From IMG/VR virus record IMGVR_UViG_3300042516_004109, positions 1-59,160 of that record: a DNA stretch of 59,160 bases; one strand, given 5' to 3'. The translations under genes were made by a program, and so were the position numbers. Origin of the DNA: a virus. Lineage: Duplodnaviria > Caudoviricetes. The notes under the pieces were generated by a model that saw nothing but the letters and a program-made list of their open reading frames with translations, was not told the origin of the DNA and did not search any database. Within the stretch, counting starts at the first letter, position 1. Every line of letters begins with the position of its first letter. Below, one piece after another: positions 1-59,160 of the stretch.

Positions 1-170
1 ATAACATCTTTGACTTTATTCGAATTTGGGACAAGAAGATTTCTGATGATATCATCTATCCCAAAGTGTCAAGAAAGGTGCGCAAGTATGGTGCTTTTCT
101 TGCGGTGAATGTTGACAAGTATAAACTCTTGACAAAAGAAACTTTACTTGCTCAACGGAATACTATATAA
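1..170 (+). CDS. gp59: Helicase loader gp59, C-terminal fragment
   Basis: Frame 3 reads NIFDFIRIWDKKISDDIIYPKVSRKVRKYGAFL...TI* (TAA 168-170); resembles the gp59 C-terminus and lies immediately upstream of gp32. Confidence 0.75.
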   Translation, partial: NIFDFIRIWDKKISDDIIYPKVSRKVRKYGAFLAVNVDKYKLLTKETLLAQRNTI

Positions 171-171
171 T
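143..171 (+). promoter_or_regulatory. sigma70-type/early promoter for gp32
   Basis: TTTACT (143-148), 17 bp spacer, TATAAT (166-171). Confidence 0.6.
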
Positions 172-236
172 AATATGGTAATGAAGAAAGTGGATAAGCA
201 AAATACAATTTATACAACGCTATACGGAGAATACAA

Positions 237-1133
237 ATGAGTTTATCAAATCTAAAGAAGGGTTCGTCCCTTGATAAGTTGAAGAAGGCAGTTGAGCAAT
301 CTTCTGCTGGTAATACTGGTGGCAAGAACGTTGATGATCGTTTCTGGCAACCAGAGGTTGATGCCGCTGGTAATGGTTATGCAGTAATTAGATTCTTAGA
401 CACTCCTGCAGTAGATGGCGACGATGGGCTCCCTTGGTGTCAAATATGGTCCCATGGTTTCCAAGGTCCAGGTGGTTGGTACATTGAGAACTCTCTCACT
501 ACTATGGGCAAGAACGATCCAGTTTCTGAGTACAACACTGTTCTTTGGAACTCTGGCATCGAAGCAAACAAGGAAATCGCTCGTAAGCAGAAGCGCAAGT
601 TGACATACATCGCAAATGTGCTTGTCGTCTCTGATGCAAAGCGTCCAGAGAATGAAGGAAAAGTTTTCCTCTATAAGTTTGGTAAGAAGATCTTTGATAA
701 GATCAAGGAAAAACTTGAGCCTCAGTTTGCTGATGAGACGCCGCTGAATCCGTTTGACTTTTGGAAGGGTGCGAACTTCAAGGTCAAGATTCGTCAGGTC
801 GAAGGCTATCGTAACTACGATAAGTCTGAGTTCGAGGCTGCTGCTCCATTGTTCGCTGGTGATGATGCTCAGATTGAAAAGGTCTGGAAGTCTGCTCACT
901 CGCTCAAGGATTTCTTGAAGCCTGAGAACTTCAAGACCTATGACGAACTGAAGGCAAAGTTGAACAAGGTTCTTGGTGCTGGTGGCGTTGCTGGTGCAAC
1001 TGCTACTCGGATTGATGACGAGGAGGCTGATGCTCCTGTTGTTCGTTCTGCTCCTGCCAAGAAAGTGACGGCTGAAAGTGTCAGCGTCGATGACGACGAT
1101 ATGGCGTTCTTTGAGCGTCTGGCAAAAGACTAA
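237..1133 (+). CDS. gp32: Single-stranded DNA-binding protein
   Basis: DDRFW, GNGYAVIRFL, HGFQGPGGWYIENSLTT, YKFGKKIFDKI, NYDKSEF motifs; acidic C-tail; GGAG RBS. Confidence 0.97.
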   Translation: MSLSNLKKGSSLDKLKKAVEQSSAGNTGGKNVDDRFWQPEVDAAGNGYAVIRFLDTPAVDGDDGLPWCQIWSHGFQGPGGWYIENSLTTMGKNDPVSEYNTVLWNSGIEANKEIARKQKRKLTYIANVLVVSDAKRPENEGKVFLYKFGKKIFDKIKEKLEPQFADETPLNPFDFWKGANFKVKIRQVEGYRNYDKSEFEAAAPLFAGDDAQIEKVWKSAHSLKDFLKPENFKTYDELKAKLNKVLGAGGVAGATATRIDDEEADAPVVRSAPAKKVTAESVSVDDDDMAFFERLAKD

Positions 1134-1175
1134 ACATCGCTTATAAGCACGGTGTGCGTTCCATAGTGATGTTTG

Positions 1176-1204
1176 GGGGGACTAGAAATAGTCCCCCTTT
1201 TTTT
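1176..1204 (+). terminator. Rho-independent terminator between convergent genes
   Basis: GGGGGACTA-GAAA-TAGTCCCCC followed by a T run. Confidence 0.85.
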
Positions 1205-3878
1205 ATGCAATAATCGCTGAAGTAAATGATGTTGGGTGAGCAAAATCTCTTGATATTGCTCGATTAAATGCATTTTCATCTGATCTAGTTGATGCTTTTT
1301 GCATTGGCTGGTTTGGTGGTGGAGTTGCTTGTTTACCGCCGCCACTCGAATTATTGACTACCATTGGTGCTGCTGTTGGTGGTGCCGCTTGTGCAGTCAT
1401 TTGTGATGATGCCAGTTGAGCAGAACCTTGAGCAACTTGATTTCCTGTTGTACTTACTACAGGAGTTAATTGCGCACTACTAGAAGGAGCTGCAGCGACC
1501 ATGGAAGGTGCTGCTGTTGAAGGTGCTGCAGCGACCATGGAAGGTGCTGCTGTTGAAGGTGTTGCAGCGACCGAAGGTGCTGCTGCAGGAGGTGCTGCTG
1601 AAGGTGCTGCAGCGAACATGGAAGGTGCTGCTGCAGGAGGTGCTGCTGTAGTTGAACCGCCACCACCACCACCACCTCCACCGCCTCCACTAGCTGGTGC
1701 ACCAGCAGAGGCAACGAGACCACTCTCTCCAGAATATGCATTCACTTTAGCAAGAATTTCTGCGCCATAACCTTTTGTTAAATCTAGATTACCACCAATT
1801 GCTTTTGTAACTGCATAATTTGCTGTCTTTTGATCTGCAAAATCTTGCTTACCCTTTAGAGCTGTCATCACATATGACGCAGAGATTTTGGCTGCAACTG
1901 TAGGGTCATTGGCTAAATCTGGATTTTTCACAAGATCTTCACCAACCTTTTTTCCATAAAATCTGTAATTATTTTTGCCAGTTAATTGAATGTATCCTCT
2001 ACCGCGATACTTAAATCCATCTCCAGGTTCAGTATTGCCCATTGATTGTCCAATTGACGTATCCTTACCATACATCAACTCACCCATCGATGTTGGACTA
2101 GATTTAATTTGTGTCAATTGTGCATCATCGTATCTTGCTGCACGCTTTCCAAAAATTTTGCGAATTCTATCAAGAGCTGTATTCTTGTAATTCATATTTT
2201 CAGAAATTGGTTTAAAATTAGATTCTTTTTTAATATTTGCGAGCAAGGCAATTTGAGCAAATTTATTATTCAGACCAGCCTCTTGCATTGCAATATTGAT
2301 AGGTGATCCAGTCATATTTTTTATATCACTACTCACTGACTTATCTGTTTCTGCAAGACTTTGAGTTATACCTGCTTCAGTTGAAGATACATCAATAGAC
2401 CCTCTGCTACCGCCGCTGCCACCGCCAGTTCCACCGCCGCCAGTTGCAGCAGTTACAGGACCTGATCTCGCAGCTGCAGTTGCTGTTGAAACAGTTGATG
2501 ATCCAGGCATTGCACCTCGATTGGCTGCACTTACAGGAGAAGCTGGCGGTTTAGGGGCTGGTGCTGCAACTGCAGCTGCAGACTTAACGCTTAATTTCAA
2601 TGCATTATATTTTTCAGGATTGGCGTTAATTCTGGCAATAGCATCGCGAGCTGTTGCACTTCTCTTATCTCCTGGACCATAAGCATCAATAAGATCTTTA
2701 TATTCTTGTGGTAAATCATTGAGCCCATATTTCTTACCATCTACTATGTAACCAGTAGTTGCACCTTTAGGATCGTAAAGAACTTTGAGACCATAAATTC
2801 GCTCTAACTCTTTCATAGGTTTCTTTGCTTCATCTGCTGCTTTGCCTGAAGCCATGTAAGCAGCACCACCTACGACTAATCCTACGGTTCCAATAGCTGT
2901 AGCTGCCACTGTAGCACCAGGTGCTGCTGCTCTCGCATATCTTAATGCGCGGAGAGCGTTAGTTTTGAATTTACCTGGTTTTTTGTTTGTTTTTGGGTTT
3001 GGGCGATTTCTTCTTCTATCTGGTGTATCTATATCAAAGCCATCATCGCCAGAATTATTTTTTCGTATTAGATCATCAAGTTTTTGATGAATTGATTTAT
3101 TATTGTCTTGACCTAAACTTTTTAGAATCGATTCTACCGTATCCGCTAAACGAATCATTGGATCTTCATCTGCCGCAATTGCTGCGCTCAATGCATCTGT
3201 TCTAGAGATACCTGTGTTTCCTCGTTTTACTGCACCAGTTTCTTTAAACTGCGCAAAGGTTGCATCTGAACTTTTAGCAAATTTTCCTTTAGCGTCTCGA
3301 TATAAGGTTTTTCCAGTTGTTGGATCAATCTCTGATTTAAATCCTCTATTTACAAGAGTAAATTTTGCAAGGGCGCGTACATTTTTTTTAATCTCTACAA
3401 TATCACGCACTAAATTTTTAAAACCTGAGATATCATCTCTTTTTTTGACACTTTTTATTTTGTCTTTATCATTTTTTTTATCTAGATCGAACTTTGCTCG
3501 AGCTTCTTTAACTCGATCAGCAGATTCCATTTTTTCAAGACCGAGATTTTTAAACAAATCACCTAAATCTTTTCCAAGTAGACCCTCAAAAAATGCTTGT
3601 CGACGACCTGTCGTCCCTTTTATCGCAATGGCATATTCTTTTGCCATTTCAGACCTTGCTGATGCTGATGCAAAGGCACCTCCGATAAGCCCCTTTCCTT
3701 CTCTTGCAGCTGCGGCTGCAGCATCTGCCGCTTTTTCATATGCAGCTGAACGCTGTGAACCTTTAGAGGATTTTTTATTCTTTGCAACTTCTTTGATGAT
3801 ACTATCCAAAACACCTTTTGGTGCATTTGGTAATTCTCTCTTTAAAGTTTCTTGTAATTTTTTTGGATCTATTTCCAT
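1203..3878 (-). CDS. Tape-measure/baseplate-hub (gp29-like) protein with GH19 lysozyme/chitinase-like domain
   Basis: Follows gp26/gp51; helical N-terminus, central hydrophobic segment, ESNFKPISEN and DGFKYRGRGYIQLTGKNNY (GH19 signature), Ala/Pro/Ser-rich C-terminus ending in VVNN motif. Confidence 0.65.
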   Translation of the reverse strand: MEIDPKKLQETLKRELPNAPKGVLDSIIKEVAKNKKSSKGSQRSAAYEKAADAAAAAAREGKGLIGGAFASASARSEMAKEYAIAIKGTTGRRQAFFEGLLGKDLGDLFKNLGLEKMESADRVKEARAKFDLDKKNDKDKIKSVKKRDDISGFKNLVRDIVEIKKNVRALAKFTLVNRGFKSEIDPTTGKTLYRDAKGKFAKSSDATFAQFKETGAVKRGNTGISRTDALSAAIAADEDPMIRLADTVESILKSLGQDNNKSIHQKLDDLIRKNNSGDDGFDIDTPDRRRNRPNPKTNKKPGKFKTNALRALRYARAAAPGATVAATAIGTVGLVVGGAAYMASGKAADEAKKPMKELERIYGLKVLYDPKGATTGYIVDGKKYGLNDLPQEYKDLIDAYGPGDKRSATARDAIARINANPEKYNALKLSVKSAAAVAAPAPKPPASPVSAANRGAMPGSSTVSTATAAARSGPVTAATGGGGTGGGSGGSRGSIDVSSTEAGITQSLAETDKSVSSDIKNMTGSPINIAMQEAGLNNKFAQIALLANIKKESNFKPISENMNYKNTALDRIRKIFGKRAARYDDAQLTQIKSSPTSMGELMYGKDTSIGQSMGNTEPGDGFKYRGRGYIQLTGKNNYRFYGKKVGEDLVKNPDLANDPTVAAKISASYVMTALKGKQDFADQKTANYAVTKAIGGNLDLTKGYGAEILAKVNAYSGESGLVASAGAPASGGGGGGGGGGGSTTAAPPAAAPSMFAAAPSAAPPAAAPSVAATPSTAAPSMVAAAPSTAAPSMVAAAPSSSAQLTPVVSTTGNQVAQGSAQLASSQMTAQAAPPTAAPMVVNNSSGGGKQATPPPNQPMQKASTRSDENAFNRAISRDFAHPTSFTSAIIA
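1486..1650 (-). repeat. Intragenic imperfect tandem repeat (about 36 bp, APSTAAPSMVAA)
   Basis: gctgcagcgaccatggaaggtgctgctgttgaaggt present twice plus degenerate copies. Confidence 0.85.
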
Positions 3879-3884
3879 TTATTT

Positions 3885-4025
3885 TTATCTTCTGCGTTGC
3901 ATTTCTAACATCTTCATCTTTTCATTTTGCTCTTTTACCATCTCTTGTAGCATAGTTATGTAAATTTGTTTTTCCCAAGGTATCAGATTATCTAACTCAC
4001 TTAAAGAATACTTATGATGTTGCAT
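3885..4025 (-). CDS. gp51: Baseplate hub assembly catalyst gp51-like (not in ORF track; 5' end uncertain, possibly reached by frameshift)
   Basis: MQHHKYSLSELDNLIPWEKQIYITML... typical of short gp51 homologues; frame stays open upstream into the end of gp26. Confidence 0.8.
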   Translation of the reverse strand: MQHHKYSLSELDNLIPWEKQIYITMLQEMVKEQNEKMKMLEMQRRR

Positions 4026-4075
4026 CAATGAAAAATTAGTTGTATAGTAATTTTTCAAGTTCTCATAACCAAGAA

Positions 4076-4795
4076 TTAATCGAAAAAACTTAGAATACCC
4101 TCCACATGCACATTATGCACGAATTGACATTTGCTGCATGTCAGTTCCTGTTCTAGAACTACACGAGGGCTGGTTAAGAAAAACTGCTTGATATTTTGCA
4201 CTTGATCAAGCGTTAAATTATCAAAGAATGCCATTAATTCTTCTTTTGTGACAGAGTTTTTTTTGTAAACTTGATCTTGATCATAGATATAATCAAGATA
4301 CTCTGCAATTATCTCATATCCACCATCATCAAATTTATCATCTAATGCTGCTTGTGGAATCGATATCGATGGATAATTAAACTTAACTCCCACATTTTCT
4401 GTTAATTTGATAATACTAGAATGATTTTCTATATCTTGATACTTGATATTTTTTAATAGAAGATCAAATTCTGTAGCATGACCACATTCTTTATCCTCTA
4501 CAACATTGTTACATGTATGGATCATCTGGGCTGTTTCGCCGACTGAGTTAATTCGCAGATGTAAAAAGAACATCTCAACATCAAATGTTGGAAGATTGTC
4601 GACATCTATTTCATCTATACAACAATTTGTAATGATTTGTTTGATAGTTGATGTGATTTCATTTAAATTGTCTGCTTCTTTTGCAATCAAAAGAAGTTTT
4701 TCTTCTTTAACAAGAAATGGTCGAAAACGAATATTCTTATCAAGCGATTTTAAATACACTTCATGTATAGGATGTTCAATTTTTGGCAAAGGCAT
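4076..4795 (-). CDS. gp26: Baseplate hub subunit/assembly chaperone
   Basis: MPLPKI, RFRPFLVKEEKLLL, LPTFDVEMFFLHLRINSVGE, two Cys pairs, ends EGILSFFD. Confidence 0.9.
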   Translation of the reverse strand: MPLPKIEHPIHEVYLKSLDKNIRFRPFLVKEEKLLLIAKEADNLNEITSTIKQIITNCCIDEIDVDNLPTFDVEMFFLHLRINSVGETAQMIHTCNNVVEDKECGHATEFDLLLKNIKYQDIENHSSIIKLTENVGVKFNYPSISIPQAALDDKFDDGGYEIIAEYLDYIYDQDQVYKKNSVTKEELMAFFDNLTLDQVQNIKQFFLTSPRVVLEQELTCSKCQFVHNVHVEGILSFFD

Positions 4796-4817
4796 AATTT
4801 ACTCCACAGTTTAAAAA

Positions 4818-5552
4818 TTAATAACTACCACTTGCACCACCACCAGCAAATCCTCCTCCTCCACCACCTTGAAAGGGTGGTTGTGTTGTTTGCGGTCTTG
4901 ATGATGGTCGTTGATCGGTGACAGGTGGTTGAGAACCAGAGGCAGGTTGACTTGGATTCGATGGGGTTCTACCATCTTTATATACTGCTCTCTCTAGATC
5001 ACCAGTTAACCAGTACTCATATCTAAATGTTACAGCGAGACGATGAATTCCATCATCTGCCCAATTTAAATTCATTGGTGCAATTGATGTAGGAAATATA
5101 TTGTAGAATTGCACTTTGTACATGATTATTGGGCGATCATCTTCTCCCTCAACTCCTTGGGTTGTAGCCTCTGCAAATTGATTGATTTCAAGCGATGGAG
5201 CTAGATATGCAATTCTATAATTTGGATTATAACTTGTATTAAATGGAATAACAAGATTTAGCCATTTATCAAATAATTTTTTCTCCCAGAAATCACCAGA
5301 GCAAATAAATGTTAATGTTAGATCTCCAAATGTAGGAAAAGAGGCAACTGGTGCAGCAACACCATAGTAGCGACCGTCGACGGTATTTACAGTATATCCT
5401 GGGAGTTCTGTTGTTTCGCATTGAAAGCGAAGGTCAGTGGCATCTAAACCTAATCTGGTTGGTGCAGTAATTCTAACATCGAATTTCGAAGTTTTTGCGA
5501 AATCATCATGTTTTGCAAAATGATCTCTAAATTGATTTATATTAAATGCCAT
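4818..5552 (-). CDS. gp54: Tail tube initiator (gp54; gp19-fold)
   Basis: FQCETTELPG, LTLTF, FPTSIAPMNLNW, VTFRYEYW tube-fold motifs; synteny with gp2/gp26. Confidence 0.75.
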   Translation of the reverse strand: MAFNINQFRDHFAKHDDFAKTSKFDVRITAPTRLGLDATDLRFQCETTELPGYTVNTVDGRYYGVAAPVASFPTFGDLTLTFICSGDFWEKKLFDKWLNLVIPFNTSYNPNYRIAYLAPSLEINQFAEATTQGVEGEDDRPIIMYKVQFYNIFPTSIAPMNLNWADDGIHRLAVTFRYEYWLTGDLERAVYKDGRTPSNPSQPASGSQPPVTDQRPSSRPQTTQPPFQGGGGGGFAGGGASGSY

Positions 5553-6100
5553 TAAGATCTATACACCATCTTTTCAAAAGGAAGAAATATTGCTGTTTCC
5601 CAATTATCTGGCTCGATATAAATTAATGGAGACATGATATGAGAAAACAAATAACGCTTTATGCAAGGTTCAATTAATCGATATCTTCTAGATTTAGAGA
5701 GTAAATCATATGACAATCTAAACTTTGTCGTATCATCATATTTATCATTACTTATAAAGTCATGTAAACGATCTAAAAGAACTAAACGACTTGACGGGTC
5801 TAAGTAATGTAGATTTAATCCTAGGAACCCATCACTATATGTTTCCATAGGAAGAACCAGTGGAAATTTGTCCCACATCGGAAGAATGTCTTTAAGTTTA
5901 GGGTCATAATGATACAGGTACATTCTTCCTACAAAGGCTTGCGACGAAATTCGTTTTGCATCATTTAGAAGATTAGATCGATTAGACGGAATCTTGAGTT
6001 TTGAGAGCTGTGCTCCAATAAATCCACGAGCTGCCTCGGTGCGAGGTTTAATGCCTGCGGCTGTCATCTCTTTATTCAATTTATCAAATAATGATGGCAT
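5552..6100 (-). CDS. gp2: DNA end protector protein
   Basis: GRMYLYHYDPKLK, WDKFPLV, GFLGLNLHYL, CIKRYL, WETAIFLP. Confidence 0.92.
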   Translation of the reverse strand: MPSLFDKLNKEMTAAGIKPRTEAARGFIGAQLSKLKIPSNRSNLLNDAKRISSQAFVGRMYLYHYDPKLKDILPMWDKFPLVLPMETYSDGFLGLNLHYLDPSSRLVLLDRLHDFISNDKYDDTTKFRLSYDLLSKSRRYRLIEPCIKRYLFSHIMSPLIYIEPDNWETAIFLPFEKMVYRS

Positions 6101-6534
6101 TAGATACCTATATCTTTTTCAGTAACAACCTTAAACTGCCAATTTCGATCTTTACAGTATTCTACAGCAGCCTTCCATTTTGCTTCATTTACACCCCAAG
6201 TCATAACCTCATTGATGTATTTTCGAGTTATTTTGCTTCTTTTCTCTGGGGGTTCAGCCTGACTTTTTGGCTTAACTTCGAGAATCATCGCCTCTAGAAT
6301 CCCTTGTTTGTTCCGAACTCTTGCAAAAAAGTCAGGAAAATATCGATGCCAACGATTGTCTATTGGAGATAAATAGGGTATTATAATCTCCTCATTAGAC
6401 CATTCAATTACATTTGAATTTATATCCAAGTGTGTCATAACTCGGCGTTCCCACAGAGATCTATACCAGATGTTTGTAGGATCACCTAAATATTTGTTAG
6501 TATTCTTAGGACTAAATTTACCAGAGTAAGCCAT
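6100..6534 (-). CDS. gp4: Head completion protein (start at MAYSG)
   Basis: AYSGKF.PKN..KY.GDP, YRSLWE, HRYFPDF, EVKP, VNEAKWKAA. Confidence 0.93.
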   Translation of the reverse strand: MAYSGKFSPKNTNKYLGDPTNIWYRSLWERRVMTHLDINSNVIEWSNEEIIIPYLSPIDNRWHRYFPDFFARVRNKQGILEAMILEVKPKSQAEPPEKRSKITRKYINEVMTWGVNEAKWKAAVEYCKDRNWQFKVVTEKDIGI

Positions 6535-6547
6535 GCATTTATTTAGT
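6486..6547. promoter_or_regulatory. Two late promoters serving the divergent operons
   Basis: CTAAATA on + (6486-6492, inside gp4, towards gp48) and ACTAAATA on - (6540-6547, towards gp4). Confidence 0.55.
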
Positions 6548-6560
6548 AGAGAACAATATA

Positions 6561-7706
6561 ATGTCAATTATTGATTTAAAAATTGCAAGAGGTCCAAATA
6601 AGCTCTTCGAAGGAACTAATTTTGATTTTAAAGATTTAAGATTTCCTCCAGGCGTTGGTAATAATCCAAGGCTATTACATTCTATAAAATTTACTCCTAC
6701 TGTTCAGAATAAATCTAGTTATACTGTAACAAAAACGACAGGTCCAAGTGCGGCAGATGTAAATCGAGCGGGTGGTGCGCAACTTGGAAGTAATACAGAT
6801 CCATTTGGTGTTGGTTCTGCTTTAGGAATTACAGCGGGATTAGGTACACTTGGTGGTATAGCTGCAATAGGGAAGGCGGTTGATGATATCTCGAAAGGTG
6901 ATATTGGTGATGTTGCTAAAGTTGGGATCAATGCTGCGGGTGGTGCAGTAGCTGGTGTTGGGAAGGGTGCATTAGCTGGTGCAATAATTAGTGCAATTGA
7001 TCTAACGAGAAAAACTCGAAGAGCTGCAGGTTCAATTACTCTCTATATGCCCGATACTGTAACTCAAACTCAAGTAGCGAACTATGATGCAGTTTCTATG
7101 ACAGAGGCTTTTGGAGATGCTGGATTGATAGCGCAAGCAGGTGGATCTGTAATTGAAAGTGCGTTTGCTGCAGCAAAGTCAGATAGCATTAATTTCGGTC
7201 AAACACCAGGTTCAGGTGCTATAGCAGAGGTTGGTGCGAAAGTTGCAGGAGCAACTGGAGCATTTGGTGGAAATATTGAAAAAGCACTTTTATTTTCTGC
7301 TGGAGTTGCAAAAAACCCACAGGTTGAATTACTATTTGAAAACATTGCAAATAGAGAATTTCTTTTCGACTTCAAGTTTGTGCCAAGAAATCCACAAGAG
7401 TCGAAAGATATTATTAAAATTATTCAAACCTTTAGATTTTTTGCTGCACCTGAAATTCCAACATTAGGAAAAGGTCGCTATTTTATACCACCATCAGAAT
7501 TTGATATCCAGTTTATGGTTGGCAATAAAATAAATCCAAATCTTCCTCTTATCTCAACATGTGTGTTAGAAGGCATTGATGTAAATTACGGCAGCGCAGG
7601 ACAATGGACTGCATTTTTTGATGGTATGCCAGTTGAAATTTCAATGCAGCTTCGATTTAAAGAAGTCGAAATTTTGCACAAAGAACTTATACAACAAGGT
7701 TACTAA
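6561..7706 (+). CDS. gp48: Baseplate tail tube cap
   Basis: ITLYMP, NPQVELLF, REFLFDFKFVPRN..ES, CVLEGIDVNY, LRFKEVE. Confidence 0.88.
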   Translation: MSIIDLKIARGPNKLFEGTNFDFKDLRFPPGVGNNPRLLHSIKFTPTVQNKSSYTVTKTTGPSAADVNRAGGAQLGSNTDPFGVGSALGITAGLGTLGGIAAIGKAVDDISKGDIGDVAKVGINAAGGAVAGVGKGALAGAIISAIDLTRKTRRAAGSITLYMPDTVTQTQVANYDAVSMTEAFGDAGLIAQAGGSVIESAFAAAKSDSINFGQTPGSGAIAEVGAKVAGATGAFGGNIEKALLFSAGVAKNPQVELLFENIANREFLFDFKFVPRNPQESKDIIKIIQTFRFFAAPEIPTLGKGRYFIPPSEFDIQFMVGNKINPNLPLISTCVLEGIDVNYGSAGQWTAFFDGMPVEISMQLRFKEVEILHKELIQQGY

Positions 7707-8383
7707 TGAAATACTTCGAAAGTTTTCCTGGAACAATTTATACATTCGATAAGAATACTTTAAACAATCAACTTGTAACAAATATTCTTGCAAGATCTAC
7801 ATTTTTAAAGGAAATTGCAAATAATACTAGCATTGCATATGAATACGAGGTAAAAGAAACCGATACTCCAGAGATTATTGCATATAAGATTTATGGTGAT
7901 GCAAATCGAAGTTGGATCATCCTTTTGTTTAATCAAATTATTAATCCTTACTACGATTTTCCATTAAAAAATGATGCGCTTGAAACATTCATTCAACAAA
8001 AATACAATCAAACAATCAATGAAGCACTTACAACGATTCATCATTATGAAAAAGAGGTAACAAAAGAAACATTTTATGGGCAATTATTGATAGATAAATC
8101 AACTCAAACATACAGTATTGGTGAATTTGATGTAGATTATTCGGATAATTCAATAATACCTAACACGCTTCCTGGTACAGCAGATACATCTTTACCTATA
8201 AGTATAGAAACTGTAGTTTTTCCTGAATATACTTTAAAAATTACTACTATACATAAAGCAATTTCTAATTATACAAATGAATTAAACATAAATGATGCAA
8301 AACGATCAATCAAAATCTTAGAAAGTGTATATGTTCAACAAGTTGAAGATGAATTTAGGAGTTTAATGGCTGATGGCAGATAA
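7706..8383 (+). CDS. gp53: Baseplate wedge subunit (LysM-like)
   Basis: MKYF..FP, DTPEIIAYKIYG, WIILLFNQIINP, HHYE, NDAKRSIKIL. Confidence 0.92.
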   Translation: MKYFESFPGTIYTFDKNTLNNQLVTNILARSTFLKEIANNTSIAYEYEVKETDTPEIIAYKIYGDANRSWIILLFNQIINPYYDFPLKNDALETFIQQKYNQTINEALTTIHHYEKEVTKETFYGQLLIDKSTQTYSIGEFDVDYSDNSIIPNTLPGTADTSLPISIETVVFPEYTLKITTIHKAISNYTNELNINDAKRSIKILESVYVQQVEDEFRSLMADGR

Positions 8384-9665
8384 TGGTGTAAATAACTCAA
8401 AAGACTATGAGATAAAAAGTCTAGAGTTAATTAATTCTGGTGGTCAAACGATCGATTTGCGAGACATTTTTGTTGAATTGCAAATTTTTCAAGACATCTA
8501 TTCTTCTGTCATGAGTGGAAACATACTTATCAATGATGGTAATGATACTTTTTCTAATTTTTATTTGTGCGGTAATGAATATCTAAAGGTAAGCATCGAC
8601 AAACCTGGATTAAATCGTCCATTAGAAAGACTTTTTAGAATTTACAAAACTACAGATAGAAATCCATCGACTGATTCGGGTCAAACATACCTTCTTCATT
8701 TTTGTTCTGATGAATTGATATCATCACAAACACTAAATGTGAGTAAAGCGTATAAATCGACTAAAATTAAAAATATTGTTTCAGATATTCTATTAAACGA
8801 ACTAGGTGTTGATCCACAGAGAATTGCAAATTTAGAAGATACTTCTGGATCTTTTGATCTAGTTATTCCTGGGTATAGACCATTTGAAGCAATTCAATGG
8901 GTAACTTCTCGTGGGTATGATCAAAAGAAATTTTGTTATTTCTTTTTTGAGAATAAAAATGGGTTTAATCTGATATCGTTACAAACCATGATTAAACAAA
9001 AACCATATAAAAAAATTAGATATGAGATTAAGAAATCACAAAGTGATCCAGCATTAAATAAAGATTCGATTGACGATTTTACTATTTTAAGTGATTTTGA
9101 TATGCTAACCTCAATATCAAATGGGTCATTCTCTTCTCGATTGCTATCGATTGACATATTCTCGCAAAAATTTGAGAATGTTGATTATAATTTGCTTGCA
9201 GCAGAAAGCCAAGGAAATTTAATAAACAAATTTAAACCTGTAAATTCATTTAAAAATTCTAAGAATGAAACTCTTTTCAATTCACCATTTTCATTCTATA
9301 GAACTTACCTGACAACCAATGATACTATCTCAGAAAAAAGTAATGATATTAAATTTTGGTTATTACCAAGAGCATTACACATGACGCTACTGAATCACTT
9401 TAGAATTCGAGTTGTAGTTCCTGGTGATATTGAGATGAAAGCAGGTGATATGATTGATTATGAATTTCCTTTATTTGAAAGTGCTCAAACAGGCGGTAAA
9501 AAGTTCGATAAAGCAAGAAGTGGTAAATATTTGGTTGCCTCAATCAATCATAAATTTAGAAGCACCTCCTATGAATGTGTTGCAGAATTAGTTGCTGATT
9601 CTTTTTCTGAAGCGATGCCTGTGGCAAAAGATGGATTAAATAAATTGACTAAAAAAGGTAAATAA
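8373..9665 (+). CDS. Baseplate hub protein (gp27-like)
   Basis: Between gp53 and gp5; FQDIYS, FFFENKNGF, VPGD...AGD, SGKYLV..INH motifs. Confidence 0.7.
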   Translation: MADNGVNNSKDYEIKSLELINSGGQTIDLRDIFVELQIFQDIYSSVMSGNILINDGNDTFSNFYLCGNEYLKVSIDKPGLNRPLERLFRIYKTTDRNPSTDSGQTYLLHFCSDELISSQTLNVSKAYKSTKIKNIVSDILLNELGVDPQRIANLEDTSGSFDLVIPGYRPFEAIQWVTSRGYDQKKFCYFFFENKNGFNLISLQTMIKQKPYKKIRYEIKKSQSDPALNKDSIDDFTILSDFDMLTSISNGSFSSRLLSIDIFSQKFENVDYNLLAAESQGNLINKFKPVNSFKNSKNETLFNSPFSFYRTYLTTNDTISEKSNDIKFWLLPRALHMTLLNHFRIRVVVPGDIEMKAGDMIDYEFPLFESAQTGGKKFDKARSGKYLVASINHKFRSTSYECVAELVADSFSEAMPVAKDGLNKLTKKGK

Positions 9666-9672
9666 TTAAGTT

Positions 9673-11370
9673 ATGCCAGGAGCAAAAAAAAGTTTTATTG
9701 GACTTGAGGGATTTATCTGGTATATTGGCGTCGTTGAAGATCGCCAAGACCCAGAGCAACTTGGTCGTGTCCGCGTTCGCTGCTTTGGTTGGCATACGGA
9801 TGAAAAAAGTAAAATTCCAACAGAGCAATTACCTTGGGCGCATCCAGTAATTCCTGTTAACAGTCCAAATGCATATACACCGAAAGAGGGTGATATGGTT
9901 TTTGGGTTTTTTATCGATGGCGATAATGCACAGAACCCTGCAATCATGGGTGTGCTTCCAGGAAAGCCTGATGGCAAACCGAACTATACAAATGGATTTA
10001 GTGATCCAAGAACGAGTTTTGGGTCAGCACCAAATAAACCAGATGATCCTGCAGAAGCATATCCAAAGGGTAAGTATCTCAAAGAACAAACTACAAATCG
10101 TCTTGCTCGCGGCAAAGCAGATTCAACTGTAATTGCTACAAGAAAAAAGAATCTCAAGAAGAACATCGTTTCAGCAGGTGGAGTTTCTTGGAGCGAACCA
10201 CCTCCTGCGTTTGCGCCAAAGTATCCATATAACAATGCTCTTGAAACTGAATCGGGGCATGCATTAGAATTCGATGATACTCCAGGTCAAGAGCGTATTC
10301 AATTGGCTCATCGTAAAGGTTCGTTCATTGAAATTGATCGAGATGGTAACGAAGTACACAAAGTTGTAAAAGACAATTATGAACTTGTGATGGGTTCCGA
10401 CTATGTCTTTATCAGTGGTAAATGTTCTGTCACAGTTGGTGGAGATTGCAATCTAAAGGTTGGCGGTAATATGAATGTAGAAGTTGCTGGTGGCATTAAT
10501 ATGTCAGCTGGTGGCGATATTCGTATGAAAGGCAAGAGTGTGTTTGTAGAATCAACTGCAACTATGGATTTGAAATCTGGATCTACAACGAGCATCCAAT
10601 CTTCAGGTAAATCAAGCATCAAGGGCAGTCAAGTTGCTCTAAGTGGCAGCAGTGTAGAGGTAGACGGAACTCTCAACGTTAAGTCTGGAACTAACTTGAA
10701 GGCAACTGGTGCAGATTCACGAGGCGATTCTCATAATCTAAGCGTTTCTGGTTCTGGTGCTTCTTCTGCATCGAGTGCCGCTGGTGCTGGTCTTTCTGCG
10801 GGAGGAATGGCTCCAGAAGTATCTGATCTTCAGGCTGCAACCGACGCAAATAAGGCTATTGAATCCTCAGTTAGTGCCGCTTCTTCAGTTGCGGCTGCGA
10901 CTTCTGCTGCAGCCGCTGCAATTACTTCTGCATCAGATTCTATAGTTTCTGTTGGATCAACAATTGGTAAATCTGTTGCAGGAATTACAGAAACTATCAA
11001 TAATGTATTCACCGATATAACTAAAAACGCAGACGTAATTATTAAAGATTTTAGCAGTAAATTGCCAATCGGAGAATTGACACAGAAGGTGCAAATCTTC
11101 GAAGGTGTTGTTAATATGAAGCGAGGTGAAATATTATCTCTCAAGGACGACTTGAGAAATGTAGTCATAGATAAAATCGGCAATATCGATGAACTATCTG
11201 CACTCAGAAATATTGAATTTAATGTAGATTCAGATCTACTACCACAGAAATTAACTGAAAAAATTCAAACGGTTCTTGGCAAGCGAATTTATCCTTTAAC
11301 AGAAAGCATCTCTGTAGTCGATCAACAAATAACAAATGAGATAGACAGAACGTTGAATAGATTGATCTAA
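9673..11370 (+). CDS. gp5: Baseplate central spike; no lysozyme domain; long C-terminal extension
   Basis: GVVEDRQDPEQLGRVRVRCFG OB-fold, YPYN..ETESGH..EFDDTPG.ERI, V.G beta-helix repeats. Confidence 0.92.
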   Translation: MPGAKKSFIGLEGFIWYIGVVEDRQDPEQLGRVRVRCFGWHTDEKSKIPTEQLPWAHPVIPVNSPNAYTPKEGDMVFGFFIDGDNAQNPAIMGVLPGKPDGKPNYTNGFSDPRTSFGSAPNKPDDPAEAYPKGKYLKEQTTNRLARGKADSTVIATRKKNLKKNIVSAGGVSWSEPPPAFAPKYPYNNALETESGHALEFDDTPGQERIQLAHRKGSFIEIDRDGNEVHKVVKDNYELVMGSDYVFISGKCSVTVGGDCNLKVGGNMNVEVAGGINMSAGGDIRMKGKSVFVESTATMDLKSGSTTSIQSSGKSSIKGSQVALSGSSVEVDGTLNVKSGTNLKATGADSRGDSHNLSVSGSGASSASSAAGAGLSAGGMAPEVSDLQAATDANKAIESSVSAASSVAAATSAAAAAITSASDSIVSVGSTIGKSVAGITETINNVFTDITKNADVIIKDFSSKLPIGELTQKVQIFEGVVNMKRGEILSLKDDLRNVVIDKIGNIDELSALRNIEFNVDSDLLPQKLTEKIQTVLGKRIYPLTESISVVDQQITNEIDRTLNRLI

Positions 11371-11377
11371 AATCGCT

Positions 11378-11385
11378 AATAAATA
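11378..11385 (+). promoter_or_regulatory. Late promoter
   Basis: AATAAATA in the gp5-gp25 gap. Confidence 0.6.
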
Positions 11386-11420
11386 ACATATAATTCTGCA
11401 CTCACGGAAACATCAAAATA

Positions 11421-11813
11421 ATGAGTTCGATCGTTCGAAAATTCTCTGATCTAGATCTTAATTTTTCAGCTCATCCTGTAACAAAAGATGTGATAAAAAA
11501 ATTAAATGATAATGCGATTGCAGGCTCAATTCGAAATCTATTGCTAACCTCGCATTATGAGCGTCTATTTAATCCAGAACTTGGATCAAATCTTAAAAAG
11601 ATGCTATTTGAACCAATCGATAATATCACTACCTCTATTATACAAGGAATGATACTTCAAACCATAAAAAATTATGAGCCACGAGTAACAATTCAAGATG
11701 TAATTGCAACACCAGATTATGATAACGATAGATACGACATTAAAATTGTATTTTTTGTAAACAATACTTTAGAGCCGATCACGGTCTCTTTTTTCCTAGA
11801 ACGGGTAAGATAA
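11421..11813 (+). CDS. gp25: Baseplate wedge subunit
   Basis: SDLDLNF, SIRNLLLT...ERLFNPELGS, NYEPRV. Confidence 0.93.
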   Translation: MSSIVRKFSDLDLNFSAHPVTKDVIKKLNDNAIAGSIRNLLLTSHYERLFNPELGSNLKKMLFEPIDNITTSIIQGMILQTIKNYEPRVTIQDVIATPDYDNDRYDIKIVFFVNNTLEPITVSFFLERVR

Positions 11814-11814
11814 C

Positions 11815-13884
11815 ATGGCAAATGTTGACTCAAAACTAAAAGTTGCAGAATTAGACTTCGAAGCAATCAAGTCTAATCTAAAAGGTTTCCTTAAATCTCA
11901 ATCAGAGTTCAGCGACTATAACTTTGAAGGTTCTGGTTTGTCAATTTTGCTTGATGTTCTTGCCTATAATACTCATTATATGGGCTATTATCTGAATATG
12001 GTCTCGAACGAGATGTTTATCGATACCGCAATCAAACGCGAATCAGTTGTTTCTCACGCAAAACTACTCGGATATGTTCCTCGTTCACGAGTTTCTCCTC
12101 GTGCATTGATTGATCTAGAAATTACTCCAGTTCAAAATGATTCAAATAGTGCGATTGCAATTCCACGATTTACTAAATTTGTTTCTGAAACTATCGACGG
12201 TCAAAATTTTATTTTTGTGAATCCTGCTACTAGAGTTGTCTCTAAAAATTTAAGTACTGGATTATTTGTTGTTGAGTCTCTAGAAATCAAAGAAGGTCAG
12301 CCAAACGGCATAACCTTCTCATATAATTCTCAAACTAATCCAAAGCAGATCTTTGAATTACCAGATATTGGCATTGATACATCAACACTTCAGATTAAAG
12401 TACAACGATCAGCTCAAAATGCTAATCAAGAAACTTATATACTCGCCGAAGATGCTACGAATGTAAACGAGGATGCTGCTGTTTATTATCTAGAAGAAAA
12501 TAAAAATGGAAAATATCAAATTTCTTTTGGTGACGATGTAATCGGTAAGGCATTAGTTGAAGGAAATATTGTTATTGTCTCATATTTGATTACATCTGGA
12601 ACACTAGCAAATAATTTGAAAGAATTTAGACCTCTAGATACTATTTTAAATGGAGCAACGGTTGTCACAACTCTAGTTAGTGCCTCTACTTCAGGCGCGG
12701 CAGCAGAAAATATCGAAAAAATTCGTTTTACTGCGCCAAAAGCATTTATTTCTCAAAATAGAGCAGTGACAAAAAACGATTACATTGCTATTATTAATCG
12801 TGAATATCCATATTTTGAAGCAGTTAATGTGTGGGGTGGTGAAGAGAATATTCCACCAGTTTATGGTAAGGTATTTTTCACTGCAAAACCACTTGGTGGC
12901 TATGAAATTACTACAACTGAGATTGAATTTGTAAAAAATTCTGTAATTAAGCCATATTCAGTGCTTACTGTTACACCTGAATATGTTGAAGCGGATTATA
13001 ATTACCTTAATCTTGATGTCGAAGTCAATTTTGATCCGACAAAAACAGATAAAACGGCTGGTGAGATTGATGCTGCAGTAATTTCAGCGATTAGATCGTA
13101 TGCAAGCACTAATCTAAACAAATTTAACTCTTCATTTAGAGTTTCACAGCTGTCAAGAGCAATAGATGACGCTGATCCATCAATTATAAGCAATGATGTG
13201 AAGGTGTATCTAGAAAAACGATTTGCTCCAGATGTGAATCGCACATTAAGTTATACTCTTAACTTTGGAACTGAATTAAAACAAGGCACAACAACCGAAA
13301 GAATTCTTTCAGCTCCATCATTTAAGTATAATGATGATTCTGGAATTGTAAGAGACTGTTTTATCGAAGAAGTTTTGCAATCATTTACTGGAGTAGAATC
13401 AATTGATGTTGTAACTGGTGGAAGTGGTTATGTTTCTACACCAACAGTTGTAATCAATGGTGATGGCACTGGTGCTTCTGCGAGAGCATTGATTGTAAAT
13501 GGTGCTGTAAAACGAATTGAGATTACTAATCCTGGAACTGGATATACCTCTGCAACCGTTTCAATTAGCGGTGGTGGTGGTTCGGGTGCAATCATCAAAG
13601 CAAGTCTTGAAGGTCGTGTTGGTCGTTTAAAAATCTATTACTTTGACACTCAAAATGTAAAGAAAACATTAAATGATAATATCGGATCTGTTGATTATAA
13701 TAGCGGAGTTGTAACTTTAAATAGTTTTGCGCCAGTAGAGATCTCTGATGCGTTTGGAACATTAGTCCTAAAAGCAATTCCTACAAAAAGAGTATTTTCT
13801 TCAATTAGAAATAGACTTACTGTTTTAGATATAACTGATCCAGCTTCAATTGTAACAAAAATTAACGCTGTGGTAGAGTCATAA
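11815..13884 (+). CDS. gp6: Baseplate wedge subunit
   Basis: LDFEAIKSNL, DYNFEGSGLS.LLDVLAYNTHY, QNRAVT..DY, WGGEEN.PP.YGKVF. Confidence 0.95.
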   Translation: MANVDSKLKVAELDFEAIKSNLKGFLKSQSEFSDYNFEGSGLSILLDVLAYNTHYMGYYLNMVSNEMFIDTAIKRESVVSHAKLLGYVPRSRVSPRALIDLEITPVQNDSNSAIAIPRFTKFVSETIDGQNFIFVNPATRVVSKNLSTGLFVVESLEIKEGQPNGITFSYNSQTNPKQIFELPDIGIDTSTLQIKVQRSAQNANQETYILAEDATNVNEDAAVYYLEENKNGKYQISFGDDVIGKALVEGNIVIVSYLITSGTLANNLKEFRPLDTILNGATVVTTLVSASTSGAAAENIEKIRFTAPKAFISQNRAVTKNDYIAIINREYPYFEAVNVWGGEENIPPVYGKVFFTAKPLGGYEITTTEIEFVKNSVIKPYSVLTVTPEYVEADYNYLNLDVEVNFDPTKTDKTAGEIDAAVISAIRSYASTNLNKFNSSFRVSQLSRAIDDADPSIISNDVKVYLEKRFAPDVNRTLSYTLNFGTELKQGTTTERILSAPSFKYNDDSGIVRDCFIEEVLQSFTGVESIDVVTGGSGYVSTPTVVINGDGTGASARALIVNGAVKRIEITNPGTGYTSATVSISGGGGSGAIIKASLEGRVGRLKIYYFDTQNVKKTLNDNIGSVDYNSGVVTLNSFAPVEISDAFGTLVLKAIPTKRVFSSIRNRLTVLDITDPASIVTKINAVVES

Positions 13885-13885
13885 T

Positions 13886-16800
13886 ATGACTGCAACTTCG
13901 AAAACAATATCTTCATTAATTAAGTCTCAAGTTCCAGACTTTATTAATGCTGAACACCCAAAATTTAAGAGATTCTTAGAGCTGTACTACACTTGGCTTG
14001 AGAATAATTCAGCCAATGGAATCTCCAATACCGCTGGTAATACAATTTATCATGCAATGGGCATAGAAAATTATAGAGATATTGATCAAACACCACCAGA
14101 ATTTATAAAGTATTTTAAGCAAGAATTGCTTCCACATTTTCCAGAAAATACTGCTCTCAGCACAGAAAAGATTCTAAAAAGCGCAAGAGAATTTTATAAT
14201 AAAAAGGGAACTGATGAGTCAGTTCGTTGGTTATTTAAAGCATTATTTGACGAAGATATTGAGATAACATTCCCAAAAGAATCGATCTTAAAAACATCAG
14301 ATGGTAAGTGGATAAAACCAAAAGCATTTCGAATTAATATTTCGGAGTCTAATAAAAATCTAGATGTAAATCTTCTTGAGAAACGATTGATTCGAGGAGT
14401 TGAATCTGGCGCGACTTGTATTGTTGAATCTGCAAATAGAAATATTGATCCAACAAATGGTCGTGAGATCATGGAGATCTACATTTCTAATATCAAGCAA
14501 AATTTTAATAATGGAGAATTCATTGAAATTGATTACTTAGATGGAAATGGTATTGCAAGGGTATTCAGTGAACAAATTATTGGTACTCTCTCAAACATTC
14601 GACTCGATTCAAATATTCGTTCAGACCCACAACAGCGACGCCGTGGATTATTATATAATGTTGGTGATCCAGTTGTGGTTACTGGTGGTCTTAGAAATTC
14701 TGCAGAAGCAGATGATGCTATAGCAATTGTTGGTAATGTTACACTTGGTTCTATCGAAGCAGTATTAAGAATTTTCCCTGGATATGGATATCGTCTTCAC
14801 TCAAATACAGAAACAATTGTCTTCAGAAGTATTGGTGATGATCCAAATTCAAATCTTTCTACTGATTTGCGCGTTTTAGCATTAAATTTAACTGCGTGTA
14901 CATCAAACAGCCAGCGTAATTTCATAGAATCTATCACTTATGATAAATCAGTTATTGATTACTTATCTGATACCGTTATTGGAGATGCTAATCTTGCAGC
15001 ATTTACAACGAATAACATAAATTCGTTGATCAATGTCACTGAAAATGATAAAGATGATCCATATGATAACTTTGAGGAAATTTGGGCAAATGGCACTAAC
15101 TTTTTTGATGCATTGTTTACTGCTAAAATAGCAACACCAAATAACGCTATATTTGGTGTTGGCGGAGTTAGTGCAAATACTGGTAATTTATTTGTTTATG
15201 ATGTTTCGAACACTGGACCACTTGCAACAGTATTAACTGGTGCTCAAATAAACACGAAAAATACCACTAAATCTTTTATATTTAATAGTGTGACAAATGC
15301 AAGTGTTCCTGCAAATGCAAATAGTTTGATTATTCAGTGTTTAGATTTTGAAACTGTAAATACAGGTGGTGTTGCTCTTGTATCTGTGCTAGATGGTGGT
15401 GCAGGATTTAGAACAGAACCATCGATTCAGATTACATCTCATTATGATACACATTTATCTGAGCAATATAATTATGAAACGCAAAAATCATTAAAGAAAA
15501 CATATTGGCAAACATTTAAAGACCTTGGTTTAATTGCACATGTTTCCATTGAGAATGGTGGTAGTGGATATGTTATTGGAGATGGATTGCGATTTACTGG
15601 TCGTGGATATGATGCTAATGGATATGTTCAAACTGTTGGTGCAAATGGAGCAATCACATCAGTAATATTAGATAATAGAGGTGAGGGTTATTATGCACGA
15701 CCATCAATCGCCGTTCAATCTAGCGGTGGTTCTGGTGCAGTTTTCACTGGTTATTTGTTTGGTGATGGTGAAGAGCACTCTATTGAAACAAGTGCTCTTG
15801 GTCGCATTAGAGACATTCGTTTAGTTTATCGCGGATTTGACTATGTTAATACTCCAAATGTTTCATTAAAAGTTGTAGACACAGTAATCAATCCAGTTCC
15901 AGAAGCCAATACATTTACAGAAAATGAATTTATTTTTCAAGGGGCATCACTTGCTGCTTCAACTTTCCGCGCTAATGTGAAATCATATAATGCTACTTCG
16001 GGAGTATTACGACTTTTCAACTTCTCTGGCGCGATAAACAATACAATAGATTTGATCACATCAAGTGGTGTTTTTTGTAATGTAAACACATCTGCGAATG
16101 TTCCCGCTCCCGCTCAATATACATCATCTATTATCGATATTGGATTACCAAATCCAATGTACTACGGTAATGGTCGAGCAAAAGCCAATGCTCTATTTGC
16201 TAATGGACTAATCGAGTTTAATGGATTTTTCTTAAACACAGACGGATTCTTAAGTGCAGATAAAGTTCTGCAAGATGATACTATCTATCACAATTTCTCA
16301 TATATTGTACGATCAGATAAAAATCTTGTTGATTTTGAAACACCAATTAAAAATATTGTTCATCCGTCTGGTCTAGAATTAATTTCCAAGACTATGATTC
16401 GATCGGAAGAACAAGTCGATATTCCAGTGTTTGCAAATGTCGATTTAATCATGCCTGGAAATGGAACATCAAATGTACAGGTATCTAATTCGTACTCAAA
16501 CATAGTTACTGGGAATTCAACATTGTTCTTACCAAATGTTGGAAGTATTGATTATTCGAATACACGAGTAAATGTGGGTGATTTATTGATCATCGCTGAT
16601 TCTACAAGATTGCCTATCTCTAAAATTGTATCAAATGTTACAAGTAACACTCAACTTGAGGTTTTTGGTGATTTTATTTACGCTGGACAGGGATTAGTCA
16701 AGAGCAATGTTCAATTTACTAATCTTACAGGGACTGTAAGTACAACCAACAGTAACAATGTGATTGTTGGTATAGGAACTACGTTTAACACACAATTAAT

Positions 16801-17392
16801 TGCAAATAATATAATTAAAGTTAATAATGAAACAAGAGAAGTCATTACTGTTACAAATGCGTTACATTTAATTGTAAACGCAAATTTAAACTTTACCTCC
16901 TCTGGAAATACACTACAAAAACTTGCAAATACAACACTCGTTGTCTATGGTAATACAAATGGTGTATATGAGATGGTGCAGGCAGGAGACAATGTTTCAT
17001 TTAATATTGCAGCAGCCAATGTAATGGGTGCTCAAACTGGAACTGTACAAGTATTTACGACAAATACTCAAGTTATTGGATCATCTACTGCGTTTTTAAC
17101 TCAACTTAAAGCCAATGATGTTGTAATGATTAATGGTCAGTTAAAACAAGTAATAAATATCGCTAATAACACAATGATGAATGTCAATTCTGCATCTATA
17201 TCTGCGCAATCGGGTATAATTTACTTTAAACAAGCAACCAGCCAAAATGCTAATGTTCTTTCTGTTTCTGGAAATAACATCTCATTGAATATTGCTTATA
17301 ATGCGAATGTATCAAATCTTGTGTATCTTGTTGTACCAAACCTAGCAATTGAGAATTACGAATATAAAGTCGTATCTCTTTCAGTATATTGA
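13886..17392 (+). CDS. gp7: Baseplate wedge initiator (gp7-like), enlarged
   Basis: Q.PDFI, FY.KKGT..S...LF..LF, LQD..IYHNFSY, HPSG; follows gp6. Confidence 0.75.
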   Translation: MTATSKTISSLIKSQVPDFINAEHPKFKRFLELYYTWLENNSANGISNTAGNTIYHAMGIENYRDIDQTPPEFIKYFKQELLPHFPENTALSTEKILKSAREFYNKKGTDESVRWLFKALFDEDIEITFPKESILKTSDGKWIKPKAFRINISESNKNLDVNLLEKRLIRGVESGATCIVESANRNIDPTNGREIMEIYISNIKQNFNNGEFIEIDYLDGNGIARVFSEQIIGTLSNIRLDSNIRSDPQQRRRGLLYNVGDPVVVTGGLRNSAEADDAIAIVGNVTLGSIEAVLRIFPGYGYRLHSNTETIVFRSIGDDPNSNLSTDLRVLALNLTACTSNSQRNFIESITYDKSVIDYLSDTVIGDANLAAFTTNNINSLINVTENDKDDPYDNFEEIWANGTNFFDALFTAKIATPNNAIFGVGGVSANTGNLFVYDVSNTGPLATVLTGAQINTKNTTKSFIFNSVTNASVPANANSLIIQCLDFETVNTGGVALVSVLDGGAGFRTEPSIQITSHYDTHLSEQYNYETQKSLKKTYWQTFKDLGLIAHVSIENGGSGYVIGDGLRFTGRGYDANGYVQTVGANGAITSVILDNRGEGYYARPSIAVQSSGGSGAVFTGYLFGDGEEHSIETSALGRIRDIRLVYRGFDYVNTPNVSLKVVDTVINPVPEANTFTENEFIFQGASLAASTFRANVKSYNATSGVLRLFNFSGAINNTIDLITSSGVFCNVNTSANVPAPAQYTSSIIDIGLPNPMYYGNGRAKANALFANGLIEFNGFFLNTDGFLSADKVLQDDTIYHNFSYIVRSDKNLVDFETPIKNIVHPSGLELISKTMIRSEEQVDIPVFANVDLIMPGNGTSNVQVSNSYSNIVTGNSTLFLPNVGSIDYSNTRVNVGDLLIIADSTRLPISKIVSNVTSNTQLEVFGDFIYAGQGLVKSNVQFTNLTGTVSTTNSNNVIVGIGTTFNTQLIANNIIKVNNETREVITVTNALHLIVNANLNFTSSGNTLQKLANTTLVVYGNTNGVYEMVQAGDNVSFNIAAANVMGAQTGTVQVFTTNTQVIGSSTAFLTQLKANDVVMINGQLKQVINIANNTMMNVNSASISAQSGIIYFKQATSQNANVLSVSGNNISLNIAYNANVSNLVYLVVPNLAIENYEYKVVSLSVY

Positions 17393-17399
17393 GGAATAA

Positions 17400-19400
17400 A
17401 TGAAATCTTTACTCACACCGCTATTCAGTAATTTTTTGATAAATGATATCAAAGATCATTTTGCTAATGATGCAAATACATTTATTTTTGTCGGTCGCTC
17501 GTTAAACTTTGGTTCTAACGCAGCAAATCTACCCGAAATTGTTTGGTCAACCAATGAACAAAATCAATTATATCGAGAAATAGTCGGTGCTAAAAAAATA
17601 CAAGCCTCAGACATACAACCAGTAGTTTCTAGAGTCGATTGGGCTGCAAATACAAAGTATGACTCATACGATAATAATGTTGAATTGACCTCATACATAG
17701 ATTTTTTCAATATCGGAACTGCAAATTCTAATTCAAATACAGTTCTATCTGGCACGGCAAATATTGCAGGATCCAATGTATTGATAGGAAATGGAACATC
17801 GTTTACAACATTCTTATTTCCTGGTGATCTAATCTCTGTTAATTCGTCAATCAAATCTGTTGTCTCTGTAACCAATAACGATCATTTAATTGTCAACAGC
17901 GCATTTGTAAATGTGAATACTGGTGCATCAATCACTAGAATTGCGAATGCTAGAATTGTAGTCGCAAATAGTGCGGCATTTGTTGGTAATGTTGAAACAG
18001 GTAATGTCATCGTAATCGGAGAAGACGCAAGAGAAGTTGTTGCTATATTAAGCAATAAAGTTATCTCATTAAATGCTAATTTAACATACTCCAATTCTAA
18101 TGTGACTGTTTCTAGAAAAGATAACACTTACCCATATACCGCAAATACCTTTTATGTTCGCAATACTCGTGATCAAATTTTTAAAGTTTTGTTCAATAAC
18201 AATTATGCAAACTCTACAATTGAACCAACGATTGATATTGATGGACAGTTACCAGAAAATCCATTTATTTTGACAGCTGATGGATATAAATGGAAATATT
18301 TGTATACTATTCCACCTGGATTAAAACAAAAGTTCTTTACAAATAAATGGATGCCTGTAGTAAGCGATCCTGCTGTAACAGTTGCATCTGTAGATGGTAG
18401 AATTGATATTATTAATGTTCTTTGGGGTGGTTCTGGATTCATCAGCGGAGGTAATAGTAACATTGCTTCGATATTATCGATAACTGGTACAGACGGCGTC
18501 GGTGCAAATCTAGTCGCTAAAGTTGTTGATGGTAGTATCGAAAGTGTATCTATTTTAAATGGTGGAAATAGTTATACTCGAGGCACTGTAACTGTTAATG
18601 ATAACAGTCGTCTTGGTGCGAATACTCTCCTAGGAACCGTAAATGTTACTGGAACAACAGTAAGTAGTAATCTCTCAAATCTTTCATATTTTGTTGGAAA
18701 TGTGAGAACGAACGATATCATCACAGTTAATGGGCAATCTAGAAATGTTGTTACAGTGGTAAACTCGACTTTCTTAACAGTTAATACTGGATTTAGTGAT
18801 GCAAATACTCAAGTTGCGATTATAACTCGATCAAATCCTGTATTCGATCTACAAATCGGACCGCATAGAGGTCATGGGTCAGAACCAATAATCGAACTTC
18901 GTACACACAGTTTAATGATAACTGTAGAGTTAAATGATACGGAAAACGAAACAATTCCGATGAGTGATTCTACAAATTTATTCGATTTTAATCGTGTGGG
19001 CATTCTGCAAGATCCATTAACAGCGAATGGTGTAGTTTTTGCAAATGCGACAAATTATAGACTATCAACTCGATTATTGGTTAGCGATCCAGGAATAACC
19101 AATTTCACAAACGATGAGACGGTCTATACTGGTACTTCAATCGAAAATGCAAATGCTGTAGCAAATGTTGTACATTGGTCTCCAGGTGATAATTATTTGT
19201 ACATAAATAACATTACTGGACGATTGACAGGGTCGCAGATTATCAAGGGTTTAACTTCTGGTGTAACAGTACCGATCCTTGAGATTGCAAACTCTGAGAT
19301 TAAAACCTTTAGTGGTGATATAATTTATGCTGAAAATAGAACAAATATTGTTCGAAAAGATAACCAAATCGATCAAGTTAAGATCGTACTTTCATTCTAG
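17400..19400 (+). CDS. gp8: Baseplate wedge subunit with inserted repeat modules
   Basis: RVDW, DGYKWKYLYTI, GHGS.P..EL, ENR..I.R...Q.DQVKIVLSF. Confidence 0.85.
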   Translation: MKSLLTPLFSNFLINDIKDHFANDANTFIFVGRSLNFGSNAANLPEIVWSTNEQNQLYREIVGAKKIQASDIQPVVSRVDWAANTKYDSYDNNVELTSYIDFFNIGTANSNSNTVLSGTANIAGSNVLIGNGTSFTTFLFPGDLISVNSSIKSVVSVTNNDHLIVNSAFVNVNTGASITRIANARIVVANSAAFVGNVETGNVIVIGEDAREVVAILSNKVISLNANLTYSNSNVTVSRKDNTYPYTANTFYVRNTRDQIFKVLFNNNYANSTIEPTIDIDGQLPENPFILTADGYKWKYLYTIPPGLKQKFFTNKWMPVVSDPAVTVASVDGRIDIINVLWGGSGFISGGNSNIASILSITGTDGVGANLVAKVVDGSIESVSILNGGNSYTRGTVTVNDNSRLGANTLLGTVNVTGTTVSSNLSNLSYFVGNVRTNDIITVNGQSRNVVTVVNSTFLTVNTGFSDANTQVAIITRSNPVFDLQIGPHRGHGSEPIIELRTHSLMITVELNDTENETIPMSDSTNLFDFNRVGILQDPLTANGVVFANATNYRLSTRLLVSDPGITNFTNDETVYTGTSIENANAVANVVHWSPGDNYLYINNITGRLTGSQIIKGLTSGVTVPILEIANSEIKTFSGDIIYAENRTNIVRKDNQIDQVKIVLSF

Positions 19401-19410
19401 GTAAAAATCT

Positions 19411-22400
19411 ATGCAGTTTAATATTAATCCATACAATGATGATTTTGAGCAAAATGCGTTAGATAATAACTATATGCGCATTATGTTTAAGCCTGGTAGG
19501 GCTGTGCAGACCCGCGAGTTGACACAGATACAGTCAATCTTACAAAATCAGATTAAACAATTTGGAGACCATGTTTTCCAAGATGGATCTCCAGTTATCG
19601 GTGGTAATTTAACGCTCGATAATAAAACTACATTTATTAAGCTCCTAGAAACATTTGAAAATACAGATATCGAGGTCGAAGAATTTAACGGCACGGTGAT
19701 TCGAAACACCTCTGGTACAGTCCAGGCAAAGGTTTTAGCAACGCACTTCCCAACCGACGGTATTCCGACGCTCATGGTTCGTTACATAACTGGTAATGAA
19801 TTTATAGATGGAGATACAATCACTATTGCGGGAACAACAACAAGAGCGCAGTTAATTGCATCAAATTCAACTGGTTTCGGGACCATAGTTTCCATCAATG
19901 AAGGCGTGTTTTATGCTGATGGGTTCTTTGTACAGGTCGGCAATCAAACCACAGTTGTTTCTGCATATTCAACTAGTGCAAATGTTAAAATTGGTCTAGA
20001 AATCAACGAAGAGTTTATTGATAGTGACATCGATGCAACTCTTTTAGACCCAGCACAAGAATCATTCAACTATCAAGCTCCAGGCGCAGATCGTTATCAA
20101 TTTAGTTTGATTCTTTCGACGCGTCCTATTGATACAGTTATCGACGAATCAAAGTTCTTCGAATTAATGCGCGTTGAGAATGGCGCAGTTACAAAACAAG
20201 TTAAGTATCCAATTTATGCTGAACTTGAAAAAACGCTTGCTCGTCGCACATTTGATGAATCAGGCGATTATACTGTAAAACCTTTCCGTGCATCTCTTTT
20301 AGACGGAACAGACGCCAACAACTATACAATTTCCATTGAGCCAGGAAAGGCTTATGTTAAGGGTTTCGAGTTTGAAACTATCGGAACTTTAAAGATCGAT
20401 GCACCAAAACCTCGTTCAGCATCAGATGTCAAGTCTCTTGTTGATACAGATGTTGATTTGTCTTACGGCAATTTTGTTTATGTAACGGCACTTCGCGGTT
20501 CAAGCAATGGATTCATTAATATTGCTGCGCTAGAAAAGATCGATGTTCACTGCGTCGACACATCAAAGGTTGCAGTTGGATTAGGAACATCGGCAAATTC
20601 TCAACTATATCAGAACACTCGTATTGGTTCTGTTCGTGTGAAGAATTTTATTCGCTCCACGGCTGATGCATTTGATGCAGTTGGAGACTCAAACGGTGTT
20701 TATTTGCTTTATATGTCTGAAGTGAGCATGGATCCAAAGGTTGTCAAGGTTACAGCTGCATCTTCTAATTCAAATACTATTCGACTTCAAGATAAGATGT
20801 CAGCAGTTGATAATGCTTATCGTAATGTCTCTGTGACAATTCTACCTGTTAGATTAGATGCAATTGCAAATGTTGCAACAGCAAATGTTTTTGCTGGATC
20901 TTATCGTCTAAATGCTAATTCTGCAGTAGCCAATGTGTTTAGTGGTGCTAATGTAAGTGTTGGTTCTGTTATTAAAGTTGGTAAAGATGTTCGTGAAGTT
21001 GTATCAGTAAATACGATTGGAGACTTCTTGACTGTTAATACTGAGTTTAGTCAAACTATTGTTGGTACAAACAGCTCTACAAATCCTCTACAAGTATTCA
21101 TTCAAACTGCATATAATCAAAATGTATCAAGTCAAACAAGAACCGTTCAACGATATGATGGTACTACAAAAACTATATTTTTAGATGCGCCATTTGATAA
21201 TAATGGTATTGCTGATGTAAATTCAGTTGTTCAACTAGATTTTGATATGGCTCATGCAGAATCATTTATTGCTGGTCCATCTGTGTCAAATGTTCTTGTT
21301 GCAGGCGCAAACGCCTCGATGAACATCTCTATTCAATCTCAAAAGACTGGTGGTGAAACTGTAGCTGAAGATAAATCGCGCAATGCAATGATCTTCCAAC
21401 TCCCAGGAAATTACATCAAACGAGCCTCATTAAATAATGCTGATTATAACTACAATAAAATTGTTTTAAATCGATCAAATACTGGTACATCAAATATTTT
21501 TGCTTTGTCGCAGGGTGCAGGTTTAGAATCATTCGAAACCATCCCATTTGCAGACTCTACGAGAGCAATTCAAGATAATCTAATTGTAATTGTTCGTGAT
21601 AATAATGGAAACACAAGTTATCCAAATGGCACAATGTTACAATTGACTGCAGCAAATGTTACAATAGCATCTCCTGCAACAACCATCACAATTGATACAT
21701 TCGTTCCAGATATTCTAAAAGTTGATATTATTCTCACGACCAAGCAAAATGATTCTGAAGATAAAATTCGTAAGAAAAATTTCTTTAGTAATACAAATTA
21801 TGTTGGAACACGAACTAATTTTACATATCCAACTACAGCAAGTGGAAATACAACAGTTACTATACCAAATCATGGTGTTGTTGCAAATGTTGATGTTGCA
21901 AATGGACTTATTTTCTTGACTGATGTCACTTTTAACTCGGTACGACCTGGCGACTCTATCTCTCTATTTGTGCCTGATGTTGTTAAGATTCGAAAAGTTC
22001 TTGCTGGCAACACAACACATCTACCAGATGTAAACAATGTAAGAGATATAACTGATCATTTCTATGTTGATTATGGTCAACGAGATGATGTTTATGAACA
22101 CGCAAAACTTATTTTAAAAACTGGTTTTGATAATCCAAATGCTAAACTATTAGTGCATCTAGATCTATATCAACATGTGTATATTAGTGGATCAAATGTT
22201 TCATTCTTCTCAGTTGATTCATATTCTGAGAGTAAATATGAATCTGGTTCAATTCCTATCTACAAATCATCAACAGGAAAAGTCTATTATTTGCGTGACT
22301 GTTTAGATTTTAGACCAACTCGCACTATCGGCGATGTTTCAAATTCATTTACAGTTCCGAATTTTCCATCTGTTGATGAGGTTTCTGAGTTGTCGTTGCA

Positions 22401-23625
22401 ATATTATTTGCCTCGCATTGATAAACTTGTTCTTTCAAAAGATAAAGAATTTAGAGTTATTCAAGGTAAGTCTGCTCCGCAGCCTCTACCACCAGAAGAT
22501 TTAGATGATGCTATGACATTATACACATTATATCTTCCACCATATGTGGCTGATATTCGTGAGATCAGAACAAAATATATCGAAAATCGTCGTTTTACGA
22601 TGAAAGACATCTCTTCTATTGAGAAGCGTTTACAAAAAGTTGAATTTTTTGTCTCTCTAAATAATGTTGAAAAACTTGCATTGAGTGATAAGACTCAATA
22701 TGAAGATGGTACTGAAAAAGAAAAATTTGGTATTGTCGGTGAGAATTTCAGAACCTTTAATATTGCAGATTTCAATAATGACGATTTTAGAGTTGCATTA
22801 GAAAATGGGTTCATGATTCCAACCATGAGAACTGTTCCACTTGGATTTAAACCTCTTTCTCTATCAGATACAACCTTAAATAAGAAAACAGTAAGTTTAC
22901 AATTTACTGAAACACCAGCAATCTCACAACCTCTTGTCTCAAACAAGGGAGTTGGTGTGCAACCATTCTTGTTTGGTCAATTTAATGGCAGCGTTGAATT
23001 GAAGCCTGACACAGATTATTGGACAGCAGAAGATTTGAAACCAGAAATTATCTCAGTTCCAGAAAGAATCATTGAACACACAACTGTGATTCGTGATATT
23101 GTTGTTGAACCACCTTCACCACCAACTCTTCCAACTCCAACAAGTAATGCAAATACAGTAATTATTGTAACACCTGGTGGTGATCCACCGCCCCCTTCTG
23201 GAAATGTTGTGGTTACATTACCTGCGCCACCAGCTCCTGTAATTGGTTCCGATCAAGATGATACTGATCGAATTCCAATAGTAATTGACTATGATCCACC
23301 AATCAAATTTGACGACGATCTATGGTGGGGTGGTATTCGTACTGATGGAATCGGCAGACCACCTCGTTTCTATGGAAATTTGTGGCAATTTGGTGGCACA
23401 TTAGGTGGTGATAATTTATGGACACCAAGTTATCCAATTGAAGCACCAATGCAAATTGATCCAAATACAATACAATCTCCAAATCCTGTATCTTCTCAGC
23501 CAATAACGCTAGACAATGGAAACGCGGGTTTTACTGGTGGACTTAATCATATGAACACATTAGATGGTGAAATCAGTGGTGGTGGTTCTGGTACATTCGA
23601 TAATTATAATTACTCAAAGGTATAA
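19411..23625 (+). CDS. Large virion structural protein, VrlC/DUF4815-like N-terminal part
   Basis: NINPY.DDF, FKPGRAVQ.RELTQ.QS.LQNQI, APGADR, LARRTFDESGDY, YYLPRID. Confidence 0.8.
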   Translation: MQFNINPYNDDFEQNALDNNYMRIMFKPGRAVQTRELTQIQSILQNQIKQFGDHVFQDGSPVIGGNLTLDNKTTFIKLLETFENTDIEVEEFNGTVIRNTSGTVQAKVLATHFPTDGIPTLMVRYITGNEFIDGDTITIAGTTTRAQLIASNSTGFGTIVSINEGVFYADGFFVQVGNQTTVVSAYSTSANVKIGLEINEEFIDSDIDATLLDPAQESFNYQAPGADRYQFSLILSTRPIDTVIDESKFFELMRVENGAVTKQVKYPIYAELEKTLARRTFDESGDYTVKPFRASLLDGTDANNYTISIEPGKAYVKGFEFETIGTLKIDAPKPRSASDVKSLVDTDVDLSYGNFVYVTALRGSSNGFINIAALEKIDVHCVDTSKVAVGLGTSANSQLYQNTRIGSVRVKNFIRSTADAFDAVGDSNGVYLLYMSEVSMDPKVVKVTAASSNSNTIRLQDKMSAVDNAYRNVSVTILPVRLDAIANVATANVFAGSYRLNANSAVANVFSGANVSVGSVIKVGKDVREVVSVNTIGDFLTVNTEFSQTIVGTNSSTNPLQVFIQTAYNQNVSSQTRTVQRYDGTTKTIFLDAPFDNNGIADVNSVVQLDFDMAHAESFIAGPSVSNVLVAGANASMNISIQSQKTGGETVAEDKSRNAMIFQLPGNYIKRASLNNADYNYNKIVLNRSNTGTSNIFALSQGAGLESFETIPFADSTRAIQDNLIVIVRDNNGNTSYPNGTMLQLTAANVTIASPATTITIDTFVPDILKVDIILTTKQNDSEDKIRKKNFFSNTNYVGTRTNFTYPTTASGNTTVTIPNHGVVANVDVANGLIFLTDVTFNSVRPGDSISLFVPDVVKIRKVLAGNTTHLPDVNNVRDITDHFYVDYGQRDDVYEHAKLILKTGFDNPNAKLLVHLDLYQHVYISGSNVSFFSVDSYSESKYESGSIPIYKSSTGKVYYLRDCLDFRPTRTIGDVSNSFTVPNFPSVDEVSELSLQYYLPRIDKLVLSKDKEFRVIQGKSAPQPLPPEDLDDAMTLYTLYLPPYVADIREIRTKYIENRRFTMKDISSIEKRLQKVEFFVSLNNVEKLALSDKTQYEDGTEKEKFGIVGENFRTFNIADFNNDDFRVALENGFMIPTMRTVPLGFKPLSLSDTTLNKKTVSLQFTETPAISQPLVSNKGVGVQPFLFGQFNGSVELKPDTDYWTAEDLKPEIISVPERIIEHTTVIRDIVVEPPSPPTLPTPTSNANTVIIVTPGGDPPPPSGNVVVTLPAPPAPVIGSDQDDTDRIPIVIDYDPPIKFDDDLWWGGIRTDGIGRPPRFYGNLWQFGGTLGGDNLWTPSYPIEAPMQIDPNTIQSPNPVSSQPITLDNGNAGFTGGLNHMNTLDGEISGGGSGTFDNYNYSKV

Positions 23626-23631
23626 AATTAC

Positions 23632-26600
23632 ATGTCAATTACAACTAATTACGGTAAATTGGTAGTAGATACAAGTCTTATTCCATACATTCGCTATAAG
23701 GATGTAGAATTTACAGCACATAACTTATTACCATTTACATTGGCTAAATTATTTTTTGATGATGTTGCTGTTAATAATTTTTGCCAAGCTGGTGGACAAC
23801 TGCAACTAGATTCAAAGAAAATTATTACGATAAGTCGCAATAATGCCGTTGGTATCACTGCAACAGATATTGTTTTTCAGGGCACATCAAATACTGTTAA
23901 TACATTTAATGGTTTAATTGAATCATTTAATTCAAATGATTCTACAGTTACAATTCGTCGTTTAAGCGGCGATTTTGATGAAACTGCTCAGCTGTTTATT
24001 GAGAGTGTAAGCACTGGTTCAGTATATGCAAACTGTAATGTTGTTTCTGTGACTAATTTTCAAACATCTGATTCGTTTTATCCAGGCGAAGGTATAGTTG
24101 CTCCACAACGCAGTAATGCATTTGCAACTGTTATTGCTACATCTGGAGAAAATAATCTTTATATTAATCAAAATTATATTAATTTAAATGTTGATGCAGT
24201 CGGTGTTAATGTTCTATCGTCGATGAGTTCTGACTATAAAGATGGTGACATTGTATATCAAACAAGTAGCGGAACTAATCGTTATGACCAAGCAACATTT
24301 AAAGGTATTGTTCGTTTCTTCAATGTAAGCGGCGCAGGTTCTATTGCAATTGAGCCATATGAAGGCGTCGTTGTAGCAAATGCTAATTTTGCTGGATCAA
24401 ATGTTCTTGTGCAGATGTGGAATGCTTCAACTCCATCATCGAAACCCCTTGCAGCAAATGCCTTTAATACTCTTGGTATTGCATCAAACAATTTTATTCG
24501 TAGTGTGACAAACACTTCTGTCAATATTAATGTGAGTTCATTTATACATCGTTCTGGTGTGATTGCAAATACATTAGCACCAAACACATCAACAGTGATG
24601 CTTGTTACAGGTAGTGGCAATAATCCTGCGAATGGTAACTTGATTTACTTCACAACTGGCACTGGTGTTGGCGAACTTCGCCGTGTTGTTTCGATTAGTA
24701 ATGAGCAAGCTGTTTTAAATAGTGCTCTATCATTTACACCTACATCAAATACACATTATTCAATTGGTAATTTTGAAGTTGATCAAAATGGAACATTGTC
24801 TGGTATTTTCCATATTCCTTCGTATCCATCTTTCAAATTTAAAACTGGTAATCGCATCTTTACAATTACAGATACTGCTCGCTATAATGATCCAGATTAT
24901 AAGATGAGAGCATCTGCAGTTTATGCAGCAAGTGGTCTTCTAAAGCAAACACAACGCATTCAAACAACACCAGTATTACAGCCATTACCTGAAACATTTG
25001 CTGATATTCCAGTCGTACCATTAAATCCTTCTGATCGTACATTTAATGGAGCATCAACAAAGTCCCCTGTCACTGGTTCTACGGCATCAACCACACCAAG
25101 AATACCACTCGGTGATGGATTGGCTCAAACTTTCTATACACCGAAGCCAGCTGGCAATCAACAAGATTATGGAATTTTCTGTAGTTCAATTGATCTATTC
25201 TTTAAGAGTAAGCCATCAGTTTCGCAACACTTTCAAAATTCTAAATCAATTTCTCGCGGTTCTTTGCAATTACCAGTCACTGTTAAAATTGCTGAAGTGC
25301 AGAATGGGTATCCAACAAAGAATTATTTGGCTTCTAAAACAATACAAGCAAAAGATGTTAAAGTATCAGAAGTTCCAAGTGTTTCAAATACAGCAACTGT
25401 AACGAAATTCTCTTTTGACGATCCAGTTTACTTAGAACCAAATCGTGAATATGCAATCATTGTAGGTTCAGATTCACCAGACTATGAAGTTTGGATTGCT
25501 GAATTGGGAACAGATGTATTTGGAGTTACTCCACCAAGACGCATCTCTGAACAACCATATGCAGGTTCGTTCTTTAGATCTCAAAACTCGTCAACCTGGT
25601 CTCCATATCAAAATCAAGATCTAATGTTTGTATTAAATAAAGCAGTGTTTGAAACATCAGGCACGGCAACATTTAACCTTGAAGATACACCAACCTCAAA
25701 TACTCTGATCGACCGCGTCATGCTAATGTCATCAGATTTAAGATTCCCAGTTGGTATTGTTGACTATAATCTAAAAGGCAAATATGCTATTGATAGTACA
25801 ACAGAACCTTCTGGTGTGTTTTTAACACCACATGTTGCCCTTGAATATGGAACATTACTTGATCGCTCTGGTAAACAATCCTCGGGATCATTCTTAAATC
25901 GTCGCATTCTTGAGCGCGGAAATGCAAACAGTTTTGTTATGTCTGTACAGATGTCGACAAGTGATCCAAATATTTCCCCAATCGTAAATACAGAGCGTTT
26001 GGCAGTTATAGGTGTCGCTTATGGCATCAATAATGCTGGTTTAGTTAACACTGATATTTCTATAACTAATTCTGGTGTAGGCTATAATGCAGTTTCAACA
26101 ACTGGCAATGTGATTAAAGGTGGATCGAATAATTCGATTAACAACTTTGCTCAGTTATACAGACAAACATTCTATGCTAATAATTATAATGTTGGTTTCT
26201 ATAATATAACAATCACGAATAATCCAAACGACAACGGCAGTGGCGCAACTGGCTTTGCTGTTGCAAATACAGATGGATCAAATACAGTTAATCATATTGT
26301 AATTACGACTGTCGGAAGTGGATATCTAGAAACACCAACAATCTCTATTGAAAATGGCAATGCTGCTTCTGCAATTGAAGCTCGTGCTCTTGTTTCTGGT
26401 GAAACAGGAAAGAACGGTGGTAATATTCTTGCTAAATATATCACTCGCGAAATAGTTCTCGGAGATGACTTTGAGTCAGGTGACCTTCGCGTCTTTATGG
26501 ATGCGATTCTACCAACTGCATGCAACATTGATGTATACTACAAAGTTCTTTCCTCGGATGATCCAGAAAAAATTTCGAGTAAGAGTTATCGTAGAATGGA

Positions 26601-26823
26601 AAAGGTTAAGGAAGTATATTCCAAGAATTCAAAAAACATAATTGCATTAGAATATCGTCCTTCTTTGGAAGAAAATAGAATCAATTACACCGAAAATGGA
26701 ATTTCTTATCCAATTGGTGGAGCATTTAAGAATTTTCAAATTAAGGTCTGCTTAACTTCAAGTGATGCGTCTATCGTTCCAAAAATCAGCAACTTAAGAA
26801 TTATTGCTGTTCCAGAGGGTTAA
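23632..26823 (+). CDS. Large virion structural protein, VrlC/DUF4815-like C-terminal part
   Basis: IPYIR, LAQTF, SIDLFF, F.FDDPVYL, QPYAGSFFRSQNSSTW...Q..DL.F, ends LRIIA. Confidence 0.75.
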   Translation: MSITTNYGKLVVDTSLIPYIRYKDVEFTAHNLLPFTLAKLFFDDVAVNNFCQAGGQLQLDSKKIITISRNNAVGITATDIVFQGTSNTVNTFNGLIESFNSNDSTVTIRRLSGDFDETAQLFIESVSTGSVYANCNVVSVTNFQTSDSFYPGEGIVAPQRSNAFATVIATSGENNLYINQNYINLNVDAVGVNVLSSMSSDYKDGDIVYQTSSGTNRYDQATFKGIVRFFNVSGAGSIAIEPYEGVVVANANFAGSNVLVQMWNASTPSSKPLAANAFNTLGIASNNFIRSVTNTSVNINVSSFIHRSGVIANTLAPNTSTVMLVTGSGNNPANGNLIYFTTGTGVGELRRVVSISNEQAVLNSALSFTPTSNTHYSIGNFEVDQNGTLSGIFHIPSYPSFKFKTGNRIFTITDTARYNDPDYKMRASAVYAASGLLKQTQRIQTTPVLQPLPETFADIPVVPLNPSDRTFNGASTKSPVTGSTASTTPRIPLGDGLAQTFYTPKPAGNQQDYGIFCSSIDLFFKSKPSVSQHFQNSKSISRGSLQLPVTVKIAEVQNGYPTKNYLASKTIQAKDVKVSEVPSVSNTATVTKFSFDDPVYLEPNREYAIIVGSDSPDYEVWIAELGTDVFGVTPPRRISEQPYAGSFFRSQNSSTWSPYQNQDLMFVLNKAVFETSGTATFNLEDTPTSNTLIDRVMLMSSDLRFPVGIVDYNLKGKYAIDSTTEPSGVFLTPHVALEYGTLLDRSGKQSSGSFLNRRILERGNANSFVMSVQMSTSDPNISPIVNTERLAVIGVAYGINNAGLVNTDISITNSGVGYNAVSTTGNVIKGGSNNSINNFAQLYRQTFYANNYNVGFYNITITNNPNDNGSGATGFAVANTDGSNTVNHIVITTVGSGYLETPTISIENGNAASAIEARALVSGETGKNGGNILAKYITREIVLGDDFESGDLRVFMDAILPTACNIDVYYKVLSSDDPEKISSKSYRRMEKVKEVYSKNSKNIIALEYRPSLEENRINYTENGISYPIGGAFKNFQIKVCLTSSDASIVPKISNLRIIAVPEG

Positions 26824-26824
26824 G

Positions 26825-27052
26825 ATGGAAGATAAAGCGCGAGTGTCAGATAATATGGATTTTGTAAAGGATATGAATAACTTTACATTATTGAACACTA
26901 ATAAGTCAGCTGTAGCAAAGCACCAACAAAAAATAGCTGAATTGAAGAAAGCGAAACTCGTAGAGTTAGAGATAAATAATCTAAAGACAGAAGTTTCTGA
27001 AATTAAAAGTATGTTAGGACAAATTTTAAAAGCCGTCGGCGGTGAGAAATAA
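26825..27052 (+). CDS. Small coiled-coil virion protein (start MEDK)
   Basis: EINNLKTEVSEIKSMLGQIL heptads; usual position after VrlC-like genes. Confidence 0.7.
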   Translation: MEDKARVSDNMDFVKDMNNFTLLNTNKSAVAKHQQKIAELKKAKLVELEINNLKTEVSEIKSMLGQILKAVGGEK

Positions 27053-27055
27053 AAT

Positions 27056-28609
27056 ATGGCAAACACAATTAATGTTGCAATTATTAGCACAGCAAATACC
27101 TTCAATCAGTGGCGTATTAATGACAATCTCATGGCGAACGACATTAATGAGATTGTTCGCGGCAATTTTGTAAAACCTAAAGGAAATGTTACGATTAATG
27201 AAGGCTTTTTAAGACTTGCAAATACTACTGGTGGTGTTGTTCTCGATGTTGCTGATGATACAAATATCGATGGAACTTTAACTGTATTTAATGTTGAGTT
27301 AGATAATTCAACAAATCATCTATATGTCGACGCTGGTGATATTCATTATCGCCGTATGGGTGCAACTGATCTATATCAGATTAATACAAACACAGTTATC
27401 TATGCAACAAATGTAAGCATCTCAAATGCAACTGTTGGCGGAACATTTAATGTTTCTTCAAATACGCTGATCACTGCCTCGAATGTAACGATCTCAAATA
27501 CTCAGGTTGGCGGAACATTTAATGTGGCATCAAATACCACGATTTCTTCTCAGAAAGTAAGAGTTTCGAACACAACAGCAGATGCAAGATTTAATGTTTC
27601 CCCAAACACTTACTTCTTCGGTAATCATGTCAATATAGCAAACACTCATAGTGCTGCAACCTTCGAAGTTACACCAAATACCTTTATCTTTGCAAGCGCG
27701 AATGTTTCTGCTAATGTCAATGTTGGCGCAAGACTAGAAGTTACTGGTAACGCAAATCTATACTCTAATCTTGCAGTAGCCTGGAATACATTTACTGGGA
27801 ACGCCACTGTAACTCAAAATACTGTTACAGGTAATCTTGCTGTTACCCAAAATACGTCAACGGGAAATCTTGCTGTAACTCAAAATACGACATCAGGAAA
27901 TCTCGTTGTATCAAATAGAACTCAAACAAATAATTTAACAGTAGTAAGTCTTGCAAATATCTCAAATGCTAATTTGATCAATGCAACAATCACTACATTG
28001 ACTGTAATTGATCCGATTCAAGCACCAGCAACAACTGCTGATGACAAGTATATTCTTCGTTTCGGTGCAACAACAGATGGTAACGGAACATTTAGAGTAC
28101 AACGCTCTGCAGTTTCTGGGAATGCTGAATTATTCTGGAATGATATAACTGATTCTTGGAATTTCTTAGCAAATGGATTGCCGACGACTTTAAATACTGG
28201 AAATCTATCTGCTGCAAACTTAACTGTAACAGGTGCTATCAATACAACTGGAAACATCACAGGCACGATGAAGTCTGTGAAGGATTTCTTGGATACAAGC
28301 ACTGTTTCAGGAACTGTGTCTGCAAACCTTGCTAATTCAAACTGGTTCAAATACACTTTATCAGGTAATACAACATTCAATTTTATAAATGCTCCAATTT
28401 CTGGAACTTCAATGACATTCTCGTTGATTGTAATTCAAGGATCTGGTGGTGGAAAAACTGTTACTTTTAGTAATACAGTTTACTGGGCTGGTGGTCAAAT
28501 TCCTCCTGCTACAACAAGTGCTACTGGAAATACTGATTTGTGGACATTTACAACATATGATGGTGGCACATCATATATTGGCACTCTTGCTGTTAAAGAC
28601 GCTCGATAG
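27056..28609 (+). CDS. Tail fibre-like protein
   Basis: N-terminal ANTFNQWR..N anchor motif, Asn/Thr-rich beta repeats (GNLAVTQNT), C-terminal YWAGG.IPP...TYDGG domain. Confidence 0.75.
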   Translation: MANTINVAIISTANTFNQWRINDNLMANDINEIVRGNFVKPKGNVTINEGFLRLANTTGGVVLDVADDTNIDGTLTVFNVELDNSTNHLYVDAGDIHYRRMGATDLYQINTNTVIYATNVSISNATVGGTFNVSSNTLITASNVTISNTQVGGTFNVASNTTISSQKVRVSNTTADARFNVSPNTYFFGNHVNIANTHSAATFEVTPNTFIFASANVSANVNVGARLEVTGNANLYSNLAVAWNTFTGNATVTQNTVTGNLAVTQNTSTGNLAVTQNTTSGNLVVSNRTQTNNLTVVSLANISNANLINATITTLTVIDPIQAPATTADDKYILRFGATTDGNGTFRVQRSAVSGNAELFWNDITDSWNFLANGLPTTLNTGNLSAANLTVTGAINTTGNITGTMKSVKDFLDTSTVSGTVSANLANSNWFKYTLSGNTTFNFINAPISGTSMTFSLIVIQGSGGGKTVTFSNTVYWAGGQIPPATTSATGNTDLWTFTTYDGGTSYIGTLAVKDAR

Positions 28610-28617
28610 TATTATTC

Positions 28618-30360
28618 ATGGCACGCAGACCAGATACATTAGAGAAATCGTGGATTATTGGTCCATCGCGTGGCACACAAACATTTAATGCGCCATCGAA
28701 TCTTTTCATTGATTATGGTCGTCATGTCGCAACAGTCTCTGGTCGTGGTGGCTCTGGAAATGCTCCAGATGCAGTATATACATCAAATTATACCACAAAC
28801 TACAATATTGCTTATCCAATTTCAAATCAACCGATAGCAAATCGCCCAGAAACCGCATGGACAACAAACTACAATGTTGTTTATCCAATTGCAAATCAGC
28901 CGCTTGCAAATCAACCAGCAACTGCATTTACCACGAACTATACCACAAATTATAACATTGCGTATCCAATCGCAAACCAACCAGCGACTGCATACACAAT
29001 CAATTATAACACCAATTATAATATCGTATATCCAGTTGCAAATACACCAGAAACTGGTCGACCTGAAGTTGCGTGGGTAACAAACTATAATACTAATTAT
29101 AACACTGTGTATCCGATTGCGAATCAACCAGAAGCATCAAGACCTGTGACTGCATACTCTACGAATTATAACACTGTGTATCCAGTCGCGAATCAACCAG
29201 AAGCATCAAGACCTGTGACTGCATACTCTACGAATTATAATATTGCGTATCCAATCGATGAACAACCTGTTTTTGAAGTATTAACTGGATATAATACAAA
29301 CTATAATGTGATTTATCCAGTTGCAAATCAACCTGGAACTGGAACTTATAATCCAGCAACTTCGTTTAATTGGAATGCGTATATTGAATATGAGGTTGAA
29401 AAAAGAATAAGTGCACCAGCTGAGCCATTAGAATATTCAGTATTCGTAAGTAATGTGGAAAATAATTCTGGTTCAAATAACACTTGTCCAGTACCAGTTT
29501 ACACGGTTAATGGATTAATAAACAATGCGGCAAATGGACAACAGCAATATTACGCGGAATATACTTGCACACCTGTAGGAAATAATGAAAATTACAATAC
29601 CAATTATAATGTCGCATACCCAGTTGCTAACCAACCTGCAACATACAATCTTGCTTACAATACCAATTATAATGTTGCATATCCCGTAGCAAACCAACCT
29701 GCAACTGCATATTCTATTCTTTATAATACCAATTATAATGTCGCATACCCAGTTGCCAACCAACCAGCAACTGCGTATTCTATTCTTTATAATACCAATT
29801 ATAATGTCGCGTATCCAGTAGCAAATACACCAATTGCAAACCAACCAGCGACTGTATACACAATTAATTATGCAACGAATTATAACATTGCATATCCAAT
29901 CGCAAATCAGCCAGAAGCAGCGAGACCTATAACTGCATACTCAACGAATTATAATGTCGCATATCCAGTTGCCAATCAACCGATCGCAAACCAACCTGCC
30001 ACTGCATACACAATCAATTATAACACCAACTACAATGTAATCTATCCAATCGCAAATCAACCAATAACTGCATGGACGACAAATTATAGTACCAATTATA
30101 ACATTGTCTATCCAATCGCGAATCAGCCATTGGCGAATCAGCCTATCACAAGTTATATTCCTGGAAATGTTGGATCTGCGACTAATGTTCTCGGTGTAAA
30201 TTTCCCAGGTGGACCAATCGATCTTTCTGGGTTTAGTGGTCCTTCTGGAATAGCTCCTTATATCGCTGAAACTGTAGTTCAATATTGGCAGTATCCAGAT
30301 AACTCGAATTATCCCGTAGCAGTTCCACCTGGCGGACAAATTGTTGTCAAAATCGAGTAA
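28618..30360 (+). CDS. Repeat-stalk adhesin-like protein 1 (Tyr-tetrad/Pro-pentad repeats, unique central tip)
   Basis: Non-repetitive N (TFNAP..VSGRGG.GN) and C (FPGG...YPVAVPPGGQIVVKIE) ends flank YNTNYNVAY/PVANQ repeats; paralog of next gene. Confidence 0.7.
   Translation: MARRPDTLEKSWIIGPSRGTQTFNAPSNLFIDYGRHVATVSGRGGSGNAPDAVYTSNYTTNYNIAYPISNQPIANRPETAWTTNYNVVYPIANQPLANQPATAFTTNYTTNYNIAYPIANQPATAYTINYNTNYNIVYPVANTPETGRPEVAWVTNYNTNYNTVYPIANQPEASRPVTAYSTNYNTVYPVANQPEASRPVTAYSTNYNIAYPIDEQPVFEVLTGYNTNYNVIYPVANQPGTGTYNPATSFNWNAYIEYEVEKRISAPAEPLEYSVFVSNVENNSGSNNTCPVPVYTVNGLINNAANGQQQYYAEYTCTPVGNNENYNTNYNVAYPVANQPATYNLAYNTNYNVAYPVANQPATAYSILYNTNYNVAYPVANQPATAYSILYNTNYNVAYPVANTPIANQPATVYTINYATNYNIAYPIANQPEAARPITAYSTNYNVAYPVANQPIANQPATAYTINYNTNYNVIYPIANQPITAWTTNYSTNYNIVYPIANQPLANQPITSYIPGNVGSATNVLGVNFPGGPIDLSGFSGPSGIAPYIAETVVQYWQYPDNSNYPVAVPPGGQIVVKIE
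28780..30156 (+). repeat. Coding repeat array in two arms (28780-29349, about 29590-30156)
   Basis: Recurrent aataccaattataatgtcgc.tatccagt.gc.aa.caacc. Confidence 0.95.
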
Positions 30361-30371
30361 TTTAATATTCG

Positions 30372-30378
30372 CTAAATA
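30372..30378 (+). promoter_or_regulatory. Late promoter
   Basis: CTAAATA upstream of 30404. Confidence 0.6.
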
Positions 30379-30403
30379 CTATCATACAGTGTAGTGAGCG
30401 AAA

Positions 30404-32422
30404 ATGACAAAGGCTACAAACTTAAGAAAAAGCTGGATCGGTGGAGCTTCGAGAGTAACAACGACTTTTAATGCTCCAGGAAGTTTAACACTTCCATATG
30501 GGCAGTTTAAGGGGACTGTCTCTGGTCGTGCTGGAACAGGTAACGACCCAGTTGCAGCGACATATAGCATCACTTATGCTACCAATTATAATATTGCCTA
30601 TCCGATCGCAAATCAGCCGATCGCAAACCAACCAGCGACTGCATATACAATCAATTATAACACCAATTATAATGTCGCATATCCAATCGCTAACCAGCCG
30701 ATCGCAAACCAACCAGCGACTGCGTTTACTACAAATTATAACACCAATTATAACATTGCGTACCCAATCGCAAATCAACCAGAAGCATCAAGACCCGTAA
30801 CTGCATACTCTACGAATTATAACGTTGCTTATCCGATAGCAAATAGACCAGAAGCTGCAAGACCAGCGACGGCATACTCTACGAATTATAACACGAACTA
30901 TAATGTTGCGTATCCAGTTGCTAACCAACCAGCAACTGCGTATTCTATTCTTTATAATACCAATTATAATGTTGCGTATCCAGTTGCTAACCAACCAGCA
31001 ACTGCGTATTCTATTCTTTATAATACCAATTATAATGTTGCGTATCCAGTTGCCAATCAACCAGAAGCATCAAGACCTGTAACTGCGTATTCTATTCTTT
31101 ATAATACCAATTATAATGTTGCTTATCCGATCGCGGCTCAACCAGAATCATCTAGACCTATAACTGCTTATACTACAAATTATAACACTGCGTATCCAGT
31201 GGCTAATCAGCCAGAAGCATCAAGACCAGCAACTGCATATACTACAAATTATAGTACCAATTATAATGCTCCACTTGATCCAAGCTGGAGCGCATCCATG
31301 GACTTTAGCAATGTTGGATATTTGCAAATTGGATTTGAAGAAGGCATGTATAATAATTCAAATGGATATGAATTATTCCCATATACTGGCACTGGCACAT
31401 CTTTTGATACTGGAACTCAAATTATCAGCACACTTACCACATATGTTATTACTGGCACGCATGACAATTTGGGTCCTGGCACACTAACTATTAATTATAC
31501 TAATTTTCCAGGAAGTCCAGGAAACATTGATAATCAGCCAGTTGCAAACCAACCAGCGACTGCGTATTCTATTCTTTATAATACCAATTATAATGTTGCA
31601 TATCCAGTCGGGAATCAGCCAGCAACTGCGTATTCTATTCTTTACAATACAAACTATAACGTTGCGTATCCAGTAGCCAATCAACCAGAGGCATCTCGTC
31701 CAGCAACTGCATATTCTATCACATATTCAACCAATTATAATGTCGCATATCCAGTCGCGAATCAACCAGAAGCATCAAGACCTGTGACTGCATATAGTAC
31801 AAATTACAACGTTGCTTATCCAGTTGCAAATCAACCAGAAGCATCAAGACCTGTAACTGCATATACTACAAATTATAATACTGTGTATCCAGTTGCAAAT
31901 CAACCGATTGCAAATCAACCAGCGACTGCATACACAATCAATTATAACACCAATTATAACATCGCGTATCCAATTGCAAATCAGCCAGCAACTGCGTATT
32001 CTATTCTTTATAATACCAATTATAATGTCGCGTATCCAGTTGCAAATCGACCAATTGCAAATCAACCAGCGACTGCATACACAATCAATTATAATACCAA
32101 TTATAATACTGTGTATCCAATTGCAAATCGACCAATTGCAAACCAACCAGCGACTGCGTTTACTACAAATTATAATACCAATTATAACACTGTCTACCCA
32201 ATCGCAAATCAGCCAGAAACTGGTCGACCAATAACATCATATACTCCAGGTAATCCTGGCGCATCTACAACTGTTCTTGGTGTATTTTTCCCAGGAGGAG
32301 CAGTTTCTACTCTTGCTCCGACTGTAAGTCCAACTTTGGTCGACTATGAACGATTCCCTGATAATGCAAACTATCCCGTGGCAGTGCCTCCAGGTGGTCA
32401 GATCGTAATTAAGATTGAATAA
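30404..32422 (+). CDS. Repeat-stalk adhesin-like protein 2
   Basis: Same N/C caps and repeat grammar as 28618-30360, unrelated central tip. Confidence 0.7.
   Translation: MTKATNLRKSWIGGASRVTTTFNAPGSLTLPYGQFKGTVSGRAGTGNDPVAATYSITYATNYNIAYPIANQPIANQPATAYTINYNTNYNVAYPIANQPIANQPATAFTTNYNTNYNIAYPIANQPEASRPVTAYSTNYNVAYPIANRPEAARPATAYSTNYNTNYNVAYPVANQPATAYSILYNTNYNVAYPVANQPATAYSILYNTNYNVAYPVANQPEASRPVTAYSILYNTNYNVAYPIAAQPESSRPITAYTTNYNTAYPVANQPEASRPATAYTTNYSTNYNAPLDPSWSASMDFSNVGYLQIGFEEGMYNNSNGYELFPYTGTGTSFDTGTQIISTLTTYVITGTHDNLGPGTLTINYTNFPGSPGNIDNQPVANQPATAYSILYNTNYNVAYPVGNQPATAYSILYNTNYNVAYPVANQPEASRPATAYSITYSTNYNVAYPVANQPEASRPVTAYSTNYNVAYPVANQPEASRPVTAYTTNYNTVYPVANQPIANQPATAYTINYNTNYNIAYPIANQPATAYSILYNTNYNVAYPVANRPIANQPATAYTINYNTNYNTVYPIANRPIANQPATAFTTNYNTNYNTVYPIANQPETGRPITSYTPGNPGASTTVLGVFFPGGAVSTLAPTVSPTLVDYERFPDNANYPVAVPPGGQIVIKIE
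30566..32242 (+). repeat. Coding repeat array in two arms (30566-31270, 31538-32242)
   Basis: As above; includes near-exact 66-bp tandem copies around 30900-31060. Confidence 0.95.
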
Positions 32423-32427
32423 TATAC

Positions 32428-32456
32428 TTGACATAGTCCAATAAATAAGTTATAAT
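32428..32456 (+). promoter_or_regulatory. Perfect sigma70 promoter with nested late promoter
   Basis: TTGACA (32428-33), 17 bp, TATAAT (32451-56); AATAAATA at 32440-47 within the spacer. Confidence 0.85.
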
Positions 32457-32485
32457 TTGATTTCGTTATTCTTGAGATTTATTTT

Positions 32486-33088
32486 ATGCCATATCCAGTG
32501 CAACGTTATGCTCGTGTTTTAAATCGTTTTTGTGTCGCTACAAAAGCATTTACCAAAGAAGAAGTAGAAAAAATTCTTGCTCTTGAAGACTTGCAAAAGT
32601 TTCAAAAAGGCGCAATTGGTGGTGGCACAGCAAAGGGTCAAGTCAATAAGAAAAATCGCGATAGTGATGTCATGTGGGTGATGCATGAACAAAATTCTGA
32701 CTGGCTCTATCAAAAATTCTCAAGTTTAGTTTCTGCAGTCAATTATGATCATTTCATGTATGATGTTGAAGGTTTTGAGAACTTTCAATATACAGTTTAT
32801 CGATCTAAAGACAAGCAGCACTATGATTGGCATATCGATGCTGGAAATACATCAAGCCCATTTGAACGCAAGATTAGTGCATCATTAATTCTTACCGATC
32901 CAAGTAAGTATGAAGGCGGTGAATTCGAATGTGTGATGAATGGTCGTGTTGATGAGCCTTTTGTTGCAAAAGCAGAAATTGGTGATGTGATTTTCTTTGA
33001 TTCTCGCATGCCTCATCGCGTTCGCCCAGTTACTTCTGGTGTTCGTAAATCATTAGTATGTTGGATTATGGGCAAGAATACATGGTAA
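32486..33088 (+). CDS. 2OG-Fe(II) oxygenase (prolyl-hydroxylase/PKHD-like)
   Basis: YDWHID, RKISASL.L, YEGGEF, H.V.PVTSG.RKSLVCW. Confidence 0.92.
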   Translation: MPYPVQRYARVLNRFCVATKAFTKEEVEKILALEDLQKFQKGAIGGGTAKGQVNKKNRDSDVMWVMHEQNSDWLYQKFSSLVSAVNYDHFMYDVEGFENFQYTVYRSKDKQHYDWHIDAGNTSSPFERKISASLILTDPSKYEGGEFECVMNGRVDEPFVAKAEIGDVIFFDSRMPHRVRPVTSGVRKSLVCWIMGKNTW

Positions 33089-33816
33089 ATCTAAAAAAAC
33101 TTAGATTTTGGGATAATCCAATAATTGAGTTTTATTGTCACCCAGAACTCTATGGAATTATTCCTGAGCCAAAAGCGGCAGTAAAGAGTCTGCCTGACTG
33201 GTTTAAGAATTTGGAGCCAACATTTGGTGATGGTAGAGATTCATTTGGCAATAAATCCATGTCTGCTAAAAAATGCCTTCCGCTATTAGATGGAATGTCT
33301 TTAGGATTCACTATTCCGTTATGCGGCGATGTGCATGTAAGATCAAACTATAACAATAGTCAATTTGATATAACAAATCCTCCAGGTATCAAAGTTTGTG
33401 AATTTCATGACGCCAATCAAGTTGGTGGAAATAGTGGAATTAAATTAAACCATGGCAATCCTTTGAAATTCCTCAATCCATGGGTTGTTAAAACTGCTCC
33501 AGGGTGGTCTGCATTGTTCATCAATCCAATGAACAATTATGAACACCCATTCACATGTTTGGGCGCAATGGTTGATACTGACAAATACCCAAAAGAAGTA
33601 AACTTTCCTGCTCTATGGCATGAAACAGATTCTGACTATCATATTCCTGCAGGAACACCGTTGGTGACAGTGATTCCAATTAAAAGACATTCCTTTGAAA
33701 AGAAACCTCGCGTTCGATCAATGTCACCAAAAGAATTCAAAGAGATTTCTGTAATACAAAAACGACAAAATATGCGCACACATCATTATACCTATGATTT
33801 GAGAGAGAAGAAATAA
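33082..33816 (+). CDS. Conserved phage hypothetical (DUF6065/dUTPase-like beta-clip?)
   Basis: KKCLP.LD....GF.IP, KF.NPW.VKT.PGWS, VDTD, IPAGTPL..VIP. Confidence 0.55.
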   Translation: MVNLKKLRFWDNPIIEFYCHPELYGIIPEPKAAVKSLPDWFKNLEPTFGDGRDSFGNKSMSAKKCLPLLDGMSLGFTIPLCGDVHVRSNYNNSQFDITNPPGIKVCEFHDANQVGGNSGIKLNHGNPLKFLNPWVVKTAPGWSALFINPMNNYEHPFTCLGAMVDTDKYPKEVNFPALWHETDSDYHIPAGTPLVTVIPIKRHSFEKKPRVRSMSPKEFKEISVIQKRQNMRTHHYTYDLREKK

Positions 33817-33818
33817 TT

Positions 33819-34553
33819 ATGTTTAATTTTCTTAAAAAAGATAAACCCGATCTTGAATTTATAGATTCATCTGAGGTAGTGTATCCTCACTATCCACCAA
33901 TTCTTGCAAAAGATTTAAAGCCTTTAAAAGAGCATCAAGAAAAAAAGTTTGAGAGTTATATCTTTCCACAATGTCCTGGAATGCATGATTATTCTAGAAT
34001 GGGTTATATAATTCCAGCATGGAGTAATTTTCATATCAAAGCAAACAAGGCTGGTTGCGTTGCATTTTTGGGTAGCGATGGTGAAAATAGAGATAAACGA
34101 GGCACTCCATTAGGTCAACCAAAAAATATGGATGTGAAAATTACTGATGGTTTATTTAAACTTAATGGTATCGATCCTTGTATTTGGAATTTTCCAGGTG
34201 CATGGAAAGTTTTTGGCAATGGGAATGTTTCCGCATTAGTCATGCCAGCATTTTTTCATTCAACATTTTTAGATGATCTTTATGTTTATCCAGGAGTAGT
34301 AGATTATAATAAATTTACAACGCTTAATTTTATATGTTCACCGAAACATGAATGCGAAGTTCAGATTAAAGCTGGCGAGCCAATATTGCATGTGATTCCT
34401 TTTATCACCAACAAAGATATTGTTGCAAGTTATGGTCCTGCATCAAAAGAACAAGATGACTACAGTAAAATACTTAAATGGTTTCATGAATTAAATTTCT
34501 ATAGAAAATACTATATGATTCGTAAAAAATACAAGATAATTAAAAAGAGTTAA
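33819..34553 (+). CDS. Paralog of preceding hypothetical protein
   Basis: CPGM.DY...GYIIPAW, PGVVD, IKAGEPI..VIP align by eye with 33082-33816. Confidence 0.55.
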   Translation: MFNFLKKDKPDLEFIDSSEVVYPHYPPILAKDLKPLKEHQEKKFESYIFPQCPGMHDYSRMGYIIPAWSNFHIKANKAGCVAFLGSDGENRDKRGTPLGQPKNMDVKITDGLFKLNGIDPCIWNFPGAWKVFGNGNVSALVMPAFFHSTFLDDLYVYPGVVDYNKFTTLNFICSPKHECEVQIKAGEPILHVIPFITNKDIVASYGPASKEQDDYSKILKWFHELNFYRKYYMIRKKYKIIKKS

Positions 34554-34558
34554 TATCA

Positions 34559-35521
34559 ATGGCAAAAATCTTCGTAAACATTTGTTCATATCGAGATAAA
34601 TTACTCGCACCGACTCTCTATAGTTTGTTGGAAACTGAGTCTGGACGAAACGCTATTACATATGGAGTTTTCGAACAAACAAAACTCGAAGATAGTTTGC
34701 AAACAACACATCCTGATCTTATCAATCATAAACAAATTCGATATAAACGAATTGATCCACAATTTTCTGATGGAGTTGTTTGGGCACGATGTATTAATTC
34801 GATGCAAATTTATGATGAAGATTTCCAGTATCAGATAGATTCTCATATGTTATTTGATAAAGATTGGGATAATCAATTGATACTTGATTATAATGATGCA
34901 TGTAAAGTGGCTGGGAAAAATAAAGTAGTTTTAACTTCTGGCACAAAAAATTACGATCTAGAAAATGAAAGAATCATTAAACACACTTTAACTGATGATA
35001 TTACTGTCAAGTTAGGTTATTTTCAATTCGATAAAGATCTAAGATTGCATGCTCATGGTGCATGGGTTCCAGCAACAGAGCGGGTTACTCCATCAATTCA
35101 TATCTGCGCTGGCAACTTTTTCATGCCTGTAAGTTGGATCAAAGACGTTGGATACAATACAAAGATATTTTTTGAAGGCGAAGAACAGATTTTTGTTATT
35201 AGTTCGATTCTTGCTGGATATAGCATATTCCATCATCGCAAGATTAAAGTATATCATTATCTTCGATCTGGTAGCCATGACACCAAACAAACGATTAATC
35301 CTGTTGCCAGCTCAGAAAAATTAAAGATGAATCACGATCGATCTAAGAAAGAGATCATTGATTACATCTATTCTCTATCCGAGGAACAGCTCGAACACTA
35401 TCGTCGCATAACAGGTGTCGATTATATAAATAGAAAACTAGAGGATCGTGCAATTTCTCGTAAAATCTCTCCCAATCCTGGAATTGTAAATGATTGGGAG
35501 GTGCCGAATAGAGATGGTTAA
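34559..35521 (+). CDS. Skp1-type hydroxyproline N-acetylglucosaminyltransferase-like (GT60)
   Basis: IFVNICSYRD, GVVWAR, QIDSHMLF..DWD, AGNFF, FEGEE, YH.Y: hallmark motifs of the Gnt1/GlcNAc family. Confidence 0.8.
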   Translation: MAKIFVNICSYRDKLLAPTLYSLLETESGRNAITYGVFEQTKLEDSLQTTHPDLINHKQIRYKRIDPQFSDGVVWARCINSMQIYDEDFQYQIDSHMLFDKDWDNQLILDYNDACKVAGKNKVVLTSGTKNYDLENERIIKHTLTDDITVKLGYFQFDKDLRLHAHGAWVPATERVTPSIHICAGNFFMPVSWIKDVGYNTKIFFEGEEQIFVISSILAGYSIFHHRKIKVYHYLRSGSHDTKQTINPVASSEKLKMNHDRSKKEIIDYIYSLSEEQLEHYRRITGVDYINRKLEDRAISRKISPNPGIVNDWEVPNRDG

Positions 35522-36046
35522 ATGTCTATAAAGATTCAACAATTTATTGGTGGGGGATGTACTGCAGCTGTTGGTTGTAATATAAGCCTTGAAACGAATG
35601 TTTCACCACAAAAATTCAACTTAAATAAGAGTTATTACCTTCTACGAGGTGGTATTGTTGTTGATTACGAGGGCGAGAATACAGTAAATGTTGTCTGCCC
35701 ATATAATTCTAATTGGAATCCATATGTAGATCAATGGAATTATGATAAAAATGTTATCCTTACGAGTACACCGAATACAAAATTTACAGTTGTATCTGTA
35801 ACCGAAGGTAATACAAATAATTCAGTCGCATTTACTTCTTCTGTACTGATGCTAGAAAACTCTAATTTAACAAAGACAATGAATGCTAACTCTTATTTGT
35901 TAGTTTTTGGATCCGCGTACTCTATCGATAATGTAAATTACCATAATATTAACGGTCAATCTAGAACAATATTTGCTAATTCTCCCCGAGAAGTGCAAAT
36001 ATCGACTTCTAATTCATGTGAATTGATCTATCTTGAAACTATCTAA
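35522..36046 (+). CDS. Hypothetical protein
   Basis: Abuts previous stop; beta-rich; no recognisable motif. Confidence 0.6.
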   Translation: MSIKIQQFIGGGCTAAVGCNISLETNVSPQKFNLNKSYYLLRGGIVVDYEGENTVNVVCPYNSNWNPYVDQWNYDKNVILTSTPNTKFTVVSVTEGNTNNSVAFTSSVLMLENSNLTKTMNANSYLLVFGSAYSIDNVNYHNINGQSRTIFANSPREVQISTSNSCELIYLETI

Positions 36047-36055
36047 TTTAAATCT

Positions 36056-36063
36056 AATAAATA
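36056..36063 (+). promoter_or_regulatory. Late promoter
   Basis: AATAAATA upstream of 36089. Confidence 0.6.
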
Positions 36064-36088
36064 AGAATATCAAGTAGGAACCCTTTAA

Positions 36089-36424
36089 ATGGCGCAATTT
36101 GTAGAAGTAGATCTAGATCAAGGAACAACCTTTAATCTTGATATTGTAGTTAAGAACGATGATGGCAGCAGAATTAATGTTGCAGGCTACACATTTTCTT
36201 CCTCAATGCGCAAATCATTTTATTCTTCAAGTGTGACAGCAAATTTAACCGTTGCAGTGATTAATGCTGCGAATGGTGATGTTAGATTTTCGCTAAATGC
36301 AGCGTCAACTGCTAACATAAAAGCAGGTCGTTATGTGTTTGATATCAAACAAATTAATACTTCAAATGTAACATCGCGTATGTTTGAGGGGATTATTACA
36401 GTTAATCCACAGGTAACGAAATGA
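36089..36424 (+). CDS. Small Ig-like virion/fibre adaptor protein (BppU-N-like)
   Basis: [20 protein letters not shown]...V.P.VT; ATGA-coupled to collagen gene. Confidence 0.65.
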
Positions 36425-39400
36425 CGACAATTTCAGTTTCATCCACTGCTGGTCCACAAGGTCCACAAGGTCCACAAGGTTCTACTGGTCCTCAAGGACC
36501 ACAAGGTCCACAAGGATCAGTTGGTCCACAAGGTCCACAAGGTCCATCTGGTTCTACTGGTCCACAAGGTCCATCTGGTGCACAAGGTGCTGCGTCAACT
36601 GTTGCTGGTCCTCAAGGACCACAAGGACCACAAGGTGTCGCTGGTCCACAAGGACCACAAGGACCACAGGGTGTAACTGGTGCACAAGGTCCATCTGGTC
36701 CACAAGGTGTCGCTGGTCCATCTGGTCCACAAGGTGATACAGGTCCTCAAGGTCCTCAAGGTGTCACTGGTGCACAAGGACCACAGGGTGCAACTGGTCC
36801 ACAGGGTCCTCAAGGTGTCACTGGTGCACAAGGACCACAAGGTCCGCAAGGCGTCACTGGTGCACAAGGTCCATCTGGTGCTCAAGGTAATCAAGGTAAT
36901 CAAGGTGCACAAGGCATTCAAGGTTTAACAGGTGATACTGGTCCACAAGGTCCTCAAGGTCCTCAAGGTGTTGCGGGACCACAAGGTCCACAAGGTGTCG
37001 CTGGTCCACAGGGTGTCGCTGGTGCACAAGGTCCATCTGGTGCTCAAGGTAATCAAGGTGCACAAGGCATTCAAGGTTTAACAGGTGATACTGGTCCACA
37101 AGGTCCACAAGGTGTCGCTGGTCCATCTGGTCCATCTGGTCCACAGGGTGTTGCTGGTCCACAAGGTCCATCTGGTGCTCAAGGTAATCAAGGTGCACAA
37201 GGCATTCAAGGTTTAACAGGTGATACTGGTGGACAAGGTCCATCTGGTCCATCTGGTCCATCTGGTCCACAAGGTGTCGCTGGTCCACAAGGTGTCGCTG
37301 GTGCACAAGGTCCACAAGGTGATACAGGTCCATCTGGTCCATCTGGTCCACAAGGTGTCGCTGGTCCACAAGGTGTCGCTGGTCCACAAGGTCCACAGGG
37401 TGATACAGGTCCACAAGGTCCTTCTGGCGTGTCAAATGTTCCTGGTCCGCAAGGTCCACAGGGTGATACAGGTCCTCAAGGTCCTCAAGGTCCACAAGGC
37501 GTCACTGGTCCACAAGGTCCATCTGGTGCTAAAGGTGATCAGGGTGAATTTGGTGGCGCAACTTTTGAGTACATCTACTTAACAAATACTGCAAACACAG
37601 ATCCTGGTGTAGCAAATTTAAAATTCGATAATATAACATTTTCTTCTGTATCACGATTGTATATCGACTTTACAGATTTAAGTACTGCAAACGTATTTAA
37701 TTATTTGCAAACTATTGATGACTCTACGTCAACAATCAAAGGAACATTTAAAGTTGCAAATACTGCAAATGTAAGTGAATTTGCATACTTTAATATTAAT
37801 GGATCTCACGAACACGTTTCAAGTTATTTCTCTGTTCCTGTTGCACATTTAAGTGGTGTTACAAGTTTTTCAAATTCTACCAATGTCATCATCACATTTG
37901 TTCGTACTGGTGATAAAGGTGATACAGGTCCACAAGGTCCGCAAGGTCCGCAAGGTCCACAGGGTGCTGGTCCTCAAGGTCCACAGGGTCCTCAAGGTCC
38001 ACAGGGTCCTCAAGGTCCACAGGGTCCACAGGGTCCCCAAGGACCACAAGGTGTCACTGGTGCAAGAAATTACACTGTAACGAATAGTGGTGCCAGTCAT
38101 TATGTGATTGATGGCGCAAATGATCCTACATTGTATTTGATGCGCGGATTCACATATGAATTCTTTGTAAGTGCATCTGGACATCCTTTCTGGATCCAAA
38201 CAGTTCCTGCGCCATACAGTGTTGGAAATGTTTACAGTAGTGGTGTAACAAATAATGGTGACGATGTTGGCACTGTAATATTTGCGGTTCCATATAATGC
38301 ACCAAATACTCTTTATTATGTTTGCCAAAACCATTCTTCAATGTCTGGTACAATTATTATCAGTGATGTGGGTCCAGTTGGTCCTCAAGGTCCACAAGGT
38401 GTAACTGGTGATACAGGCAATCCTGGACCACAAGGTCCAACTGGTCCAGGTGGTAATACTGGTGCACAAGGTCCACAGGGTGTTGTTGGTCCACAGGGTC
38501 CACAGGGTCCACAAGGTCCAACTGGCGCAGATTCAACAGTTGCTGGTCCTCAGGGTCCATCTGGTCCATCTGGTGCTCAAGGTAATCAAGGTGCACAAGG
38601 CATTCAAGGTTTAACAGGTGATACTGGTCCACAAGGACCACAAGGTCCACAAGGTCCACAAGGTCCTCAAGGTGATGCATCGAGTGTTGCTGGTCCACAA
38701 GGACCACAGGGTCCATCTGGTGCTCAAGGTAATCAAGGCGCACAAGGTTCACAAGGCATTCAGGGTTTAACAGGTGATACTGGTCCACAGGGTCCACAGG
38801 GTCCACAAGGTGATGCATCAAGTGTTGCTGGACCACAGGGTCCACAGGGTCCGCAAGGTTCTACTGGTGACACAGGACCAACAGGTCCACAAGGACCACA
38901 AGGTCCACAGGGTGCTGGTCCACAAGGTCCGCAAGGTCCTCAAGGTGATGCATCAACTGTTGCTGGTCCACAAGGACCACAAGGTCCACAAGGACCACAA
39001 GGTGCTGCGTCAAGTGTTGCTGGTCCACAGGGTCCACAGGGAGCAATTGGTCCGCAAGGTCCGCAGGGCGTCACTGGTGCAAGAACATATACAGTGACGA
39101 ATGTCGGAGCTGGTGCTTATTCAATCGATGGTTCTAGCAATCCAACATTAAATTTACTGCGTGGATTTACTTATGAATTTAGTATAAGTGCTTCTGGACA
39201 CCCTTTCTGGATTCAAACAGTTTCTGGTGCATATAGTTCTGGAAATATATATTCATCAGGCATTACAAATAACGGCACTCAAGTTGGAACGCTAACATTC
39301 GCTGTTCCTTATGATGCACCAAGTACTCTTTATTATGTTTGCCAATTCCACGCATCGATGCAGGGTGTGATTAATATTAGTGATGTTGGTCCTATTGGTC

Positions 39401-40836
39401 CACAAGGTCCACAGGGACCACAAGGACCACAAGGTTCAATTGGATCAACTGGTGATGTTGGTCCTCAAGGTCCGCAAGGTCCGCAAGGTCCACAGGGTCC
39501 GCAAGGTGCTGGTCCTCAAGGTCCACAAGGACCACAAGGTGATGCGTCAAGTGTTGCTGGTCCGCAAGGTCCACAAGGTCCTCAAGGTGTCACTGGTGCA
39601 CAGGGTCCACAAGGTCCTCAAGGTGTCACTGGTGCACAGGGTCCACAGGGTCCTCAAGGTGTGACTGGTCCACAAGGTCCACAGGGTCCTCAAGGTGTGA
39701 CTGGTCCTCAAGGTCCTCAAGGTGATACAGGTCCACAGGGTCCTCAGGGTCCACAAGGACCACAAGGTGTTAAGGGTGATACTGGTGAATTTGGTGGAGC
39801 AACATTTGATTATGTGTTTAGTGCTAATACAGCAAACACCGATCCAACAGCTGGTTTCGTCAAGTTTAATAATGCAACACTTCTATCTGCAACTGAGATG
39901 TATATTGATAACATCGATCGTTTAAGCGCAAATGTGTTTAATTACCTGAACACAATCGATGACTCAACATCAACAATCAAAGGCACGTTCAAGATTGCAA
40001 ATTCTGCAAACGTTTTAGAATATGCATTTTTCAATATTAACGGTACTCATCTTCATGTTACTGATTGGTTCGTTGTTCCTGTTGCTGGATTGAATACAAC
40101 ACTTGTCGGATCAAACTTCTCAAATAGCACTAATGTCATCATCACATTTGTTCGTACTGGTGATAAAGGTGACGCAGGTCCACAAGGTCCTCAAGGTGTG
40201 ATTGGTCCTCAAGGTCCTCAAGGTCCACAAGGTGTCACTGGTCCACAAGGACCACAAGGTCCGCAAGGTGTCACTGGTCCACAGGGTCCACAGGGTCCAC
40301 AAGGTGTCATTGGTGATACAGGACCACAAGGTCCTCAAGGTGTGATTGGTCCTCAAGGTCCTCAAGGTCCTCAAGGTCCACAAGGTGTCACTGGTCCTCA
40401 AGGTCCACAAGGTCCACAAGGTCCTCAAGGACCACAAGGTCCTCAAGGTCCTCAAGGCAACACAGGTCCAACTGGACCAAATGAAGGTGCAACGCTTAAA
40501 GCTGTAAAAGACTTTATGGTTTCGAATACAAACACTAATGGCGCAAATACTGTCAGTCTTACAACTGCTAACTATTTCCGTCATACATTAACAGCAAATG
40601 TGACATTTACATTCACGGATGCACCAACTTCTGGAACAGGTCAAATGTTCTCGCTATTATTGTCGCAAGATGGAACTGGTGGAAGATTGCCATCATTCTC
40701 CAATACAATTTATTGGGCTGGTGGATCTATTCCTCCTGCGACAACAGATGCAAATGCTCGTGACTTGTGGACATTTATCACATATGATGGTGGTACGACA
40801 TATTGGGGCACTTTGACTATGAAGGACCTTCGATAA
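36421..40836 (+). CDS. Collagen-like fibre with two globular A domains, two cupredoxin-like domains and a C-terminal fibre domain
   Basis: Long (GPQ)n tracts interrupted by duplicated domains; H...CxxHxxM twice. Confidence 0.88.
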
Positions 40837-40840
40837 GTTC

Positions 40841-40848
40841 GATAAATA
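40841..40848 (+). promoter_or_regulatory. Late promoter
   Basis: GATAAATA upstream of 40874. Confidence 0.5.
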
Positions 40849-40873
40849 GATTATATTATTTTATGAGTTTATT

Positions 40874-41869
40874 ATGAAAATACATGTGTTAGCAAATCCG
40901 CGCAATCCTACTGGGTTGATGAATCGCGTTGATCCATTTGCAGTTCATGCACACAAGTATATCAAACATTTGTCTCAACATTTCCATATGATTCATTATG
41001 GAGTTCCAGGCGCACAAGTCGACTGCGAGCATGTCGACATTCCAACAACACCAGTTGAAATTAACGAATTTAATTTGTTAGCAGGTAAAGAGATTCAAGA
41101 GCGAGCAAGCACAGGCGATATTATCGTTTGCTTTTTTGGTGTGGATAATAAAGTTGCTTGTGATATGAATCCTGGATGTAAAATTGTTGAACCATCAATT
41201 GGATATCGCGCCAATGGCGTGTTTGCTCCATATAGAGTATTCACATCATATGCAAACATGCATTATTTTTATGGTGATCGTGACATGTTAATGTCGCCAA
41301 GCTGGTTCGATGATGTAATCGGCAATCCATTTACAGTAAGTGAATTTGAATATAGTGAAAAGAAAGAAGATTATTTCTTGTATTTTGGTAGAGTGTGTGA
41401 AGAAAAAGGTGTACATCTAGCCATTCAAGCAACAGAAAAGATGGGCAAGAAACTCGTCGTCGCTGGTCCTGGATCGTTGCAAGCATTAGGTTATGATAGA
41501 ATACCAAATCACGTTGAAATGTTTGGCGTTGCAAATGCAGAGCAGCGAAAACAATTGATGAAAAATGCAAAGTGTTTGTTTGGACTAACACACTATGTTG
41601 AACCATTTGGTAATATGATCATTGAAGCAAATCTTTCTGGTACACCTGTGATTACAACTGATTGGGGTGCATTTCCAGAGATTGTTCTCGAGGGGAAAAC
41701 AGGATATCGAGTGAGGGATTTCAAATCACTATTAAATGCTATGAATTTAATAGATAAAATAGACTTGTGCGATTGTCGATCATGGGGATTAAATTTCTCT
41801 GACGAAGTTATTCACATGAAGCATAAGCAATACTTAGATAAAGTTATTTTAAATTCATTTTATGCGTAA
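40874..41869 (+). CDS. GT-B glycosyltransferase (GT4-like)
   Basis: YFGRVCEEKG, EPFGNMIIEA..SGTPVITTDWGAFPE. Confidence 0.9.
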   Translation: MKIHVLANPRNPTGLMNRVDPFAVHAHKYIKHLSQHFHMIHYGVPGAQVDCEHVDIPTTPVEINEFNLLAGKEIQERASTGDIIVCFFGVDNKVACDMNPGCKIVEPSIGYRANGVFAPYRVFTSYANMHYFYGDRDMLMSPSWFDDVIGNPFTVSEFEYSEKKEDYFLYFGRVCEEKGVHLAIQATEKMGKKLVVAGPGSLQALGYDRIPNHVEMFGVANAEQRKQLMKNAKCLFGLTHYVEPFGNMIIEANLSGTPVITTDWGAFPEIVLEGKTGYRVRDFKSLLNAMNLIDKIDLCDCRSWGLNFSDEVIHMKHKQYLDKVILNSFYA

Positions 41870-42614
41870 GTTATTTGTAGTTAGTTCTTCTATCGCACCA
41901 AAGCCTGGGACTTTTACATACAGTCCAACTCGCTCTGTTTTTGGAGCAGAGGAACGATTTAGGCAAACAATCTTTACAATCAATTCGATACAAGCAGCAT
42001 TTCCGAATGATAAGATTGTAGTTGTAGACTCGTCAGAAGATTATGCAGATTACATTGTGACATTAAGGCATCTTAAGAATGTTGATTATTTGCCTGTCAA
42101 AGAGTATGCGCCAGAAATCTTTAATCTTGTAAATCACCATCAAAATAAAAGTCTATGTGAGTGCGCACTTTTAAATAGTTACTACAAAACATTTAAAAAC
42201 GAAATTAAAGAATATGACTATGTGATTAAGACAACTGGTAGGTATTTTTACTTCAATTTTAACGATGCATTGTTTACCCCAGAGAATAAAGATAAGATAT
42301 TTTTTAAACGACCATTAAATTTTGAATGGAACGATAATTGGAGATACCAATTTGTAGATTATCGAGCGCAGCAAAACAATAACAGACTGCATCAATATTG
42401 CACCGTGTTATATGGATTTGGTATTCATCAATTTGACAAGTTTATAGACATGAATGATGCAGTTATTAATCTATTAGACAATGAAAAGATGGCGCATTAT
42501 GACATTGAAACTTTGTCATATTACTTTACGAGACCATTCGAAAAGGATATAATTGAGACTGATTGGATAGTTTCAGGGTGGGATGGTACCTCAGCACGAT
42601 TTATGTACTACTAG
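41862..42614 (+). CDS. Hypothetical, possible GT-A-like protein
   Basis: ER..QT..TI.SI, VVVDSS, IKTTGRY; sits among glycosyltransferases. Confidence 0.45.
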   Translation: MRKLFVVSSSIAPKPGTFTYSPTRSVFGAEERFRQTIFTINSIQAAFPNDKIVVVDSSEDYADYIVTLRHLKNVDYLPVKEYAPEIFNLVNHHQNKSLCECALLNSYYKTFKNEIKEYDYVIKTTGRYFYFNFNDALFTPENKDKIFFKRPLNFEWNDNWRYQFVDYRAQQNNNRLHQYCTVLYGFGIHQFDKFIDMNDAVINLLDNEKMAHYDIETLSYYFTRPFEKDIIETDWIVSGWDGTSARFMYY

Positions 42615-42621
42615 GTGACAA

Positions 42622-43179
42622 ATGAAAACTACTTTAATTATTGTTGACGACTTTTATCAAAACCCTGATCAAGTAAGAGCATATGCTTTGTCTCAGCCCT
42701 TCGAAGTCTCTGGAAACTATCCTGGAGTTCGAACAAAGCCATGGCTTCCTGATGATTTAAGGAATTCTCTTCAATACATTATACAAAATGCGGGTGGTCA
42801 GATTACCAATTGGTTTGAAGAATCTGGATATACTGGTGCGTTTCAAATATGTACTGCTCAAGACAGAACATGGATTCATGCTGATAGTTTTAATACTTGG
42901 GCAGCTGTTTGTTATCTGACACCAGATGCACCACTTTCTTCTGGAACTGCCTTGTATCGATGGAAAGAAACAAAAGAATATGAAAGGATCGATCGCGATG
43001 CACCATATCATAATGGATACGATTACACTAAATGGGAAAAGACAGATTATGTTGCAAACAAATATAATCGAATTGTGCTGTATCGTGGAAACTTATATCA
43101 TGCATCGTTAGACTATTTTGGCAATAATTATCAAAATGGTCGATTGTTTCAAACCTTTTTCTTTAATACAGAGTACTGA
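42622..43179 (+). CDS. 2OG-Fe(II) oxygenase-like protein (DUF6445-like)
   Basis: IIVDDFY.NPD, WIHAD, YLTP....SGT, NR.VLY....YH, R..Q.FF. Confidence 0.75.
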   Translation: MKTTLIIVDDFYQNPDQVRAYALSQPFEVSGNYPGVRTKPWLPDDLRNSLQYIIQNAGGQITNWFEESGYTGAFQICTAQDRTWIHADSFNTWAAVCYLTPDAPLSSGTALYRWKETKEYERIDRDAPYHNGYDYTKWEKTDYVANKYNRIVLYRGNLYHASLDYFGNNYQNGRLFQTFFFNTEY

Positions 43180-43925
43180 TGAAGATCTTACATGTAATAT
43201 TCTCTACGAATCGAATCAAGTATCTGATGCCGACTCTAGAGTCTCTAAAAAATCTAGATTATGGCAATCATACAGTTGATAAATTAATTATCGACGATTA
43301 CCCAAGAAATAGAAATCCTGCCATATTTGACCTAATCTCAAAGGTTTATGGTTTTAATTTACGATTTAACGAGACTAACTTGGGTCTATCGGTTAATTGG
43401 AGCGCGTTCTTCGATTGGTTAAAAACACAAGATTATGACTATATCTTACATCAAGAGGACGATGTTCTATTGACGAGTCCGATTCGAATTGACGACTTGA
43501 TAACTATTCTAGAATCAGATGAAAAAATGGCTTCAGTCGTTCTTCAGCGTCAATCATGGTACTTTCATGAAACTGAACCCGTAATCGATGTTACCGATGT
43601 TAAAATTGGAAACTATTACTATAGCCAAAATGTAAAAACTTTTCCAATCATATTCTCGCTCTATCGTAAAAATGTGATCGAATATTCGTTTAGAGATTAC
43701 TGGAAATTTAATGTAAACGAAGGAATGATCATGGTTTATCTAAATTTCTTCCATCAAATGTATTCTGCAACTTTAAAGGGTCCAGAAGGTCAAAATTTAA
43801 TCGTTCATATCGGAGAAGAGACTGTTGGTAAACGACTCGAGCCAGGAGAGCCAAACTGGGAGCAATTCTCTCATATGGACCCAAATCGAGTTTATAACTC
43901 TCGAAATGGTAAATTAATCGAGTGA
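43179..43925 (+). CDS. GT-A glycosyltransferase (GT2-like)
   Basis: NR..YL..TLES, IIDD, N.G, YILHQEDD, HIG. Confidence 0.8.
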   Translation: MKILHVIFSTNRIKYLMPTLESLKNLDYGNHTVDKLIIDDYPRNRNPAIFDLISKVYGFNLRFNETNLGLSVNWSAFFDWLKTQDYDYILHQEDDVLLTSPIRIDDLITILESDEKMASVVLQRQSWYFHETEPVIDVTDVKIGNYYYSQNVKTFPIIFSLYRKNVIEYSFRDYWKFNVNEGMIMVYLNFFHQMYSATLKGPEGQNLIVHIGEETVGKRLEPGEPNWEQFSHMDPNRVYNSRNGKLIE

Positions 43926-43932
43926 CTAAATA
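43925..43932 (+). promoter_or_regulatory. Late promoter
   Basis: ACTAAATA upstream of gp13. Confidence 0.65.
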
Positions 43933-43955
43933 TAGAATACTTAGAGAGGTTCTAA

Positions 43956-44714
43956 ATGTCGCAACCTAGCACTCGAACTCAACTTAAAGATTACTGTCTC
44001 CGTAAACTCGGATTTCCTGTAATTGACATCAATGTCGATGACGATCAACTCGAAGATCGAATCGATGATGCACTGCAGCATTATTCAACATATCATTATG
44101 ATGGTACAGAAAGAGTATATTTGTCACAGGCTATAACAAATGCCGATAAACTAAATGGATACTTGAAACTATGTGATAATATTGTTAGTGTGTCAAGAGT
44201 ATTTGCATTTACAGGTTCAACTGTGGGTTCAACATCTTCGACTGGTTTTAATATGTTTGATATTAATTATCAGTTGCGTCTCAACGATTTCTATAATCTA
44301 ACATCATCATCCTATACCTACTTTGTTATCGCTCAAGAACATTTAGCAATGTTAGATATGATTATAACAGGTCAGATGCCATACACATATAATAAAAATG
44401 TAAACAGACTTACCGTAATTACTGATTGGGATAGATTTGATGTTGGCAATTTTATGGCATTTGAGGCTCATAGAATTGTAGATCCAGAAACATATGAGAA
44501 AGTATACAATGATATATGGGTAAAAGAGTACACAGCTACATTGTTTAAGCAACAATGGGGCACTAATCTAAAGAAGTATGGAAATTATGTTCTTCCAGGT
44601 GGTTTGGTTATCAACGGTCAGCAAATTTATGATGAAGCATCAGCAGAGTTAGAAAAACTAAATGAAAAACTTCGTGATACTTACGAAGAACCAACTGCAT
44701 TTTTAGTAGGCTAA
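43956..44714 (+). CDS. gp13: Neck protein
   Basis: YCLRKLG.PVI.INV..DQ, K.QWG.NL.K, LPGG...NG. Confidence 0.95.
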   Translation: MSQPSTRTQLKDYCLRKLGFPVIDINVDDDQLEDRIDDALQHYSTYHYDGTERVYLSQAITNADKLNGYLKLCDNIVSVSRVFAFTGSTVGSTSSTGFNMFDINYQLRLNDFYNLTSSSYTYFVIAQEHLAMLDMIITGQMPYTYNKNVNRLTVITDWDRFDVGNFMAFEAHRIVDPETYEKVYNDIWVKEYTATLFKQQWGTNLKKYGNYVLPGGLVINGQQIYDEASAELEKLNEKLRDTYEEPTAFLVG

Positions 44715-44715
44715 A

Positions 44716-45603
44716 ATGGCAACTAGTGTATATTTTAATAATCAACGAGCAACCGTTGAGCAAAATCTTCTTGAAGATTTGATTATAGAATCAATTAAGA
44801 ATCATGGTATAGATGTTTACTATCTTCCTAGAGAATCACAATCATCAATTGATGAACTTTTTGGTGACGATCCAGTAAAATATTTTCGAAAAGCAATTAA
44901 GTTAGAGATGTATCTTGAATCTTTTCAAAATTATGAAGGTAATCAAGAATTTTTCTCTAAATTTGGTCTCGAAATTCAAGATACTGCTCGCCTTTGCGTT
45001 GCTCGAAGAAGATTTGAGCGTCAAGTTGCTTCAGTAATGGGTGCTGATCGAAGACTTCCAAAAGAAGGCGACCTAATTTATCTACCAATTCAATTTAAAT
45101 TGATGGAGATTAAGTTTGTTCAAGAAGAAAAAAACTTCTTTCAATTAGGTAGAGATTCTATCAATCCATACATGTATGGATTAACTGTAGAAGCATTTAA
45201 GTATAATGGAGAGCTGCTACAAACTGGAACAGAAGAAATTGATCGTATTGCAGATCTACAAAGTAATGTTCTAGAATTAAATTTAAACGCTGGTGGCACA
45301 GGCACTTTCCAACGCTTTGAGGTTGTATATCAAGGGTCTAATCTTGCAACTGCGACAGCGAAAGCAATTGTTGCTGGTTGGAATCTACCGACACAAAAAT
45401 TAAAAGTAAGAAATGTAAAAGGCGCATTTGTAGGTGGCACTTTAGTTAAAGGCTCAACAAGTAATGCTCAGTGGACTCTAAACGGAGCACCAGATTTACT
45501 TAACAATGTTAATGTAGGAAATATTGAAGATAATGATATACTTGAATCAGAAGCTGATGGAATTATAGATTTTACTGAGATTAATCCATTTGGTGAACCA
45601 TAA
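44716..45603 (+). CDS. gp14: Neck protein
   Basis: E.I...G.DVYYLPR, SKFGL, P.EGDLIY, DFTE.NPFG. Confidence 0.95.
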   Translation: MATSVYFNNQRATVEQNLLEDLIIESIKNHGIDVYYLPRESQSSIDELFGDDPVKYFRKAIKLEMYLESFQNYEGNQEFFSKFGLEIQDTARLCVARRRFERQVASVMGADRRLPKEGDLIYLPIQFKLMEIKFVQEEKNFFQLGRDSINPYMYGLTVEAFKYNGELLQTGTEEIDRIADLQSNVLELNLNAGGTGTFQRFEVVYQGSNLATATAKAIVAGWNLPTQKLKVRNVKGAFVGGTLVKGSTSNAQWTLNGAPDLLNNVNVGNIEDNDILESEADGIIDFTEINPFGEP

Positions 45604-46604
45604 TGTTATCTAATATTCACTTTTATCATCGTATAACTCGTAAAATGGTTGTTGCGTTTGGCACATTATTTAATAATATTCGTTTGGTTCGTTATAATAA
45701 GGCAGGAACTCAAGAAATTGAACGAATTAATGTTCCGTTGCAATACTCACAAAAAGAAAAGTTTTATCAACGCATAACGCAAGATCCAGAACTTACAAAA
45801 GAAGTTCAAATCACATTACCAAGAATGTCATTTGATTTAACATCAATAACATATGACCCAATGAGAAAAAGAAGTTTGTTTACTGAATCTTTTTCTCCCG
45901 AGACACAAACAACAATAAAGTCGATTCGCACAACTCCATATAATTTTGATTTTGAATTAAATATCTATGTTCGTAACACTGAAGATGGCACTCAAATTAT
46001 TGAACAAATTTTACCATTCTTTAATCCAGACTACAATGTAACAATTGATGTTATAGGATTATCAGATCAAAAAGTTGATGTTCCATTTATATTGCAAAAC
46101 ATCTCATACAATGTTGACAGTGTTGGCGCACCAGATACAACAAGAATGATAATATGGACATTAACATTTACAGCAAAGGGTTATATGTTTGGTCCAATCC
46201 TATCTCGTAATATCATTCGAAAGTCTACTGCAAATACATTCAATTCAATTTTTGAATTAGATGGTCTTCGTGAATTGACTATGAATGCAAATAGTGGCGT
46301 AGGAAACTATCAAACTGGGGAAGTAGTGTTTGAGGGTCGATCATTAGATGCAGCAAATTCAACTGCAACAGTTAGTAGTTGGAGTAATACAACCAAAGTT
46401 CTTGTTGTATCTGATGTTAATGGAGTTCTTGAAACAGGAAGAAATCTAACTGGCATAATTACAAATACATCATATAAAATACAATCATTTAGCACAGCAG
46501 AAAATCAATTAGTTAATCTCTCAGTGGTTCCAACGCCAAATAATGCAAGTGCTCAAACTGCGTTTGGATTTGATGAAACAGTTATTGAGTTTCCAAATTT
46601 ATAA
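45603..46604 (+). CDS. gp15: Tail sheath stabilizer/terminator
   Basis: FYH...RK.VVAFGTLFN, LPRMSF, QIIEQILP.F.P. Confidence 0.95.
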   Translation: MLSNIHFYHRITRKMVVAFGTLFNNIRLVRYNKAGTQEIERINVPLQYSQKEKFYQRITQDPELTKEVQITLPRMSFDLTSITYDPMRKRSLFTESFSPETQTTIKSIRTTPYNFDFELNIYVRNTEDGTQIIEQILPFFNPDYNVTIDVIGLSDQKVDVPFILQNISYNVDSVGAPDTTRMIIWTLTFTAKGYMFGPILSRNIIRKSTANTFNSIFELDGLRELTMNANSGVGNYQTGEVVFEGRSLDAANSTATVSSWSNTTKVLVVSDVNGVLETGRNLTGIITNTSYKIQSFSTAENQLVNLSVVPTPNNASAQTAFGFDETVIEFPNL

Positions 46605-46610
46605 AATAAT

Positions 46611-47012
46611 ATGAGTGAAGTTGATAAAAATCTCTCTAATATTCTAAACACTGACTATATTCCTGTAGTAAGTGATAAAGAAACTAAATCGATGATTGTT
46701 CATCAAGATGATTCACAAAATCCTGATGCAGATTACTCGCGTTCTAATTATTACAACCTTATCGAAAGGGGTAATGAGGCTTTGGATGGTATTCTTGAGG
46801 TAGCGAGAGAATCACAACATCCACGAGCATACGAAGTAGCAGCCAACATGATTAAGAATCTCTCTGATGTCACAGAGAAACTTATGATTCTTCAACGGCA
46901 ACAACAAGAATTGCAACCAAAAGAGCAAGCACCAACAAATATTGCAATTGATAAAGCAGTGTTCATTGGATCTACAGCAGATCTATTGAAGCAAATAAAA
47001 AATGAATCTTAG
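46611..47012 (+). CDS. gp16: Terminase small subunit
   Basis: DY.R.N, HPRAYEV, FIGSTADL. Confidence 0.93.
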   Translation: MSEVDKNLSNILNTDYIPVVSDKETKSMIVHQDDSQNPDADYSRSNYYNLIERGNEALDGILEVARESQHPRAYEVAANMIKNLSDVTEKLMILQRQQQELQPKEQAPTNIAIDKAVFIGSTADLLKQIKNES

Positions 47013-48633
47013 ATCTAAACTAAAGCATTATCTTGGGAATCCCTCTTTAAAACGGGTGAATATGCCAATGCAGCTCACGGAAGAACAAATCCGCGAGTAT
47101 GTTAAATGCTCAAAAGATCCAATCTACTTTATCGAAAACTATGTAAAGATTATTACTCTTGACAAGGGTTTTGTGCAGATATCTTTGTATCCATTCCAAA
47201 AACAAGCAATTACAGATATTAATGATAATCGCCGCGTTATAGTAAAGGCAGGTCGTCAGGTCGGTAAGACTACGATGGTCGTTGGATATATCCTTTGGTA
47301 TATTCTGTTTAATCAAGATAAATTTGTGGCTATCTTGGCAAATAAAGCACCAACAGCTCGCGAAATCTTAAACAGAGTTAAAATTGCGTATGAAGCATTA
47401 CCACTTTGGATACAACAGGGTGTAAAAGTATGGAACAAAGGTGACATTGAACTAGAAAATAACTGTCGTATAATGGCAACCTCTACTGCGTCAAGTGCGA
47501 TTCGTGGTTACTCTATCTCGTTGCTATATCTTGACGAGTTCGCATTCGTGCCAAGTAATATTGCTGATGAGTTCTTCACCTCTGTATACCCAACTATCTC
47601 TTCTGGTACACAGTCTAAAATTCTAATTTCTTCCACGCCAAATGGAATGAATCATTTTTACAGAATGTGGACTGAAGCAGTTGAAGGGCAAAGTGGATTT
47701 AAACATATTGAAGCCAACTGGCGACAGGTTCCAGGTCGTGATCAAGCATGGGCAGATGATCAAAGACGCATTCTTAAAGACGAAAAGTTTTTGCAGGAAA
47801 TGGAATGCGAGTTTATGGGGTCGGCAGGTACATTACTTTCTTCTGCAGCCTTGAAGTCCCTTGCATTTGTAAAACCAATACATCTTTCGGAAAATGGAAT
47901 TAAAGTTTATCAAGCTCCGATTCCAGAGCACAATTATGTAATTATTGCTGATACTGCTCGTGGTAGAGGACTTGACTATTCTGCATTTAGTGTTATCGAT
48001 GTTACAAGTATACCATATAAACAAGTTTGTACATATAAAGATAACAACATCAGTCCTATTGTGTATCCATCAATTATTAGGCGTATGGGTGAATATTATA
48101 ACTCAGCGTATGTATTGATTGAAATTAATGATAATGGTCAGCAAGTCGTCGATTCTTTATTTGATGAGTATGAGTATGAAAATATTCTTTCTACAGTAGA
48201 GATTAAAGGAAAGATTGCAGTTACATGGGGATACGGAAACAAGTCCTACCGAGGAGTTCGAACTACAAAATCTGTAAAGAGACTCGGTTGTTCTATCATG
48301 AAGAATCTTATAGAAGCGCAACAGCTCATTATACAAGATTTTGATACAATATCAGAACTTTCGACCTTTATATCGAATGGAACAAGTTTTGAGGCTGCAG
48401 AAGGAAGTCATGACGATCTTGTTATGACTCTTGTTTTATTTGCATGGTTAACCAATCAAAAATTCTTCTCTGAGTTAACAAATACTGACATCAGATTAAA
48501 ATTGTATGAAGAACAGATGAAACAGATCGAAGAGGAGAGACTTCCTACATTTTTGGGTGGACATATCGATGTTGATCAAAATGACGGAAGTTATCTAGAA
48601 AATGGTGATATTTGGACGCCAGTAAATCACTAA
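47002..48633 (+). CDS. gp17: Terminase large subunit
   Basis: RQVGKTT Walker A, YLDEFAF Walker B, SSTPNG, DTARG.G.DYS, HDDLVM. Confidence 0.97.
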   Translation: MNLRSKLKHYLGNPSLKRVNMPMQLTEEQIREYVKCSKDPIYFIENYVKIITLDKGFVQISLYPFQKQAITDINDNRRVIVKAGRQVGKTTMVVGYILWYILFNQDKFVAILANKAPTAREILNRVKIAYEALPLWIQQGVKVWNKGDIELENNCRIMATSTASSAIRGYSISLLYLDEFAFVPSNIADEFFTSVYPTISSGTQSKILISSTPNGMNHFYRMWTEAVEGQSGFKHIEANWRQVPGRDQAWADDQRRILKDEKFLQEMECEFMGSAGTLLSSAALKSLAFVKPIHLSENGIKVYQAPIPEHNYVIIADTARGRGLDYSAFSVIDVTSIPYKQVCTYKDNNISPIVYPSIIRRMGEYYNSAYVLIEINDNGQQVVDSLFDEYEYENILSTVEIKGKIAVTWGYGNKSYRGVRTTKSVKRLGCSIMKNLIEAQQLIIQDFDTISELSTFISNGTSFEAAEGSHDDLVMTLVLFAWLTNQKFFSELTNTDIRLKLYEEQMKQIEEERLPTFLGGHIDVDQNDGSYLENGDIWTPVNH

Positions 48634-48645
48634 AAACCTCATTTT

Positions 48646-48653
48646 ACTAAATA
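48646..48653 (+). promoter_or_regulatory. Late promoter
   Basis: ACTAAATA upstream of gp18. Confidence 0.7.
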
Positions 48654-48694
48654 AACCGTATATTTCTTAATCTCCATTTAACAGGAGCAAAAAC

Positions 48695-50386
48695 ATGGCT
48701 TTTCTAGTATCACCAGGCGTGAATGTATCCGAGATTGATGCAACCACAGTTGTACCATCAGTTTCCACATCCACTGGCGCAGTCGCTGGCGCGTTTCAGT
48801 GGGGTCCAATCGATGTTGCCCGTTTAGTCAGCTCAGAAGATGAGCTCGTTCAAGTGTTTGGCAAACCAGATTCAACAACTGCATTAACTTTCTTCACTGC
48901 TGCAAATTTCCTTGCGTATAGCAGCAGTCTATTTGTATCTCGAGCTGACGCAGCAACTCTAAACACTGCGATAGCTCTAAACGTTGCTGCTATTACTTTT
49001 GCAAGTAATGTTAAGATTCGCAATGAAGATCACTACTTTGATAGTTTCTACACTGCAACAAATGCAAACGTTGCTGTAGCAGCTCGTTATCCTGGTTCAC
49101 TAGGTAACTCGTTGAAGGTTGCATTTTGCGCAAATTCAAATGCTGTAGCATTCTCAACTTGGACATATGCTCCATTTTTCGATGCTGCTCCTGGAACTTC
49201 ACCGTTTGTTGCTGCGAAATTTAAGTCAAATGCGAATGATGAAATGCATATCGCAATTATCGACGAAGATGGTCTAATCACTGGTACTGCAAACACTGTT
49301 CTAGAAAGATATTCAAACGTTTCGAAAGCAACAAACGCTAAAGGTGAGTCTGGTCAAAGCATTTATTGGGTTGATGTTCTCTATAATAACTCAAAATGGG
49401 TATATGGATTAGGTCAAAACAATGCAACATGGGGCGTTGCTGCTAATGCAAGCCACTCATTTGCTGGCGAAAATATAAATGGCATCTCTTTTGTACAAGG
49501 TGTGGATGCTACACCGACTGATGGTAATGTTCAAATTGCCTACCAACAGTTTGCGAGCTCTGAAAATGTTGATATTAGTCTTTTAATGACAGCAGGTCAT
49601 TCATCAACGGTTGCAGCAAATACTATCTCTCTTTCTGACGGTCGCCGCGACTGTGTGACATTTGTGTCACCTGCTCTCGCAAACGTTCAGGCTGCTGATC
49701 CAGTAACAGCAATTACTAATTTCCGCAATTCTCTTACATCAACTTCGTTTGCTGTACTAGATAGTGGCTGGAAGTATCAATACGACAAATATAATGATGT
49801 CTATCGATACATACCACTAAATGGTGATATTGCTGGTCTCTGCGCTCGCACAGATCTAGATCGCGATCCATGGTTCTCACCAGCTGGATTTAATCGTGGT
49901 CAATTAAGAAATGTGGTTAAACTTGCATTTAATCCAAATCAAGCACAACGAGACACGCTATACAAGGCAGGTGTAAACCCTGTTGTTTCGTTCCCAGGAG
50001 AAGGCACTGTTCTGTTTGGTGATAAAACACTATTAACACGACCAAGTGCGTTTGATCGTATTAATGTTCGTCGTTTGTTTATCGTTCTCGAGAAGGCAAT
50101 CAGCAGAGCAGCGAAGGCAAGCCTCTTTGAATTCAATGATGAGTTTACAAGAGCACAATTTATTAATCTTGTTGAGCCATTCCTACGATTAGTGCAGGGT
50201 CGTCGCGGCATCTATGACTTCCGTGTTGTTTGTGACGAAACAAATAATAGTCCAGAAGTTGTTGACCGCAACGAATTTATCGGTGACATCTACATCAAAC
50301 CAGCTAAAGCAATCAACTACATACAGTTGAACTTTGTTGCTGTTCGTACTGGTGTTGCCTTCGATGAAATCGTTGGTCGTTTCTAA
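48695..50386 (+). CDS. gp18: Tail sheath protein
   Basis: SPGV...EID, PWFSPAG.NRG, FDRINVRRLF, FEFND.FTR. Confidence 0.97.
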   Translation: MAFLVSPGVNVSEIDATTVVPSVSTSTGAVAGAFQWGPIDVARLVSSEDELVQVFGKPDSTTALTFFTAANFLAYSSSLFVSRADAATLNTAIALNVAAITFASNVKIRNEDHYFDSFYTATNANVAVAARYPGSLGNSLKVAFCANSNAVAFSTWTYAPFFDAAPGTSPFVAAKFKSNANDEMHIAIIDEDGLITGTANTVLERYSNVSKATNAKGESGQSIYWVDVLYNNSKWVYGLGQNNATWGVAANASHSFAGENINGISFVQGVDATPTDGNVQIAYQQFASSENVDISLLMTAGHSSTVAANTISLSDGRRDCVTFVSPALANVQAADPVTAITNFRNSLTSTSFAVLDSGWKYQYDKYNDVYRYIPLNGDIAGLCARTDLDRDPWFSPAGFNRGQLRNVVKLAFNPNQAQRDTLYKAGVNPVVSFPGEGTVLFGDKTLLTRPSAFDRINVRRLFIVLEKAISRAAKASLFEFNDEFTRAQFINLVEPFLRLVQGRRGIYDFRVVCDETNNSPEVVDRNEFIGDIYIKPAKAINYIQLNFVAVRTGVAFDEIVGRF

Positions 50387-50392
50387 TAAATA
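50385..50392 (+). promoter_or_regulatory. Late promoter
   Basis: AATAAATA upstream of gp19. Confidence 0.6.
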
Positions 50393-50419
50393 GACTAAAG
50401 ATAAAGTCAGGAGAAAACA

Positions 50420-51001
50420 ATGGCTTTTAATGTAAATCAATTTCGTACTCAATTACAGGGTGATGGCGCTCGTCCAAATCTATTTGAGGTCGAATTAAAT
50501 TTTCCTTCATATGTAACGGGAAGAGCAATATCTACTGCGAAATCAACATTCATGGTTAAAACTGCTGCTCTTCCAGGGTCAACAGTTGGAATGGTTACAG
50601 TGCCTTACTTCGGTCGCGAAGTAAAGGTTGCTGGTAATCGTACTTTTGCTGATTGGTCAGTAACGATTTTAAACGATGAAGATTTCGGAATTCGTAATTC
50701 GATGGAATCATGGGTTCGCGGTATTAATGAAAATGTTACAAACCTTCGCTCAGCAACAGCAAGAACATCACAGCAATATGGTGTTGATGCCACTGTAACT
50801 CAGTATGGTAAAGGGGGTCAAAGACTCAAGAGATATCGTTTAGTTGGTATGTTCCCAACAGATATTTCTCAAATTGATCTAGACTGGGGTTCAAACGACA
50901 CGATTGAAGAATACACAGTCAACTTTGCTTATCAGTACTGGGAATCAATTGATCGTGGTGTTACAACGTCTCTAGTAACACCAGTTGAATCGCTATTCTA
51001 A
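50420..51001 (+). CDS. gp19: Tail tube protein
   Basis: GARPNLFEV, LPGS, GR..K.AG.RTF.DW, LDW...D.IEEY. Confidence 0.95.
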   Translation: MAFNVNQFRTQLQGDGARPNLFEVELNFPSYVTGRAISTAKSTFMVKTAALPGSTVGMVTVPYFGREVKVAGNRTFADWSVTILNDEDFGIRNSMESWVRGINENVTNLRSATARTSQQYGVDATVTQYGKGGQRLKRYRLVGMFPTDISQIDLDWGSNDTIEEYTVNFAYQYWESIDRGVTTSLVTPVESLF

Positions 51002-51013
51002 ATATAGTGTGTT

Positions 51014-51039
51014 GGGGGAGGATATCCTCCCCCATTTTT
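51014..51039 (+). terminator. Terminator-like hairpin after gp19
   Basis: Perfect palindrome GGGGGAGGATATCCTCCCCC followed by ATTTTT. Confidence 0.7.
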
Positions 51040-51054
51040 ATAATGGAGTAATAT

Positions 51055-52623
51055 ATGGCGCAGTCAATTAATCTATTCGGTTTCGAAATTACTCGCACAA
51101 AACCAGAAGGTGCGCCACAGCAGCTTCAACCTCAAGTTTCTACACCTGTTTCTGATGATGGTGCAATAACAGTAACTGCTGGTGGATATTTTGGCACTTA
51201 TCTTGATTTAGAAGCAAGTTTTAAAAACGAAAATGATCTAGTCACTCGTTATCGCGAGATGGCGATGCAACCAGAACTTGAATCTGCAATTGATGAAATC
51301 GTAAATGAATCAATTGTGCACGATGTTACAGGTAAATCTGTTACAATCATAGTTGACGATCTAGAACAACCAGAAAATGTAAAAGAAATGATCCGTGAAG
51401 AATTTCAAAATGTTCTTCGCATGTTAGACTTCTCAAACATGGGATCAGATATTTTTCGTGGGTGGTATATCGATGGAAGACTATTTTACCAAGTTTTGAT
51501 CGATGAAAAAAATCCAAGAATGGGAATTCAAGAACTAGTTTATATCGATCCTCGCAAAATTAAAAAAGTTCGAACAGTTATTAAAAAGAAAGATCCTCGC
51601 ACAAAGATCGAAGTTATCGATGGATATCAAGAATTCTATGTGTTCAATGACAAGGCAACTGTGCAAGGACAAACATTAATCACACAAGTAAATGATACTT
51701 CAGTTAAAATTGCCACTGATGCAATCGTGAATATTAATTCTGGATTACTCGATGCAAAACGACAAATGGTATTGTCTCATGTTCACAAAGCAATAAAACC
51801 TCTTAACCAGCTTCGTATGGTCGAAGATGCTGTCGTAATTTATCGTTTGTCTCGTGCTCCAGAGCGTCGTGTATTTTATATCGATGTTGGAAACATGCCA
51901 TCGAAAAAGGCAGAGCAGTATCTTCGTGATATTATGACGAAGTTCCGTAACAAGGTTGTGTATGATTCTTCAACTGGCGAAGTCAAAGACGATCGCAAGT
52001 TTATGTCAATGATGGAAGATTTTTATATTCCACGACGTGGTGAAGGAAAGGCAACAGAAATTACTACTCTTCCTGCAGGTCAAAATCTCGGAGAGTTGTC
52101 TGATGTTCGCTACTTTGAAAATAAATTATACAAAGCATTAAATGTTCCTATTTCTCGTTTAGAAACACAGACAGGATTCTCTCTTGGTCGTTCAACAGAG
52201 ATTACAAGAGACGAACTAAAATTTTCAAAGTTTGTCGACCGTTTAAGAAATAAATTTACTATTTTATTCGATGAATTGATGAAGCGTCAATTATCTTTAA
52301 AAGGTATTTGTTCTATCGATGAATGGGAAACATTAAAAGAAAAGATTCACTACGATTTTCTCAAAGATAATAATTTTTCTGAGTTAAAAGAAGCAGAACT
52401 TATGAGTGCTCGTTTACAACTTATGGCGCAAATTGATCCGTATGTTGGAACATACTATTCAAAAGCGTATGTTAAGAAACATGTATTACATTTTGACGAG
52501 GAAGGCATTAAACGAATGGATGTAGAAATTGCTGAAGAGCAAGCAGAAAATCCTCTACCAGAGACTAGTGCTGAACCAAATTCAAGTGTTGATCAAGCAT
52601 TTCAATCAGAAATTACTAAATAA
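51055..52623 (+). CDS. gp20: Portal protein
   Basis: WYIDGR, EDA.VIYR..RAPERRVFYIDVGN, PRR.....TEITTLP. Confidence 0.97.
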   Translation: MAQSINLFGFEITRTKPEGAPQQLQPQVSTPVSDDGAITVTAGGYFGTYLDLEASFKNENDLVTRYREMAMQPELESAIDEIVNESIVHDVTGKSVTIIVDDLEQPENVKEMIREEFQNVLRMLDFSNMGSDIFRGWYIDGRLFYQVLIDEKNPRMGIQELVYIDPRKIKKVRTVIKKKDPRTKIEVIDGYQEFYVFNDKATVQGQTLITQVNDTSVKIATDAIVNINSGLLDAKRQMVLSHVHKAIKPLNQLRMVEDAVVIYRLSRAPERRVFYIDVGNMPSKKAEQYLRDIMTKFRNKVVYDSSTGEVKDDRKFMSMMEDFYIPRRGEGKATEITTLPAGQNLGELSDVRYFENKLYKALNVPISRLETQTGFSLGRSTEITRDELKFSKFVDRLRNKFTILFDELMKRQLSLKGICSIDEWETLKEKIHYDFLKDNNFSELKEAELMSARLQLMAQIDPYVGTYYSKAYVKKHVLHFDEEGIKRMDVEIAEEQAENPLPETSAEPNSSVDQAFQSEITK

Positions 52624-52638
52624 ATTAGGAGAAAAATT

Positions 52639-52848
52639 ATGGAAAGTTATGAACTAATTGATGCGGCGTTAAATCAAGATAAAGAAACATTTGCAGCTGC
52701 TTTTCAGTCTGCAATTGCAAGTAAAGTTACTGACGCATTAGAAGTTAAAAAAGTTGAGATTGCCTCAACACTTATTGTGCCAGAAGTAGAAGTAGGAACA
52801 GATGAACTTGAAACAACTGAAGTTGAGATTGACGGAAGCGATGCCTAA
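52639..52848 (+). CDS. Prohead core protein (gp67-like)
   Basis: Small acidic ORF after portal; AGGAG RBS; ACTAAATA at 52615-22. Confidence 0.65.
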   Translation: MESYELIDAALNQDKETFAAAFQSAIASKVTDALEVKKVEIASTLIVPEVEVGTDELETTEVEIDGSDA

Positions 52849-53566
52849 CAACGCTGCGCAATTAAATGCGCTTGTTCGTGCAGGGATAATGAAGTCAGCC
52901 GAGTTGCCAACTCTTAAGATGGCAATGCGTAAACACGCACAGGTTGGCGATGTCGCTAAACTTCCTAAAAATCAACGAGATGTTTTGATGAAGTACAATG
53001 ATTCTTTATCACAAGCAGCTCTTGGTTCTACTCAATCATTTCAAGCTGTTCGTAAAAATTTACAAAACAGTTTTGAGATTACAGACAAAAATCAATTATC
53101 TGAAGCATTGCAAGACGAAATACAACCACCTCCAATGTTGGTTCTTCGTCGTCAAGGTATTCGTATTTTTCCAGATGGAAAAAGAGTTGCTATGTATTCA
53201 AATGAAAAACTTGGATTAACATTTACAATTCCATATCGACCACGCAATGTTACAAATCCTTCAAATGTAGTTCCTGGTTTAACTTCTGAAGATTCAGAGT
53301 TTGAAGATGTAATGGAAAGTCTTGAGCAAGTTGCAAAGTATGCTCAAGAAGAATCGCCAAAACAAACAGCTCGTCATATGAAATTTGGTGACGGTTCTAA
53401 ACTTAAAGTCAGTCATGGTGCAGCAAAAGCCATTCATATGGTCCATGGTGCATTAAACGACGAAAACAAAAAGAAGTTTGCTGAGATGCTTACGACACCA
53501 AAGGGATTTGAAAAGGCAGCAAACTTTGCAATGAGCAAAGTTTCATTTAAAATTGGTGACAAATGA
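52802..53566 (+). CDS. Head-associated/prohead core hypothetical protein
   Basis: In head operon; several L/I-x-E motifs (LTE, LSE) like gp21 cleavage sites; alternative start 52841. Confidence 0.55.
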   Translation: MNLKQLKLRLTEAMPNNAAQLNALVRAGIMKSAELPTLKMAMRKHAQVGDVAKLPKNQRDVLMKYNDSLSQAALGSTQSFQAVRKNLQNSFEITDKNQLSEALQDEIQPPPMLVLRRQGIRIFPDGKRVAMYSNEKLGLTFTIPYRPRNVTNPSNVVPGLTSEDSEFEDVMESLEQVAKYAQEESPKQTARHMKFGDGSKLKVSHGAAKAIHMVHGALNDENKKKFAEMLTTPKGFEKAANFAMSKVSFKIGDK

Positions 53567-53862
53567 GCATTGTATCAGAAGTAATTAGAGAAATTATTGC
53601 GGAAGCAAATGTTGTTCGAATGGGTCGTAAAAAACTCGTTAAGGCTCGCGTTCGTGGTGGTAAAGTTCAAAGGCGTAAAGTTGTTTCAGGTGTAAAAGGT
53701 TACACAATTCGTGGTGGTAAATTAACAAGAATGACAGCCTCTGAACGTTTGCGTCGCCGTATTGCGCAGCGTAAAGGTAAAGTTAAGCGAAGAGCTAAAT
53801 TAGCAAGATCATTAATTAAAAGAAAACGATCATTGCGTCGTAGACAATCACTAGGAATCTAA
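53563..53862 (+). CDS. Basic prohead core protein (gp68-like)
   Basis: Very Arg/Lys-rich after IIAE; immediately before gp21. Confidence 0.6.
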   Translation: MSIVSEVIREIIAEANVVRMGRKKLVKARVRGGKVQRRKVVSGVKGYTIRGGKLTRMTASERLRRRIAQRKGKVKRRAKLARSLIKRKRSLRRRQSLGI

Positions 53863-53863
53863 A

Positions 53864-54508
53864 ATGAAATTGATTACAGAGACAATCGAATCAGTAAAGT
53901 TAATCACCGAAGAAAAGAACGGTGTTAAAACACTTTACATTTCAGGTCCATTTCTTGTTGCAGAAACTAAGAATCGCAACGGTCGTATGTATAAGACTGA
54001 CACTCTTGCAAAAGAAGTCAATCGTTACAACGAAGAGTATGTAACTAAGAATCGCGCATTCGGCGAATTGGGTCATCCAGATTCACCATCAATCAATCTA
54101 GACCGAGTATCACACTTAATCACTTCTTTAAAGCAAGAAGGTAATCAGTGGATCGGTAAGGCAAAAATTCTTGAAACACCAATGGGTAAGATCGCCAAGT
54201 CCCTTATGGAAGGCGGTGCAACTCTTGGTGTATCATCACGTGGCATGGGTTCACTTAAAGAAGTGAACGGTGTTAATGTGGTACAAGACGATTATTATCT
54301 AGCCACAGCGGCAGATATCGTGGCGGATCCGTCCGCACCAGGTGCTTTCGTTCAAGGTATTATGGAAAATAAAGAGTGGGTGTGGGATAACGGTAAGGTC
54401 AAAGAAATTGACGTTAATGCATATTATGAACAAATTAAGAACGCAAAGCAAAAGCAAATTGACGAAATCTCATTGAAGATCTTTGAGAATTTTGTGTCAA
54501 AACTTTAA
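53864..54508 (+). CDS. gp21: Prohead protease
   Basis: MKLITE, NRNGRMY, GELGHP, GVSSRG.GS, D.VADPSAP. Confidence 0.97.
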   Translation: MKLITETIESVKLITEEKNGVKTLYISGPFLVAETKNRNGRMYKTDTLAKEVNRYNEEYVTKNRAFGELGHPDSPSINLDRVSHLITSLKQEGNQWIGKAKILETPMGKIAKSLMEGGATLGVSSRGMGSLKEVNGVNVVQDDYYLATAADIVADPSAPGAFVQGIMENKEWVWDNGKVKEIDVNAYYEQIKNAKQKQIDEISLKIFENFVSKL

Positions 54509-54512
54509 ATTT

Positions 54513-54520
54513 TATAAATA
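54513..54520 (+). promoter_or_regulatory. Late promoter (exact T4 consensus)
   Basis: TATAAATA upstream of gp22. Confidence 0.8.
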
Positions 54521-54548
54521 ATATTACTTCTTTAGGAGTTTAACTAAA

Positions 54549-55739
54549 ATGTCAAAAACATTATCAGAATCTGCTGCTGAAATTCTAAGAGCATCAATGA
54601 ATGCAGGCAAGGAACCAATGCAAACACTTCCTACCCAAATGGATGATCTAGGCGGCACAACAAACGAAAAGCCAGAAGGCGATGAAGTTGGCAAAAAGGC
54701 TGCAGCTGCCACAAAGGAAGCGCCAAAGCCTGGTCAAGTATCAGCCGAAGGCGACAAGAAAATGAATTCAGTCAAGTCTTCAGGTCTTGCAACACCAGTA
54801 GTTGGTAACATGAATCCAAGTTTGGGTGAAGAAACAGAAGAAACAGAGGAAGAGGAAACGATTCTCGAAGACTCTGAAGAAGAAGAGACTCTCATTCCTG
54901 AAGCCAAGTCTGAAGATGATGAAGACGAGGAAGACGAGGAAGATGAAGAAGAAGAAGACGAAAAAGAAATGAAGATGAAGATGAAGAAAGAGATGGTTGA
55001 AAAGTATCGCGGCTCAATGAGAGAAGATGTCGATGCTCTATTCAACGGTGAGTCTCTATCTGAAGACTTCCGTGTCAAAGCAACAACAATTTTTGAAGCA
55101 GCTGTACAATCACGAGTTGAGTCAATTGTTGAAGATGTTCTTTCAGAGAATGACGCAGTGCTCATCGAAGCCATCGAAGAAATCAAGAACGAAATGTCTG
55201 CACAGGTTGATGAGTATCTCAGCTATGCAGTCGAAGAGTGGGTTAATGAAAATCAAGTTGCAATTGAAACAGGTCTCCGCGCAGAACTTGTCGAAGACTT
55301 TATCAATGGCTTGAAGAATCTATTTACAGAGCACTACATCGAAATTCCAGAAGAGAAGGTCGATGTTGCTGAAGAACTTGCAATGACAGTTGCACAACTA
55401 GAAGAAGCAATGACTGCAGCAGCTGCAGAAAAGGCTGACCTTGTTGAAAAACTTAATGTTGCAAATAAAAACGAAGCAATTCGTAAGATTTGTGAAGGTC
55501 TAACCGAAGTACAAGTCGGCAAAATGAAATCGCTCGCAGAGGGCATGGAGTTCACCACAGAGGGTGATTTTAATAATAAGCTCGCAGTAATTCGCGAGAA
55601 CTACTTCCCATCAAAGAAAATGACAAGTGAGGTAAAGGTCCTTCAAGAAACAGCTGTTGAAGAACCAGAAGTAGTTGAAGCATCTGGTATGATGAAACAT
55701 TATGTAAATGCAATCACAAAAACGGCTCCAAAAGCCTAA
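54549..55739 (+). CDS. gp22: Prohead core scaffold protein
   Basis: Acidic; LSEDF..KA.TIFEAAV, YL.Y.VEEW..EN, LF.EHYI. Confidence 0.93.
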   Translation: MSKTLSESAAEILRASMNAGKEPMQTLPTQMDDLGGTTNEKPEGDEVGKKAAAATKEAPKPGQVSAEGDKKMNSVKSSGLATPVVGNMNPSLGEETEETEEEETILEDSEEEETLIPEAKSEDDEDEEDEEDEEEEDEKEMKMKMKKEMVEKYRGSMREDVDALFNGESLSEDFRVKATTIFEAAVQSRVESIVEDVLSENDAVLIEAIEEIKNEMSAQVDEYLSYAVEEWVNENQVAIETGLRAELVEDFINGLKNLFTEHYIEIPEEKVDVAEELAMTVAQLEEAMTAAAAEKADLVEKLNVANKNEAIRKICEGLTEVQVGKMKSLAEGMEFTTEGDFNNKLAVIRENYFPSKKMTSEVKVLQETAVEEPEVVEASGMMKHYVNAITKTAPKA

Positions 55740-55769
55740 TTTAAACTAAAAACTCAGGAGAGTTATAAC

Positions 55770-57113
55770 ATGTATCTTAACGAAACATATGCAAAAAAGT
55801 GGGCTCCAGTCCTTGATCACTCAGAACTCCCAAAGATCACAGATCCTTACAAGCGTGCAGTTACTGCACTTGTTCTAGAGAACCAAGAACGCGCCCTAAT
55901 GGAAGAATCACGTTCCATGCAAAACCTATGGGAAGCAGGCACTGTCTCTGGCGGCGGTCTACCAAACAACATCGGTGGCGGTTCGTCACCAGTAGTTGGT
56001 GGTGAAGGCTCAATCAAAGGCTTCGACCCAATCCTAATCGGTCTCGTCCGTCGTGCACTACCAAACCTAATGGCTTATGACATCTGCGGCGTTCAGCCAA
56101 TGACTGGTCCAACAGGTTTGATCTTCGCAATGCGTTCAACCTTCGCATCTGCAACAGCACGTGCTGGTGAAGCATTGTTCAATGAAGCAAATACTGGCCA
56201 CTCAGGTAATGCTGCTACTGGTACACAGTCAACATTGGCAGTGAACCCAGGTAATGCAAACTCATCAATCTTCGGTTTAGATAACACTGGTCCAGGATTC
56301 TCAACATCCTTCGGTGAATCAGCAAACCTAGCACAGATGGGTTTCCAAATCGATCGTGTTGCTGTTACAGCAAATACACGCGGTTTGCAAGCATCATACA
56401 CGCTAGAACTTGCACAAGACCTCAAGGCAATCCACGGTCTCGACGCAGAAACAGAATTGACAAATATCTTGTCAACTGAAATTCTAGCAGAAATCAACCG
56501 CGAAGTTGTTCGTACTGTTTATGCAACTGCGAATGCAGGTATCACAAACAGTGCAACGGGTAATGTCTTCAACCTATCTTCTTCAAGCGACACAAGCGGT
56601 CGCTGGCAGGTTGAGAAGTACAAGTCACTCTTGTTCGCAATCGAAAGAGCAGCAAATAAGATTGCTAAAGACACTCGTCGTGGCAAGGGCAACATGCTTA
56701 TCCTTTCAACCGATGTTGCATCAGCTCTCGCAATGACAGGTCTTCTTGACTATAATTCAGCACTAGCTGGTCAAACAAACCTAACTGTTGACGATACAGG
56801 CAATACCTTCGCAGGTACCCTATTCGGACGCATCAAGGTATATGTTGATCCATATTCTGTTGCTGGTACAGACTATTGTGTAGTAGGATATAAGGGCACC
56901 AACGCTTATGACGCTGGTCTCTTCTACTGCCCATATGTTCCTCTACAGATGGTTCGTGCAGTTGATCCACAAACCTACCAGCCAAAGATTGGCTTCAAGA
57001 CTCGTTATGGTCTCGTTGCAAATCCATTCGCAACTGGCGCTGGTACTGGTGCTCTAGCACATGACACAAACGTTTACTATCGTAAGTTTGTTGTTCTAAA
57101 CATCAACCAATAA
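55770..57113 (+). CDS. gp23: Major capsid protein
   Basis: KW.PVL, LENQE, GVQPMTGPTGLIFAMR, ELAQDLKAIHGLDAE, FYCPYVPLQM, GFKTRYG. Confidence 0.98.
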   Translation: MYLNETYAKKWAPVLDHSELPKITDPYKRAVTALVLENQERALMEESRSMQNLWEAGTVSGGGLPNNIGGGSSPVVGGEGSIKGFDPILIGLVRRALPNLMAYDICGVQPMTGPTGLIFAMRSTFASATARAGEALFNEANTGHSGNAATGTQSTLAVNPGNANSSIFGLDNTGPGFSTSFGESANLAQMGFQIDRVAVTANTRGLQASYTLELAQDLKAIHGLDAETELTNILSTEILAEINREVVRTVYATANAGITNSATGNVFNLSSSSDTSGRWQVEKYKSLLFAIERAANKIAKDTRRGKGNMLILSTDVASALAMTGLLDYNSALAGQTNLTVDDTGNTFAGTLFGRIKVYVDPYSVAGTDYCVVGYKGTNAYDAGLFYCPYVPLQMVRAVDPQTYQPKIGFKTRYGLVANPFATGAGTGALAHDTNVYYRKFVVLNINQ

Positions 57114-57154
57114 TTGATGTGCTAGAAAAAGTTTTGCCGAAAGGCAATACGATT

Positions 57155-57186
57155 AAGGGAGGCTTGAAAAAGCCTCCCTTTTTTTT
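57155..57186 (+). terminator. Rho-independent terminator after gp23
   Basis: AAGGGAGGCT-TGAAAA-AGCCTCCCTT followed by a T run. Confidence 0.9.
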
Positions 57187-57188
57187 CA

Positions 57189-57196
57189 ACTAAATA
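57189..57196 (+). promoter_or_regulatory. Late promoter
   Basis: ACTAAATA directly after the terminator, upstream of gp3. Confidence 0.65.
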
Positions 57197-57228
57197 TTAT
57201 AAATGTTTCTGTTTCAGGATTAAACTAA

Positions 57229-57774
57229 ATGTCAGCATTGACTCGAACACCAACAAATACAGATCTACTTCAAAGTACAAAATTTAGAGTAACCTTTGAT
57301 CGCCTACCAGGTGCAACTTACTATTGTCAAGCAGCAAATGTGCCAGGAGTTTCATTGACTGAAATTCCGAGAGTGACACCATTTATCGATCTATATGTTC
57401 CTGGTGAGAAGATGATCTATGATACATTTAATATCACTTTTCTAGTTGACGAAGATATGCGCAACTGGACAGAAATTCATGACTGGATTCGAGCCATGAC
57501 ATTTCCTACAGACTTTAAAGAATATCTGGGGTTAGAACGACAAGCAAAAACTCCATTTATTCGAAATAGAGAAAAAGCAAAACCACAATATTCAAGTTCT
57601 ATACTCACACTCTTTACAAACAAAAATAATGCGAATTTTCGTGTTAAGTTTGTTGATATGTTTCCAACTTCAGTTGGAACAATATTGTTTAATGCGCAAG
57701 ATACTGCAGAAAATATTGCAATTGCCGATGCAACTTTTAGATTCTCTTATTATGAATACGAAAGACTGAGATAG
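57229..57774 (+). CDS. gp3: Tail completion/tube terminator protein
   Basis: CQ.AN.PG, PG....Y, FLVDEDM.NW.EI..W, FPTS, ATF.FSYY; synteny gp23-gp3-uvsY-uvsW. Confidence 0.88.
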   Translation: MSALTRTPTNTDLLQSTKFRVTFDRLPGATYYCQAANVPGVSLTEIPRVTPFIDLYVPGEKMIYDTFNITFLVDEDMRNWTEIHDWIRAMTFPTDFKEYLGLERQAKTPFIRNREKAKPQYSSSILTLFTNKNNANFRVKFVDMFPTSVGTILFNAQDTAENIAIADATFRFSYYEYERLR

Positions 57775-57817
57775 TCTTTATATAACTATTGGTGCGTCGT
57801 TCAAACCAGACATAGTC

Positions 57818-57846
57818 ATTATATAACTTTTGGTTTATCAAGTCAA
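57818..57846 (-). promoter_or_regulatory. Near-consensus sigma70 promoter pointing leftward
   Basis: Minus strand TTGACT (57846-41), 17 bp, TATAAT (57823-18). Confidence 0.65.
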
Positions 57847-57858
57847 CTATTGGTGAAG

Positions 57859-57887
57859 TTGCTTTTATTATTTGTTTGTAGTATACT
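57859..57887 (+). promoter_or_regulatory. sigma70-type promoter for uvsY-uvsW
   Basis: TTGCTT (57859-64), 17 bp, TATACT (57882-87). Confidence 0.65.
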
Positions 57888-57916
57888 AAACACTCATATA
57901 TCTTTGCATTTATATT

Positions 57917-58360
57917 ATGGAAACACCACCTCTCGAAGAAGTCATGCGTCAATGGGAAAAAGATTCCGATGTTGATGCCACAGAACCTGGAAAGGAAATT
58001 CTCCGCATTCCTTTGTTACACAACAAATACAACAAATATTTGTCGCTGCATAATCTTGCTGGAAAAAGAGCAGGACTAGAGTATGACAAAATCAAGAAAC
58101 TTAAATGGATGTATTACAACGGCAAGTTAGATCAAGATGAACTTGACAAACTTGGATGGGAACCATTTCGTTTCACTCTTAAATCTGATATACAAGTATA
58201 TCTTGATGGTGATGATGATCTTGTTAAACTCAAACGCAAGAAAGCATATCATGAAGAAGCAGCCAAGTTTTGTGAGTATGTAATGAAGGAATTAAACAAT
58301 CGCACTTGGCAATTGAAAGAGTATATGGGCTGGGAGAAGTTTATTCAGGGTGCGAGATGA
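57917..58360 (+). CDS. uvsY: Recombination mediator
   Basis: W.KDS, IP.LH.KY, YY.GK, LK.D...Y...D, R.WQ.K....W.KF. Confidence 0.9.
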   Translation: METPPLEEVMRQWEKDSDVDATEPGKEILRIPLLHNKYNKYLSLHNLAGKRAGLEYDKIKKLKWMYYNGKLDQDELDKLGWEPFRFTLKSDIQVYLDGDDDLVKLKRKKAYHEEAAKFCEYVMKELNNRTWQLKEYMGWEKFIQGAR

Positions 58361-59160
58361 TAGAGCATGTTGTTATTGAAAAGGTAAATAACATCTATGT
58401 TCAAGTAACAGCTGAACCAGGCATCTTGCAAGAGATGTCAGAATTTTTTACCTTCTCAACTCCAGGTTATCAATTTTCACCTGCGTTTAAAAGCCGCCAC
58501 TGGGATGGAAAGATTCGACTTTTAAATTTAAACACAAGACAGATCTATCTTGGTCTTGTTCCGTATATCAAAAAGTTTTGCAAGGACAGCAACTACACCT
58601 GCGAGTATATCGATGAAGAACGGGAAGTCTATCCTGTTGATACGAAAAATTTGGCAAGTGCTTTATCACTTCCAATGGAGCCGCGAGATTATCAGTTGCT
58701 CGCTTCTAGTGTCGGACTGACAAAGAAAAGAACTGTACTTATTTCACCCACGGCATCTGGAAAATCGTTAATCATCTATATGATGATTCGTCATCTGTTG
58801 AACACAGGTAAGAAGCGCGGATTACTCATTGTTCCTACGATTAACCTCGTCACTCAGATGCATAGTGACTTTCAGAATTACTCATCTGTCAATGGATGGG
58901 ATGTTGAGAAATACTGCCAAAAAATATTCGGCGGCGAAAGTAAGATTCCCGACAGTGATTTGATTATCTCTACATGGCAGTCAATCTATGATATGCCGAA
59001 GAAATACTTTGCGCAGTTTGATTTTATCATCGGTGACGAAGCGCATACGTTCAAAGCCAAGTCACTAACTTCTATCATGACCAAGTTAATTAACTGTGAT
59101 GTGCGTATTGGCACGACAGGTACACTTGATGATAGCAAAGTAAACAAGTTAGTCCTTGAA
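58357..59160 (+). CDS. uvsW: DNA helicase, N-terminal part (runs off window; not in ORF track)
   Basis: ATG 58357; WDGKIRL, PRDYQ, SPTASGKS, VPT..LV.QM, STWQS, GDEAH.FK, G.TGTL. Confidence 0.95.
   Translation, partial: MIEHVVIEKVNNIYVQVTAEPGILQEMSEFFTFSTPGYQFSPAFKSRHWDGKIRLLNLNTRQIYLGLVPYIKKFCKDSNYTCEYIDEEREVYPVDTKNLASALSLPMEPRDYQLLASSVGLTKKRTVLISPTASGKSLIIYMMIRHLLNTGKKRGLLIVPTINLVTQMHSDFQNYSSVNGWDVEKYCQKIFGGESKIPDSDLIISTWQSIYDMPKKYFAQFDFIIGDEAHTFKAKSLTSIMTKLINCDVRIGTTGTLDDSKVNKLVLE

What the first reader, a model, noticed from the sequence alone, without database searches (positions are those of the whole stretch)
28618..30360. Paralog obeys the same pairing rule with a different code string
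Seen: N-arm Y3 P3 Y2 P3 Y3 P2 Y3 P3 Y3 P3 Y2 P3 Y2 versus reversed C-arm P3 Y3 P2 Y3 P3 Y2 P3 Y3 P3 Y3 P2 Y3 P2, so 13 of 13 regular blocks match. The three innermost pairs are degenerate (PIDEQPVFEVLTGY facing NLAYNTNYNVAY) but of compatible length. The 2/3 pattern differs from the other gene, so complementarity was maintained independently after duplication. Inference: selection for compensatory indels, and stalk length (16 vs 19 blocks) acting as a tunable ruler.
Basis: partly seen in the sequence, partly recalled or inferred. Interest (0 to 1): 0.85.

Follow-up and report, generated by a model that had tools for sequence, protein, structure and literature searches.

The report
Fold-back phage fibre with mirrored repeats
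Two neighbouring genes of an uncultured T4-like aquatic phage encode fibre-like proteins whose first and second halves carry mirror-image repeat patterns, which indicates that the chain folds back on itself into a long stalk of adjustable length with a fast-changing tip.

Summary
A mechanical parser (4-residue units ending in Tyr/Phe/Trp; 5-residue units starting with Pro) gives for gene A (28618-30360) N-arm 3323323333232 and the same numbers for the reversed C-arm with Tyr and Pro blocks swapped (13/13). Gene B (30404-32422) gives 19/19. Shuffles reach this in 836 and 39 of 200,000 trials.

In relatives from metagenomes and IMG/VR, 298 of 320 compared blocks match. There are 11 different mirrored strings of 8 or more blocks, up to 28/28.

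Residues also covary, and only between facing blocks (Ile opposite Glu, Thr opposite Ile; MI 0.85 bit against 0.16 or less for every other pairing). The coupled columns run antiparallel. There is no DNA palindrome.

Best reading: a new, unannotated family of tail or baseplate fibres. It has a fold-back stalk, a base made of both termini and a hypervariable central tip (22% identity between orthologues whose arms are 95-97% identical). The architecture resembles the T4 gp37 needle, but there is no detectable homology.

AlphaFold2 did not model the stalk, so oligomeric state and backbone conformation remain inferred. A 2OG-Fe(II) oxygenase follows the fibre genes in 48 of 52 cases.

The parts
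28618..28779 (+). Gene A, N-terminal domain (residues 1-54), conserved across the family
   Evidence: Invariant K10, W12, Y33, G34, G42, G47 in alignment A1. AF2 pLDDT about 61-91.
28780..29250 (+). Gene A, N-arm: 13 regular blocks Y3 P3 Y2 P3 Y3 P2 Y3 P3 Y3 P3 Y2 P3 Y2 (residues 55-211)
   Evidence: Mechanical parse.
29251..29349 (+). Gene A, three degenerate inner blocks of the N-arm (residues 212-244)
   Evidence: Read. Their lengths fit the facing C-arm blocks.
29350..29583 (+). Gene A, central domain (about residues 245-322), the proposed distal tip; it holds a Cys pair conserved in the family consensus
   Evidence: AF2 gives confident beta strands at 249-320. It is the least conserved region, 36-48% identity to relatives. 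The CPxP...YxC consensus is.
29584..30156 (+). Gene A, C-arm (residues 323-513): two degenerate inner blocks, then Y3 P2 Y3 P2 Y3 P3 Y3 P3 Y2 P3 Y3 P2 Y3 P3
   Evidence: Mechanical parse. Mirror match of 13/13.
30157..30360 (+). Gene A, C-terminal domain (residues 514-580) and stop codon
   Evidence: Invariant G526, V527, P530, G531, G532. AF2 pLDDT 74-92.
30404..30565 (+). Gene B, N-terminal domain (residues 1-54)
30566..31264 (+). Gene B, N-arm: 19 blocks, string 3333332332323333232 (residues 55-287)
31265..31537 (+). Gene B, central tip domain (residues 288-378)
   Evidence: 22% identity to the L006 orthologue, whose arms are 95-97% identical.
31538..32242 (+). Gene B, C-arm: 19 blocks that mirror the N-arm (residues 379-613)
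   Evidence: 19/19.
32243..32422 (+). Gene B, C-terminal domain (residues 614-672) and stop codon
32486..33088 (+). 2OG-Fe(II) oxygenase gene directly downstream; candidate modifying enzyme (inference only)
   Evidence: PF13640, E 1.4e-14. A homologue follows 48 of 52 runs of family genes in related loci.
27056..28609 (+). Upstream tail-fibre-like gene (517 aa), the conserved left neighbour
   Evidence: phrog_7760 tail fiber protein, E 1.6e-10. Synteny.

Best explanation
A and B are tandem paralogues of a new, unannotated family of virion fibre proteins of an uncultured T4-like (Kyanoviridae-like) aquatic myovirus.

Each chain has five parts: a small N-terminal domain, a long repetitive N-arm, a central domain, a C-arm and a small C-terminal domain. 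The two arms lie side by side, antiparallel and in register, so the chain folds back on itself. Every block of n Tyr units (4 residues each, xxxY) on one arm faces a block of n Pro units (5 residues each, Pxxxx) on the other arm, and the two kinds of block alternate along each arm. The termini therefore sit together at the base, which is presumably the attachment site. The central domain sits at the far end as the exchangeable tip, presumably the receptor-binding part.

Shown: the mirrored unit counts, the facing-block residue covariation and its antiparallel direction, the conserved termini, the hypervariable centre, and the position of the genes in the baseplate and tail-fibre module.

Inferred:
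- The pairing is within one chain.
- The fibre is an oligomer, probably a trimer as in other phage fibres.
- The Tyr blocks are beta strands with a Tyr/Thr/Val face and an Asn face.
- The extra residue of each Pro unit is taken up as a bulge or a longer outer path.
- The stalks of A and B are about 55-70 nm long if one unit rises about 1.35 nm.
For: (1) Mirror rule. A gives 13/13 and B gives 19/19. Shuffles reach this in 836 and 39 of 200,000 trials, and no other register, parallel pairing or neighbour rule fits.

(2) Relatives, parsed by the same strict parser. Of 219 unique sequences examined, 54 had both arms parsed, giving 41 distinct string pairs. 298 of 320 blocks match. By my reading of the table, 19 of the 22 mismatches are at the innermost compared block, where the parser's run ends. 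11 of 15 cases with 8 or more blocks are perfect, all with different strings (28/28, 22/22, 20/20, 19/19, 16/16, 15/15, 13/13 and others). One protein uses 4-unit blocks (34444) and still obeys the rule. Pairing the N-arm of one protein with the C-arm of another gives 5 of 326 perfect matches and 52% of blocks equal.

(3) Residue covariation in 240 distinct facing Y3/P3 pairs.
- Y column 2 against P column 7: MI 0.85 bit (I-E 157, T-I 60).
- Y column 3 against P column 9: MI 1.04 bit (L-S 39, T-G 37).
- For same-arm neighbours or the other arm shifted by 2 or 4 blocks, the Y2-P7 value is 0.02-0.16.
- The coupled columns run anti-diagonally (Y1-P13, Y2-P10/P7, Y3-P9, Y5-P8). The start of a Tyr block couples to the end of its Pro block in both 2-unit and 3-unit blocks.

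(4) There are no inverted DNA repeats in 28618-32422, so the mirror is a property of the protein, not the DNA.

(5) The N- and C-terminal domains always occur together, flanking inserts of very different size and kind across 127 representative hits and 46 loci. Both are confidently modelled by AF2 (pLDDT up to 91-95) while the stalk is not.

(6) ESMFold2 complex of A 1-104 with A 465-580: weak support. The score is 0.42 (runs 0.56, 0.22, 0.42) and the best of 3 controls is 0.00. The mark was reached by 58 of 80 solved complexes and 2 of 110 mismatched pairs. At 0.60 or under, however, it was reached by only 7 of those 80 and by both mismatches that passed. The runs agree in at least 62% of contacts and the partner's pLDDT is at least 57. 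My own alignment was used, so these counts hold only roughly.

(7) Tip cassette. winB against its L006 orthologue is 100 / 95 / 22 / 97 / 100 % identical in N-domain / N-arm / tip / C-arm / C-domain.

(8) Context. Homologues of baseplate hub and wedge proteins lie upstream, a tail-fibre-like gene is directly upstream and a collagen-like fibre gene is downstream. The order is conserved in related loci.
Against: - AF2 monomer models of A and of the short relative P0050 leave the stalk below pLDDT 50, so no model of the pairing exists.
- The complex test gives only weak support and cannot tell intra-chain from inter-chain pairing.
- Four metagenomic relatives break the rule or have unequal arms: P0001, P0007, P0009 and P0040. 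P0001 looks like a chimera of an A-type gene and a B-type gene. P0040 lacks exactly one 23-residue Y2P3 unit between direct repeats. Assembly collapse is plausible but not shown.
- There is no evidence that the proteins are in the virion, no evidence of oligomeric state, and no cultured relative. The family was not found in 50,697 GenBank phage records by tblastn, nor in 3 of 3 cultured relatives by profile search.
- The 2/3 strings are no more slip-resistant than shuffled ones: the sum of best off-register agreement is 8.85 against 8.84.
Confidence: 0.75

Rival explanations
1. Head-to-tail antiparallel oligomer without fold-back. The chains stay extended, the N-arm of one chain pairs with the C-arm of another, and the central domains lie in the middle of a two-fold symmetric rod.
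For: Mirrored counts, facing-block covariation and the weak N-part/C-part complex score are all equally expected under this reading. None of my tests separates intra-chain from inter-chain pairing.
Against: The hypervariable, cassette-swapped centre fits a distal receptor-binding tip better than the middle of a rod. The N- and C-domains flank inserts of every size, including large non-repetitive ones, as in a simple domain insertion. Solved phage fibres attach by one end, and in the T4 gp37 needle each chain turns back with both termini at the knob (passage read in PMC9603124).
Confidence: 0.1
2. The mirror pattern is a by-product of history only (nested duplications or recombination around the centre), with no physical contact between the arms.
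For: Inner N-arm, tip and inner C-arm are contiguous in the gene, so central cassettes move together. L011 and L012 share their inner 14 blocks but differ in the outer blocks (strings, compared by eye). The tip is swapped in L006.
Against: Co-inheritance would couple a block to all its neighbours. Yet residue covariation is confined to the exactly facing block: MI 0.85 against 0.02-0.16 for blocks 1-4 positions away. Recombination keeps the arms matched only if both crossovers fall at mirrored points, which itself requires selection for pairing.
Confidence: 0.05
3. A single beta-solenoid (beta-helix) in which each Y+P super-unit of 18-27 residues forms one coil, with Asn ladders and Tyr stacks. 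The N and C halves stack end to end rather than side by side.
For: Super-unit lengths of 22, 23 and 27 residues (one search gives spacings of 66, 69 and 81 nt), together with the Asn- and Tyr-rich pattern, resemble beta-helix coils (resemblance from recall).
Against: A solenoid gives no reason for the counts to be mirrored with Tyr and Pro swapped between halves. It also gives no reason for residue coupling between blocks hundreds of residues apart while same-arm neighbours are weakly coupled.
Confidence: 0.04
4. Chance or parsing artefact.
For: The 2/3 alphabet is small and 3 is frequent, so partial agreement (about 50%) is expected.
Against: The parser is mechanical and was applied unchanged to all sequences. 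Shuffle frequencies are 4e-3 (A) and 2e-4 (B). 11 independent strings are perfectly mirrored, against 5 of 326 for cross-protein controls.
Confidence: 0.01

Closest known systems
T4 long tail fibre tip, gp37 'needle' (domains D10/D11)
   Same: Fold-back fibre. Each chain of the trimer runs from the knob to the tip and turns back, with the N and C termini both at the knob (passage read in PMC9603124). D10 is built from residues 811-881 and 1010-1026, which flank the stem and tip (passage read in PMC6957217). The receptor-binding tip is encoded in the middle of the segment.
   Different: No sequence relation: the PDB profile search found 0 hits and Pfam found none. Fold searches gave no match at E<=0.001. 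A and B have one His each and no HxH iron sites (read). The gp37 needle is about 20 nm long, whereas these stalks are built from up to 28 block pairs of two alternating repeat types with mirrored counts. The oligomeric state is unknown here.
SMC/Rad50-type antiparallel coiled-coil arms (analogy, from recall)
   Same: The head is made of the N- and C-terminal parts, the central domain lies at the far end, and two long arms from one chain pair antiparallel with matched lengths.
   Different: Those arms are alpha-helical coiled coils of chromosome and repair ATPases. Here Pro occurs every 5 residues, and AF2's DSSP shows strands and only two 3-residue helical stretches, both in the C-terminal domain. 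There is no homology.
Other repetitive phage fibre folds: collagen-like triple helix, triple beta-helix/beta-spiral, Gly-rich PPII sandwich of gp38 adhesins (from recall)
   Same: Short tandem repeats build an elongated virion appendage whose length scales with copy number. A collagen-like fibre gene lies in the same module at 36421-40836.
   Different: Those repeats are homotypic and pair between parallel chains. None is known to me to carry a mirrored N/C pattern or heterotypic pairing of 4-residue against 5-residue units. A and B have no Gly-X-Y repeats and no Collagen Pfam hit.

Membership tests
T4 gp37 needle-type fold-back fibre | Detectable sequence or fold homology to the gp37 D10/D11 domains | tested here: not met
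   PDB profile search with A1: 0 hits at E<=1. Foldseek against PDB with two models: no match at E<=0.001. Pfam, PHROGs and NCBIfam: 0 families.
T4 gp37 needle-type fold-back fibre | The chain runs out and back, with both termini at the base and the tip encoded in the middle | tested here: met
   Met by inference from mirrored counts and facing-block covariation, plus a weak complex score for N-part with C-part of 0.42 against 0.00. An inter-chain antiparallel arrangement is not excluded.
T4 gp37 needle-type fold-back fibre | His-x-His motifs that coordinate iron along the stem | tested here: not met
   A and B each contain a single His and no HxH (translations).
T4 gp37 needle-type fold-back fibre | Homotrimer | not tested
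Collagen-like phage fibre | Gly-X-Y triplet repeats (Pfam Collagen) | tested here: not met
   No Collagen hit for A or B, while the neighbour at 36421-40836 scores 2.2e-115.
Beta-solenoid / beta-helix tailspike | Contacts between consecutive coils, so that pattern and covariation are explained within one run of repeats | tested here: inconclusive
   Same-arm Y-P neighbour coupling is weak (MI 0.05-0.16 for the Y2-P7 and Y2-P10 columns) and cross-arm facing coupling is strong (0.85). Y-Y and P-P coupling between successive super-units was not tested.
Virion structural protein of a T4-like myovirus | Encoded in the baseplate and tail-fibre module | tested here: met
   Homologues of gp48, gp53, gp5, gp6, gp7 and gp8 lie at 6561-19400 and a tail-fibre-like gene at 27056-28609. 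gp23 and TerL are in the window. The gp names are my own reading; the calls give only PHROG descriptions (baseplate tail tube cap, wedge subunit, hub subunit and tail lysozyme). The gene order is conserved in related loci.
Virion structural protein of a T4-like myovirus | Detected in purified particles | not testable with these tools
   There is no cultured relative.

The most novel reading that the evidence does not exclude
This is a previously undescribed fibrous protein architecture. Two chemically different repeats pair one-to-one across a fold-back: a Tyr/Asn tetrad strand and a Pro pentad strand. The arms carry an aperiodic, mirrored 2/3 'barcode' and a residue-level pairing code (Ile opposite Glu...Arg, Thr opposite Ile...Gln, Leu opposite Ser, Thr opposite Gly). 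The fold-back makes the stalk a nested, freely extendable module from a few nm to about 100 nm, and the tip a swappable cassette. The always-adjacent 2OG-Fe(II) oxygenase, DUF6065 proteins and glycosyltransferase may hydroxylate and glycosylate the fibre.
Probability: 0.4. Interest if true: 0.88.

Novelty: new variant of a known kind. Interest (0 to 1): 0.78.

Why it matters
- Sequence alone gives a near contact-level map of a long fibre that structure prediction cannot model. It uses indel covariation, which is rarely seen so cleanly.
- It defines a new family of probable host-recognition fibres in an abundant but uncultured group of aquatic T4-like phages.
- It offers a natural series of stalks from 1 to 28 block pairs for studying how fibre length and register are set.
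- It suggests a modular scaffold (base, adjustable stalk, swappable tip) that could be tested for fibre engineering in laboratory phages.
- The tight link to a 2OG-Fe(II) oxygenase and a glycosyltransferase points to fibre modification, which could be tested by mass spectrometry.

Tried and rejected
- AF2 monomer of A with 40-row alignment A1: mean pLDDT 49.7, stalk below 50.
- AF2 of the short relative P0050 with 29-row alignment A2: mean pLDDT 57.5, stalk below 50. Neither gives a usable stalk model.
- Foldseek of both models against PDB, and of the P0050 model against BFVD: no match at E<=0.001. The best BFVD rows are uncharacterised phage proteins at E 1.8e-3 and 2.7e-3. An S-PM2 virion structural protein appears at E 0.097, which is only a lead.
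- ESM Atlas: no usable hit.
- PDB sequence search: none.
- Pfam, PHROGs and NCBIfam for A and B: none.
- tblastn of A and of its C-terminal 81 residues, and megablast of 27000-33000, against 50,697 GenBank phage records: no match. The tool warns that records near the window's genome may be left out.
- Profile A1 against the full records of Pelagibacter phage HTVC008M, S-RIM50 and S-CAM9: 0 of 3. The window itself matched as a positive control.
- DNA palindrome or RNA hairpin as the source of the mirror: 0 inverted repeats.
- 'Barcode optimised against slippage': not supported. The observed sum of best off-register agreement is 8.85 against a shuffled mean of 8.84, and 1032 of 2000 shuffles were at or below the observed value.
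- Literature. Searching the four repeat motifs found only unrelated papers: 13 hold one motif as a chance substring and 0 hold the other three. The terms 'compensatory, indels, repeat, antiparallel, fiber, phage' found 0 papers. Other searches turned up nothing describing this family. I saw listings only for those, apart from passages read in PMC6957217, PMC9603124 and bioRxiv 10.1101/2024.10.28.620165.
- Supplements were not consulted.
Full report
WHAT IS THERE

The window is a 59,160-base linear IMG/VR virus record, estimated 34% complete. It carries the following genes:
- a T4-type major capsid gene (55770-57113, PF07068) and large terminase (47002-48633);
- a run of homologues of baseplate hub and wedge proteins at 6561-19400;
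- two very large structural genes (19411-26823);
- a tail-fibre-like gene (27056-28609, phrog_7760);
- the two genes of the finding, A (28618-30360, 580 aa) and B (30404-32422, 672 aa).

The capsid protein is at most about 57% identical to any GenBank phage. The best matches are Pelagibacter phage HTVC008M and cyanomyoviruses of the Kyanoviridae. The phage therefore belongs to an uncultured lineage.

A and B match nothing in Pfam, PHROGs or NCBIfam, nothing in the PDB by sequence and no GenBank phage record.

THE OBSERVATION

In both proteins the spacing of aromatic and proline residues is strictly regular. A mechanical parser defines a Y unit as 3 residues plus Tyr/Phe/Trp following an aromatic residue. 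It defines a P unit as a Pro followed by another Pro 5 residues on, or by an aromatic residue 4 residues on.
- A: the N-arm at residues 55-211 reads 3323323333232, starting with a Y block. The reversed C-arm reads the same numbers with Y and P exchanged (13/13).
- The three inner pairs of A are degenerate but fit in length.
- B: residues 55-287 against 379-613 reads 3333332332323333232 (19/19).

Shuffling the C-arm counts, Y blocks and P blocks separately, reaches this in 836 of 200,000 trials for A and 39 of 200,000 for B. Shifted registers, parallel alignment and adjacent blocks within an arm do not match. There is no inverted DNA repeat in 28618-32422, so the mirror exists only at the protein level.

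RELATIVES

A word-index search gave 43 proteins. A profile of 40 sequences (38 of those 43 plus A and B) found 127 representatives in 1.84 billion proteins, 22 of them at E<=1e-30. A scan of IMG/VR gave 46 loci, and I extracted the family ORFs from them with the same profile.

The unchanged parser was applied to all 219 unique sequences. It found both arms in 54 of them, giving 41 distinct string pairs.
- 298 of 320 compared blocks agree.
- By my reading of the table, 19 of the 22 disagreements are at the innermost compared block, where the strict parser stops next to a degenerate unit.
- 11 of the 15 cases with 8 or more blocks are perfect, each with a different string: 28/28 (854 aa), 22/22, 20/20, 19/19, 16/16, 15/15, 13/13 and shorter ones.
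- One protein uses blocks of four units (34444) and still obeys the rule.
- Pairing the N-arm of one protein with the C-arm of another gives 5 perfect cases in 326 and 52% equal blocks.

Exceptions exist. P0007 and P0040 have interior mismatches, and P0001, P0007 and P0009 have arms of unequal parsed length. P0001 aligns as an A-type N-terminus, a B-type tip and an A-type C-terminus. P0040 lacks exactly one 23-residue Y2P3 unit between direct repeats relative to P0038. Both patterns are what repeat collapse in short-read assembly would give, but I could not test that.

RESIDUE-LEVEL COVARIATION (NEW)

From the matched arms I collected 486 facing block pairs, 348 of them distinct. In the 240 distinct Y3/P3 pairs:
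- Column 2 of the Y block and column 7 of the P block share 0.85 bit (Ile with Glu 157 times, Thr with Ile 60 times, 23 others).
- Y column 3 and P column 9 share 1.04 bit (Leu-Ser 39, Thr-Gly 37, Asn with Asn, Ala or Thr).
- Y column 1 and P column 13 share 0.60 bit.

The same columns were compared between a Y block and P blocks 1 or 3 positions away in its own arm, and between a Y block and P blocks 2 or 4 positions off in the other arm. These give 0.02-0.16 bit for Y2-P7 and at most 0.48 bit for Y3-P9. These controls use the same proteins, so relatedness does not explain the signal.

The coupled columns run anti-diagonally (Y1-P13, Y2-P10/P7, Y3-P9, Y5-P8). In 2-unit blocks the equivalent columns are coupled (Y1-P8, Y2-P5/P2). 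The start of a Y block thus meets the end of its P block, which is antiparallel at the residue level. A hydrophobic Ile appears to be supplied either by the Y strand (with Glu...Arg opposite) or by the P strand (with Thr opposite). That is what a shared contact would produce.

ARCHITECTURE AND FUNCTION

The N-terminal domain of about 54 residues and the C-terminal domain of about 60-67 residues are the conserved parts (invariant columns). They always occur together, flanking inserts from about 60 to about 700 residues, with or without Y/P arms. Sub-families use other repeat 'dialects': 9-residue P1+Y1 repeats or 8-residue PxxY+NxxY repeats, in equal numbers in both arms.

AF2 models the two terminal domains and the central domain confidently but not the stalk. 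A two-chain prediction of A 1-104 with A 465-580 gave weak support: score 0.42 against 0.00 for the best of 3 controls. At 0.60 or under, such passes were reached in calibration by only 7 of 80 solved complexes and by both of the 2 mismatched pairs (of 110) that passed.

The central domain is the fastest-changing part. winB and its L006 orthologue are 100 / 95 / 22 / 97 / 100 % identical in N-domain / N-arm / tip / C-arm / C-domain, which is a clean cassette swap typical of receptor-binding tips.

Taken together, the chain most likely folds back. The base is made of both termini, the two arms are zipped in register, and the tip is at the far end. This is the layout of the T4 gp37 needle, where each chain runs from knob to tip and turns back (PMC9603124, passage read) and D10 is made of residues on both sides of the stem (PMC6957217, passage read).

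There is no homology to gp37 and no HxH iron motif. The stalk is also of a different kind: two alternating repeat types that pair heterotypically.

Several points are inference, not result:
- that the Y blocks are beta strands (one face Tyr/Thr/Val, the other Asn);
- that the fifth residue of each P unit is a bulge or a longer outer path;
- that the fibre is a trimer;
- the estimated lengths, about 58 nm for A, 70 nm for B and 100 nm for the 854-aa relative, assuming 1.35 nm per unit.

HOW THE ARMS STAY MATCHED

Tandem duplication cannot create the mirror, because the forward strings of the two arms differ. Two routes remain: separate compensating changes in each arm, or exchange of central cassettes. 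Inner N-arm, tip and inner C-arm are contiguous in the gene, so a double crossover at mirrored points keeps both products matched.

Three observations favour frequent cassette exchange. L011 and L012 share their inner 14 blocks but differ in the outer blocks, and outer prefixes are conserved within sub-groups (strings, compared by eye). The tip swap points the same way. Either route needs selection for pairing.

The idea that the 2/3 string is tuned to prevent slippage was tested and not supported. Any aperiodic string gives some register discrimination.

RIVALS

- An extended head-to-tail oligomer (N-arm of one chain pairing with the C-arm of another) fits all the covariation data. It is disfavoured only by the tip biology and by analogy (about 0.1).
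- Pure co-inheritance without contact is contradicted by the block-specific coupling.
- A beta-solenoid does not explain a mirror.
- Chance is excluded.

CONTEXT NOTICED

In related loci a 2OG-Fe(II) oxygenase homologue follows within 200 nt of 48 of 52 runs of family genes. One further run is cut by the locus end. The oxygenase is usually followed by two DUF6065-like genes, a glycosyltransferase and a collagen-like fibre gene. In some loci each family gene has its own oxygenase (L025, L034-L037, L040, L042). This suggests that the fibres, or the collagen-like neighbour, are hydroxylated and glycosylated. That was not tested.

VERDICT

The structural inference of antiparallel, in-register arms is strongly supported by two independent kinds of covariation. 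The fold-back topology, trimer state and receptor-binding role are well-motivated inferences.

It is a new family and a new variant of the fold-back phage fibre.

Noticed in passing
window 32486-35521; loci L001-L045: A conserved gene set lies directly downstream of the fibre genes: a 2OG-Fe(II) oxygenase (PF13640), two DUF6065-like genes and a glycosyltransferase. An oxygenase homologue follows 48 of 52 runs of family genes. In L025, L034-L037, L040 and L042 each family gene has its own oxygenase. This may be a fibre-modification module.
   Followed up: partly
window 36421-40836: A 1471-aa collagen-like fibre gene (Collagen Pfam 2.2e-115, 15 stretches). Its GC content is 46-48% against about 35-38% around it. 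It is conserved next to the module in related loci.
   Followed up: no
window 31265-31537 versus L006:248-2230: The tip domain of B is replaced outright in an otherwise 95-100% identical orthologue: 22% identity in the tip. This is cassette exchange of the presumed receptor-binding part.
   Followed up: partly
P0001 (456 aa), P0040 (357 aa): Two relatives break the mirror rule. P0001 is an A/B/A chimera with 5 against 15 blocks. P0040 lacks one 23-residue unit between direct repeats. They could be assembly artefacts or real recombinants; this is undecided.
   Followed up: partly
window 28822-29127, 29515-29844, 29941-30339, 30485-30778, 30788-31060, 31844-32146 (all - strand); 30498-30800 and 31893-32234 (+ strand, other frame): Open frames of 90-132 aa lie inside A and B, on the opposite strand or in another frame. 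Their repetitive Ile/Cys/Trp/Arg-rich translations look like by-products of the repeat codons, not genes.
   Followed up: no
window 28001-32000: Strongly negative GC skew (-0.13 and -0.19) is confined to A and B, presumably reflecting the repeat codon composition.
   Followed up: no
window 27056-28609 and its homologues in the loci: The upstream tail-fibre-like gene has its own tandem repeats, seen in the translation. Its length varies from about 1.0 to 2.9 kb among related loci.
   Followed up: no
P0026, P0039 and relatives; L009:734-2257: One sub-family builds the middle of the stalk from 8-residue (PxxY+NxxY) or 9-residue (Pxxxx ending in Tyr, plus NxxY) repeats, in similar numbers in both arms. 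A Pro unit of 4 residues can therefore also face a Tyr unit.
   Followed up: partly
window 29350-29583 (tip of A); alignments A1 and A2: The tip domains share a CPxP...YxC consensus with two conserved Cys, possibly a disulfide.
   Followed up: no
window 1-4000: The first 2 kb have 44.6% GC, above the window's usual 32-39%. The ORFs here (237-1133 +, 1203-3878 -) were not annotated.
   Followed up: no

Follow-up and report, generated by a model that had tools for sequence, protein, structure and literature searches.

Mirror-complementary repeat arms point to a fold-back fibre in an uncultured T4-like freshwater phage

We found that the two long repeat arms of a 672-aa viral protein (protein A) are mirror-complementary, such that Tyr-ending units in one arm face Pro-starting units in the other, and that relatives with different repeat patterns preserve this relationship. 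Protein A is encoded at 30404..32422 on the + strand of the window, which is the whole stretch of DNA analysed (59,160 nt), downstream of baseplate hub and wedge genes and of a tail-fibre-like gene. We consider it probable that A serves an uncultured T4-like myophage of fresh water as a fold-back fibre, in which the two caps form the base, the two arms, paired antiparallel, form the stalk, and the middle of the chain forms the distal tip. The fibre is probably receptor-binding, and we take the paralogue encoded beside it (protein B) to be a second virion fibre of the same phage.

Results

The arms of protein A mirror one another with unit types exchanged

Protein A begins with a conserved, beta-rich N cap (aa 1-54; 30404..30565, + strand) that ends in a G-x-G-x-x-G-N motif and a pseudo P unit, and in which K9, W11, Y32, G33, G41 and G46 are invariant or nearly so in an alignment of 41 homologues. 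The N arm (aa 55-287; 30566..31264, +) is followed by a tip domain free of repeats (aa 288-378; 31265..31537, +), a C arm (aa 379-613; 31538..32242, +) and a C cap (aa 614-672 plus the stop codon; 32243..32422, +), in which G626, V627, P630 and G631 are invariant in the homologue alignment. To parse the arms mechanically, we took Pro together with the 4 residues after it as a P unit, and 4 residues of which the last is Tyr as a Y unit. Each arm consists of 19 alternating blocks and 52 units, with 27 Y and 25 P units in the N arm (233 aa) and 27 P and 25 Y units in the C arm (235 aa). The N arm has no His, Cys or Gly; His is absent from both arms of A and of B, and Gly occurs 0-2 times per arm.

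The initial annotation had proposed that the two arms are complementary when one is read backwards and Tyr and Pro blocks are exchanged, and a scripted parse reproduced this in 19 of 19 blocks. The N arm reads Y3 P3 Y3 P3 Y3 P3 Y2 P3 Y3 P2 Y3 P2 Y3 P3 Y3 P3 Y2 P3 Y2, and the C arm, in reverse, reads P3 Y3 P3 Y3 P3 Y3 P2 Y3 P3 Y2 P3 Y2 P3 Y3 P3 Y3 P2 Y3 P2. Two places allow some latitude: the first Y block is Y3 when the conserved cap motif serves as the anchor of the parse and becomes Y4 if the final four residues of the cap are included, while each innermost block, whose end is not closed by another block, may have a degenerate third unit, with which the match would hold anyway (18/18 if the innermost block of each arm is omitted). 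With a standing for the module P3Y3, b for P2Y3 and g for P3Y2, the N arm is aagabbagg and the C arm bbaggabaa, and the "reverse complement" of the C arm (a pairing with a, b with g) is aagabbagg, the order of the N arm.

The order of the arms does not come from a repeat at the DNA level. As the initial annotation had stated, there is no inverted DNA repeat in the A ORF, and thus a DNA palindrome is rejected as the source of the mirror order and no DNA-level process explains that order with unit types swapped. Direct duplication of one arm, also denied in that annotation, is rejected since module order differs between the arms. The ORF does have tandem DNA repeats, whose three periods (66, 69 and 81 nt) equal the lengths of the modules. 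The naive chance of 1/4320 that had been attached to the match is arithmetically right given the composition, but it is a post hoc figure for one protein only; therefore, the family data carry the real weight.

Relatives with different patterns obey the same rule

The C cap is present in two genes of the record, A and its paralogue B (580 aa; 28618..30360, +), and both proteins have a layout of two caps and two repeat arms around a variable middle domain. B has caps as in A, but its tip and block pattern differ. The pattern begins 3 3 2 3 3 2 3 3 3 3 2 3 2, and these outer blocks are mirror-complementary (13/13). Inward of them lie one P2Y3 : P2Y3 pair (22:22 aa) and a tip junction resembling that of P0003, and unit numbers are mismatched at the three innermost comparable blocks.

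The family comprises 49 matches among 1.84 billion representative proteins, 98 proteins from two word-based searches and 38 viral loci; both caps could be aligned between A and 39 relatives, and between B and 43. In the strict count, which covers the 45 parseable full-length relatives and leaves out 25 of 70 that the Y/P rule cannot parse (most of them written in other dialects), 159 of 166 closed blocks match across 37 distinct patterns. The matching block-size pairs are (2,2) in 49 cases, (3,3) in 106 and (1,1) in 4, with 7 mismatches. With proteins from viral contigs included, 298 of 305 closed blocks match (62 patterns), and with two further unit forms allowed, 320 of 327 match (61 distinct patterns); the relatives share ancestry, such that these counts are not independent events, though the patterns differ. 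Perfect agreement extends to independent long patterns: 27/27 in L006_1, L007_1, L009_1 and L015_1, 21/21 in L005_1 and L010_1, 19/19 in L001_1/L004_0 and in L002_1, 16/16 in L005_0 and L010_0, 15/15 in L011_1 and 14/14 in L007_0. In controls, arms taken from different proteins matched at 2475 of 4647 blocks (53%), and a two-block slide gave 61-65% matches. In a permutation test, as suggested in the initial annotation, none of 20,000 within-protein permutations reached 159 matches (mean 122.5, sd 4.7).

We considered that the rule might have arisen by coincidence in a repeat-rich sequence or through mis-assembly of the repeats, given that it was seen post hoc in one protein and that such repeats are hard to assemble from short reads. 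The permutations argue against coincidence, and independent contigs from different samples carry patterns that differ yet are mirror-complementary, up to 27/27. Mis-assembly would ruin such order rather than make it, and the ORF lacks inverted DNA repeats. This explanation, to which we assign next to no likelihood, is effectively refuted.

The rule acts on single units, in that it is obeyed by blocks of 1, 2, 3 and 4 units, including the four-unit blocks of L020_0 (5/5). This bears on a second explanation, a compact two-layer or solenoid-like packing in which blocks are short transverse strands and block i lies on block i, giving a short, thick rod (~0.5 nm per block). Beta-solenoids with Asn ladders typically have tandem repeats like those seen here (22-27 aa, with Asn and aromatic positions conserved), and matched block sizes between the arms would be needed in such a rod too. 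However, neighbouring blocks within an arm are often very unequal (8 aa beside 15 aa), whereas partners across the arms match in unit number; thus, the tight constraint is that of lateral pairing across the arms. Moreover, with 0-2 Gly per arm, block junctions lack Gly, and they also lack other turn formers. We regard the compact rod as quite unlikely.

Since the differing patterns all obey the mirror rule, insertions and deletions in one arm are compensated in the other. This expectation, set out in the initial annotation, clearly holds for the family counts above, but four or five homologues on short metagenome contigs are uncompensated, which is the case that the annotation had named as refuting. 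The N and C arms measure 58 and 185 aa in P0001, 120 and 54 aa in P0079, 35 and 100 aa in P0082, and 62 and 46 aa in P0085, a near-twin of P0082; in P0038, the C arm falls one module short of that in a relative, P0028. Each of these proteins comes from a contig of 3-12 kb, and the inequality is either real or due to mis-assembly. A search of related loci for a close second copy of P0082 or P0079 gave already known loci only. In Logan contigs from four lake-water runs, the non-repetitive parts are covered letter for letter, and none of the pieces listed bridges the repeat arms; we set aside three low-depth "joints", which have sides of 20-21 letters with foreign letters between them. Arm lengths across the family, measured with a tolerant parser, correlate at r=0.71, but many outliers are parse failures in other dialects, and we place no weight on this value.

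A sub-code and further dialects

Complementarity extends below the level of unit type. Across the arms, Ile in position 2 of a block's first Y unit goes with Glu in position 2 of the partner block's middle P unit in 111 of 115 pairs, and none of 20,000 within-protein shuffles reached 111 (mean 91.5, maximum 105). Mirror order is also seen in two other repeat dialects with the same caps, three dialect examples having been looked at. In L029_0, long (L) and short (S) loops follow one order in the two arms, L L S L L L S S (8/8), and stems of 10 and 11 aa are complementary across the arms (7/7), both as read from the listing. In L030_1, 6 of 8 7-residue units of the N arm share a mirrored index with 7-residue units of the C arm.

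The tips, in turn, move between arms. An A-type tip (60-87% identity) is also found in P0001, P0002, P0004, L030_1 and L031_1, with different arms or caps, and a B-like tip occurs in L004_0, L001_1 and L002_1, which are the nearest arm and cap relatives of A. Such exchange between close relatives is as expected of a receptor-binding end.

Structure prediction resolves the caps, and the databases searched give no match

In an AlphaFold2 monomer of A, pLDDT was 76-94 for aa 10-50 and 84-96 for the C cap, and about 30 for the N arm. For A and the short homologue P0046 alike, the caps alone were confident, the arms having pLDDT of 30-45 and no secondary structure; thus, the models give no arm geometry, although confident caps fit a single base domain made from both chain ends. 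A three-copy complex prediction of P0046 (alignment A2) gave no verdict (score 0.00, controls not run).

No described family was recognised in the initial annotation, and the searches agree. Protein A has no match in Pfam (E<=1) or the PHROG families and no matching chain in a PDB sequence search. A PDB profile search gave nothing at E<0.01, with matches at E 0.02-0.045 being at chance level. Foldseek searches of the PDB with both models, which are of low confidence beyond the caps, found nothing at E<=0.001; the weak top matches (a C2 domain, BclA and the Bxb1 tail tip) are not significant. The ESM Atlas gave no usable match and no model. The GenBank phage collection gave no hit by megablast of 28000-33000 or by tblastn of A or of its C cap. 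Pfam searches of eight short relatives found no family; an FAO_M match on P0003 has no passing stretch and resembles a low-complexity artefact. Two known repeat folds were rejected along with these searches. A collagen-like triple helix (PF01391) would have Gly at every third residue, and neither that nor a Pfam match at E<=1 is seen in A; for a pentapeptide-repeat beta-helix (PF00805), there is again no Pfam match at E<=1, and the 5-residue units occur in runs of only 1-4, alternating with 4-residue units. In the literature searched, we found no description of such proteins or motifs.

The mirror rule itself requires only that blocks of the two arms with equal mirrored index be neighbours, whether or not they belong to the same chain, and the AlphaFold2 outputs contain no contact information. 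The N arm might therefore pair with the C arm of another chain, in a head-to-tail dimer or higher assembly whose end domains would come from different chains and whose "tips" would sit mid-rod. Several points favour pairing within the chain: an exchangeable, variable middle domain suits a free distal end better than a mid-rod position; very short members with arms of 2-4 blocks (e.g., P0050, P0121) keep the layout, and these would close most simply as a hairpin within the chain; the T4 gp37 precedent is intrachain; and pairing within one chain is, as a general principle, kinetically favoured. We judge pairing between chains to be improbable, albeit the least improbable of the alternatives, and discuss below the intrachain fold-back.

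Downstream genes

The fibre genes are followed by a cassette of four genes, among them potential modifying enzymes. A 2OG-Fe(II) oxygenase of the prolyl-hydroxylase-type family (32486..33088, +; PF13640, Pfam E=1.4e-14) begins 64 nt past the A stop codon, and an oxygenase adjoins the cap-bearing fibre gene in 35 related loci, all those that extend that far. A glycosyltransferase of a GlcNAc family (34559..35521, +; PF11397, Pfam E=4.2e-25) also belongs to this cassette, which is conserved behind the fibre genes by synteny. The oxygenase is a candidate modifier of the fibre, and, by their adjacency, oxygenase and GlcNAc transferase together may modify the Pro units. A collagen-like protein encoded by a separate gene (36421-40836) is an alternative substrate for the cassette.

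Discussion

The initial annotation read the protein as a fold-back zipper, and mirror covariation among homologues supports this, with contact between the arms predicted. In such a fibre, the chain would leave the base domain and later return to it, and the N and C caps would jointly build that base. The N and C arms would lie side by side in antiparallel register to make a long stalk, and the non-repetitive middle would become an exchangeable distal tip. Within the stalk, a 4-residue Tyr-ending unit would stand opposite a 5-residue Pro-starting unit, with the arms trading roles every 1-4 units. Because the arms would be antiparallel, the terminal Tyr of a Y unit would line up with the leading Pro of the partner unit, so that one Tyr-Pro contact per unit pair is the likely "rung". 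The optional pair would be the middle unit of a block (NTNY opposite PIANQ or PExxR), won or lost in both arms jointly. Stalk length would then be set by the number of unit pairs; with 52 pairs, strand geometry suggests roughly 70 nm for A if the arms are extended. Units of 4 and 5 residues differ in extended length, which the zipper geometry does not account for. By likeness to phage fibres in general, the protein probably functions as a trimer.

We are evenly divided on whether this amounts to a new architectural class among fibrous proteins, in which a heterotypic xxxY:Pxxxx unit code sets the register and length of a non-helical stalk with two arms, with an optional middle pair, an Ile/Glu sub-code and, in each dialect, its own complementary units. 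Unit-for-unit compensated indels between distant halves of a protein, in dozens of natural variants, amount to covariation of a type that is otherwise usual only for RNA stems. From sequence alone, the mirror rule predicts which distant parts of the chain are in contact, and it does so for a fold not modelled by present structure predictors. If a structure confirms it, the zipper would join coiled coils, collagen, beta-helices and the gp37 needle as a way of building fibres, with length tuned by unit pairs. Such fibres would evolve through compensated insertions and deletions, much as RNA stems do, their folding may depend on the neighbouring cassette for prolyl hydroxylation and glycosylation, and the code would lend itself directly to the design of rods of chosen length. 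Since the proteins appear to be exchangeable-tip fibres of widespread uncultured T4-like phages of freshwater and other aquatic habitats, they bear on host range. In practice, the mirror rule provides an internal check on the assembly of such repeat genes in metagenomes.

Several known systems share one or another of these features. The gene content of the cassette resembles Skp1-type prolyl hydroxylation and GlcNAc transfer, in that a PF13640 oxygenase and a PF11397 transferase lie behind Pro-rich fibre genes, conserved in related loci; the likeness is in the cassette only. The gp38 adhesin of phage S16 reportedly consists of extended strands, neither alpha-helix nor beta-sheet, that lie side by side in a compact sandwich with Gly-rich motifs. 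The fold is named as a polyglycine-II sandwich in PMC6851490. Protein A would share with it the use of laterally packed extended strands in a phage adhesin, but its arms have 0-2 Gly and would form a two-arm stalk rather than a compact sandwich, and Foldseek gave no match to it.

The fold-back topology itself has precedents in the T4 gp37 tip and in SMC-type arms. In SMC/Rad50-type proteins, N- and C-terminal segments share a head, long antiparallel coiled-coil arms lead to a distinct domain at the far end, and irregularities are mirrored between the arms. The likeness to A is an analogy of topology only: SMC/Rad50-type arms are alpha-helical and belong to chromosome ATPases, whereas the A arms have no predicted helix and carry Pro every 5 residues in the P blocks (half of the blocks), there is no homology, and A would be a virion fibre.

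A further comparison is with T4 gp37, whose tip comprises the collar D10, a needle and a head; D10 is made of residues 811-881 and 1010-1026, bracketing the needle, in which His residues hold seven iron ions, and gp37 is trimeric (PMC6957217), as tail fibres generally are (PMC12143355). As is proposed for A, gp37 belongs to a T4-like phage fibre and sends its chain out to a distal receptor-binding head and back, such that N- and C-terminal segments form the proximal domain. The two have no sequence or fold match, and the arms of A and B lack His, in contrast to the His-bound iron of the gp37 needle. No arms like those of A, in which ~235 residues of tandem units follow a complementarity rule and indels are compensated, are described for gp37. 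Whereas the fold-back of gp37 concerns its tip, that of A would cover the entire protein.

Gene setting and layout

Gene A (30404..32422, + strand, 672 aa) encodes an N cap, an N arm, a tip, a C arm and a C cap. The same layout, with conserved caps at the two ends and two long repeat arms separated by a non-repetitive middle, is found in its paralogue B (28618..30360, + strand, 580 aa), which lies directly upstream, and these are the only two genes in the window that carry the C cap. The window, 59,160 bases long, makes up a linear virus record whose completeness is estimated at 34%. On the 5' side of the fibre genes are genes for the hub and wedge of a T4-like phage baseplate and for a tail-fibre-like protein; the wedge protein shares no more than 37-39% identity with its counterparts in Pelagibacter, Methylophilales and Synechococcus myophages. 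We found 78-91% of the sampled words of A and B in 18 runs labelled lake water, four of which gave pieces at least 99% identical to the A/B region. Thus, the phage is a freshwater phage. In two freshwater metatranscriptome runs, only 6-8% of the sampled A/B words were present.

The arms of A mirror each other with Tyr and Pro units exchanged

We parsed the arms mechanically, defining a P unit as Pro plus four residues, a Y unit as a tetrapeptide whose last residue is Tyr, and a block as a run of like units. The N arm of A (aa 55-287) reads Y3 P3 Y3 P3 Y3 P3 Y2 P3 Y3 P2 Y3 P2 Y3 P3 Y3 P3 Y2 P3 Y2, and the C arm (aa 379-613), read backwards, P3 Y3 P3 Y3 P3 Y3 P2 Y3 P3 Y2 P3 Y2 P3 Y3 P3 Y3 P2 Y3 P2, with 52 units in each arm. 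The parse reproduced the 19/19 match reported in the initial annotation: the arms are mirror-complementary, in that the block counts of one equal those of the other read backwards with Y and P swapped. In terms of modules a (P3Y3, 27 aa), b (P2Y3, 22 aa) and g (P3Y2, 23 aa), the N arm is aagabbagg and the C arm bbaggabaa, which becomes aagabbagg when reversed with b and g exchanged.

Tandem repeats in the DNA of A have periods of 81, 66 and 69 nt, and a search of the ORF for inverted repeats found none. Thus, from this repeat search and the module order, the mirror order is neither a DNA palindrome (no inverted repeat) nor a direct duplication of one arm (ruled out by the module order), which bears out the earlier statement to that effect.

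Block counts covary between arms across the family

B has a block pattern unlike that of A (3 3 2 3 3 2 3 3 3 3 2 3 2 ...), and its outer 13/13 blocks are mirror-complementary. We collected 35 relatives of similar length and 63 shorter ones; 1.84 billion representative proteins yielded only 49 hits, and 38 viral-contig loci with relatives provided 36 ORFs with both caps. A strict parse found both cap anchors in 70 proteins, of which we used the 45 whose arms each held three or more blocks; the 25 omitted mostly belong to other repeat dialects, in which the family's caps surround other repeat types.

In these 45 proteins, which represent 37 distinct patterns, 159/166 blocks closed on both sides were mirror-complementary. 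By comparison, N and C arms taken from different proteins matched at 2475/4647 blocks (53%), and sliding by two blocks gave 61-65%. None of 20000 permutations reached 159 (mean 122.5, sd 4.7, maximum 143), which answers the permutation test on parsed units proposed at the outset. The match was 298/305 (62 patterns) with viral-contig proteins added, and 320/327 (61 patterns) when 12-residue P-unit and 5-residue Y-unit variants were allowed. Long independent patterns matched at 27/27 (four contigs), 21/21, 19/19, 16/16, 15/15 and 14/14 blocks, and L006_0, a viral-contig ORF counted by eye from its printed sequence, at 25/25. The rule holds whether a block has one, two, three or four units (L020_0 has a four-unit example). 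Since the relatives share ancestry, block matches are not independent, and the argument rests on the differing patterns. This comparative evidence is decisive that the mirror order is more than chance, and we exclude chance or artefact as its origin.

Exceptions to the rule

The expected compensation of arm indels in homologues held for 320/327 closed blocks and failed in five proteins with clearly unequal arms: P0001 (58 vs 185 aa), P0079 (120 vs 54 aa), P0082 (35 vs 100 aa), its near-identical relative P0085 (62 vs 46 aa), and P0038, whose C arm is one module short compared with P0028. All five come from contigs of 3-12 kb, and a search among the related loci found no second copy of them; they may be natural variants or repeat mis-assemblies. 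In B, the three innermost comparable blocks mismatch unit for unit. In this region (29230-29650, aa 204-343), the module pair beside the tip is P2Y3 : P2Y3 (22:22 aa) rather than the usual P2Y3 : P3Y2, and beyond it, at a tip junction that P0003 also has, three C-arm blocks (Y3 P2 Y3) face a single P2 block. These irregular blocks may be part of a tip type common to B and P0003.

Residue-level covariation and other dialects

Three-unit blocks have the forms u1-u2-u3 (e.g. TINY NTNY NVAY) and p1-p2-p3 (e.g. PIANQ PEASR PVTAY). In two-unit blocks the middle unit is missing; thus, the optional element is the u2:p2 pair, gained or lost in both arms together. Moreover, Ile at the second position of u1 goes together with Glu at the second position of p2 in the partner block in 111/115 pairs from 21 representative proteins, a number reached in none of 20000 partner shuffles within each protein (mean 91.5). 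This association is position-specific covariation of residues hundreds of positions apart.

Mirror order was also present in both dialects that we checked. Manual reading of L029_0 gave loops L L S L L L S S outside-in in both arms, with 10-residue and 11-residue stem elements exchanged between arms at 7/7 places. In L030_1, the N arm has eight 7-residue units, six of which have one of equal length at the corresponding mirrored index; opposite the remaining two are 8-residue variants of that unit type. Other repeats between the same caps occur at loci L027, L029, L030 and L031 and in P0004, P0059, P0062 and P0064; they include PxxYNxxY octapeptides, PASYNTV-type heptads, 7/8-residue xGNxxASY units and Gly/Pro-rich units.

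A proposed fold-back stalk with an exchangeable tip

DNA duplication or inversion cannot produce a mirror order with exchanged unit types, and its simplest cause is a physical constraint by which the ith block counted from the N terminus would lie beside the ith counted from the C terminus. The arms would then pair antiparallel, placing the two caps together and the middle domain at the opposite end. In this register the Tyr closing each Y unit would be level with the Pro opening the partner P unit, and hence we propose that each unit pair makes a single contact between an aromatic ring and a proline, probably with side chains of Asn and Gln in between. With extended arms and standard strand geometry, the stalk of A would measure ~70 nm (52 unit pairs x ~1.3-1.4 nm).

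Pairing of arms between chains rather than within one chain would obey the same mirror rule, but it would put the variable domain in the middle of a rod, and the very short family members also speak against it; we disfavour it. We likewise disfavour a compact two-layer or solenoid-like packing, given that matching across arms is at the unit level, that neighbours within one arm are strongly unequal, and that the arms lack turn-forming residues.

AlphaFold2, with alignments of 41 sequences for A and 43 for its 296-aa relative P0046, gave pLDDT of 76-97 for both caps in the two proteins, and about 30-45 without secondary structure for their arms. The N and C caps would pack on each other in the fold-back stalk; the AlphaFold2 output gives no contacts. 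The antiparallel fold-back zipper suggested in the initial annotation is supported by strong covariation across homologues and not yet by structure, and we regard A as most likely a phage fibre whose stalk folds back on itself.

The tip type of A (31265-31537) also occurs, with other arms, in P0001, P0002, P0004, L030_1 and L031_1; the arms in the last three are unrelated dialects. The nearest relatives of A by caps and arms (L004_0, 85%; L001_1, 72%; L002_1, 70%) all have a B-like tip. The middle domain acts as a swappable module. This tip swapping, and a site among baseplate and fibre genes, fit a receptor-binding fibre with its base docked on the virion. By analogy with the usual state of tail fibres (PMC12143355), the fibre is presumably a trimer.

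Neighbouring genes

A conserved cassette behind the fibre genes (32486-36046) encodes, in order, a 2OG-Fe(II) oxygenase, a DUF6065 protein, a 244-aa ORF, a PF11397 GlcNAc-type glycosyltransferase and a 174-aa ORF, after which comes a 1471-aa collagen-like protein (36421-40836; PF01391, 15 stretches). The oxygenase (PF13640, prolyl-hydroxylase-type family) starts 64 nt past the stop of A. It is found in 35/38 related loci, the other three ending short of its position, and adjoins a cap-bearing fibre gene in all 35 (34 downstream; upstream in L035), starting 0-137 nt past the fibre stop in 32/35 and ~55 nt past the fibre match in L013 and L014. Adjacency by itself suggests that the Pro units of the fibre may be hydroxylated and glycosylated by the cassette; alternatively, its substrate may be the collagen-like protein.

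The oxygenase ORF (ending at 33088) and the DUF6065 ORF (starting at 33058) overlap by 31 nt (33058-33088), and this tight spacing recurs in related loci. The collagen-like gene has a GC content of 0.46-0.48, against about 0.36 around it. Its C-terminal part matches the C-terminal end of homologues of ORF 27056-28609 in many loci (50-58% identity); thus, these flanking fibre-like proteins (27056-28609 and 36421-40836) seem to share a C-terminal domain. On the 263-kb viral contig of L036, four tandem genes (5013-9937; 386-417 aa), each with a terminal C cap motif and without a match to the N-cap search pattern, precede the oxygenase.

Comparison with known systems

We found no Pfam or PHROG family for A, B or eight short relatives, no PDB chain matching by sequence or profile, no significant fold match to predicted models, no matching GenBank phage record, and no description in the full-text literature of these motifs or of fold-back repeat fibres. 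The boldest reading is a novel class of fibrous architecture governed by a code of paired units, and we give it about an even chance. The arms of SMC/Rad50-type proteins share the fold-back topology but are helical. In function and topology, the nearest described system is the tip of T4 gp37, in which a collar domain is formed by residues 811-881 and 1010-1026 around a needle held by seven His-bound iron ions (PMC6957217); in contrast, the arms described here lack His, are three times longer and are made of tandem units. The polyglycine sandwich of S16 gp38, named in PMC6851490, is likewise a non-standard extended-strand adhesin, but one based on Gly.

What the first reader, a model, noticed from the sequence alone, without database searches (positions are those of the whole stretch)
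30566..32242. Residue-level covariation between facing blocks: SI(L/T)Y always faces PExxR
Seen: under the antiparallel register, all 8 Tyr blocks starting SILY/SITY in this gene face a Pro block whose middle unit is PEASR/PESSR/PETGR. Five of 6 three-unit blocks starting TINY/TTNY/STNY face PIANQ. Both SILY blocks in the paralog also face PEASR. Inference: at least two distinct 'pair types', i.e. a small peptide pairing alphabet, with possible use in protein design.
Basis: partly seen in the sequence, partly recalled or inferred. Interest (0 to 1): 0.8.

Follow-up and report, generated by a model that had tools for sequence, protein, structure and literature searches.

The report
Tyr/Pro zipper code in phage fibre
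Two neighbouring phage tail-fibre-region proteins seem to fold back on themselves, so that tyrosine-rich blocks in one half lie against proline-rich blocks in the other, following a strict matching code seen across the whole family.

Summary
Gene A (30404..32422, 672 aa) and paralog B (28618..30360, 580 aa) each have a conserved N-domain, an N-arm, a variable central domain, a C-arm and a conserved C-domain. The arms alternate Tyr blocks (4-aa units) and Pro blocks (5-aa units).

Counting blocks from the two ends, each Tyr block faces a Pro block with the same number of units. This holds for A in 18/18 pairs, B in 13/13, 24 database homologues in 138/148 and 25 IMG/VR proteins in 329/338. No permutation reached these values, and shifted, parallel and same-arm pairings score 39-64%.

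All 8 SI(L/T)Y blocks of A face PExxR, and 5 of 6 xxNY blocks face PIANQ. Family-wide there are four pair types:
- xI(L/V)Y with PExSR
- xITY with PExGR
- x(I/V)NY with PEx(A/N/T)R
- x(T/S)NY with P(I/L/V)xxQ

Proteins with the same block layout switch both partners together, so tandem duplication does not explain the pattern.

Best reading: an out-and-back (hairpin) fibre stalk whose block lengths and pair types fix the register. The family has no Pfam, PHROG or PDB match and no cultured-phage relative, and AlphaFold2 leaves the arms unpredicted. Physical contact, oligomeric state and fold remain inferred.

The parts
30404..32422 (+). Gene A, 672 aa: Tyr/Pro-repeat protein holding the finding
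   Evidence: ORF. Homologues found. No Pfam or PHROG family.
30404..30562 (+). A, conserved N-terminal domain (aa 1-53)
   Evidence: Conserved across the family. AF2 pLDDT 73-95 over aa 11-50.
30563..31264 (+). A, N-arm (aa 54-287): 10 Tyr blocks alternating with 9 Pro blocks
   Evidence: Parse; boundaries. Tandem-repeat periods of 66, 69 and 81 nt.
31265..31531 (+). A, central variable domain (aa 288-376), the presumed distal tip
   Evidence: Not repetitive. L018_248 has another domain type here, although the two proteins are 89% identical overall and share the same block architecture.
31532..32242 (+). A, C-arm (aa 377-613): Pro and Tyr blocks whose unit numbers mirror the N-arm
   Evidence: Unit numbers match in 18/18 facing pairs. 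Pair list.
32243..32419 (+). A, conserved C-terminal domain (aa 614-672)
   Evidence: Conserved. AF2 pLDDT 86-97.
28618..30360 (+). Gene B, 580 aa: tandem paralog with the same architecture. N-dom 28618..28776, N-arm 28777..29346, tip 29347..29592, C-arm 29593..30156, C-dom 30157..30357
   Evidence: Unit numbers match in 13/13 facing pairs. Both SILY blocks face PEASR.

Best explanation
A and B are virion fibre-type proteins of an uncultured T4-like aquatic myovirus.

Each chain runs out along an N-arm to a variable central (distal, presumably host-binding) domain and back along a C-arm. The two arms therefore lie antiparallel, and the conserved N- and C-domains meet at the base.

Along the stalk, extended Tyr-ladder blocks (Y every 4th residue) of one arm pack against Pro-periodic blocks (P every 5th residue, possibly polyproline-II-like) of the other, unit for unit.

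Side chains of the first Tyr unit and of the last-but-one Pro unit are complementary and come in four matched types. One feature is an Ile present on either the Tyr strand (xI..) or the Pro strand (PI...), but rarely on both.

The aperiodic order of 2- and 3-unit blocks, together with the pair types, makes only one register fully matched. I read this as a register code that lets a long, highly repetitive stalk fold without slipping.

Shown: the sequence architecture, the block-number complementarity, the covariation and its specificity for the antiparallel register, and conservation across the family. Inferred: physical contact, hairpin rather than inter-chain pairing, secondary structure, oligomeric state, and the fibre and receptor role.
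For: Register:
- Equal unit numbers in facing blocks: 138/148 in 24 database proteins and 329/338 in 25 IMG/VR proteins. One example is 28/28 blocks in L006_6001.
- Controls for set 1: shift +-1 gives 70/110 and 73/115, shift +-2 gives 34/70 and 31/76, parallel 76/134, same-arm neighbours 128/287. The permutation maximum was 117 of 148 in 20,000 shuffles.
- Controls for set 2: shift +-1 gives 183/298 and 179/293, parallel 165/323, same-arm neighbours 280/646, and 0 of 5,000 permutations reached the observed value.

Pair types:
- Ile at position 2 of the first Tyr unit against PE..R: [[52,4],[0,36]], p=2e-21, and [[170,2],[6,34]], p=9e-31.
- Combined counts: xITY with PExGR 47/50; xI(L/V)Y with PExSR 61/65; x(I/V)NY with PEx(A/N/T)R 107/121; other xxNY with P(I/L/V)xxQ 65/65.
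- In 2:2 pairs: 16/16 and 138/139.
- Using only distinct sequence combinations keeps the signal.

Co-switching among proteins of the same architecture: 46 aligned positions, 28 variable, 22 fully on-rule.

The mutual-information map shows an antiparallel diagonal: T5-P8, T3-P9, T2-P10, T1-P13, q5-P15, q3-u1.

Only shift 0 satisfies both size and type. For A this is 18/18 and 15/18, against at most 12/17 and 7/17 at other shifts.

Arm lengths track each other: r=0.89, n=44, with crude automatic boundaries.

Gene A has no inverted DNA repeats.

Context is a T4-like baseplate and tail-fibre module, syntenic in related contigs.

N-domain plus C-domain co-fold gave weak support only. The ipSAE was 0.36 and the best of 3 controls 0.00. 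The mark was reached by 58 of 80 solved complexes and 2 of 110 mismatched pairs. Scores of 0.60 or under came from only 7 of those 80 and from both mismatches that passed. The runs agree in at least 93% of contacts, and the partner's pLDDT is at least 68.
Against: - No structure exists, and AlphaFold2 gives pLDDT of about 30 for both arms in two runs, so contact is inferred from covariation alone.
- Exceptions: P0001 has arms of about 65 and 187 aa. P0038 lacks one repeat relative to P0028 and matches in only 2/4 blocks. Either could be a real variant or a collapsed metagenome assembly.
- 14 of 121 x(I/V)NY blocks face another type.
- Many proteins are related. L018_248 is 89% identical to A, and L017_6001 is nearly identical to P0012. 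Raw counts therefore overstate the number of independent events.
- Divergent subfamilies with 8-9-aa units were not parsed and not counted.
- 4-aa and 5-aa units cannot pair residue for residue in a plain beta ladder, so the geometry is unknown.
- The second, larger arm-length survey was noisy: Pearson 0.56, Spearman 0.81, n=76, with several tip-detection failures.
Confidence: 0.75

Rival explanations
1. The same antiparallel N-arm/C-arm pairing occurs between chains rather than within one chain. This would be a head-to-tail dimer or higher oligomer, with the central domains in the middle of a rod.
For: A two-fold antiparallel dimer predicts exactly the same facing register, block-number match and covariation. 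The weak N-domain/C-domain co-fold signal (0.36 against best control 0.00, weak by the tool's own calibration) fits both models. Tip-less relatives such as P0047 (173 aa, T3P3T3P3) leave little room for a turn.
Against: The central domain is the variable, swapped part (A against L018_248), as expected for a distal receptor-binding tip. Both conserved ends would have to occur at both ends of a rod, and no fibre I know of attaches that way (my own knowledge). The genes lie in a baseplate and tail-fibre module.
Confidence: 0.13
2. There is no contact. The association is a by-product of repeat history: duplicated Tyr+Pro units, gene conversion, or zones of similar repeats near the base and near the tip of both arms.
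For: Some repeats in A are recent tandem copies (66-nt period, 95% matches, 30886..31064). Shifted registers keep some association (shift -1 p=9e-4; on-rule 70/136 and 78/132). This shows some zonal structure.
Against: - Partners lie in different arms, and DNA duplication cannot create a mirrored order.
- Same-arm neighbours associate weakly (p=0.045 and 0.74; 94/140 and 47/85 on-rule against 195/212 facing).
- The block-number match is exact only at shift 0.
- Proteins of one architecture switch both partners together.
- There are no inverted DNA repeats.
Confidence: 0.04
3. A parallel homotrimer with an axial stagger of one block, so that a Tyr block faces the neighbouring Pro block of the same arm in another chain.
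For: Most phage fibres are parallel trimers (my own knowledge). Tyr and Pro blocks alternate along each arm.
Against: Same-arm neighbouring blocks have equal unit numbers in only 128/287 and 280/646 cases. Their types are weakly associated. This model does not explain the N-arm/C-arm mirror.
Confidence: 0.03

Closest known systems
Phage T4 long tail fibre tip (gp37 'needle', domains D10/D11)
   Same: A phage fibre end in which the chain goes out to the receptor-binding tip and comes back, so that an early and a late segment form one domain. D10 is residues 811-881 and 1010-1026 (passages of PMC6957217). It lies in a T4-type tail-fibre gene region.
   Different: gp37 is a trimer held by seven iron ions bound by His residues (same passages). 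A and B have no HxH motif, no sequence match to any PDB chain and no Tyr/Pro block grammar in common with it. The trimeric state of A and B is unknown.
Collagen and collagen-like phage fibres (register set by pairwise side-chain contacts)
   Same: Pro-rich, periodic, extended strands packed side by side. The idea that specific side-chain pairs fix the register is the same (my own knowledge). A collagen-like fibre gene lies 4 kb downstream (36421..40836).
   Different: A and B have no Gly-X-Y run. The arms have two different strand types of 4- and 5-residue period, and the pairing is antiparallel.
Glycine-rich polyproline-II helix bundle domains (snow-flea antifreeze type, phage adhesin type)
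   Same: Antiparallel packing of extended non-alpha, non-beta strands, also found in phage adhesins (abstract of bioRxiv 10.1101/2023.11.25.568672, seen in the search listing). Distant family members (P0059, P0062, P0073-P0075) have Gly/Pro/Asn/Tyr-rich arms.
   Different: The arms of A and B hold 0-1% Gly. These bundles need Gly at the contacts (my own knowledge).
PP-fold (pancreatic polypeptide): prolines of a polyproline-II helix interdigitating with tyrosines
   Same: Tyr/Pro packing as the glue between two segments (recalled, not from a call).
   Different: There the Tyr partner is an alpha-helix in a 36-residue peptide. Here the Tyr blocks are Asn/Thr/Val-rich and repeat many times.
Pentapeptide-repeat proteins (Pfam PF00805)
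   Same: Five-residue repeats.
   Different: No Pfam match. Those fold as a four-sided beta-helix from one repeat type. That gives no reason for an N-arm/C-arm mirror.

Membership tests
T4 gp37-type needle (out-and-back fibre tip) | Sequence or profile similarity to gp37 or the collar domain | tested here: not met
   No PDB chain at E<=1. No PHROG or Pfam family. No Foldseek PDB hit at E<=0.001 with the P0010 model.
T4 gp37-type needle (out-and-back fibre tip) | His-x-His iron sites along the stalk | tested here: not met
   0 HxH motifs in A and B.
T4 gp37-type needle (out-and-back fibre tip) | Chain runs to the tip and back, with early and late segments side by side | tested here: inconclusive
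   Supported by block-number mirror and covariation and weakly by the N/C-domain co-fold (0.36 against best control 0.00, weak). There is no structure.
Collagen-like fibre | Gly at every third residue | tested here: not met
   No run of 4 or more G-x-y triplets. Gly is 0-1% of the arms.
Glycine-rich PPII bundle domain | Gly-rich repeats at helix contacts | tested here: not met
   2 Gly in the 471 arm residues of A.
Pentapeptide repeat (PF00805) | Match to the Pfam model | tested here: not met
   0 Pfam families at E<=0.01.
Phage tail fibre / virion protein (functional class) | Presence in the virion, attachment to the baseplate | not testable with these tools
   Only gene context is available. 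A and B lie between baseplate-wedge and tail-fibre genes and a collagen-like fibre, and the region is syntenic in 23 of 24 related contigs.

The most novel reading that the evidence does not exclude
This is a new kind of fibrous protein architecture. It is a long two-arm zipper in which 4-residue Tyr units and 5-residue Pro units pair one to one. At least four mutually exclusive side-chain pair types, together with the order of 2-, 3- and 4-unit blocks, form a natural register code. Such a code could in principle be copied to design register-specific extended peptide pairs.
Probability: 0.5. Interest if true: 0.9.

Novelty: new variant of a known kind. Interest (0 to 1): 0.8.

Why it matters
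If the arms really pair, this is an almost deterministic natural pairing code between two different extended strand types. It can be read from sequence alone and sits in a family with no solved relative that AlphaFold2 cannot model.
- It gives structural biologists a well-defined target.
- It gives protein designers a candidate set of orthogonal strand pairs and a way to fix register in repetitive fibres.
- For phage biology, it describes a constant stalk with exchangeable central domains (A against L018_248). That is the layout expected for host-range switching in an uncultured group of aquatic T4-like phages.

Tried and rejected
- Structure prediction. AF2 on P0010 (20-row alignment) and on A (60 rows) gave confident N- and C-domains, a tip at pLDDT about 50 and arms at about 30. 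No geometry could be read.
- Foldseek against PDB with the P0010 model found 0 hits at E<=0.001. Against BFVD with the A model there was one unnamed 503-aa viral protein at E=1.6e-4, probably a relative, and the rest were noise.
- Annotation and homology searches all drew blanks for A and B: Pfam and PHROGs, PDB sequences and the ESM Atlas. The 50,697 phage records gave no match with whole A, its C-domain or downstream DNA.
- Literature searches found no paper on this family or its code. PMC2938197 (passages) deals with other cyanophage dioxygenases and did not help.
- Arm-length correlation with automatic tip detection is noisy. It gave r=0.89 for n=44, but Pearson 0.56 and Spearman 0.81 for n=76, with clear tip-detection failures such as L012_6001. 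I treat it as secondary evidence.
- DNA palindrome or antisense explanation: there are no inverted repeats. The antisense and out-of-frame ORFs are by-products of the repeats.
- A plain 1:1 beta ladder does not fit. It works for 3-unit blocks only and leaves one residue too many or too few for 2- and 4-unit blocks (my arithmetic).

Full report
WHAT IS THERE. The finding's coordinates (30566..32242) are residues 55-613 of a 672-aa ORF, gene A, at 30404..32422 on the + strand. Directly upstream lies a 580-aa paralog, gene B, at 28618..30360. Tandem Repeats Finder reports periods of 66, 69 and 81 nt, that is 22, 23 and 27 aa.

Both proteins have the same five-part plan (boundaries):
- a conserved N-domain of about 53 aa
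- an N-arm of repeats
- a non-repetitive central domain of about 80-90 aa
- a C-arm of repeats
- a conserved C-domain of about 60 aa

The arms alternate two block types. Tyr blocks are made of 4-residue units ending in an aromatic residue (for example SILY NTNY NVAY). Pro blocks are made of 5-residue units starting with Pro (for example PVANQ PEASR PVTAY). Blocks have 2 or 3 units, which explains the three periods (12+10, 8+15, 12+15 aa). The arms of A are 17% Asn, 17% Ala, 15% Tyr, 12% Thr and 11% Pro, with almost no Gly and no HxH motif.

THE OBSERVATION. I paired N-arm block i, counted from the N-domain, with C-arm block i, counted back from the C-domain.
- All 8 SILY/SITY blocks of A face a Pro block with middle unit PEASR (6), PESSR (1) or PETGR (1).
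- 5 of 6 three-unit TINY/TTNY/STNY blocks face PIANQ. The exception is TINY facing PEAAR.
- Both SILY blocks of B face PEASR.

For A alone the table is [[8,0],[1,5]], Fisher p=0.003. B alone is not significant (p=0.17).

IS THE REGISTER REAL? In that register the number of units in every Tyr block equals the number of units in the facing Pro block: 18/18 in A and 13/13 in B. Shuffling block sizes within the C-arm reaches this in 77 of 100,000 trials for A and 407 of 100,000 for B.

HOMOLOGUES, SET 1. A word-indexed search gave 35 relatives. A full HMMER scan of 1.84 billion representatives gave 49 hits at E<=0.001, many of them fragments and a few unrelated long proteins. A strict parser produced arms for 32 of the 80 sequences at hand.

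I dropped 8 of these before counting:
- P0040, P0041 and P0044 are fragments.
- P0047 has no central domain, so its two arms are the same blocks.
- P0009, P0018, P0022 and P0035 had fewer than two parsable blocks in one arm.

Divergent subfamilies with arms of 8-9-aa units (for example P0004, P0016-P0025, P0029-P0034) do not fit the strict grammar and were not counted. By eye the rule also seems to hold at the base of P0004 and P0015, but that is not a count.

In the 24 remaining proteins, facing blocks have equal unit numbers in 138 of 148 pairs. The controls were:
- register shifts of +-1: 70/110 and 73/115
- register shifts of +-2: 34/70 and 31/76
- parallel pairing: 76/134
- neighbouring blocks of the same arm: 128/287
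- 20,000 permutations: mean 97.3, maximum 117, none reaching 138

Most of the 10 mismatches are at the last, irregular block next to the central domain. The real exceptions are P0038 (2/4; it lacks one 23-aa repeat that its relative P0028 has) and P0001 (arms of about 65 and 187 aa). I cannot tell natural variants from collapsed metagenome assemblies.

HOMOLOGUES, SET 2. A scan of IMG/VR gave 24 loci with 34 family ORFs. Of these 26 were distinct and 25 parsable; L021_734 was not. Unit numbers match in 329 of 338 facing pairs. The runs are perfect through to the central domain in every long protein, for example 28/28 in L006_6001, 22/22 in L014_5317 and 20/20 in L008_5225. L023 uses 4-unit blocks, again matched.

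Controls for set 2:
- shifts of +-1: 183/298 and 179/293
- parallel pairing: 165/323
- same-arm neighbours: 280/646
- 0 of 5,000 permutations reach 329

The two sets are not fully independent. L018_248 is 89% identical to A, and L017_6001 is nearly identical to P0012.

PAIR TYPES. Among the 92 three-by-three pairs of set 1, Ile at position 2 of the first Tyr unit goes with PE..R in the facing middle unit. With Ile the counts are 52 PE..R to 4 other; without Ile they are 0 to 36 (p=2e-21). The same test on same-arm neighbours gives p=0.045 (next block) and 0.74 (previous block). On shifted registers it gives p=0.1 and 9e-4. Set 2 gives [[170,2],[6,34]], p=9e-31, and [[120,2],[5,30]] when each distinct sequence combination is counted once.

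Combined counts are:

| First Tyr unit | Facing Pro unit | 3:3 pairs | 2:2 pairs | 4:4 pairs |
|---|---|---|---|---|
| xITY | PExGR | 47/50 | - | - |
| xI(L/V)Y | PExSR | 61/65 | - | - |
| x(I/V)NY | PEx(A/N/T)R | 107/121 | 16/16 | - |
| other xxNY | P(I/L/V)xxQ/R | 65/65 | 138/139 | 4/4 |

In 2-unit blocks the covarying Pro unit is the first one. The partner of the first Tyr unit is therefore always the last-but-one Pro unit, as expected for antiparallel strands.

NOT DUPLICATION HISTORY. The partners sit in different arms, a few hundred residues apart. Duplicating DNA cannot produce a mirrored order of two different block types, and gene A has no inverted DNA repeats.

Among six groups of proteins that share a block architecture there are 46 aligned block-pair positions. 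The class differs between proteins at 28 of them. At 22 of those 28 every state obeys the rule, meaning both partners changed together. For example, at index 3 of the 376-398-aa group the states are TILY/PEASR, TINY/PEAAR and NITY/PESGR. The 6 off-rule positions mostly involve x(I/V)NY facing PIxxQ.

Some zonal structure exists, since shifted registers keep part of the association. It is far weaker than the exact register: 195/212 on-rule facing, against 70/136 and 78/132 when shifted, and 94/140 and 47/85 for same-arm neighbours.

HINTS ON GEOMETRY (inference). I built a mutual-information map from 304 facing pairs, giving 274 distinct windows. Its strongest couplings lie on an antiparallel diagonal: T5-P8, T3-P9, T2-P10 and T2-P7, T1-P13, the aromatic before the Tyr block with P15, and q3-u1. 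This suggests that the PxxxY junctions of the two arms face each other, and that Tyr units 1..n-1 face Pro units n-1..1.

Ile sits either on the Tyr strand (xI.., opposite PE..R) or on the Pro strand (PI..Q, opposite xT/S..). It is rarely on both, and in these counts never on neither. That looks like conservation of one buried aliphatic side chain per site.

On the Pro side the coupled columns fall into sets three residues apart (P7, P10, P13 and P9, P12, P15), and Glu7 and Arg10 are always three apart. This would suit a polyproline-II-like strand. However, the Pro-unit types are discrete, so these columns are not independent and the point is only an idea.

A plain residue-for-residue beta ladder cannot hold for 2-, 3- and 4-unit blocks alike. 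AlphaFold2 gives no help. In P0010 and in A the N- and C-domains are confident (pLDDT 73-97), the central domain is at about 50 and the arms are at about 30.

A co-fold of A's N-domain (1-54) with its C-domain (612-672) gave weak support only:
- The ipSAE was 0.36 and the best of 3 controls was 0.00.
- The mark was reached by 58 of 80 solved complexes and 2 of 110 mismatched pairs.
- At 0.60 or under it was reached by only 7 of those 80, and by both mismatches that passed.
- The runs agree in at least 93% of contacts, and the partner's pLDDT is at least 68.

WHAT IT IS. The window is an IMG/VR virus record of 59,160 bases, estimated 34% complete. PHROG matches place A and B downstream of T4-type baseplate hub and wedge genes, directly after a tail-fibre-like gene (27056..28609), and upstream of a 1471-aa collagen-like tail-fibre gene. 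By the baseplate wedge protein, the nearest cultured phages are Pelagibacter phage HTVC008M, Methylophilales phage Melnitz and Synechococcus myoviruses, at only 35-39% identity. No record of the 50,697-phage collection holds a relative of A. Most related contigs carry two tandem paralogs, as the window does.

The central domain is the exchangeable part. L018_248 has the same block architecture as A and is 89% identical overall, yet carries a different, Cys-containing central domain. P0001 and P0002 combine an A-type central domain with a B-type C-domain.

My best reading (confidence 0.75) is an out-and-back fibre stalk. The conserved ends lie together at the base and a variable distal domain sits at the turn. 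The block-length pattern and pair types make only one register fully matched: for A, 18/18 sizes and 15/18 types at shift 0, against at most 12/17 and 7/17 elsewhere.

The main rival (0.13) is the same pairing between chains in a head-to-tail oligomer, which the sequence data cannot exclude. Repeat history without contact (0.04) and a staggered parallel trimer (0.03) are disfavoured by the controls above.

COMPARISON WITH KNOWN SYSTEMS. The nearest analogue in topology is the T4 gp37 needle, where domain D10 is built from residues 811-881 and 1010-1026 and seven irons line the stalk (passages of PMC6957217). A and B share no sequence, motif or profile with it.

They are not collagen-like, because they lack Gly-X-Y. 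They are not Gly-rich polyproline-II bundles, because the arms hold 0-1% Gly. They are not pentapeptide-repeat proteins, because there is no Pfam match. Tyr/Pro interdigitation as in the PP-fold, and pairing codes as in coiled coils or collagen heterotrimers, are working analogies from my own knowledge, not memberships.

Five literature searches found no description of this family or code. Subscription journals and supplementary files were not searchable, so a prior description cannot be excluded.

VERDICT. I file it as a new variant of a known kind, a repeat-built phage fibre with out-and-back topology. There is an even chance that it is a new fibrous architecture with a readable register code. 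Interest 0.8.

Noticed in passing
window 32486..36046; loci L006-L027, L029: The Tyr/Pro-repeat gene(s) are followed directly by the same cassette in 23 of 24 related IMG/VR loci (L028 ends at the gene). The cassette is a 2OG-Fe(II) oxygenase (PF13640), DUF6065, a 244-aa ORF, a PF11397 'GlcNAc' glycosyltransferase and a 174-aa ORF, then a collagen-like fibre. As I recall, PF11397 is the Skp1 hydroxyproline GlcNAc-transferase family. The pair of enzymes may hydroxylate and glycosylate prolines of the Pro blocks or of the collagen-like fibre. Not tested.
   Followed up: partly
window 31265..31531; L018:248-2233; P0001, P0002: The central domains are swapped between otherwise close proteins. L018_248 is 89% identical to A overall and has the same block architecture, but carries a Cys-containing central domain. 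P0001 and P0002 have an A-type central domain with a B-type C-domain.
   Followed up: partly
P0058, P0059, P0062, P0064, P0073-P0075: Distant relatives keep the N- and C-domains but have arms of Gly/Pro/Asn/Tyr-rich or Ser/Tyr/Thr-rich short repeats (for example YNPGSGGN, PGNYV, ASYTYTP). The two-arm plan therefore seems older than the Tyr/Pro grammar.
   Followed up: no
P0047 (173 aa), P0051 (159 aa): These are short forms with N- and C-domains and a few repeats but no central domain. P0047 is T3P3T3P3. They could be natural minimal hairpins or assembly collapses.
   Followed up: no
L006:3682-5922, L012:3586-5922, L014:3255-5294: The upstream paralog in several contigs uses irregular 5-residue Tyr units (NAGVY, NTITY, NALTY), 2-unit Pro blocks starting with PE..R, and a 17-aa insert (PEGNVTPGAPTRP...). 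The strict parser stops there, so these arms were only partly counted.
   Followed up: no
window 27056..28609: A 517-aa protein with its own degenerate repeats (NVSISNATVGGTFNVSSNT...) and a C-terminal match to a PHROG tail-fibre family (phrog_7760, E=1.6e-10). It sits directly upstream of B in the window and in related contigs.
   Followed up: no
window 28822..32234, both strands: Several 90-130-aa ORFs in other frames and on the minus strand inside A and B are Ile/Cys/Arg-rich. They are by-products of the repeat and not genes.
   Followed up: no
window 33058..33088: The DUF6065 ORF (33058..33816) overlaps the end of the 2OG-oxygenase ORF (32486..33088) by 31 bases.
   Followed up: no
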